Shown: positions 1 through 29,507 of the stretch, one piece after another
Position numbering within the stretch: position 1 is the first letter of the stretch
How the letters are laid out: the number at the start of each line of letters is the position of its first letter
Source: Deltaproteobacteria bacterium RBG_13_49_15
GTDB lineage: Bacteria > Desulfobacterota > Desulfobacteria > Desulfobacterales > UBA2156
Assembly: GCA_001797695.1 (NCBI GenBank)
Contig: MGQD01000056.1
Location: 1-29,507, forward strand
Length of the DNA: 29,507 nt
Direction: 5' to 3'
Notes under the pieces: generated by a model
What the model was told of the DNA's origin: nothing
What the model saw: the letters and a program-made list of their open reading frames with translations, nothing else
Database searches by the model: none
Translations under genes and position numbers: made by a program

Positions 1-2
1 TT

Positions 3-251
3 GTATTGCTTCTTTTCATGTGGATCGTGATCGCCCGGGCCGTATTGTCCTGGGTGAATCCGGATCCGTTTAACCCGATTGTCCGATTTATCCACAATAT
101 AACCGAACCGGTCCTTTATCCCATACGGTCCAGGCTCCCGGTCGGATTCGGCGGGTTTGACCTTTCCCCCATCGTTGTTTTTTTATGCGTTATTTTCCTT
201 CGAACGTTTATTGTGGAAAGCCTCAGGCGGCTTTCCACGTCCCTGTTATGA
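3..251 (+). CDS. yggT: YggT family membrane protein (5'-truncated by window edge)
   Basis: RAVLSWVNPDPFNPIVRFIHNITEPVLYPIR...DLSPIV is the YggT signature; the frame is open to the left edge. Confidence 0.9.
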   Translation, partial: VLLLFMWIVIARAVLSWVNPDPFNPIVRFIHNITEPVLYPIRSRLPVGFGGFDLSPIVVFLCVIFLRTFIVESLRRLSTSLL

Positions 252-383
252 ACGGAACCCCGTCATTTTGGACGACACATGATAATTACCTTCCTTGAAA
301 TCGAACAAAAACGGTTCAGGGATAAAACCATTTATATAATCCCTGTACGTCAACAGGTAAAAAAAATCATTGAGGGATGATTT

Positions 384-1466
384 ATGGCGAAAATTGATGC
401 TTTTTTCAAATTGATGCATGAGCAGGGGGCTTCGGATCTTCACCTCATATCTGGTCAGCAACCGATTATTCGGATCCGGGGAGACCTTGAACGGATCAAA
501 TATAAAGTGCTCGATAGTGACGATGTGAGGAGCATGCTATATGAAATCACCCCCGAGGAAAAGGTGAAAGTGTTTGAAGAAACAGGTGATGTGGATTTCG
601 CATATGAAATTCCTGGCCTTGCCCGGTACAGGGCGAATTATTTTATGCAGAAAAACGGCATCGGAGCGGTTTTCAGGGAAATTCCAAGCGTCATCATGAC
701 GCCGGAACAGCTTGGGCTTCCCCCCGTCATCTCAAAGCTCGCCCTTCTTCCAAGAGGACTGGTCATCATTACCGGGCCGACAGGATGCGGAAAATCGACC
801 ACGCTTGCCGCGATAGTCGATAAAGCCAACCAGATGCGCAAGGACCACATCATCACCGTCGAGGATCCGATCGAATTTGTTCATACGAGCCAGAACTGTG
901 TCATTAACCACAGGGAGGTCGGCATTCATACCAAATCGTTCCAAGCCGCCTTGAAAGGGGCATTGCGCGAGGATCCGGATATCATTATGGTCGGAGAAAT
1001 GCGGGATCTGGAAACCATTTCGTTGGCCATCGAGGCGGCATCCACCGGACACCTCGTCTTTGCAACGCTTCATACCACGAGTGCCGCCAAGACAGTGGAC
1101 CGGATTATCGAAGTTTTTCCTTCCCATCAGCAGCCGCAGATCCGTTCGACTTTGGCGGATGGCATTCGGGCTATCATCGCACAGGTCCTTTTCAAACGGA
1201 TCGATCGGAAGGCCCGATGCGTAGCCCTGGAGATCTTAATCGCCACACCGGCGGTTCGAAACCTGATCCGGGAAGCCAAAACCTACCAGATCCCCTCCAT
1301 GATGCAAACCGGAAAGAAATACGGGATGCAGCTCCTAGACGATGCTATTATGGATCTCTACAGCAAAGGGTGGATCAGTGCGGACGAGGCGTACACGAAA
1401 GCCAATGATAAAGCGAGATTCAGACCGTACATCAAGGAGGCGCCGGCTGATTTCACGGAGGTATAA
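384..1466 (+). CDS. pilT: Type IV pilus retraction ATPase PilT
   Basis: GASDLHL N-terminus, Walker A GPTGCGKST, Asp box TVEDPIE, Walker B IMVGEMRD, His box TLHT, AVRNLIRE (AIRNLIRE-type) motif. Confidence 0.95.
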   Translation: MAKIDAFFKLMHEQGASDLHLISGQQPIIRIRGDLERIKYKVLDSDDVRSMLYEITPEEKVKVFEETGDVDFAYEIPGLARYRANYFMQKNGIGAVFREIPSVIMTPEQLGLPPVISKLALLPRGLVIITGPTGCGKSTTLAAIVDKANQMRKDHIITVEDPIEFVHTSQNCVINHREVGIHTKSFQAALKGALREDPDIIMVGEMRDLETISLAIEAASTGHLVFATLHTTSAAKTVDRIIEVFPSHQQPQIRSTLADGIRAIIAQVLFKRIDRKARCVALEILIATPAVRNLIREAKTYQIPSMMQTGKKYGMQLLDDAIMDLYSKGWISADEAYTKANDKARFRPYIKEAPADFTEV

Positions 1467-1488
1467 CCCGAATTGAAAAGGGGTATCC

Positions 1489-2661
1489 ATGAAAAAACAG
1501 GAAATCGATTACATTCTTTCCCAGATGCTCCAATCCCATGAAGGGGTTTCGGATCTGAACTTTACGGTTGGGAAACCTCTCCAGGTTGAAACCTACGGCG
1601 AGCTGGTGCCGGTCGACATGGAGCCAAAAATTAAAAAGTTGACTCCGTATCAAACCGAAATGTTGGGGCTGAATTTAATCAACTTGGATCGCCGGCTCAC
1701 GGAAGCGCTCGCCACCCAGGGATCCTGCGATCTTTCCTATCATCTCGGAACAGAAGCTCGGTTCCGCGTGAATATTTTCTCCAGAACCGGGAATTATTCT
1801 ATTGTACTGAGGAAACTCGAATCCAAAGTTCCAACCATCAACGAACTCAAATTGCCGGACTCCTTCTATGAAATAGCAAAGGAGAAAAACGGCATCGTCA
1901 TTTTTACCGGAGCGACAGGCACCGGAAAAACGACCTCACTGGCCGCTATTCTTGAAGACGTCAATGAAAGAAAATCCGTGCACGTGGTGACCCTGGAAGA
2001 CCCCATCGAGTATCAGCACTCCCATAAAAAATCCACGTTCAACCAGCGAGAACTCGGGACCGACTTCGATACGTTTGCCCATGGGCTGAGGGCTGCTCTG
2101 CGTCAGGCGCCGAAAGTCATCCTGGTGGGAGAAATGCGGGACCGGGAAAGCGTCGAAATAGGATTAACCGCCGCTGAAACCGGGCATCTGGTCTTTACCA
2201 CTCTCCATACGGTTGATGCCGGACAGACGATCAGCCGTATTCTCGGCATGTTTACGACCGAGGAGGAGAGACAGGTTAGGATCCGCCTGTCGGAAGTGAT
2301 CCGATGGGTCGTATGTCAGCGGCTTCTTCCCAAGGTCGGAGGGGGTCGTGTAGCCGCATTTGAAATCCTTCGCTCAAATATCAGGGTCAAAGACGCCGTT
2401 CTCCACGGCGAATCGGAAGGGAAGACGTTCTACGAGATCATGCAGGCGGGAAGACCGTTCGGCATGACTACCTTTGATGACTACATCGTCAGCCTTTATG
2501 AAGCCGGGTTGGTTACGGAAGAGACGGCATTGGCTTACTCGTCAAGGAGGGGAGTGGTCGGACGCGGAATTGACTCCGTGAAAAGCTCGCGCGGAGAAGC
2601 GACGACCGATATTCAAAAGCTCGAATTGGATAAGAATTACAAAACATCCCGCTCTCAGTGA
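1489..2661 (+). CDS. pilU: PilT/PilU-family retraction ATPase (second paralog, PilU-like)
   Basis: Walker A GATGTGKTT, TLEDPIE, LVGEMRD, TLHT; lacks AIRNLIRE; directly follows pilT. Confidence 0.8.
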   Translation: MKKQEIDYILSQMLQSHEGVSDLNFTVGKPLQVETYGELVPVDMEPKIKKLTPYQTEMLGLNLINLDRRLTEALATQGSCDLSYHLGTEARFRVNIFSRTGNYSIVLRKLESKVPTINELKLPDSFYEIAKEKNGIVIFTGATGTGKTTSLAAILEDVNERKSVHVVTLEDPIEYQHSHKKSTFNQRELGTDFDTFAHGLRAALRQAPKVILVGEMRDRESVEIGLTAAETGHLVFTTLHTVDAGQTISRILGMFTTEEERQVRIRLSEVIRWVVCQRLLPKVGGGRVAAFEILRSNIRVKDAVLHGESEGKTFYEIMQAGRPFGMTTFDDYIVSLYEAGLVTEETALAYSSRRGVVGRGIDSVKSSRGEATTDIQKLELDKNYKTSRSQ

Positions 2662-2691
2662 TAGCGTCGATAAAAAAGCAAAGGAGCGCTT

Positions 2692-3333
2692 ATGGAGATC
2701 ACCTGCCCGTTATGTAAAAGCAAGTATCGGATTCCCGATAAAAAAATTGCGGATTCGGCGAATTTATCGTTTTCATGCCCGAACTGCAAAAAAAAGGTTC
2801 TTATCGATACCAAGGAGACGGCGGTGTCAGGCAGGAAAGACTCAAAAAAAGAAGCAGAGGATTATGATGTTTCGGAAAAGCCTTTCGATTTTGTCCATAC
2901 CGGAGAAAAAACGGCGCTAATCTGCATCTCGGATATCGCTCTGAAAAAGACGGCAATCGAGACCCTCCATGCGATGGGATACCATATCACCGATTCCGAG
3001 AACGGTAGGGATGCATTGCGAAGCATGTGGTATCATGTCTATCATCTGGTGGTTCTGGATGAATTTTTTGATACCGACAATCCTGATCAAAATCGCGTGC
3101 TGGCATATGTGGAAGGACTGAACATGAGCGTTCGAAGGAAAATGGTGGTGGCTTTAATCAGCCGGACGTACCGGACCATGGACCAGATGACGGCCTTTCA
3201 GAAAAGCGTGAATGTGATCTTCAATATTAAGCGTATGAAGGAACTTGAACGACTGCTTACCGTAACGATCAATGAACACAAAAGCTTTTATCGGGTATTT
3301 AACGAGCATTATAAAAAAGAAATTTCTTTCTAA
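2692..3333 (+). CDS. N-terminal zinc-ribbon (MJ0042-like) protein with C-terminal degenerate receiver-like domain
   Basis: CPLC...CPNC pairs at the N-terminus; alpha/beta C-terminal region (YHLVVLDEFF, VALIS) resembles a receiver fold; SD aaaggag upstream. Confidence 0.65.
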   Translation: MEITCPLCKSKYRIPDKKIADSANLSFSCPNCKKKVLIDTKETAVSGRKDSKKEAEDYDVSEKPFDFVHTGEKTALICISDIALKKTAIETLHAMGYHITDSENGRDALRSMWYHVYHLVVLDEFFDTDNPDQNRVLAYVEGLNMSVRRKMVVALISRTYRTMDQMTAFQKSVNVIFNIKRMKELERLLTVTINEHKSFYRVFNEHYKKEISF

Positions 3334-3420
3334 GAAATCCATAACAGCTTCTTCGGATTTGGTCCGGGAACCGGGACGTCTGCAATTTTCAATCGTACAA
3401 AACACGGGAAAGAATCGTCG

Positions 3421-4374
3421 TTGAATTTTAAGATCGATCACGTCACCAGCCACCTTTCTCTTATCACGCTGGTTCCGCCGATTGAGGGATTTGACGAATT
3501 CATCGGGGCCTGGCTGTTCCGGGGAGACGTTTCCTTTCTTGTAGATGTCGGCCCGGCATCTTCGTCGGAAGCGTTATGTGATGCGCTTGATGAAAACTCC
3601 GTCGGGCGACTCGATTTCATCTTATTGACACATATCCATCTGGATCATGCCGGCGGGATCGGCCAGGTATCAAAGCACTTCCCTGAAAGCCGGATTGTTT
3701 GCCACCCGTCGGCGATCCCTCATCTGATCGATCCAAAACACTTGTGGGAAGGAACCATCAGCGCTTTGGGAAAAATAGGCGAGGCATACGGCCCAGTTCA
3801 ACCGGTTCCCGCCCATCGCATGGTGAGCATAGAGGAATTCCGATCCGAGACGATCATTCCGATCCCGACACCGGGACATGCCGGTCACCATGTCGGTTAT
3901 CTGGTTGGGGACATCCTTTTTTCAGGAGAGGCCGGAGGCGTAATCCTTCCCATTGAAAACGATCATCCCTACATCCGACCTGCCACACCACCCCGACTTT
4001 TTTTTCAGATATTTTTAGAAAGCATCGACCGTCTAATCGAAACAGATCCGTTGAGGGTTTGCTGCGGTCATTATGGAATGTATGAAAACGGATCCGATCT
4101 TCTTAACACTCATCGAAATCAACTTTTATTCTGGGCGTCAACCATTGCAAAAATCATCAACACACGGACAAAAACGGACCCGATTCAGGCCGCTTTGGAA
4201 ATCCTGTTGGATAAGGACGAGTTGTTGCAGGGACTGTTTCAGATGGATGATCGAACTCAAAAGAGGGAGATGTTTTTCTTAAAAAACAGTATCCGTGGTT
4301 TTGTGGAATACATCAAGAGGAAACCATCAACATCTGCGCCTTTGCGGGGCCATAAACGGTTACCAGCAACATGA
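3421..4374 (+). CDS. Metallo-beta-lactamase fold hydrolase
   Basis: THIHLDHAGG (HxHxDH), TPGHAGHH, FSGEAGG, CCGHYG motifs; TTG start uncertain. Confidence 0.9.
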   Translation: MNFKIDHVTSHLSLITLVPPIEGFDEFIGAWLFRGDVSFLVDVGPASSSEALCDALDENSVGRLDFILLTHIHLDHAGGIGQVSKHFPESRIVCHPSAIPHLIDPKHLWEGTISALGKIGEAYGPVQPVPAHRMVSIEEFRSETIIPIPTPGHAGHHVGYLVGDILFSGEAGGVILPIENDHPYIRPATPPRLFFQIFLESIDRLIETDPLRVCCGHYGMYENGSDLLNTHRNQLLFWASTIAKIINTRTKTDPIQAALEILLDKDELLQGLFQMDDRTQKREMFFLKNSIRGFVEYIKRKPSTSAPLRGHKRLPAT

Positions 4375-4404
4375 GTCGAAGAAAAGAAAAGGAAAGGAAA
4401 GAAA

Positions 4405-4869
4405 ATGAAAATGGAAGTTCGGTTTTTGAAAAGAGGTTTTTTCCAGCGTCTTTTTGGTATTCCGGCCACGCCCAAATCGAAACAGCAAGCCGGCTGGAAC
4501 GTTTCTTCGGGAATGCTCATCATTGATTTGAATAAGACTCCCGAGTTGCAAAACGCGGGAAATGCGATGCGGTTTGAAGGAAAAAATCTTCCGGGACGGG
4601 TTTTGGTGATCTATGGTGAAGATAAACAGTATCGGGCCTTCGAAAATCGCTGCACACACGTCGGCCATAGAAGGCTCGATCCGGTGCCGGGAACAAGAAC
4701 CATTCAGTGCTGCAGTGTGGGAAAATCGACTTATGGTTTCGACGGGAACCCCATTTATGGTCCTGCGCCAAAGCCTATTAAAACCTATCCCGTGCAGGTC
4801 AAGGGAAATGAACTGCATGTATTTCTATTCGAACAGCTTACTGAAAGCCGAGCCTCCGGGTCGTCATGA
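4405..4869 (+). CDS. Rieske-like [2Fe-2S] domain protein with non-canonical second ligand motif
   Basis: YRAFENRCTH ... IQCCSVGKSTYGFDG ... GPAPKPIKTYPV is the Rieske ferredoxin pattern, but the second His is absent. Confidence 0.8.
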   Translation: MKMEVRFLKRGFFQRLFGIPATPKSKQQAGWNVSSGMLIIDLNKTPELQNAGNAMRFEGKNLPGRVLVIYGEDKQYRAFENRCTHVGHRRLDPVPGTRTIQCCSVGKSTYGFDGNPIYGPAPKPIKTYPVQVKGNELHVFLFEQLTESRASGSS

Positions 4870-4887
4870 AGAACTTTCTTAAAGAGC

Positions 4888-4916
4888 GGTTTCCCATTCG
4901 GCAGAAACCCCTTTTT
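4888..4916 (+). terminator. Possible intrinsic terminator after pilT-pilU-Zn ribbon-MBL-Rieske run
   Basis: ggtttc (4888-4893) and gaaacc (4904-4909) form a stem followed by cc-ttttt; the stem is short with a 10-nt loop. Confidence 0.35.
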
Positions 4917-4920
4917 CATG

Positions 4921-4949
4921 TTGACAGAATAGGCCATTGCTTTTATAAA
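4921..4949 (+). promoter_or_regulatory. sigma70-type promoter
   Basis: TTGACA (4921-4926), 17-nt spacer, TATAAA (4944-4949): near consensus. Confidence 0.7.
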
Positions 4950-4972
4950 ATATCTGACTGGCGCCCTGCCTT

Positions 4973-4995
4973 TTAATAAGCCTAAGGCTTATTAA
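4973..4995. repeat. Perfect inverted repeat with 11-bp arms
   Basis: ttaataagcct-a-aggcttattaa. Confidence 0.9.
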
Positions 4996-5041
4996 GATGG
5001 GGTCAAGGGAAGCTATCTAGAATAGACATTTTCCTTGCCGG

Positions 5042-5073
5042 GAAGCCCCGCTCTTCAGAGCGGGGAGCTTCAC
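5042..5073 (+). mobile_element. IS200/IS605-family right-end-like hairpin (non-autonomous remnant), followed by T6
   Basis: gaagccccgctc-ttca-gagcggggagcttcac resembles the GAAGCCCCG..TTCA..CGGGGAG..TCAC subterminal hairpin and terminus I recall for tnpB-carrying IS200/IS605 elements; no tnpA or tnpB nearby. Confidence 0.55.
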
Positions 5074-5174
5074 TTTTTTACTGCTTGTCTCTCCGGCAGA
5101 ACCGGCACGCGGCGCAGCCGGACACTTCTGTAAATACGAACAGGATACGGATGCCGTGGGATTAGGAGGATAAC

Positions 5175-5660
5175 ATGTCATGGTATGTCGAAGCGCTTAA
5201 GGGGAAAAGGGTTCTCATCGTTGATGATGAACCGGATATGCTCGAATCCCTTGAGGAGGTTTTGGACATGTGCCATGTAGAGAAAGCGCGCACCTACGAC
5301 ACGGCCAAGGAACTCCTCGAGAAGGAAATCTACGATGCCGCGATACTCGACATCATGGGCGTGCAGGGATATGAACTTCTCAACATCGCCGTTCAGAAAA
5401 AAATACCCGCCATTATGCTGACCGCCCATGCCTTATCTTCTGAAAATTTCATCATTTCAATGAAAGCCGGAGCCACGATTTATATTCCGAAAGATGAAAT
5501 TTTAAATATCGCGTTTTTCGTCGCTGAAGCGATCCGGCCCGCACAGGAGACAAAAGCAGGACCTCCGCGATGGTTTGCCAAGTTAAAACCCTATTTCGAC
5601 TGGAAATTCGGTCCGGGTTGGATGGATAAATACATAGATATCTGGGGAGAAGATAGATGA
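5175..5660 (+). CDS. Single-domain response regulator (receiver) with short Trp-rich C-terminal tail
   Basis: VLIVDDE, phospho-Asp in AILDIMG, MLTAHA, YIPK; SD aggagg. Confidence 0.9.
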   Translation: MSWYVEALKGKRVLIVDDEPDMLESLEEVLDMCHVEKARTYDTAKELLEKEIYDAAILDIMGVQGYELLNIAVQKKIPAIMLTAHALSSENFIISMKAGATIYIPKDEILNIAFFVAEAIRPAQETKAGPPRWFAKLKPYFDWKFGPGWMDKYIDIWGEDR

Positions 5661-5752
5661 AACGGTTTTCCCCCGATCAACTCATCGTTGGACTCATGCT
5701 TGCTGCCGTTCTTTCAGTCATCATTGCTTACCGGATTTATTATCCCATGTAG
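5657..5752 (+). CDS. Small 31-aa single-pass membrane protein (not in supplied ORF track)
   Basis: Hand translation MKRFSPDQLIVGLMLAAVLSVIIAYRIYYPM*; ATGA overlap with the response-regulator stop; ggggag SD upstream; one clean hydrophobic segment. Confidence 0.6.
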   Translation: MKRFSPDQLIVGLMLAAVLSVIIAYRIYYPM

Positions 5753-5779
5753 CGATATTCTTTGTTGTGATTATCGGCT

Positions 5780-6529
5780 CTATGCATCCATGCGGCTGAG
5801 AGCTTCTTCAATTTCACCGATGATCCGCCTGGCCGCCTCCGCCGGATTTCCGGCATCCCGGATGGGTCTTCCGATCACTACGTAATCAGCACCATCTTGA
5901 ATTGCTTGAGTCGGCGTAACGACACGGGACTGATCATCCGGCTTGATGCCGTCCCATGATGGACGTATTCCAGGCGTCACTGCAATAAAGGATTTGCCGA
6001 AGTGCTCTTTTATCATTTTCACCTCAAGACCGGAACATACCACACCGTCACACCCGGCATGCTTTGCCATAACCGCTTTTTTCAGTACAAGCCCGGAAAG
6101 ATCCGAACAAAACGGTTTAGCATACCCGCTTTGATGCAGATCCTCCGGAGAAACACTGGTCAGTATGGTGACCCCAAGGATATGGACTTTTCCTCCTCCC
6201 CCTTTGACGGCCGCCAGAAGCGATTTAACAGACTCACCGCAGTGAACGGTAGTAAAGGTGACACCGAGATCTGCAATCACCGAAACGGTGCGATAGACGG
6301 TTTCGGGAATATCGTGGAGTTTAAGATCGAGAAACACGCCGGCGCCTCCTTCGGATGCAACGGTCCGGATGATGCCCGGTCCGGACCGGATAAAGAGTTC
6401 AAGCCCGATCTTAAACATCCCGACATGGTCCGAAAGGAGTCGGACATATCGGTTTGCTTCTTCAAATGATGGGAGATCGAGCGGGAAAATTATGCGTTCT
6501 TTTGCTTGCATTGATTTGGCCAAATTCAA
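5780..6529 (-). CDS. pyrF: Orotidine-5'-phosphate decarboxylase
   Basis: IFPLD, MFKIGLELF, FLDLKLHDIPETV (DxKxxD), VTPGIRP, DQSRV, VIGRPI; true start may be the ATG at 6511. Confidence 0.95.
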   Translation of the reverse strand: MNLAKSMQAKERIIFPLDLPSFEEANRYVRLLSDHVGMFKIGLELFIRSGPGIIRTVASEGGAGVFLDLKLHDIPETVYRTVSVIADLGVTFTTVHCGESVKSLLAAVKGGGGKVHILGVTILTSVSPEDLHQSGYAKPFCSDLSGLVLKKAVMAKHAGCDGVVCSGLEVKMIKEHFGKSFIAVTPGIRPSWDGIKPDDQSRVVTPTQAIQDGADYVVIGRPIRDAGNPAEAARRIIGEIEEALSRMDA

Positions 6530-6540
6530 TCCCCTTTATT

Positions 6541-7485
6541 TCAGACCGCCTCGCCACTGGGTGCAATCAGGTTTATGGCGCCAGGTATGATGTCAATGCA
6601 GATCGGTAATGTGCCGGGCTGTTCGCCATCGATCTCTATCAGCACCTGTTCATCCGAAGCCGCTTCAAGGTGTGTTGCGGTCATGGAATAAACTTTGTCG
6701 ACCTGATAGATCCGCCCGTCATACAATTTGGAAAAATTTAAAAAAATTCCGGCCAAGGATAATTCTCCGACCACCGTGACATGCAGCAGTCCATCATCGA
6801 AACGCGCATCCGGAGCAATGTTCATCCCGCCGCCATGAAAGCAGCCGTTTGAAACCGCCACATTCCAAACCAACCAGTCTCCATTTATTCTATGGTCGGT
6901 TGTTATGCGGATCCGTTTTTTCCCATATCGCAAAACAGAAATCAGTGTGGCGAGCATAAAGGAAATCAGGGGAGAACGCTTCCACGGCATACGGCTCGCC
7001 ATTTGTGCGACCTCTCCGCCGAGTCCGAAGCTGGCGATATTTAAAAAATACCGCGTCACTCTTTGATGATATTGATCTGAAAAAACAGCCTTTCCAACAT
7101 CAATCCTGCGGACAGGGGCCTCCCTGATCAGGCGGATCGCCGCTGCGGCATTCATGGGGATGGAAGCCGATTTGACAAAATCGCAGCCGGTTCCGTTGGG
7201 GATGACTCCGAGAGTAAGATCTTCTCTGACTGATGAATCAAAGGTCATGAAGGCATTCACCACCTCGTTTAACGTCCCATCCCCTCCGACCGCAACGATG
7301 CGTCTGGCGCCTTTTCGGACGGCCGCAAGGGATGCAGTCGTTGCATCTCCAGGGTGACGGGTGATCGACGTGGAGAATGGGCCGAGCGATTTTTCAGCCA
7401 AAACCGAAACAGCATGCCATACGGATCCGGTGGATCCTCCCCCGGCATGAGGATTGACGATAAAGGCCGTCCGAGCAGAGAACAT
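6541..7485 (-). CDS. Diacylglycerol kinase family (YegS/BmrU-like) lipid kinase
   Basis: IVNPHAGGG, GGDGTLNEVVN, PNGTGCDF, GGG, IDGE motifs. Confidence 0.9.
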   Translation of the reverse strand: MFSARTAFIVNPHAGGGSTGSVWHAVSVLAEKSLGPFSTSITRHPGDATTASLAAVRKGARRIVAVGGDGTLNEVVNAFMTFDSSVREDLTLGVIPNGTGCDFVKSASIPMNAAAAIRLIREAPVRRIDVGKAVFSDQYHQRVTRYFLNIASFGLGGEVAQMASRMPWKRSPLISFMLATLISVLRYGKKRIRITTDHRINGDWLVWNVAVSNGCFHGGGMNIAPDARFDDGLLHVTVVGELSLAGIFLNFSKLYDGRIYQVDKVYSMTATHLEAASDEQVLIEIDGEQPGTLPICIDIIPGAINLIAPSGEAV

Positions 7486-7690
7486 AATTAATCATAGTGC
7501 AAAAGGGTCTTTCCATAAAGCTTTTTTTATGGGTAGCTTCCATCATTTCCCGATAAGCCGGCAAGGCCGGGGTGCAAAAGAGCCATTTCATAAATCTATT
7601 GAAATAAATCGGTTGGTGATGATATGGAGACTTCCTAAGGAATCAGAAAGATTGAGTGCCTTGCATAAAATGACCTGATCTTGGAGTTCA

Positions 7691-9112
7691 ATGGAAATCA
7701 CAAAACGACAACAGGAACTGCTGCGGATGCTCCCGGGTGTGGATCGCATCTTTGAGGTTACGAAAACAGACCCGTTTTTATCGGATATTCCAAAGCCGCT
7801 TGCCGTATCATCCATTCGGGCTGTCATCGAAACACTCCGAACGCATATCATCGAACATGAATCCGGGGTTAGTGAAGAAAACCTCTCCGAAGCAGCGGTT
7901 AGTGAAGCGCTGAAAAAAAATCTGATCGAAAAGCTGAAACCGAAGCTCCTGCGTGTCGTCAACGCCACCGGTGTCGTAATCCATACCAATCTCGGCAGAT
8001 CTCTCCTTGCCGCCGCCGCTATCAAAAATCTGATCGCCATCGGTTCCGGATATTCGAATCTGGAATTTGATCTTCTAAAAGGGATTCGAGGGTCCCGGCA
8101 CAGCATTGTTGAAGACCTTCTCTGCGAACTCAGCGGAGGAGAAGCCGCCATGGTGGTCAACAACAACGCGGGGGCCGTCCTCTTATGTTTGGAAACGATC
8201 GCCTCCGGTAAAAAGGTAATCGTATCCCGCGGAGAACTTGTTGAAATCGGAGGAGCCTTCCGAATCCCGGATGTGATGGCAAAAAGCGGCGCCATCTTAA
8301 AAGAAGTGGGAACCACGAACCGGACCCATCCCTTTGATTATGAAAAGGCCATTGAAAACGATACTGCCCTTCTGCTGAAGGTCCATTTGAGCAATTTCAG
8401 CGTGGTGGGATTTACGGCAAGCGTTGACCTGAAAACGCTGGTGGAGTTGGGGAAGATTTACCATCTGCCGGTGATGGAAGACCTTGGAAGCGGCACCTTT
8501 ATTGATTTTTCCAAATACGGCCTTCCCAAAGAACCGACCATTCAGGAATCGGTGGCGGCGGGCGCGGATGTGATTACCTTTAGCGGGGACAAGCTCCTGG
8601 GCGGCCCTCAGGCCGGAATTATCGTCGGTAAAAAAGAGACGCTCGACAGAATCAAGAAAAATCCGGTTGCAAGGGCGCTCCGGATCGACAAATTCACGCT
8701 GGCGGCATTGGAAAGCACGCTTTCTTTATACCGGAATGAAGAGAACGCCGTGTCGGCTATTCCCACCCTCAGAATGCTGACTACCCCGGTAAAGCAGATT
8801 GAAAAAAGAGCAAAGCGCCTGTTGGCCATCCTTCGAAACCTGAACAATTCCCGCCTTACAGTAACTCTCATAGATCTTTCTTCCAGGGTCGGCGGTGGCG
8901 CACTTCCGCTTCTGAACCTTCCCAGCAAATGCATCGGAGTCGAGGTCTCCGACATGTCGGCCAATGCCGTTGACCGGTTCATGAGAGGGTATGCAACCCC
9001 CGTCATCGGCCGCATCGAGAACGATCTGTTCATCCTTGATATGAGGACCGTTCAGGAAGATGAAGCGGCCGTAATCAAATCTGCGATGCTCGATATGCTT
9101 AACAGGAGCTGA
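7691..9112 (+). CDS. selA: L-seryl-tRNA(Sec) selenium transferase
   Basis: VVNATGVVIHTNLGRS, VNNNAGA, SRGELVEIGGAFRIP, EVGTTNRT, DLGSG, PLP-Lys motif FSGDKLLGGPQAG. Confidence 0.97.
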   Translation: MEITKRQQELLRMLPGVDRIFEVTKTDPFLSDIPKPLAVSSIRAVIETLRTHIIEHESGVSEENLSEAAVSEALKKNLIEKLKPKLLRVVNATGVVIHTNLGRSLLAAAAIKNLIAIGSGYSNLEFDLLKGIRGSRHSIVEDLLCELSGGEAAMVVNNNAGAVLLCLETIASGKKVIVSRGELVEIGGAFRIPDVMAKSGAILKEVGTTNRTHPFDYEKAIENDTALLLKVHLSNFSVVGFTASVDLKTLVELGKIYHLPVMEDLGSGTFIDFSKYGLPKEPTIQESVAAGADVITFSGDKLLGGPQAGIIVGKKETLDRIKKNPVARALRIDKFTLAALESTLSLYRNEENAVSAIPTLRMLTTPVKQIEKRAKRLLAILRNLNNSRLTVTLIDLSSRVGGGALPLLNLPSKCIGVEVSDMSANAVDRFMRGYATPVIGRIENDLFILDMRTVQEDEAAVIKSAMLDMLNRS

Positions 9113-9114
9113 AG

Positions 9115-10470
9115 ATGGCGTCCGAAAGTCGAGACATCTTTTCCGGTCGAAGTTCGGTAAAAGAATTTCTTTTTTCAAAGAGCGGTGGAAAGTCCGTAGA
9201 AAAGAAAGCCGATTTGACCCTACAATCGACAAGGGATGCATTGAGATCCCGATTCCCCAATGCAATATGGAATCCTCCTTTTGTTGATAACGTCCTATCC
9301 CGGCTATCCGGCGCCGACCGTTTCGGAACGATTTTCGTAAAGATCGACCCGTTCGATGGCGCCCGAAATCCAAAACAGGAAACACGTGAAGGGCTCGTTC
9401 TTGATCTTGCAGGAATCCTGGAAGGATTGTGCGATAAAAACGATGCGGGATGGGGGCCTATCGATGCGGATAGGTTCGGATGTTATTTTGTGGGAAAAAC
9501 GGATCATGAATGCCTGCAAACGGGACAGGCGATTCAGGAGGAGTTGTCCAAGCGCCGAAAAGAAACGGTTTCCATCGGGGTGGCCCAGTACCCGACACTC
9601 AATTTCAGCAGGAGCCAGGTTTTTGAAAATGCCGTTAAAGCACTCGATCATGCTGCCTTTTTCGGCTCCAACTCCAGGATTGTATTTGATGCCGTCAGTT
9701 TGAATATCAGCGGAGATGCACGATACCAGGAAGGAGATGTTGAGGGCGCCATCCGGGAATTTCAGGCTGCGAGGAAGCTTGATCCTAAAAATATTAACGT
9801 GCACAACAGCCTGGGTGTCTGCTTTGCCATCTCGGGTGATCACCAAAGGGCCAGGGAGTGCTTTGAACAGGCCAGATGGATCGATCCCGGCGAAGGGATG
9901 GCTGTCTATAATTTAGGCCTGTTGAGCTTGATGGCCGGAGATAGAGAAGCAGCCCTCAGTCTTTTTCTGGAGTCCGACCGGATTAAGGAAGGGGTGTATG
10001 AAGTCGTTTTTCAGATCGGTCGGCTTTACCTTGAACTGGGAACGCCGGAAAACGGAAAACGGTATCTCAAAAATGCGGTGCGGATCCGACCCGCATCCGC
10101 CCCGGCATACCGGTGCCTTGGAGAATGCAGCATACAAATGAACCGGATCGATGAAGCCCTTTCCGCCTTTCAAAAGGCTGTTAAACTCAATCCGAACGAT
10201 GCGGCATCCCTTTCGGCGTTGGGGTGCCTGTTCCAAAAAGTCGGAGAAAACCCTGAAATTGCTCTCTCCTTTTGTCAGCAGAGCGTTCAGATATCCCCTG
10301 AAGAGGGGCTTTTCAGATACCGGCTAGGTGAACTCTATTTCCGGTGCGATAAATTCGATGAGGCAAAAGAGGAACTGAAGGCTGCCGACAGACTGGGGCA
10401 TGATGCCAAAGATCTTTTGAAAAAAATTGAAGAAAAGCTTGAAGGAAAGGCACATGATAACGGATTTTGA
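9115..10470 (+). CDS. Degenerate GGDEF domain plus multiple TPR repeats
   Basis: FVKID..., DADRF at the GGDEF position, TVSIGVA, KALDHA..G.N..VF; then repeated TPR helices (VHNSLGVCFAISGDHQRA..., AVYNLG..., AYRCLG...). Confidence 0.8.
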   Translation: MASESRDIFSGRSSVKEFLFSKSGGKSVEKKADLTLQSTRDALRSRFPNAIWNPPFVDNVLSRLSGADRFGTIFVKIDPFDGARNPKQETREGLVLDLAGILEGLCDKNDAGWGPIDADRFGCYFVGKTDHECLQTGQAIQEELSKRRKETVSIGVAQYPTLNFSRSQVFENAVKALDHAAFFGSNSRIVFDAVSLNISGDARYQEGDVEGAIREFQAARKLDPKNINVHNSLGVCFAISGDHQRARECFEQARWIDPGEGMAVYNLGLLSLMAGDREAALSLFLESDRIKEGVYEVVFQIGRLYLELGTPENGKRYLKNAVRIRPASAPAYRCLGECSIQMNRIDEALSAFQKAVKLNPNDAASLSALGCLFQKVGENPEIALSFCQQSVQISPEEGLFRYRLGELYFRCDKFDEAKEELKAADRLGHDAKDLLKKIEEKLEGKAHDNGF

Positions 10471-11032
10471 GTCTCATATCATGGAGATTTTGGAAGAGAG
10501 CATCCAGGCCAAAAGAGAGGCCGTTACCGGAAACCTGGCCGTCATCATTGAAGGGGCTGAAACGCTGGCCGCCTGCCTGACCGCCGGACATAAAATTTTG
10601 ATTTTTGGAAACGGAGGGAGCGCAGCCGATGCCCAGCACATTTCTGCCGAATTCATAAACCGGTTTCAGATCGAAAGGCCCCCCCTTGCCGCCATAGCGC
10701 TGACCACCGACTCGTCTATTTTGACCAGTATCGGAAATGACTATGATTTCACGGATATTTTTGCCAAGCAGATCATGGCGCTCGGAAAAAAGGATGATAT
10801 CGCCTGGGGGATCAGCACGAGCGGAAATTCGAAAAACGTGATCAAGGGGATCGAAGCCGCAAAAGAGATCGGCATCTTTACACTGGGGATGACCGGAAGG
10901 GGAGGGAGGCTGGCTGAGTGCACTGATTTGACATTTCGGGTTCAATCCGACACGACGGCCAGAATACAGGAAGCCCATATCACTATTGCCCATATTCTCT
11001 GCGACCTTGTGGAACAGATTCTTTTCCCCTAA
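10454..11032 (+). CDS. gmhA: D-sedoheptulose-7-phosphate isomerase
   Basis: GNGGSAADAQH, LTTDSSILTSIGNDY, ISTSGNS, RIQEAH; ATG at 10454 preferred over 10427. Confidence 0.95.
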   Translation: MITDFESHIMEILEESIQAKREAVTGNLAVIIEGAETLAACLTAGHKILIFGNGGSAADAQHISAEFINRFQIERPPLAAIALTTDSSILTSIGNDYDFTDIFAKQIMALGKKDDIAWGISTSGNSKNVIKGIEAAKEIGIFTLGMTGRGGRLAECTDLTFRVQSDTTARIQEAHITIAHILCDLVEQILFP

Positions 11033-11082
11033 ATCGACCTCTGGCCGGGTCGAACCCATGCGGCCAAAGGAGAGTAAAACGC

Positions 11083-12036
11083 ATGCCACACCCGTTTAAG
11101 CCGTTGAATCTCAACCGCATCAAAACCTATTCCCTCCAGGAGAGGAAAAGCAAGGTCGGTATCGAAGACTTTGCCAAACCATGGGCCGAAGGAGGGACGT
11201 TGAGAGGTTTCCTTGAAACGCTCCCAGGCATCCTGGCCGGTGGTCACATACGCGAAGTTGTCGCAGCTATTGCTTTGGCGCAACGGAACTCCAAAACTGT
11301 TTTGATCGGCATGGGTGCGCATGTCATCAAGGTCGGGTTGAATCCGGTGATTATCGATCTTATGGAACGCCGGGTCATCTCTGCCGTTGCCTTCAACGGC
11401 GCCGGCATCATCCATGATGTGGAACTGGCCATAGCCGGAAAAACCTCGGAAGATGTGGATTCGTCTCTGAACGAAGGATCTTTCGGCATGTCCCGTGATA
11501 CCTGTGAGTTTATAAACGAGGCTATAAAGAAGACAAAGAGGAAGCCTTACGGCTTGGGCAAAGCCGTGGGAGAGGCCATCGTTAAAAACGGTCTTTTGTT
11601 TCAAAGGATCAGCATCCTTGCAGCCGGAATCCGCCTTGGGATTCCGATTACGGTTCACGTGGCCTTTGGGACGGATATCCTTCACATGCATCCGGGGTTT
11701 GATCCTAATTTGACGGGAAAAGCCACACACGCCGATTTCAGGTTATTTGCATCGGCAGTGGCCACACTGGAAGGAGGGGTATATGTGAATGTCGGATCGG
11801 CTGTCATCCTTCCGGAGGTTTTTTTAAAGGCGCTGACTTTGGCCCGGAATCTGGGTCATACCGTCAAACGGTTTACGACCGTAAATATGGATTATATGCT
11901 GCAATACCGTCCTCTAACGAATGTGGTGCATCGGCCTACTGCTGAAGGCGGCGTCGGATACAACCTGATCGGACATCATGAAATTATGCTTCCGCTTATC
12001 GCCGCCGGCGTTATTGAAGCCATCAAAAACCAATGA
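11083..12036 (+). CDS. Conserved deoxyhypusine-synthase-like fold protein of unknown function
   Basis: MGAHVIKVG, IIHDVELA..GKTSEDV, VGSAVILPEVFLKAL, GHHEIMLPL; recalled as a family found beside heptose genes in Deltaproteobacteria; SD aaggag. Confidence 0.6.
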   Translation: MPHPFKPLNLNRIKTYSLQERKSKVGIEDFAKPWAEGGTLRGFLETLPGILAGGHIREVVAAIALAQRNSKTVLIGMGAHVIKVGLNPVIIDLMERRVISAVAFNGAGIIHDVELAIAGKTSEDVDSSLNEGSFGMSRDTCEFINEAIKKTKRKPYGLGKAVGEAIVKNGLLFQRISILAAGIRLGIPITVHVAFGTDILHMHPGFDPNLTGKATHADFRLFASAVATLEGGVYVNVGSAVILPEVFLKALTLARNLGHTVKRFTTVNMDYMLQYRPLTNVVHRPTAEGGVGYNLIGHHEIMLPLIAAGVIEAIKNQ

Positions 12037-12104
12037 AGGAACAAACAGACCGGCAACCTGGATCTGTTCATGTCCGGACCTATTGATATTCGGTTCTTCC
12101 CGAT

Positions 12105-13037
12105 ATGAATGTTTACCTGATTACCTGGAGTATCCTCAATGCTGCGGATCGTTTGGGCCTTTCACTATCCGACCTCCCCGGTTTTTCGGCGGATTTGGGA
12201 TTCGAGGGGGTGGAGATATCTGACCGCCAGATTGCTTCATGCGACTCGGCTTATCTCAGATCTTTTGCCCGGACATGTGCCAGGACCGACATCGGCATCA
12301 TACTGGATATCAGCTGCGACCTGACCCTGCTCCATCCGCAGCGCGCCGAAGAAGAGATGAGGCATGCCGGACGGATGATCCGCCTGGCACAGCAACTGGG
12401 CGCCAGAGGCGTCCGAATCTGGCTGGGAGGACAAACCCTAAGCATTCAGCAATTATATTATCGAAAAAGACGGATTCAACTCGGGAACGGAAAGCAGGAG
12501 ATGAAAAGCGGTGGAAAAACGGCAAACGCAATTGTTGACCTTCTGGGGACCGGAGCGGTCTATGCATTCATAAGATCAATGCAGGGAAGGGCCTCTGCCT
12601 GTGTGTTTCACCTGGAAAAAAAGATTCGAAATGCCGTCTTTTCCCTCAAAGAGATAGTAAAAACGATCGGCAGCAGCGGTCTATTTGTCGCCATCGAAAA
12701 TCACTGGGGAATCAGCAGCTACCCGGAAATCATTTTGGATGTGATTCGAAAAGTCGATTCCAAACATCTTGGAACCTGTGTTGATTTTGTAAATTTTCCA
12801 AAAAGAGTGAATCCGGAGAAGGGAATTCGACAATTGGCTCCATACGCGTTTATTGCCCACGCCAAGAGGGGTCGCCCTGCTGGGGACGGAAATGGAGATA
12901 TTGACTTTCAGCGCTCTCTTTCGGTATTGAAAGGGAGCGGTTTTGATGGAATTCTGGCTGCCGAGCATGATGGGCCGGGAGATGGGCTCAAAGAATGCAT
13001 GATGATTCAAAAATTGATCCGTAACTATTGGTTCTGA
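12105..13037 (+). CDS. Sugar phosphate isomerase/epimerase (xylose isomerase-like TIM barrel)
   Basis: GFEGVEI, AIENHWG, CVDFVNF, HAK, EHDG metal-site pattern. Confidence 0.8.
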   Translation: MNVYLITWSILNAADRLGLSLSDLPGFSADLGFEGVEISDRQIASCDSAYLRSFARTCARTDIGIILDISCDLTLLHPQRAEEEMRHAGRMIRLAQQLGARGVRIWLGGQTLSIQQLYYRKRRIQLGNGKQEMKSGGKTANAIVDLLGTGAVYAFIRSMQGRASACVFHLEKKIRNAVFSLKEIVKTIGSSGLFVAIENHWGISSYPEIILDVIRKVDSKHLGTCVDFVNFPKRVNPEKGIRQLAPYAFIAHAKRGRPAGDGNGDIDFQRSLSVLKGSGFDGILAAEHDGPGDGLKECMMIQKLIRNYWF

Positions 13038-13141
13038 CGGGTAAAAACTTCCAACACAACGTTGACCGATTTGATCTTCTTAGAGTTATGATTATTTTGG
13101 TTCAAATAGAATATGATAGCCAAGGGTAAAGGAGCCTGGAA

Positions 13142-13369
13142 ATGCCGATTTACGAATATCATTGTAAAGCGTGTGAGAAACGCTTTGAGTACCTGGTTCT
13201 TGGAAAAGATGAACCGGCTTCCTGTCCGGCCTGCAACAGTCGAAAGGTAAGCCGGTTGATGTCTGCATGCGGATTTATAAGCAAAGACCGAGGAGGATCG
13301 ACGGTTTCCAAATCCGCCGGCTCTTCTTGCGGAGGCTGCTCGGCAACCAGTTGTGCAAGCTGTCATTAA
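13142..13369 (+). CDS. FmdB-family zinc-ribbon protein
   Basis: MPIYEYHCKAC...F...CPAC; Cys-rich tail CGGCSATSCASCH; SD aaggag. Confidence 0.9.
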   Translation: MPIYEYHCKACEKRFEYLVLGKDEPASCPACNSRKVSRLMSACGFISKDRGGSTVSKSAGSSCGGCSATSCASCH

Positions 13370-13371
13370 AG

Positions 13372-14319
13372 GTGTTGAATTCGATTAAAATCGGAACCCG
13401 CGGGAGCAAGCTGGCGCTCTGGCAGGCCAACTGGGTTAAGACAGCCCTAGAAAAAACCCATTCCGGTTCGACCTTATCCATAATCACAATCAAGACTACG
13501 GGCGATAAGATCCTGGATGCGCCCCTTGCCAAAGTGGGAGGCAAGGGGCTTTTTGTTAAGGAGATCGAGGAATCTCTTCTCAATAATCGGGTCGATCTGG
13601 CGGTGCACAGCATGAAAGATATGCCGGCCCGTATTCCAACAGGATTAACGATCGGTGCGATTCCCAAAAGGGAAAATCCAAAAGATGTCCTGATTTCAAA
13701 ACATGGAAAGCGGCTTTTCCATCTTGCATCCGGTTCCCGCATCGGCACCAGCAGCCTCAGACGGTCGGTTCAATTGCGTCATGCGAGGCCTGACCTGGTC
13801 ATCGTGCCGCTTAGGGGAAATCTCGACACCCGGATTCGCAAGCTTGAAAAGGAAGATCTCGACGCCGTCGTTCTGGCAGCGGCCGGGGTCATACGGATGA
13901 ATTTCGAGGACCGGATTACGGAGTATCTGGATGAAGAGGTCATGCTTCCTGCCGTAGGACAGGGAGCGCTTTGCATCGAAATTCGGGCGAACGATCCCCA
14001 ACGCGCAGCTTTGTTGGCCGGTATGGATGATCCGGAAAGCCGGGCGGCCGTTACAGCGGAACGCGCTTTTTTAAACCGACTGGAAGGAAGTTGCCAGATC
14101 CCAGTTGCCGCTTATGCAAATCTCGTTGGAGAGCTCCTGGTGCTTAAGGGGCTTATTTCGGATTTGGATGGAAAAGACATGATACGGGGCGCCCTTTCCG
14201 GGCCGAAAACATCCGGCGAAAGTATCGGAGTCGATTTGGCAAACCGCTTGCTTGACTCAGGCGGCAGGGCGATTTTAGAAACCATTATTTCGGGAATGAA
14301 TAAGGCAGATGAACGGTAA
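13372..14319 (+). CDS. hemC: Hydroxymethylbilane synthase (porphobilinogen deaminase)
   Basis: IGTRGSKLALWQA, GKGLFVKEIE, AVHSMKD, GTSSLRR, RGNLDTR, cofactor Cys in LEGSCQIP; GTG at 13372 is the likely start (track ORF starts at 13267). Confidence 0.97.
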   Translation: MLNSIKIGTRGSKLALWQANWVKTALEKTHSGSTLSIITIKTTGDKILDAPLAKVGGKGLFVKEIEESLLNNRVDLAVHSMKDMPARIPTGLTIGAIPKRENPKDVLISKHGKRLFHLASGSRIGTSSLRRSVQLRHARPDLVIVPLRGNLDTRIRKLEKEDLDAVVLAAAGVIRMNFEDRITEYLDEEVMLPAVGQGALCIEIRANDPQRAALLAGMDDPESRAAVTAERAFLNRLEGSCQIPVAAYANLVGELLVLKGLISDLDGKDMIRGALSGPKTSGESIGVDLANRLLDSGGRAILETIISGMNKADER

Positions 14320-15829
14320 AGTTTTTTTAGTGGGAGCCGGGCCCGGAGATCCGGGCCTGATTACGGTCAAAGGGCTGGAATGCATTCGAAAAGCCGATGT
14401 GATCATTTACGACTACCTCGCCTCTCCATCTTTGTTGGCCAGTGCCGGCAACGATTGTGAGCTCATCTATGTAGGAAAAAAGGGAGGAGAACACATCCTT
14501 CCTCAGGATGAAATCAACGATCTCATCCTCAAGAAAGCAAAGCAGGGACTGATAGTTACACGCCTCAAAGGAGGCGATCCGTTTATTTTCGGCCGGGGAG
14601 GGGAAGAGGCGGAGGTCTTATCTGAAGCCGGAATATCCTTTGAAATCGTTCCGGGTGTAAGCTCCGCCATTGCGGCGCCGGCTTATTCCGGAATTCCGCT
14701 AACTCACCGTCAGTTCACTTCCACCGTAGGGTTTGTGACCGGCCATGAGGATCCGCAAAAAGAAGAATCGAGTATTAACTGGAGTGCTGTTGCAAAAGGG
14801 ATGGGGACGCTTGTTTTTCTAATGGGCGTTAAAAACCTTCCTAAGATCACCTCGAAGCTGAAGGAAAACGGCCTGCCCGGCAGGACACCCATCGCAATCG
14901 TCCAATGGGGTACAACCCCGCAACAGGTCACCGTCTCGGGGACCCTGGACACCATTGAAGAGACCGCTCGCGAAACCGGTATCAAGGCGCCGGCCGTCAT
15001 TTGCATCGGTGAAGTGGTCCGATTAAGGGAAAAGCTGAGATGGTTCGAAATCCGGCCGCTCTTTGGGAAGCGTGTGGTGGTGACTAGGGCGAGAGAGCAG
15101 GCCAGTGATCTGGTTCTTGCCTTATCGGATTTGGGCGCCGAATGTTTTGAATGCCCTACCATACGGATCGCCCCGCCTGATGATATCTCCCTTCTCGATC
15201 AGGCCATCGAACGGCTTGAGGGGTACCACTGGCTGATTTTCACCAGTGTTAACGGTGTGGCCGCTTTTTTCGAAAGGCTTTTTCTCAAGGGAAAAGATGT
15301 CAGAGCGCTTGGAGGGCTTAAAACAGCCGTTATCGGCCCGGCAACCCAAAGGAAGCTTTTTGAATTCGGCCTGAAAAGCGACCTCATTCCGGAAAGCTTC
15401 ATGGCCGAATCAATTATCACAGCTTTTTCGAAAGAAGATGTCAAAGGAAAAAAAATCCTTCTTCCTCGTGCCAAAGGAGCCCGCTCCGTTCTTCCCGCCG
15501 AGCTGAGCCGAATGGGGGCCGTCGTGGATGAAATCATCTCGTATGGCACCCGGGCGGTCGGTGAAAACGCACCCTTGGTTATCGAGCATCTTGAAAATAA
15601 AGCGGTCGATCTAATCACCTTTACAAGCTCATCCACGGCAAAGAACTTCAAGTCTTTTATCCCGGAAAACCGGTTTGAATCCCTGATGAGAGGGGTCGCC
15701 GTCGCCAGCATCGGCCCGATTACAACGGAAAGCGCGGAAAAGCTGGGTTTTAAGGTTCAGATTACGGCCGAAACATTTACCATCCCAGGACTAGTCGACG
15801 CCATTTGCCGGCATTACAGGAAAAAATGA
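14309..15829 (+). CDS. cobA: Uroporphyrinogen-III C-methyltransferase / uroporphyrinogen-III synthase fusion (CobA-HemD)
   Basis: LVGAGPGDPGLIT, RLKGGDPFIFGRGGEE, then HemD part VVVTRARE, IFTSVNGV, IGPAT, FTSSSTA. Confidence 0.95.
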   Translation: MNGKVFLVGAGPGDPGLITVKGLECIRKADVIIYDYLASPSLLASAGNDCELIYVGKKGGEHILPQDEINDLILKKAKQGLIVTRLKGGDPFIFGRGGEEAEVLSEAGISFEIVPGVSSAIAAPAYSGIPLTHRQFTSTVGFVTGHEDPQKEESSINWSAVAKGMGTLVFLMGVKNLPKITSKLKENGLPGRTPIAIVQWGTTPQQVTVSGTLDTIEETARETGIKAPAVICIGEVVRLREKLRWFEIRPLFGKRVVVTRAREQASDLVLALSDLGAECFECPTIRIAPPDDISLLDQAIERLEGYHWLIFTSVNGVAAFFERLFLKGKDVRALGGLKTAVIGPATQRKLFEFGLKSDLIPESFMAESIITAFSKEDVKGKKILLPRAKGARSVLPAELSRMGAVVDEIISYGTRAVGENAPLVIEHLENKAVDLITFTSSSTAKNFKSFIPENRFESLMRGVAVASIGPITTESAEKLGFKVQITAETFTIPGLVDAICRHYRKK

Positions 15830-15866
15830 AAGCGCCGGCTTAAATCTCCAGCAAACGGGAATCGCT

Positions 15867-16844
15867 TTGAATTTCATAAAAAAGAACTGGTTTCTTCTTG
15901 CGTTGGCGGCCGTTTGTGCGATCACCATCGTGGAGACCGGTGCAAGGCTGGCTCAGGCGGGGAACTGGTGCAAGTCCAAACATGGGGCGGATGCCGTTAT
16001 TTTTCTCATATTTCTGGCGACAGGCCTTATTCTCAAGACCGAAAAAATCAGGGAAGGAGTGGAGGATATCAAGGGAATTGCCATTACCCTCACGATCATT
16101 TTTGTTATTGCTCCTGGGGCGGCCTATGCCATCGCCTTGCTCCCTTTGGATCCCGGAATTAAAATCGGGCTGTTTCTGGTCGCCATCATGCCTTCAACCT
16201 TAACGAGCGGGGTTGTTATGACAGGCGCTTCGGGCGGGAATATGGCCAATTCGCTCCTCATTACCATCATAGGGAACGGACTGAGCATCATCACCATCCC
16301 GCTCACTTTGACAATCCTGCTGGGTATCGGAGGAGAGAGCCAGTCGGTTCCCATTCAAAAAGGAACAATGATGGTGCAGATCGCCCTTCTTGTCATGGTT
16401 CCTCTCCTGATAGGCCTGGTGCTGCGGCCAAAGAGATTGAACCTTGACCGGTGGTTCCAGCGCATGATCCCTGTTTTCAACCAATGCATGATTCTAGTAA
16501 TTGTATGGATGGCTCTGTCCGGCGCCAGAGAGGCGGTGCTCGGCGGGGGCGCCCGGACGTTTCAGATCCTTATCCTTTCCTTTCTGTTTCACGCGATTTT
16601 ATTGGCGGTTGCCTTTATTTCAGCACGCCTTTTCAGAATCGGACCGGGAAAAAGGGAAAGCATTATTTTTATGGGAGGGCAGAAGACCCTGCCGCTTTCG
16701 GTTTTGCTGCAAACGACACTATTCCCTCAATATGGCTTATCGCTTGTTTTTTGCGTCATCCACCATTTTGTGCACCTCATGATGGATGGATATCTGGTCG
16801 GCCGCTTTAGAACTTCTGCTCATTATAAAACTCAGCGGCGCTGA
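15867..16844 (+). CDS. Bile acid:sodium symporter (BASS/SBF-like) family transporter
   Basis: Multiple TM helices; MPSTLTSGVVMT and GGQKTLP motifs; TTG start. Confidence 0.85.
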   Translation: MNFIKKNWFLLALAAVCAITIVETGARLAQAGNWCKSKHGADAVIFLIFLATGLILKTEKIREGVEDIKGIAITLTIIFVIAPGAAYAIALLPLDPGIKIGLFLVAIMPSTLTSGVVMTGASGGNMANSLLITIIGNGLSIITIPLTLTILLGIGGESQSVPIQKGTMMVQIALLVMVPLLIGLVLRPKRLNLDRWFQRMIPVFNQCMILVIVWMALSGAREAVLGGGARTFQILILSFLFHAILLAVAFISARLFRIGPGKRESIIFMGGQKTLPLSVLLQTTLFPQYGLSLVFCVIHHFVHLMMDGYLVGRFRTSAHYKTQRR

Positions 16845-17844
16845 AGAACCGTTCATAGTTTCGCTTGTTGAACCAGCTTAAATATTCCTCCTCCGGTCTC
16901 GTCTCCTCTTCAAGAGCATGCCACACATCTTCCGGCATATCCCAATCGGAAGAGAGCATGTTTTCTTCGAGCTGTTCCAATTTTCTGACACCGATGATGA
17001 CAGAGGCGACGATCTTCCGTTTCAAAGGCCATGCAATTGCCAGCCTCGTCATGGAAATGCCGCATTCAGATGACACCTTTTCCAAAATTTGAGCTGTTTT
17101 CAACCCTTTAGCATGCCAGAACCTGGGCCCATCGACCTGGGTGCGGAAAAAATGACGTGTCCCCTCAGCCGGCTGGGTCATCCCCTTGTATTTACCGCTG
17201 AGAAGACCTCCTCCTAAAGGGCTGTAACATAAAAGGCCGATGCCGTGGTCCGAAATGGCCGGAATAATCTCTTTTTCCGGTTCCCGATGGATCAGATTGT
17301 AAACGTGCTGAGCGGCTATAAATTTTTCCAAATTCATTCGGGCGGATATTCCGGCGGCTTTGGCGATCTGCCATGCGAAAAGATTGCTGCAACCCAGATA
17401 GCGGACTTTGCCCTGCCTGACAAGGTCATCCAAAGCGCGAACGGTTTCTTCGAGTGGGGTAATGGGATCAGGACCGTGGATATAATAAAGATCAATATAA
17501 TCGGTTTTCATCCGCCTCAAGCTCCCTTCACAGGAAGCGATGACGTGTTTTCGGGAAAGGCCGTATCGGTTTGGTTCCTTACCCACGGGAAAATAACATT
17601 TTGAGGCGATGATTATTTGGTCCCGGGGGATCTGAGACATCATGTTTCCAAGGATTTCTTCTGATTTTCCCCCGGCATAGATATCGGCGCAATCCAGAAA
17701 ATTACCTCCGGTATCGAGATATTTTTTTATGATGGAATGGGCTTCTATTTCATCGCATCCCCAGTCAGGAGTGCCGAAGGTCATGGTTCCGAGGCTGATC
17801 CGGGAGACAAGGAGTCCGGATTTTCCTAAAAAACGATATTTCAT
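16807..17844 (-). CDS. Aldo/keto reductase
   Basis: MKYRFLGKSGLLVSRISLGTM, DCADIY, IASK, DLYYIH, YSPLGGGLLSGKY; start placed at ATG 17844 behind the strong SD aaggaggtg (the track's 18174 start is an upstream overrun). Confidence 0.93.
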   Translation of the reverse strand: MKYRFLGKSGLLVSRISLGTMTFGTPDWGCDEIEAHSIIKKYLDTGGNFLDCADIYAGGKSEEILGNMMSQIPRDQIIIASKCYFPVGKEPNRYGLSRKHVIASCEGSLRRMKTDYIDLYYIHGPDPITPLEETVRALDDLVRQGKVRYLGCSNLFAWQIAKAAGISARMNLEKFIAAQHVYNLIHREPEKEIIPAISDHGIGLLCYSPLGGGLLSGKYKGMTQPAEGTRHFFRTQVDGPRFWHAKGLKTAQILEKVSSECGISMTRLAIAWPLKRKIVASVIIGVRKLEQLEENMLSSDWDMPEDVWHALEEETRPEEEYLSWFNKRNYERFFSAAEFYNEQKF

Positions 17845-17877
17845 TTTCACCTCCTTGAGAAAGTAGATTGATCTTTT

Positions 17878-17906
17878 AAAATAAAATATCAGAAGCGTTA
17901 TGTCAA
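17878..17906 (-). promoter_or_regulatory. Putative sigma70 promoter for the aldo/keto reductase
   Basis: Minus strand TTGACA (17906-17901), 17 nt, TATTTT (17883-17878). Confidence 0.45.
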
Positions 17907-17980
17907 CCAGGCAGCATTGTGGAACCGACGATTGCTTGGCTTTATGGAGAAGTCGGATGTTTTTGCCTATCTTTTCCATT

Positions 17981-18008
17981 TTGAATGATACACGTTTTGT
18001 GGTAGAAT
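17981..18008 (+). promoter_or_regulatory. Putative sigma70 promoter with extended -10 for lipB-lipA
   Basis: TTGAAT (17981-17986), 16 nt, TAGAAT (18003-18008) preceded by TGn. Confidence 0.45.
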
Positions 18009-18051
18009 GATCGATCTTTCGATAGGTTAACGCAACCCAAAAGGAGCCCTT

Positions 18052-18786
18052 GTGAAGCTTTTGGTCGCCAAGATGGGGATGACGGATTACCAGAAGGCGC
18101 TTATCATTCAGGAAGCGCTGTTCCGAAAGCGCCAGCGCGAAGAAATAAGGGACATTATCCTTCTTCTGGAGCATCCGCCGACACTGACTCTGGGGTTGAG
18201 AGGGAAGGAATCAAATATTATTGCAACAAAGGCACAACTGAAGTCCTGCGGAGTGAAAGTGTTCAAAATTTACCGCGGGGGGGATGTGACCTATCATGGC
18301 CCCGGCCAACTCGTTGGATATCCCATCTTGAATCTGATCCAACATGGAAAAGACATCCGGCAATTTATATGGAACATTGAAGAAATCTTTATCCGCTTGT
18401 TGGATGAAGAATATGGACTTGAAGCCGGAAGAATGGACAAATATACAGGGGTTTGGGTAGGAAATGAGAAAATTACAGCTATCGGATGTTCGATCCGGCG
18501 CTGGGTGACCATGCACGGATTTGCCTTCAATGTGAATACCAATCTGGACCATTTTAAGTGGATCAATCCGTGCGGGCTAACGGATAAAACGGTCACATCA
18601 CTGCAACAGCGGATCGGCCGTCCATTGGATATGGAGTGTGTGTATGCACAGGTCGTCACCTACTTTACCCGACAGTTTAAAATGCAGGCTGAGATCATCA
18701 ATCAAGCAGCATTAACCGAATTGACGGAAAGCGAAAAAAATGAATCAGAAGAAACCGGAGTGGCTGAAAGTCAAATTGCAGGGTGA
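18052..18786 (+). CDS. lipB: Octanoyltransferase
   Basis: [54 protein letters not shown]; SD aaggag, GTG start. Confidence 0.95.
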
Positions 18787-19600
18787 AAAAGAGATCCACG
18801 AGGTCCGGACGATGCTGGAACGATTTTCGCTGCATACGGTTTGCGAAGAGGCCCGCTGTCCGAATATCATAGAATGCTTCGGGAGAAAAACAGCCACGTT
18901 TATGATTCTCGGCAACATCTGCACCCGCAACTGCACCTTTTGTAACATCACCCCGGGGCGCCCCCTAAGCCCTGATCCGGATGAGCCCTTTCATGTCGCT
19001 CAGGCGGTTCGGGGATTGGAACTGAAACATGCGGTCATCACCTCCGTTACCCGGGATGATCTTGCCGACGGGGGGGCGTCCCATTTTGCCAGGGTCATTG
19101 AGGAGATTAAAAAACTTGATATGCAGATTCAGATCGAAGTGCTTGTACCGGATTTTAAGGGGGATCAGGAAGCCTTGCTTCAGGTTGTCCTGGCAAAACC
19201 TCAGATCATCAACCATAACGTGGAAACGGTCCCAAGATTATATCCAAGCGTGCGGCCGGAGGCCGACTATCCACGTTCGCTTCAATTGCTGAAAAGGGTC
19301 AAAAACAGAGATCGCGATCTATTCACAAAATCCGGTTTGATGCTGGGGCTGGGCGAAGAAAGAGATGAAGTGCTCAGTGTTTTCGATGATTTGCGAAATG
19401 TGGAATGCGATTTTTTAACAGTTGGTCAATACCTGGCCCCTTCGAATCAACATCACCCGGTTATCGGTTTTGTCCATCCGGATATTTTTGAAGAGTATCG
19501 GATTGAAGGTCTGAAAAGAGGATTTAAGCATGTGGCTTCAGCGCCTTTGGTCAGAAGCTCTTACCATGCGGAACAGGCAATACAACGGTTAATGTTTTGA
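18740..19600 (+). CDS. lipA: Lipoyl synthase
   Basis: [18 protein letters not shown] (CX4CX5C), CTRNCTFC (radical SAM), NHNVETV, GQYL, VRSSY. Confidence 0.97.
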
Positions 19601-19607
19601 AGTCTTC

Positions 19608-20669
19608 TCAGGCTTTCTCTCCGGTATCGAACAGCATGACCCAGTCGTCGATGGATATTCCCGGCGTTTCAACGGAATGGTCCGAGTAGAATGCATCGAT
19701 CAGGGCTTTGAATTCCGAGCGTTTTGCTCCTTCAAACATGGATTCGAGAATCCGGACGGCATCCGGCGGATAGCAGAAGAAATCGCCTGAAATGGAAACC
19801 CCGGCAAATCGATCCTCGTGAATTTCGAAATCCGCTCGTATCAGTCCGCCATTTCCCTTATGAACCTTTTGGAAGAGGTGAACCCCGTCGCGGATCTTAA
19901 GTTTTAGACTAGAGATTCTGCTTTGGATTTTCGTCAGCCACGCATCGCTTTCCATGATGTCGCGAAGCTCATCCATTTTATTCCGTACCGGTTCATCGAG
20001 TGGTCTTGGGTTAAGCGGCCCCAGGAGTTTTGAAAATTCCTCGATCATCATCTCGTTCAGCCGGTCTTCATTCCATTTTATGGCGTTCTCTTCGCCCAAC
20101 TCCTGTCGGATGGTTGAAAGGTTCTCTTTAAGTGTCCGGTAAACTTTGTCGCGGAACTTTTCATCCGGCACTTTCAAAACATGAGCCATCATGTCATGGT
20201 TGAAATCCACGATGAGATTTCCCACAAACACGACAGAAGGGCCGATTTCTCCTACACCGCTTCCGCTGATTTTCCGATTTCCGGCAATAACATCGTTTAT
20301 GGGTTTATATTCGGCGGCAATTCCCAGCCGGCGATAAACATGGATCGCCGGCTGGAGGAATTTTTTATAAAACATCTCTTTTGAAGCGGGAATGCGCGGA
20401 TCATCGCGTTTTAGAATCATCTGGAAAAAGAGCTGATTCCCGTCGAGGTAAACCGCGCCGCCACCGACATCGCGACGGAACATCGGAATCCGATGGCTCC
20501 GGCAAAAATCAACGTCCACCTCCTTGAAAAGGTCCTGATGAAATCCGATACAGACATAAGGGCTTCGCGGAGAGAGCAGGATCAGGCCTTCACGGCCGAG
20601 CTTGGCCATGGCATGATAGACGAGTTGGGAATCATCCCAGGATTGTTTTCCAAGAAGATATAAATCCAT
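19608..20669 (-). CDS. lplA: Lipoate-protein ligase (LplA type with C-terminal accessory domain)
   Basis: CIGFHQ, RRDVGGGAVYLD, KPINDV, RKISGSG, GNLIVD; C-terminal GLIR...ISGDFF domain. Confidence 0.88.
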   Translation of the reverse strand: MDLYLLGKQSWDDSQLVYHAMAKLGREGLILLSPRSPYVCIGFHQDLFKEVDVDFCRSHRIPMFRRDVGGGAVYLDGNQLFFQMILKRDDPRIPASKEMFYKKFLQPAIHVYRRLGIAAEYKPINDVIAGNRKISGSGVGEIGPSVVFVGNLIVDFNHDMMAHVLKVPDEKFRDKVYRTLKENLSTIRQELGEENAIKWNEDRLNEMMIEEFSKLLGPLNPRPLDEPVRNKMDELRDIMESDAWLTKIQSRISSLKLKIRDGVHLFQKVHKGNGGLIRADFEIHEDRFAGVSISGDFFCYPPDAVRILESMFEGAKRSEFKALIDAFYSDHSVETPGISIDDWVMLFDTGEKA

Positions 20670-20694
20670 GAAACTTAGGTGTTACCTTTTAGGC

Positions 20695-21885
20695 TTAATG
20701 ACTCTCCATGGCTTTTCTGACCAATTGGACGATATCCATAACTTCCAGAGAGATCTTGTTGCGCTTAACATAAGCGGTGATGGTTCTCACACACTGCTGG
20801 CAGGAGGTAACCACGCTTTGGGCGCCGGTTGACAAAATTTCTTCTACTTTGAGCTTGGCGATTTTACCGGCCAACTCCGCGTCCATCATTTCCAGGTTGC
20901 CGCCGCCGCCGCAGCATCGACAATTTTCTTTGTTCCGGGGGAGTTCAATCAGCTTTATTCCGGGGATTGAACGGATGATCTCGCGGGGCGGATCAAAAAC
21001 GCGTGCTCCCCGGCCTAGGTCGCACGGGTCATGGTAGGTAACCGTCATGGGAAGTGATTTGAATTCTAGATTTTTTGACCGCACGAGTTTAAGCAAAAAC
21101 TCCGTGACATGGGTGAGCTCAATTTCTGCATGGTAATGATCACGCCACATCTGATAGCAGGACGGGCATGCAAAAATGGCGGTTTTAGCTCCCATTGCTT
21201 TTACCGAAGCCAGATTATGCTCTCTGAGCTCATCGAACATTTCCATGAACCCGGCTCCAAGCAGCGGGAAGCCGCAGCACCATTCCTCTTGGCCAAGGAG
21301 TGCAAAATCGACTCCTCCGGCATCCAGTATTTCTGCAAGTGCAATCGGTATTTTCTGAGCCAGCGGAAAATAGGAAGCCACACACCCGGTAAAGAAAATC
21401 ACTTCAGCCTGTTTTTTCAGGTAGCTGTCATCCCGGGGATGCCGCATATCAGCCACCCAATCCGCCCGCTCGGCGTTATCTTCTGCAAAAACATTGCGGC
21501 TTTGAGAAAGGTTTTTTCGGATCATGTCGATTTTTTGAGGGAAGGCGTCGGAATGGGCGAGATCCCGGCGCAAGGAAAACCATATCTCCTTTAGGCGTAT
21601 CCCCAGGGGGCAGACCTCTTGACAATTTCCGCAAAGGGTGCATCGGAAAACCGTATCAGCGTATTTCTTCCGGTCTTCTTGGGAAAGAGCTTTCCGGCCA
21701 AGCAGTTTCTGTAAGAGGCTGGTTTTTCCCTTCAGGTTCTCCCTTAATCGGCTCAGTCGATATACGGCGGAAAGCCTGCCGTCGGTTGCTGCCAAGGCTG
21801 CCGGGCATGCTTCAGCACATAAACGGCAGTTCGTGCAGGCGTCCATTTCCAGAAGCTGGCGGATAGTGTAGTCAGGCTTTTCCAT
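20695..21885 (-). CDS. HdrD/GlpC-like Fe-S oxidoreductase (two [4Fe-4S] motifs, two CCG domains)
   Basis: CTNCRLCAEACP, CTLCGNCQEVCP, FTGCVAS...EWCCGFP...ACPSC, YHDPCDLGR...CCGGGG...TSCQQC. Confidence 0.9.
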   Translation of the reverse strand: MEKPDYTIRQLLEMDACTNCRLCAEACPAALAATDGRLSAVYRLSRLRENLKGKTSLLQKLLGRKALSQEDRKKYADTVFRCTLCGNCQEVCPLGIRLKEIWFSLRRDLAHSDAFPQKIDMIRKNLSQSRNVFAEDNAERADWVADMRHPRDDSYLKKQAEVIFFTGCVASYFPLAQKIPIALAEILDAGGVDFALLGQEEWCCGFPLLGAGFMEMFDELREHNLASVKAMGAKTAIFACPSCYQMWRDHYHAEIELTHVTEFLLKLVRSKNLEFKSLPMTVTYHDPCDLGRGARVFDPPREIIRSIPGIKLIELPRNKENCRCCGGGGNLEMMDAELAGKIAKLKVEEILSTGAQSVVTSCQQCVRTITAYVKRNKISLEVMDIVQLVRKAMESH

Positions 21886-21917
21886 TTGGCGTATTTTGCT
21901 TTTGGCTAAAATTGAGT

Positions 21918-22340
21918 TTAGGTTTTAGCAAATTTTTTAATATCCGCCAGGATCCATTTTCTGATGGCGTCCGGCCCATGGATCAACATAGACAGCTCGG
22001 CTTTATCTGAGGGTTTGATTTTGAACATCCACCCTTTTCCATAGCAATCCTGATTGATAAGTCCGGGGGTATTTTCCAGTTCGTCATTCACTTCAACGAG
22101 CTCTCCGGTGACCGGTGCGTTGATTTTGCCAAGCCATTTCCCTGACTCGACCTTTGCGAATCGTTTTCCGGCGGTGAGCGTTTTTCCGGGTTCCGGAAGT
22201 TGCACATAAACGATCTCCCCGGCAAGCTTTTGGGCAAAATCATCCATGCCCATCATCAGTAGAGCTCCTTCTTCTTTGACCCAGCAGTGACCCTCTTCAT
22301 AATATCGGTCTTCGGGCATGTTGTAACCTTCGATATCCAT
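21918..22340 (-). CDS. gcvH: Glycine cleavage H-like / LbpA-like lipoyl carrier protein
   Basis: YYEEGHCWV, GMDDFAQKLAGEIVYVQLP, VESGK (lipoyl Lys), APVTGE..EVN, NQDCYGKGW; SD ggaggagg. No gcvP or gcvT in the window. Confidence 0.85.
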   Translation of the reverse strand: MDIEGYNMPEDRYYEEGHCWVKEEGALLMMGMDDFAQKLAGEIVYVQLPEPGKTLTAGKRFAKVESGKWLGKINAPVTGELVEVNDELENTPGLINQDCYGKGWMFKIKPSDKAELSMLIHGPDAIRKWILADIKKFAKT

Positions 22341-22385
22341 AATCTCCCTCCTCCAGTGTATAAAAACCTTATTATCGGATTGTTC

Positions 22386-24170
22386 TTAGGATCTGTTTCG
22401 CACGGCATTTATTGCCAGAACGACCGGCGCCAGGATGATGTGAAACATTCCGGAAAAAGGCAGATAGGCGATAAAAATTCCGGCCAACGCCGCATGAACA
22501 TACCAGATATATCCATAAATGGAATCAAGCCCCGTCATGCCGATAAATAATCGGCCGGCGCCATTTCCGATAAATGCATATCCCGAACCCGGCGGAAAAT
22601 CGGTCATGGCAATGCGTATTGCTTCAAGAGCAAACCCGACCAGCACAATGGTTCCGATAAGCCCGGTGGCAAGCCGGTCTTTTTTGGGAAGAGATGGAAG
22701 TTGCATGGGCCGGTCTTTTATATTTCGAACGATCGCCATCACTGCACCCGAGATGATCATCACACCTGTGAAATCGAAAACAAAGCCGCAAATCGGATGA
22801 TTTTTATTCAGCATCAACCAGGGGAATCTCGTTTCCGGCATCCATAAAGAGCCGATCAGCGCGATCATCCCCCATCCGAATCGCAAAGTTAAAGGCCAGA
22901 CGATAAGACCGTGAACCAGCCATCGCATGGTCGATCGACGATATAGCTGCAATTGGAGTAAGCCGTCCAGAAAAAGCGCTCTGGCGACTAATAATATCTT
23001 TTGGGAAAAAACCGTTTGAATGGTCAAACCGATCAACCCGGCAATTTTACGAACGATCCCGGCGGACTCTTTTCCAGGCCATGCGCCCGACAGCCAATAG
23101 GAAAAGGCCGATGCCGTTCCAAAACCAAAAATGATCAGGGCCAAAATCGTTATCGGGTCGGATGATGAAAAGGTAGCCGCATGGCAAGGCATGCAAAGAA
23201 TGCTCTTTGGAGGCAGAATCATTGCTGCAGCACCAACCGGATTCCCTTGGATGTGACATCTGCTGCAAAAGCGGTCGGTTTTTTCCGCGATCATGTTATG
23301 AATCACGCTGGGGGTATCGTCTTCAACCATCCGCAACCATATGACAGCTCCTGTTTGTGCGTCTTTTCGGGGAAAAATGGATTTGAGATGGCAGGCTTCA
23401 CAGGAGACGCCGGCGTGTCCGTCATGGATGACCTTATCATTGTGAGGGGTGTGGCATTTGCGGCAATCGGCCGCTTGTTGATCGGCATGTCCGAAACGGG
23501 CCGCTTCAGGATGGCACATCAGGCATGAGATCTTCTCATGGGGCCAAAATCCTTCAGATGAGATATTGAGCGCCGTCGGCTTGCTCTTTTCGCTAATAAA
23601 TCCAGCGCGGTTTTGCCGTCCGCGACAGATAAGGCATAAAACTTTGGAGTGCAATACCTCCCGGGGATCGTTCGGATCCAATCTGCGGTGACAGGCCATG
23701 CAGGCCTCATCTCCTACAGAAAGGGCCGGCAGGTGTTCTTTGAGCTCATGGCAGACTCCGCATTGTTTTTCACATGGCTGAGAAGGGTCGTAATGCCGGG
23801 CGGTCTTGGAGAGCCTTAATTGGTAGTGCGGATCATGGCATTTTGTGCAATGGCGGTAATCTTGATCCGTCTTTAAGGGATTCCCTGCGTGTTTTTCTTC
23901 CTTGATGTCTAAATATACCTTCTGATGGCAGCTTTCACATCGATCGGCGCGGAAAAAAGCTCTCGGGTTGGAATTGACCTTGGCTGGATCCGGATGAAAT
24001 TTTTTTTGGGAAATGTCGTGATGACATTCCAGGCAGGTAATTTGTCCATGAGCGGAAACATGCCGGCGTCCTTCTTCGATCAGCCATGACTCATCGGCGG
24101 ATATATTCCCGATAAAAATAAATGATGCCATCAGGCATACTGCGATTCCCTTTCCCATGGACCCCATCAA
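22386..24170 (-). CDS. Multiheme cytochrome c (10 CxxCH) fused to NarI/DsrM/HmcE-like cytochrome b membrane domain
   Basis: Signal-like N-terminus; CLECH, CESCH, CTKCH, CGVCH, CMACH, CLMCH, CRKCH, CEACH, CSRCH, CMPCH; then several TM helices with RWLVH, WYVH and LPFSGMFH. Start could be 24170 (TTG), 24167 or 24158. Confidence 0.85.
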   Translation of the reverse strand: MMGSMGKGIAVCLMASFIFIGNISADESWLIEEGRRHVSAHGQITCLECHHDISQKKFHPDPAKVNSNPRAFFRADRCESCHQKVYLDIKEEKHAGNPLKTDQDYRHCTKCHDPHYQLRLSKTARHYDPSQPCEKQCGVCHELKEHLPALSVGDEACMACHRRLDPNDPREVLHSKVLCLICRGRQNRAGFISEKSKPTALNISSEGFWPHEKISCLMCHPEAARFGHADQQAADCRKCHTPHNDKVIHDGHAGVSCEACHLKSIFPRKDAQTGAVIWLRMVEDDTPSVIHNMIAEKTDRFCSRCHIQGNPVGAAAMILPPKSILCMPCHAATFSSSDPITILALIIFGFGTASAFSYWLSGAWPGKESAGIVRKIAGLIGLTIQTVFSQKILLVARALFLDGLLQLQLYRRSTMRWLVHGLIVWPLTLRFGWGMIALIGSLWMPETRFPWLMLNKNHPICGFVFDFTGVMIISGAVMAIVRNIKDRPMQLPSLPKKDRLATGLIGTIVLVGFALEAIRIAMTDFPPGSGYAFIGNGAGRLFIGMTGLDSIYGYIWYVHAALAGIFIAYLPFSGMFHIILAPVVLAINAVRNRS

Positions 24171-25538
24171 TCACGGAATATAAATAGCCCAATCCAGCGC
24201 ATTGCGTGCGGCATCGGCCAGAGACTCGGAAATAGTGGGATGCGGCAGCACCGATCGTGCCAGATCCTCCAGGGTCGCCTCCATTTGGATGGCCAACGCC
24301 GCGGCGCCGATAATTTCTGTGGCAAATGGCGCTAAAACATGAACGCCGAGCAACTCTTTATATTTTTTTTCTCCAACCACTTTGACCACGCCATTGGTGG
24401 CGTCTTGAATCATTGCCATCGGACTGGTCCCCATGCTGGCCGCGCCTGTGACGACGTCATAACCGGCTTCTTCCGCCTCATTCTCCGTCAGTCCCACCGA
24501 TGCGGCCTGAGGAGAAGTAAACGCCACGCGGGGAACGATGTTATCATTAAAGGAGATTGATGCTCCAAGGGCGTTTTCTGCTGCGATGATCCCCATGGCA
24601 GAAGCACGATGTGACTGGAAGGGAATTCGGCCGACGGCGTCACCCACCGCCCAGATTCCGGGAACCTTGGTGGCTAACCGATCGTTTGTCGAAAGGTCTG
24701 ACAGTCCGACGGTTTCAAGCCCCAGTCCATCCAATGCAGGAGTGCGGTCGAGATAAATTACCCGATCAAACAGATGTGCCTCTTCCTTTTCCTTAACGGA
24801 TAAAATAGCCTTCAACCCTCCTCTATCTTTAACAAGAGAAACGATACTACAGGAGTTGTGAATCGTTATCGACGATGACTTCAGGATGCTGCGCAATCGC
24901 TGGCCGATCTCCTGATCAAAATGAGGGAGGATCCCCCGCTCCCGAACGGCCAGCATGACCTGTCCGCCGCAGGCGTTTAAAAACTGTCCAAGTTCCACAG
25001 CCCATGCACCTCCTCCTAATATCAGGGTTCGAGGCGGAATCCGACCCTCTTTCAGAAACTGGCTGGAATTGATGACTCCTTCCAATTCTGATCCTGGAAA
25101 CGACGGCCGCGCCCAATCGGCGCCGGCAGCTATGATAATGGCTTTGGCCTGATATATTTTTTCATCTACGGCGACCCGTCCCGCACCTGCCAGACGCCCG
25201 AGCCCTTGGATGGGGGTTACCTTTTTGGCCTTAATCAATCCCTGGGTCCCCATAGAGAAATAGCCGACCAGTTCATCTTTGAGCTTAAATAAAGCGGATG
25301 GATCTAGGGTCGCAGCGGCATTTGGGAATCCCATCTTGGCGGCAGTCCGGATTGTTTTGGTCCGTTCAAGCGTAGCGGTGAAAAGTTTGGTGGGCACACA
25401 TGCCCGATTCAGACAAAATCCCCCCCAATGTTTCTTTTCCACCAGGCCGACGGCAGCGCCAAGCTGAACTCCCCGTATGGCTGCGGCCACCCCGGCCGGT
25501 CCGCCTCCGATTACAATGATATCGAAGTGTTGAGTCAT
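24171..25538 (-). CDS. lpdA: Dihydrolipoamide dehydrogenase-like flavoprotein (E3)
   Basis: IVIGGGPAG FAD motif, GGFCLNRACVPTK redox disulfide, WAVGDA, HPTISE catalytic dyad. Confidence 0.88.
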   Translation of the reverse strand: MTQHFDIIVIGGGPAGVAAAIRGVQLGAAVGLVEKKHWGGFCLNRACVPTKLFTATLERTKTIRTAAKMGFPNAAATLDPSALFKLKDELVGYFSMGTQGLIKAKKVTPIQGLGRLAGAGRVAVDEKIYQAKAIIIAAGADWARPSFPGSELEGVINSSQFLKEGRIPPRTLILGGGAWAVELGQFLNACGGQVMLAVRERGILPHFDQEIGQRLRSILKSSSITIHNSCSIVSLVKDRGGLKAILSVKEKEEAHLFDRVIYLDRTPALDGLGLETVGLSDLSTNDRLATKVPGIWAVGDAVGRIPFQSHRASAMGIIAAENALGASISFNDNIVPRVAFTSPQAASVGLTENEAEEAGYDVVTGAASMGTSPMAMIQDATNGVVKVVGEKKYKELLGVHVLAPFATEIIGAAALAIQMEATLEDLARSVLPHPTISESLADAARNALDWAIYIP

Positions 25539-25589
25539 AAAATCTCTTTTTTATTCCTCCATCCGTTTTCCTCTTGGCCTCAATAGCTC

Positions 25590-26810
25590 TTAGAGCATGA
25601 GCGAAGGCTCCTCGATCATATCCTTTACTGTTTTTAGAAAGGATGCTCCGGGCGTTCCATCGATAATCCGGTGATCGAAAGTCAAGGATAGCGCCATACG
25701 CTGTTCCGCCACGACTGCGCCGTTTTTAATCACGGGTTTTGGTAAAATCCGTCCCACCCCTAATATGGCGCTTTCCGGCGGATTGACGATCGGTGTAAAG
25801 TTATCAATGTCCCACGCTCCGAGGTTGGTCAGGGTAAATGTCCCCATCGTGAGATCATCCAAAGACAATCTATTGGCTTTGGCCGCCTCGATAAGCCGTT
25901 CCAGGTCCGCCGCGATTTCCCGAATAGTTTTGGTCTCGGCATAGCGAACCTTTGGCACAATGAGACCTTTCCCGAAATCCATCGCCACACCGACATGGAT
26001 CTGACTCCAGATTTTAATGACTTCGCCGCTGACGCCGGCATTGACCATCGGATGCTGCTTCAACGCTTGGGCGATTATTTTTACAATGATGGCATTATAA
26101 GGGATTTTGTCTTCCAAGGCGGAGATCCGTTGGCGGATCCGGATCAGCGCTTCGGCGGATGCTTCGGTATGCAAGGTCAGTTGTGCTTGTGTGGAAAGGC
26201 TTAAATGCATATTCTTGAAAATCACCTTTCGAATTCCCGTAATGGGGATTTCCCGGGCCGCGCTTAAAAGTTCGCCTGCTGCCGGCGACTGCATCGGGGC
26301 GGCTTGGACTGGAACCCCCTTTTCAAGCGCCTTGAGGATATCGGCTCGTATGATCCTTCCGCCAGGTCCTGTACCCCGGATACCGGCGAGATTCATCCCA
26401 TGGGTTTTGGCCATGGCGCGGGCCACAGGAGATGCTTTGAATCGACCCTGGGGTTCCACTGGTGCGGCTGCTCCTGAGGTGTCCGTTCCAGTTGCCTGGG
26501 CCGCCTCCTCGACCTCTTTCGGGGCGGCTGTTTCTACCGCCGGATGCTGTGCGGCCAATTTCTCAAGTTCGTCCTTGTCTGCCGCTAGATACCCCACGAT
26601 CTGTCCCACGACCACTCGGGTTCCTGCGGGTATTACCGGGTGGAGCAATCCGTCTCCCGGCGAGGGCATCTCGAAGGTAACCTTGTCGGTTTCGATTACC
26701 AGCACGATTTCGTCTTTTTTAATCATTTGGGCGGAAGCAAATTTCCAACAAACAAGGGCTGCTTCTTCCATTGTGAGCCCCAGTTTCGGTATCTGTATTT
26801 CGATTGCCAT
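25590..26810 (-). CDS. acoC: Dihydrolipoamide acyltransferase (E2; lipoyl, subunit-binding and catalytic domains)
   Basis: IPKLGLTMEEA, IETDKV (lipoyl Lys), ASPVARAMA...GTGPGGRI, FTLTNLG, DHRIIDG. acoC versus pdhC inferred from the E1 type. Confidence 0.85.
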   Translation of the reverse strand: MAIEIQIPKLGLTMEEAALVCWKFASAQMIKKDEIVLVIETDKVTFEMPSPGDGLLHPVIPAGTRVVVGQIVGYLAADKDELEKLAAQHPAVETAAPKEVEEAAQATGTDTSGAAAPVEPQGRFKASPVARAMAKTHGMNLAGIRGTGPGGRIIRADILKALEKGVPVQAAPMQSPAAGELLSAAREIPITGIRKVIFKNMHLSLSTQAQLTLHTEASAEALIRIRQRISALEDKIPYNAIIVKIIAQALKQHPMVNAGVSGEVIKIWSQIHVGVAMDFGKGLIVPKVRYAETKTIREIAADLERLIEAAKANRLSLDDLTMGTFTLTNLGAWDIDNFTPIVNPPESAILGVGRILPKPVIKNGAVVAEQRMALSLTFDHRIIDGTPGASFLKTVKDMIEEPSLML

Positions 26811-26826
26811 GCGTGCCTTCCTTCCT

Positions 26827-27810
26827 TTATCGGTAGCAAACGGTTTTCACGGACTGGATCACGTCGGCCGGCTTGGGTATAACGAAATCCTCTAAAACCG
26901 GGGAAAACGGTATGGGCACGTCCTTGGCTGCAACCCTCAGGACCGGAGCGTCCAGGTCATCAAATAGCTCGGCCTGGATCCGGGCGACTAACTCGGCGCC
27001 GAAACCGCCTGTCAGACAGGCTTCGTGCACGACAACCGCGCGGTTGGTTTTTTTTATCGATATGGCGATCGTGTTCATATCGAGGGGCTTTAAGGTTCGC
27101 AGATCTATCACTTCAGCCTCGATCCCTTGTTCGGCAAGCTGCGAGGCAGCATCCATACAAATGAAAAAACCGGAACCGTAGGTCAGCAGGCTGACATCTT
27201 TTCCTTCCCGTTTAACCGCCGCTTTGCCGAGTGGAATGATAAATTCCGGGTTGTCGGGCACCAGCCCCTCCCGCCGGAAGAGACGTTTGTGCTGAAAAAA
27301 CATCACCGGGTTATCGTCCCGGATAGAAGCCTTTATAAGACCTTTGACATCAGCCGCTTCAGACGGCACTACCACTTTGAGGCCGGGAGTGTGAACGAAC
27401 CACGCTTCTAAAGATTGGCTGTGCTGGGCGGCGGCCCGCAATCCTGCTCCGTCCGGACACCAAACCACCAGCGGCAGTTTGACCTGGCCGCCGAACATGT
27501 AACGGATCTTGGCCGCCTGATTGCAGAGTTCATCCATGCCGCAGGTGACAAAATCCGAAAAATGGAAATCCACAATAGGACGCATACCGGTCAACGCAGC
27601 CCCGACGCCGCAGCCGGCAATGCAGGTCTCGCTGATAGGGGTATCGATAATCCGGCTGGGATATTTTTCGGGGATCCCCTTGAATTGACCGAAAATGCCG
27701 GCATGCGCGGTCAGATCTTCGCCTACGATGAAGATGGTTTCGTCCCTTTCCATCTCTTCCAAAAGGGCTTCCGCCAGGGCTGCAGATGCACTCATCATTC
27801 GATCAGACAT
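26827..27810 (-). CDS. acoB: TPP-dependent dehydrogenase E1 beta subunit (AcoB/PdhB-like)
   Basis: GEDL, IIDTPISE, GMRP, AAQHSQSLEAWF...PGLKVV, IDLRTLKPLD. Confidence 0.85.
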   Translation of the reverse strand: MSDRMMSASAALAEALLEEMERDETIFIVGEDLTAHAGIFGQFKGIPEKYPSRIIDTPISETCIAGCGVGAALTGMRPIVDFHFSDFVTCGMDELCNQAAKIRYMFGGQVKLPLVVWCPDGAGLRAAAQHSQSLEAWFVHTPGLKVVVPSEAADVKGLIKASIRDDNPVMFFQHKRLFRREGLVPDNPEFIIPLGKAAVKREGKDVSLLTYGSGFFICMDAASQLAEQGIEAEVIDLRTLKPLDMNTIAISIKKTNRAVVVHEACLTGGFGAELVARIQAELFDDLDAPVLRVAAKDVPIPFSPVLEDFVIPKPADVIQSVKTVCYR

Positions 27811-27822
27811 GGTTGGTCTCCT

Positions 27823-28791
27823 TTATGCATTTACGAAAAGGTCTTCTAAAGCCTCCTCCGGCTTGGGGAATGGGCTGTTCTTGGCGAATTCGAGGGCCTC
27901 ATCCAGTTCGGATTTCACCTCGTCCCAAATTGTTTTGGATTTTTTTCCGGTAAGAATCCGGTCTTTAACAAGGAGCTGTTCGAAACGGGCGATCGGATCG
28001 TTTTCTTTCTGCCAGGTTATGACTTCAGCCTGGTTGCGGTATTTTTGAGGATCACCCTCAAAATGCCCTCGCACCCGGTAGGTTTTGTTTTCGATCATGG
28101 TCGGACCTTCTCCGCTCCGGGCTCTTGATATTGCTTCAAGAGCAGCTTTCCTGACAGCGATCACATCGTTTCCATCCACGCCGATTCCCGGCATATTGTA
28201 GGCAGCGGCCCGCTGACAGAGGTCCCTTAAAGAGCAGGAATACCCCTGAGGCGTGGTGGATGCATACTGATTGTTTTCAACCACAAAGATCACCGGGAGT
28301 TTCCAGATGGAAGCCATGTTCATTGCTTCATGCACCGGTCCGCGGTTCGAAGCGCCGTCCCCGAAAAAAACCACGGCAACCTGGTCGGTTTTGCGCAGCT
28401 TGATGGATAAACCGGCGCCGGTAATAAGCGGGAGGCCGCCGGCCACAACACCGTTGGCGCCGATGATTCCAATGGAGAAATCGGCGATGTGCATGGAGCC
28501 TCCTTTTCCTTTGCAATATCCGGTGACTTTACCGAACAACTCGGCCGTCATCCGTTTCAGGTCCGCTCCCTTAGCGATCAGATGACCATGTCCCCGATGG
28601 GTGGTGGCTACGTAGTCGACCGGGCGCAGGCATGAGCAGACCCCGACGCTGGAGGCTTCCTGGCCGATGGACAGGTGGATGAATCCGGGGATCTGACCGG
28701 CAGCAAAATGCTCGCCGGCCATGGTTTCGAACTGGCGGATGGTGACCATGGTCCGGTACATCGATAAAAGGGTTTTTTTCTCAGAGGTCAT
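27823..28791 (-). CDS. acoA: TPP-dependent dehydrogenase E1 alpha subunit (AcoA-like)
   Basis: PGFIHLSIGQEA, THRGHGH, GGSMHIAD, GDG...NN TPP motif, YRVRGHFEGD (GHFEGD is typical of acetoin dehydrogenase, where PDH has GHSMSD); ATG 28791 follows SD aaggag. Confidence 0.85.
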   Translation of the reverse strand: MTSEKKTLLSMYRTMVTIRQFETMAGEHFAAGQIPGFIHLSIGQEASSVGVCSCLRPVDYVATTHRGHGHLIAKGADLKRMTAELFGKVTGYCKGKGGSMHIADFSIGIIGANGVVAGGLPLITGAGLSIKLRKTDQVAVVFFGDGASNRGPVHEAMNMASIWKLPVIFVVENNQYASTTPQGYSCSLRDLCQRAAAYNMPGIGVDGNDVIAVRKAALEAISRARSGEGPTMIENKTYRVRGHFEGDPQKYRNQAEVITWQKENDPIARFEQLLVKDRILTGKKSKTIWDEVKSELDEALEFAKNSPFPKPEEALEDLFVNA

Positions 28792-28848
28792 ACGGAATCT
28801 CCTTTTTCTTTCCTGAATCATTAAAGCTTTATTCTATCAAACCCTTTA

Positions 28849-28869
28849 AACCCGATTTCAACTCGGGTT
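28849..28869. repeat. Intergenic stem-loop between DUF296 gene and E1 alpha
   Basis: aacccga-tttcaac-tcgggtt, 7-bp stem. Confidence 0.6.
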
Positions 28870-28894
28870 GTTTTCAGGCAATCTGAAATGCTAC

Positions 28895-29374
28895 CTAGAT
28901 ATTCGCTTTGGCAGGGATGAGAAGTTTCATCTCCACTTCCGGGTCATACTGATGCAAGATCCTCAATCCTTCCAACTGATGCATCATTATTTCACAAGTA
29001 ATAAGGACAGGGCACTCTCCTTTGATTAAATGACCTCCATGGGCATTTCCCCGGCTATCGCTGAACACCCCATGAACATGGATGAAAAGATTCTCATTGT
29101 CATCTATACCGATACTCCCTTGAGCTGAAATGAGCTCCAAGGGTCCTTCCATCGAGATCGGCTCGCTGTAACCGCCTCCCATTTTGTTTTTCATTGGAAC
29201 AACGGAAAAAAAAGAGGCCCGCTGAAGACTTCCGATACAAGCTGTGATAGAACCGCTTCGTATTTTGAGATTTTTACAAACCCCTGAGATCCCCTCGATG
29301 ATGTCTGAGCCAGGATGAAGTCTGATCATCACCGGTTTTGAATGAGACCCTTGTTGGTATGTCGCTTTAACCAT
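28895..29374 (-). CDS. DUF296 / PPC-domain protein
   Basis: IRLHPGSDIIEGI, CIGSL, ELISAQGSI, HVHGVFSD..G..HGGHL signature. Confidence 0.9.
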   Translation of the reverse strand: MVKATYQQGSHSKPVMIRLHPGSDIIEGISGVCKNLKIRSGSITACIGSLQRASFFSVVPMKNKMGGGYSEPISMEGPLELISAQGSIGIDDNENLFIHVHGVFSDSRGNAHGGHLIKGECPVLITCEIMMHQLEGLRILHQYDPEVEMKLLIPAKANI

Positions 29375-29412
29375 CCTCTTTTCCTTTTTGCATATGCAGT
29401 GAAGACCTGTTC

Positions 29413-29507
29413 CTAAATCATGAGTCCTCCGCCATTGGAGTCAATAGAGGCTCCTGTAATGTTTACGGCGAAGTCGCTCACCAGAAATCCGATCGTCCAT
29501 GCCTGCT
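29413..29507 (-). CDS. C-terminal fragment of a short-chain dehydrogenase/reductase (SDR), truncated by window edge; not in supplied track
   Basis: Hand translation from 29505 gives QAWTIGFLVSDFAVNITGASIDSNGGGLMI*, matching the classical SDR C-terminal FL.SD.A..ITG..I...GG motif. Confidence 0.75.
   Translation of the reverse strand, partial: QAWTIGFLVSDFAVNITGASIDSNGGGLMI

Follow-up and report, generated by a model that had tools for sequence, protein, structure and literature searches.

The window analysed here, a stretch of DNA of 29,507 nucleotides, carries a conserved set of four genes for a multihaem cytochrome, a GcvH-like lipoyl carrier, an HdrD-like iron-sulfur protein and a lipoate-protein ligase. 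The set probably serves electron transfer, via a protein-bound dithiol, between the cell envelope and dehydrogenases of the cytoplasm. In the reading we favour, to which we give a probability of roughly 55 %, these last four genes of a longer run, together with a neighbouring lipB-lipA pair, specify a transmembrane redox complex resembling Tmc and HdrDE. Its cytoplasmic substrate would be the dithiolane/dithiol of the lipoylated H-type carrier, with electrons passing from E3 to the carrier, the HdrD-like protein and the haems. Our literature check found no description of the four-gene set, in line with the earlier note on this DNA, which knew of no characterised complex of such composition.

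Organisation of the locus

The earlier note had described a minus-strand run of ten genes with short gaps between positions 19608 and 29507. Open reading frames and Pfam matches placed all ten genes where it had put them, with intergenic gaps of 0–73 nt. The cytochrome ORF abuts the stop of the E3 gene and its likely ATG lies 12 nt further in, so the gap at this junction is 0–12 nt. The annotated features are:

29413..29507, minus strand: SDR-family dehydrogenase, 3′ end of the gene (open-ended ORF, C-terminal fragment at 29413–29505; the gene runs past the window end)
28895..29374, minus strand: PCC/DUF296 domain protein (Pfam PF03479, 1.5e-25)
27823..28821, minus strand: E1alpha of a heterotetrameric TPP-dependent PDH/acetoin-type 2-oxoacid dehydrogenase (PF00676, 4.7e-89)
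26827..27810, minus strand: E1beta (Transket_pyr and Transketolase_C)
25590..26810, minus strand: E2 dihydrolipoyl acyltransferase (Biotin_lipoyl, E3_binding and 2-oxoacid_dh)
24171..25538, minus strand: E3-like flavoprotein disulfide oxidoreductase (Pyr_redox_2 and Pyr_redox_dim)
22386..24170, minus strand: fusion of a multihaem c domain and a NarI-like cytochrome b (Cytochrome_C7, c3_2 and weak Nitrate_red_gam matches)
21918..22340, minus strand: GcvH/LbpA-like lipoyl carrier (GCV_H, PF01597, 4.9e-38)
20695..21885, minus strand: HdrD-like iron-sulfur protein, 2x[4Fe-4S] and 2xCCG (two CCG matches and Fer4_8)
19608..20669, minus strand: LplA-type lipoate-protein ligase (LplA-B_cat, 1.1e-34)
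18740..19600, plus strand: LipA lipoyl synthase (TIGR00510, 374 bits, above the cut-off of 310)
18052..18786, plus strand: LipB octanoyl/lipoyl transferase, upstream of lipA (TIGR00214, 163 bits, above the cut-off of 84; Pfam LplA-B_cat, 1.2e-47)

The full SDR gene was read on the longer contig C56, beyond position 29507, where a TRAP DctM gene lies upstream of it, outside the window. An SDR ortholog in one related locus (L012) is 65 % identical and a generic FabG/BudC-like protein, with scores under the family cut-offs. The PCC/DUF296 gene is kept upstream of E1alpha in three loci (L002, L004 and L012). The lipB-lipA pair was missing from the gene list of the earlier note and is part of the same picture; it converges on the ligase gene, with 7 nt between lipA and the ligase.

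No promoter or terminator signals above chance level were detected at the locus. In a contig from an RNA library of a relative (~89 % identical), the genes from GcvH-like to E1alpha are unbroken, including the E3–cytochrome junction. This contig is unstranded and the convergent lipA has a similar depth, which leaves room for DNA carry-over.

Conservation of the module

For synteny we used 37 informative loci, i.e. related loci from other species with enough downstream sequence. The order cytochrome/GcvH-like/HdrD-like recurs in 34 of them, which is far beyond chance, and the ligase follows the HdrD-like gene in 25. Judged by gene order, the conserved unit is thus the cytochrome, the H-like carrier, the CCG protein and the ligase, as the earlier note had proposed. 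At least 168 species genomes encode the cytochrome. Counted as representatives at 50 % identity with E<=1e-30, there are 135. In a sample of 151 genomes from across the taxonomic order, the module is present in 27.

Comparison of the loci also showed that this unit recurs next to dehydrogenase genes of lipoyl-dependent or flavin/CCG type. We found it behind three dehydrogenase sets: PDH/acetoin-type, other 2-oxoacid dehydrogenases and a LarA/GlcD/GlcF lactate-type set. The aco/PDH-type loci form one clade (100 aLRT); by this phylogeny, linkage to aco genes marks a single clade within a wider module and does not define it. Dethiosulfatarculus sandiegensis, a Desulfarculales isolate in culture, has the same operon and so makes the module open to experimental testing.

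Cytochrome and HdrD-like protein

The predicted cytochrome has a Sec signal peptide, a periplasmic multihaem c domain and a NarI/DsrM-like cytochrome b domain with five transmembrane segments. The copy in the window has indeed the ten CxxCH motifs noted earlier, plus one degenerate CLICR (aa 179–183), but this position is CxxCH in 76 of 77 relatives, so the family is an 11-haem one. The AlphaFold model was poor (pLDDT 50). The fold matches of the membrane domain were EtfD (9ojn, the best) and NarI, and the helix V motif aligned with the genome's own DsrM (E 3e-5). H420, H559, H577 and R430 are invariant across the 77 relatives. The invariant Arg occupies the position of a distal-haem His in NarI, which makes coupling to quinone, named earlier as an acceptor, doubtful.

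The HdrD-like protein contains two ferredoxin-type [4Fe-4S] motifs and two complete CCG domains, and neither a transmembrane segment nor a flavin domain. Both CCG sites are intact: the full C...CCG...CxxC motifs are kept as in HdrB, HdrD and TfrB, and all 18 ligand cysteines are conserved in 38–39 of 39 orthologs. The best NCBIfam match was TfrB (191 bits), a thiol-oxidising enzyme, followed by DsrK (96 bits, cut-off 400), TmcB (91, cut-off 735) and HmcF (72, cut-off 750), each match being under its cut-off. The best match in PDB was EtfD (9ojn, 2e-42), which has lost one CCG cysteine at the first site. The CCG motifs are no proof of thiol chemistry, as non-cubane CCG clusters are plain electron relays in EtfD and EMO (PMC13083937; bioRxiv 10.64898/2026.08.18.745454).

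Lipoyl carrier and lipoylation genes

The carrier is the second H protein of the genome, 42 % identical to the product of the gcvH adjoining gcvP on another contig (C115). Its predicted lipoyl-lysine is K68 within the motif ESGKW. All 57 module-linked copies share this motif and Cys99, while the housekeeping GcvH has ESVKA and Pro. By these family-specific invariant residues, the GcvH-like protein is a specialised second copy.

The ligase combines an LplA-type catalytic domain with an LplB-like C-terminal domain; its matches to Lipoyltrans, LplA_large and LplB were all under the cut-offs. The lipA gene adjoins the module also in five other loci (L001, L042, L048, L058 and L080). The dedicated lipoylation genes that accompany the module differ between loci: some have LplA, some LipA/LipB, and some an LplA::DUF116 fusion together with a LipT-like gene plus two radical-SAM genes. 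In one closed chromosome the module and its private ligases are present but E2 gave zero matches, so the ligases there can serve H-type proteins only.

Dehydrogenase genes and E3

The expected PDH/acetoin-type 2-oxoacid dehydrogenase genes are present, but the label "acetoin" is not established: PDH-type models give the best E1 scores, and the operon begins with a TRAP carboxylate-type transporter. E1alpha reached 362 bits against PDH_E1_alph_y, slightly under the cut-off of 394, and is 81–87 % identical among the aco-type loci; E1beta exceeded the cut-off of the PDH E1beta subfamily (369 bits over 321). E2 carries its own lipoyl domain and an E3-binding domain, and is the sole E2 detected in the genome (80 % complete).

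The E3 scored 345 bits against Lipoamide_DH, under the cut-off of 409, with MerA as second match. Its FAD site, redox disulfide (CLNRAC) and His-Glu dyad (HPTISE) are intact. The NAD(P) site is degenerate, GGGAWA...LAVRER instead of the GxGxxG...VVE of canonical Lpd, whereas the housekeeping Lpd of the genome, on C115, has a canonical site. Among 92 E3 relatives, the FAD GxGxxG is kept in 91, CxxxxC and HPTxxE in all 92, and the GxGxx[GA] of the NAD site in only 38. The atypical site fits the earlier suggestion that electrons bypass NAD. Nevertheless, since those 38 relatives keep the canonical fingerprint and the E3 of D. sandiegensis retains the NAD-binding Glu, operon-type E3 proteins may use NAD(P).

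Proposed electron path and its alternatives

From the gene content and motifs described above we infer what the substrate and partners are, in which direction electrons flow and that quinone is bypassed. In the proposed path, the TRAP system would import a carboxylate, oxidised where needed by the SDR. The E1–E2 proteins would carry out oxidative decarboxylation, leaving the lipoyl arm of E2 reduced, and the E3-like flavoprotein would transfer both electrons, fully or in part, to the free lipoyl carrier and not to NAD+. The soluble dihydrolipoyl carrier would then reach the membrane by diffusion and be oxidised by the HdrD-like protein at its two non-cubane clusters. From there the electrons would pass over the two cubane clusters to the proximal haem b (His420/His577), the 10–11 c haems and the periplasmic cytochrome pool. 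Such a chain probably works in both directions, and periplasmic electrons could alternatively reach NAD(P) via the lipoyl carrier. The potential of lactate is -190 mV. Transfer from lactate to the lipoyl group (lipoamide, -290 mV; PMC6067878) is uphill under standard conditions, so the lactate-type loci count against the path.

The same complex could work inward as in Tmc and Hmc, with periplasmic H2 or formate reducing the lipoyl carrier via c-type cytochromes; the E3-like enzyme would then make NAD(P)H, or the dihydrolipoyl carrier would feed a reductive reaction. The architecture (cytochrome c, cytochrome b and CCG protein) parallels Tmc, the genome has an [NiFe] hydrogenase and dsrA/DsrK, i.e. 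the periplasmic electron economy of sulfate reducers, and the Arg-rich "AVRER" in the E3 of the window clade resembles NADPH enzymes. With cytoplasmic proton uptake, inward flow would build a membrane potential, a redox-loop logic established for NarGHI and HdrDE. However, the module ends catabolic operons with importers, racemases and dehydrogenases, which suggests an outlet for substrate electrons, and none of the 80 loci examined has hydrogenase or formate dehydrogenase genes. We consider inward flow unlikely.

Less probable still is that the GcvH-like protein, LplA, LipB and LipA form a cofactor-assembly cassette, a Bacillus-style lipoyl relay for the operon E2, with the HdrD-like protein and cytochrome relaying electrons directly from a flavoprotein (E3 or GlcD) in the manner of EtfD/EMO, without a lipoyl substrate. 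The relay-only clusters of EtfD would suit this, as would the lipoate genes known in aco operons, e.g. acoS and lipB of Pelobacter carbinolicus (PMC3543383), and the fact that lipA and lipB of the locus are the genome's sole detected copies. Yet nearly all loci, even lactate-type ones without an E2 nearby, have the carrier gene flanked by those for the cytochrome and the HdrD-like protein. The closed chromosome without an E2 match, the carrier residues that differ from housekeeping GcvH and the full cysteine set lost in EtfD also argue against it.

We regard it as improbable that the carrier is a sulfur carrier like LbpA in sHdr, whose lipoyl thiols and Cys99 would hold sulfane sulfur or a trisulfide that the HdrD-like protein and cytochrome reduce or oxidise in dissimilatory sulfur metabolism. 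An extra conserved Cys is a defining trait of LbpA proteins (PMC6067878) and the carrier has one that GcvH lacks; the hosts have dsr genes, and related loci contain the LbpA-type maturation genes (LplA::DUF116 fusion, LipT-like and radical-SAM). Against this, genes for TusA, DsrE, rhodanese and sHdrA are absent from all 80 neighbourhoods, the LbpA-type Cys near the N terminus is not kept (37 of 57 copies have Phe there), and the neighbours are carbon-substrate dehydrogenases and importers.

That the dehydrogenase and cytochrome/carrier/HdrD genes are adjacent but functionally unlinked units is very improbable: the module does occur without any aco genes, but the aco–module junction is kept across a clade of 14 loci despite cytochromes diverged to 44–63 % identity, and also in the cultured isolate. 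The gap between the E3 and cytochrome genes is 0–12 nt, the RNA-library contig spans the junction, and there were at least two or three more occasions on which other 2-oxoacid dehydrogenase sets joined the module.

Comparison with known systems

The membrane-bound heterodisulfide reductase HdrDE of Methanosarcina likewise pairs a NarI-type cytochrome b with a soluble subunit bearing two [4Fe-4S] motifs and two complete CCG (non-cubane cluster) domains, and acts on a cytoplasmic-side disulfide/dithiol, as we infer here. Our case differs in its bacterial host, in the fusion of the b cytochrome to a periplasmic c domain of 10–11 haems, and in an invariant Arg at one of the four haem-b His positions. 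A lipoyl protein takes the place of CoM-S-S-CoB as the presumed substrate, and methanophenazine is not involved.

TmcABCD, HmcABCDEF and DsrMK(JOP) of sulfate reducers share the transmembrane wire of periplasmic multihaem c, NarI-like b and cytoplasmic CCG protein, with DsrC as the proposed protein-bound dithiol substrate. The HdrD-like protein scores far under their family cut-offs, c and b form a single polypeptide, and the unit includes a lipoyl carrier and ligase. The HdrD-like protein has two CCG domains where DsrK has one, also in this genome, which encodes its true DsrMK elsewhere.

The sHdr-LbpA sulfur oxidation of Hyphomicrobium and Thioalkalivibrio (PMC6067878, PMC10332631) also ties an Hdr-like CCG enzyme to a specialised GcvH-like lipoate-binding protein with private lipoylation genes, and relatives of the module have a ligase, a LipT-like flavoprotein and radical-SAM lipoyl synthase-like genes. 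Here sHdrA/B1/B2/C1/C2 and a TusA/DsrE sulfur relay are absent, a membrane HdrD/cytochrome complex serves as partner, conservation of extra cysteines is limited to a single one, the module lies beside carbon dehydrogenase genes and the hosts are anaerobes with dsr.

Mycobacterial EtfD (PDB 9OJN; PMC13083937), the top solved homologue of the HdrD-like protein and top fold match of the membrane domain, passes electrons from a cytoplasmic donor over CCG and cubane clusters to haem b and is a precedent for outward flow. EtfD and EMO of Syntrophus (bioRxiv 10.64898/2026.08.18.745454) are ETF-fed single polypeptides that reduce (methyl)menaquinone, whereas our locus has no etfAB, both CCG sites complete, a fused c-haem domain and a lipoyl carrier.

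With acetoin dehydrogenase AcoABCL and pyruvate dehydrogenase the operon shares E1alpha-beta, E2 (lipoyl and E3-binding domains) and E3 in aco-like order with an SDR ahead, and the aco clusters of P. carbinolicus also contain lipoate genes. It differs in the absence of acoX and acoR, the PDH-type E1 scores, the TRAP transporter and PCC protein ahead, the non-canonical E3 NAD site and its continuation into a membrane redox module. The "LarG" hypothesis for P. carbinolicus (PMC3543383) is purely a genome-annotation proposal, with the Act/ACIII complex as partner of the cytoplasmic disulfide carrier and no HdrD-like protein, but the concept is the same: a GcvH-like lipoyl protein that shuttles electron pairs between a membrane complex and dihydrolipoamide dehydrogenase (Lpd).

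The proposed complex

The reading best supported by the sequences is that the module, made of the haem-c::NarI-like cytochrome, the GcvH-like lipoyl carrier and the HdrD-like CCG protein, would form a Tmc/HdrDE-like transmembrane complex, in which the dedicated lipoyl protein would be the dithiol/disulfide partner on the cytoplasmic side. Several dehydrogenases could use such a complex as an outlet for their electrons or as a reversible link. In the window the dehydrogenase is a PDH/acetoin-type complex, whose E3-like enzyme may give its electrons to the carrier instead of NAD. The closest rival to this reading differs in direction, as it takes the flow through the complex to be inward.

A more far-reaching version, which we regard as tentative and give roughly a three in ten chance, is that the lipoylated H-type protein forms a diffusible pool of protein-bound dithiol that carries two electrons at a time, through which electrons pass from dehydrogenases to the HdrD-like oxidase and over a single-chain transmembrane haem wire to periplasmic cytochromes, bypassing both NAD(H) and menaquinone. 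The carrier would then take electrons from 2-oxoacid dehydrogenases via E3-like flavoproteins that are no longer NAD(P)-dependent, and from FAD/CCG 2-hydroxyacid dehydrogenases directly. Within the haem wire, the place of the distal, quinone-facing haem b of the NarI type would be taken by a c-type haem, for which His559 is a possible ligand. The earlier note knew of no characterised complex of such composition and, likewise, we found no description of the module in the accessible literature searched around HdrD, GcvH, lipoate, multihaem, NarI and LbpA. The sole conceptual precedent is the LarG hypothesis for Pelobacter carbinolicus, a proposal from genome annotation (PMC3543383).

Gene content of the operon and the host genome

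The claimed minus-strand run with short gaps was found as ten co-directional ORFs, from position 29507 down to 19608, with gaps of 0-73 nt. Two genes on the plus strand, lipB and lipA, converge on the ligase gene at its end.

Genes of the operon in order from position 29507, followed by the two convergent genes, with the supporting models
minus strand, SDR, C-terminal fragment (Pfam)
minus strand, PCC/DUF296 protein (Pfam)
minus strand, E1alpha (Pfam E1_dh)
minus strand, E1beta (Pfam Transket_pyr/Transketolase_C)
minus strand, E2 (Pfam lipoyl, E3-binding and catalytic domains)
24171-25538, minus strand, E3 (Pfam Pyr_redox_2/dim)
22386-24170, minus strand, cytochrome, 594 aa (Pfam cytochrome c7/c3 repeats; NarI matched weakly)
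21918-22340, minus strand, lipoyl carrier (Pfam GCV_H)
minus strand, HdrD-like protein (Pfam 4Fe-4S dicluster, Fer4_8, and two CCG domains)
minus strand, LplA-type ligase (Pfam)
18052-18786, plus strand, lipB (above the NCBIfam cut-off)
18740-19600, plus strand, lipA (above the NCBIfam cut-off)

The complete SDR and a TRAP DctM permease lie upstream, in the 1.4 kb of the contig beyond the window. The host genome is a 2.6-Mb bin, 80% complete, from soil or sediment, in which dsrA, DsrK and a [NiFe] hydrogenase are present. On the other side of the operon, lipB is adjoined by a gene for an aldo/keto reductase of 455 aa, extended at its N terminus by about 120 aa (16807-18174, minus strand), which is kept as a neighbour in another examined locus, L001, at 70% identity. 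Stretches 384-2661, 7691-9112 and 13267-15829 of the window hold unrelated housekeeping genes for two PilT/T2SSE-like ATPases, the selenocysteine synthase SelA, HemC and a CobA/HemD fusion.

The HdrD-like protein

In the HdrD-like protein there are two ferredoxin [4Fe-4S] motifs, and both of its CCG domains are complete (Pfam CCG twice, Fer4_8); the two pairs had been claimed from the sequence alone. Conservation covers the eight Cys of the ferredoxin motifs and both C...CCG...CxxC sets, and the 18 ligand Cys are present in 38-39 of 39 orthologs. Its best family match in NCBIfam is TfrB, a thiol-oxidising enzyme, and the protein falls below the equivalog cut-offs of TmcB (91 vs 735), HmcF (72 vs 750) and DsrK (96 vs 400). 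The bona fide DsrK of the host genome, encoded on another contig (C194), scores 730 bits and has a single CCG domain.

The closest solved homologue is mycobacterial EtfD (9ojn, 2e-42). In EtfD, where one CCG site is short of a Cys, the clusters pass electrons on from ETF to haem b (PMC13083937); the EMO preprint likewise describes CCG clusters as electron relays. The CCG motifs would therefore permit thiol chemistry in the HdrD-like protein but do not prove it. This leaves room for a second rival, in which the carrier and lipoate genes take part in cofactor assembly alone and the HdrD-like protein works as an EtfD-style relay. No etfAB genes were seen in the module loci examined. A closed Desulfatiglandales chromosome carries the module together with private ligases, and a search of it for E2 gave no match, which speaks for the carrier itself as the target of the lipoylation genes.

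The lipoyl carrier

The claim of a GcvH-like lipoyl protein was borne out by the GCV_H domain, by the lipoyl-Lys motif and by the status of the gene as a distinct second copy beside the housekeeping gcvH. The window carrier passes the broad GcvH subfamily model (138 bits vs 117) and is 42% identical to the product of the canonical gcvH, which lies beside gcvP, with a canonical Lpd, on contig C115 of the same genome. The lipoyl-Lys K68, within ESGKW, and Cys99 are invariant in all 57 module-linked carriers; at these places the housekeeping GcvH has ESVKA and Pro. Cys19 is present in the window carrier, and 37 of the 57 copies have Phe there. The private lipoylation genes in the window encode LplA, LipB and LipA, and lipA is carried by other module loci as well.

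A third rival takes the carrier for a sulfur carrier. LbpA is marked by a strictly conserved extra Cys towards each end of the protein, N-terminal and C-terminal (PMC6067878). In the module-linked carriers, compared with LbpA by this description, Cys99 and Cys19 are putative counterparts, of which Cys99 is invariant and Cys19 variable; no structure or model of LbpA was found in PDB, NCBIfam or Atlas. The LplA::DUF116 fusion found together with a geranylgeranyl-reductase-like (LipT-like) flavoprotein and two radical-SAM genes at many loci of the context groups (b) and (c) described below, and at least at L004 in group (a), matches the LbpA maturation genes described in PMC10332631. Among the recurrent neighbour clusters of 80 loci there were no sHdrA/B/C genes and no TusA/DsrE sulfur-relay genes.

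The E3-like flavoprotein and the dehydrogenase genes

NAD-dependent Lpd has a GxGxxG NAD fingerprint, an acidic residue ending beta-2, an FAD site, a CxxxxC motif and a His-Glu dyad. The window E3 keeps the FAD fingerprint, CLNRAC, the GD motif and HPTISE, and its nicotinamide site reads GGGAWA...LAVRER, where aligned Lpd structures have VTLIE or VTVVE. The protein thus departs from the canonical NAD-dependent Lpd at its NAD site, and it scores 345 against the lipoamide_DH cut-off of 409. A[AV]R[ED]R is common to the E3s of all 11 aco-type loci, those adjoined by a PDH/acetoin set, and the second Gly is broken in three of them. E3s at other 2-oxoacid-dehydrogenase-linked loci have GAGTIE, DAGYIE or GANTIE. 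Among 92 E3 relatives the FAD site (91), CxxxxC (92) and HPTxxE (92) are kept, and the GxGxx[GA] NAD site in only 38. We considered AVRER as a universal NADP-type signature of module-linked E3s and had to narrow it, as the E3 of Dethiosulfatarculus sandiegensis keeps Glu; the loss of NAD(P) use is therefore not universal. The safest reading is that the pyridine-nucleotide site is under weak constraint in this E3 family. The suggestion that electrons pass to the carrier instead of NAD is favoured by the non-canonical site of the window E3; the Glu of D. sandiegensis and the canonical minority of relatives weigh against it.

Regarding the substrate, E1alpha, E1beta, E2 and E3 were found together in the operon (Pfam, NCBIfam), as claimed, giving an AcoABCL-like content. 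The window E1 is nearest to PDH models (NCBIfam), the SDR of the aco-type clade is generic, and no acoX or acoR was seen in the context of the window operon. A carboxylate-type TRAP importer stands at the head of the operon. An acetoin-reductase-like SDR occurs only in the Syntrophobacteraceae variant (245 bits vs a cut-off of 304). A comparison of E1alpha with plasmid sequences returned matches with generic names only, which did not separate acetoin from pyruvate enzymes.

The cytochrome

The window cytochrome begins with a Sec-type signal peptide, contains ten CxxCH motifs and has its polytopic domain at the C terminus. The ten c haems first counted hold for this protein, but 70 of 77 relatives have 11 CxxCH motifs. 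Its sixth motif reads CLICR (a single CGC codon 183, 23622-23624, minus strand) where 76 of the 77 relatives have CxxCH, including one that is 81% identical; this is a private His-to-Arg change or, possibly, an assembly error. A database protein (P0008) and an about 89%-identical relative from an RNA library are without residues ~33-206 in frame (519 nt, corresponding to 23549-24069), so that haems 1-5 are lost and the signal peptide is kept. In this lineage the haem domain therefore seems able to do without its N-terminal half. A shorter paralogous family of ~490-530 aa (~32% identical, e.g. G037:C3:1445014-1446336 in one of the searched genomes) aligns only from query residue ~150 and has fewer haems on the same membrane domain.

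The membrane domain gave weak fold matches to EtfD and NarI, and the AlphaFold2 model of the cytochrome had a pLDDT of 50. A helix-V motif, YVH-x17-H, is common to the cytochrome and the DsrM of the host genome. In the NarI-type dihaem b subunit of HdrDE there are four His ligands, two on helix II and two on helix V, and the second helix-II His of NarI/DsrM ligates the distal haem. Only His420, His559 (22494-22496) and His577 are invariant in the membrane domain of the cytochrome. Ten residues after His420, Arg430 (22881-22883) is Arg in 77/77 sequences where NarI and the host DsrM have His; its equivalence to NarI His66 rests on the H-x9-[H/R] spacing, as the MAFFT helix-II alignment with DsrM is register-ambiguous. 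We infer that the cytochrome has a single proximal haem b with bis-His ligation and that its distal site is altered. With such a site, a NarI-type quinol site is doubtful and a direct b-to-c haem wire is favoured. The c domain has ten conserved non-motif His, which with His559 would make eleven distal ligands for eleven c haems, a hint at a c haem in place of the distal haem b.

Distribution and genomic contexts

More than 660 full-length relatives of the cytochrome were found in the protein collection, and those with names are Desulfobacterota MAGs. The family comprises 135 representatives at 50% identity (E<=1e-30). A scan of species-representative genomes gave at least 168 cytochrome-encoding stretches, from which 80 loci were examined. 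The proposed synteny check, run by tblastn with the window proteins, was favourable: of 37 loci that extend 6.5 kb or more downstream, 34 have both a GcvH-like gene (>=55% identity) and an HdrD-like gene (>=50% identity) after the cytochrome gene, and an LplA-like ligase is encoded in 25 of the 37. As only 27 of 151 genomes sampled across the window's order have a homologue, the module is accessory.

Neighbour clustering and the cytochrome tree gave three context groups. Group (a) is the aco/PDH-type clade (14 rows, 100 aLRT), which includes the window and has E1alpha, E1beta, E2 and E3 immediately 5' of the cytochrome gene, often with TRAP DctPQM, SDR and PCC upstream. In its sister group (b), the cytochrome gene is preceded by distant 2-oxoacid dehydrogenase genes (30-53% identity), by an acetoin-reductase-like SDR, or by nothing recognisable. 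Group (c) is a large clade (49 rows) with a LarA-like racemase upstream; its cytochrome and carrier genes are separated by the genes for a GlcD-like FAD dehydrogenase and for another CCG protein, which is GlcF-like.

The aco-type operon is present in the cultured D. sandiegensis (L086, AZAC01000008.1), where genes for a beta-keto acid cleavage enzyme (BKACE) and a LipB-like protein lie between those for E3 and the cytochrome (11535-13303) and a divergent GntR/FCD regulator stands upstream. In a Desulfatiglandales chromosome (L017, 4825-9381), genes for a methylmalonyl-CoA-mutase-like enzyme, a B12-binding protein, an AMP-forming ligase and an SDR precede a lactate-type module. The B12 mutase and CoA ligase brought the acetone pathway of Desulfococcus biacutus to mind, which we dropped as no such genes are mentioned in PMC4103992. 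In 15 lactate-type loci (e.g. L075, 9472-9789) the module has a recurrent neighbour, a protein of ~105 aa that has one TM segment and matches no Pfam family.

A promoter and terminator scan returned nothing beyond chance. Only one RNA-library run, an aquifer metatranscriptome, had a relative, about 89% identical, and one of its contigs (5,982 nt) spans carrier, cytochrome, E3, E2, E1beta and part of E1alpha; this backs co-transcription weakly, as the data are unstranded and the convergent lipA is at similar depth. That the dehydrogenase and module genes are merely adjacent, a reading that the occurrence of the module without aco genes would suit, sits poorly with this contig and with the constant arrangement of group (a).

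Significance and comparison with known systems

How electrons from substrate oxidation in the cytoplasm reach the membrane and periplasm of sulfate reducers and syntrophs has, to our knowledge, long been a gap, and we know of no acceptor for their HdrD-type lactate dehydrogenases and no fate for dihydrolipoamide-level electrons. If the proposal is true, lipoic acid on a small carrier protein would be a respiratory electron shuttle, lipoate would have a role beyond the classic swinging arm and beyond the LbpA of sulfur oxidisers, and a new natural dithiol would join the substrates of Hdr-type non-cubane clusters. The module is widespread in Desulfobacterota of sediment, soil and aquifer, and its presence in at least one cultured strain makes the proposal directly testable.

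In the glycine cleavage system the H protein is encoded with gcvP/gcvT, whereas the window carrier gene lies apart from these and has no gcvP/T neighbours. EtfD and EMO are single polypeptides with NarI-like and HdrD-like parts and with ETF as donor, whereas the module has separate NarI-like and HdrD-like genes with the carrier gene between them. The soluble subunit of HdrDE has the same two [4Fe-4S] motifs and two complete CCG domains as the HdrD-like protein; its b subunit differs from the cytochrome in having four His ligands against three invariant His, with the helix-II register set by spacing. The substrate of HdrDE is CoM-S-S-CoB and the donor methanophenazine, a methanogenic cofactor context that is implausible for the module because the host is a dsr-carrying bacterium. 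Systems of sHdr and LbpA have sHdrA/B/C and TusA/DsrE genes, none of which were seen among the recurrent neighbours in the 80 module loci, but the module shares with them a GcvH-like protein with a conserved lipoyl-Lys and private lipoylation genes beside it.
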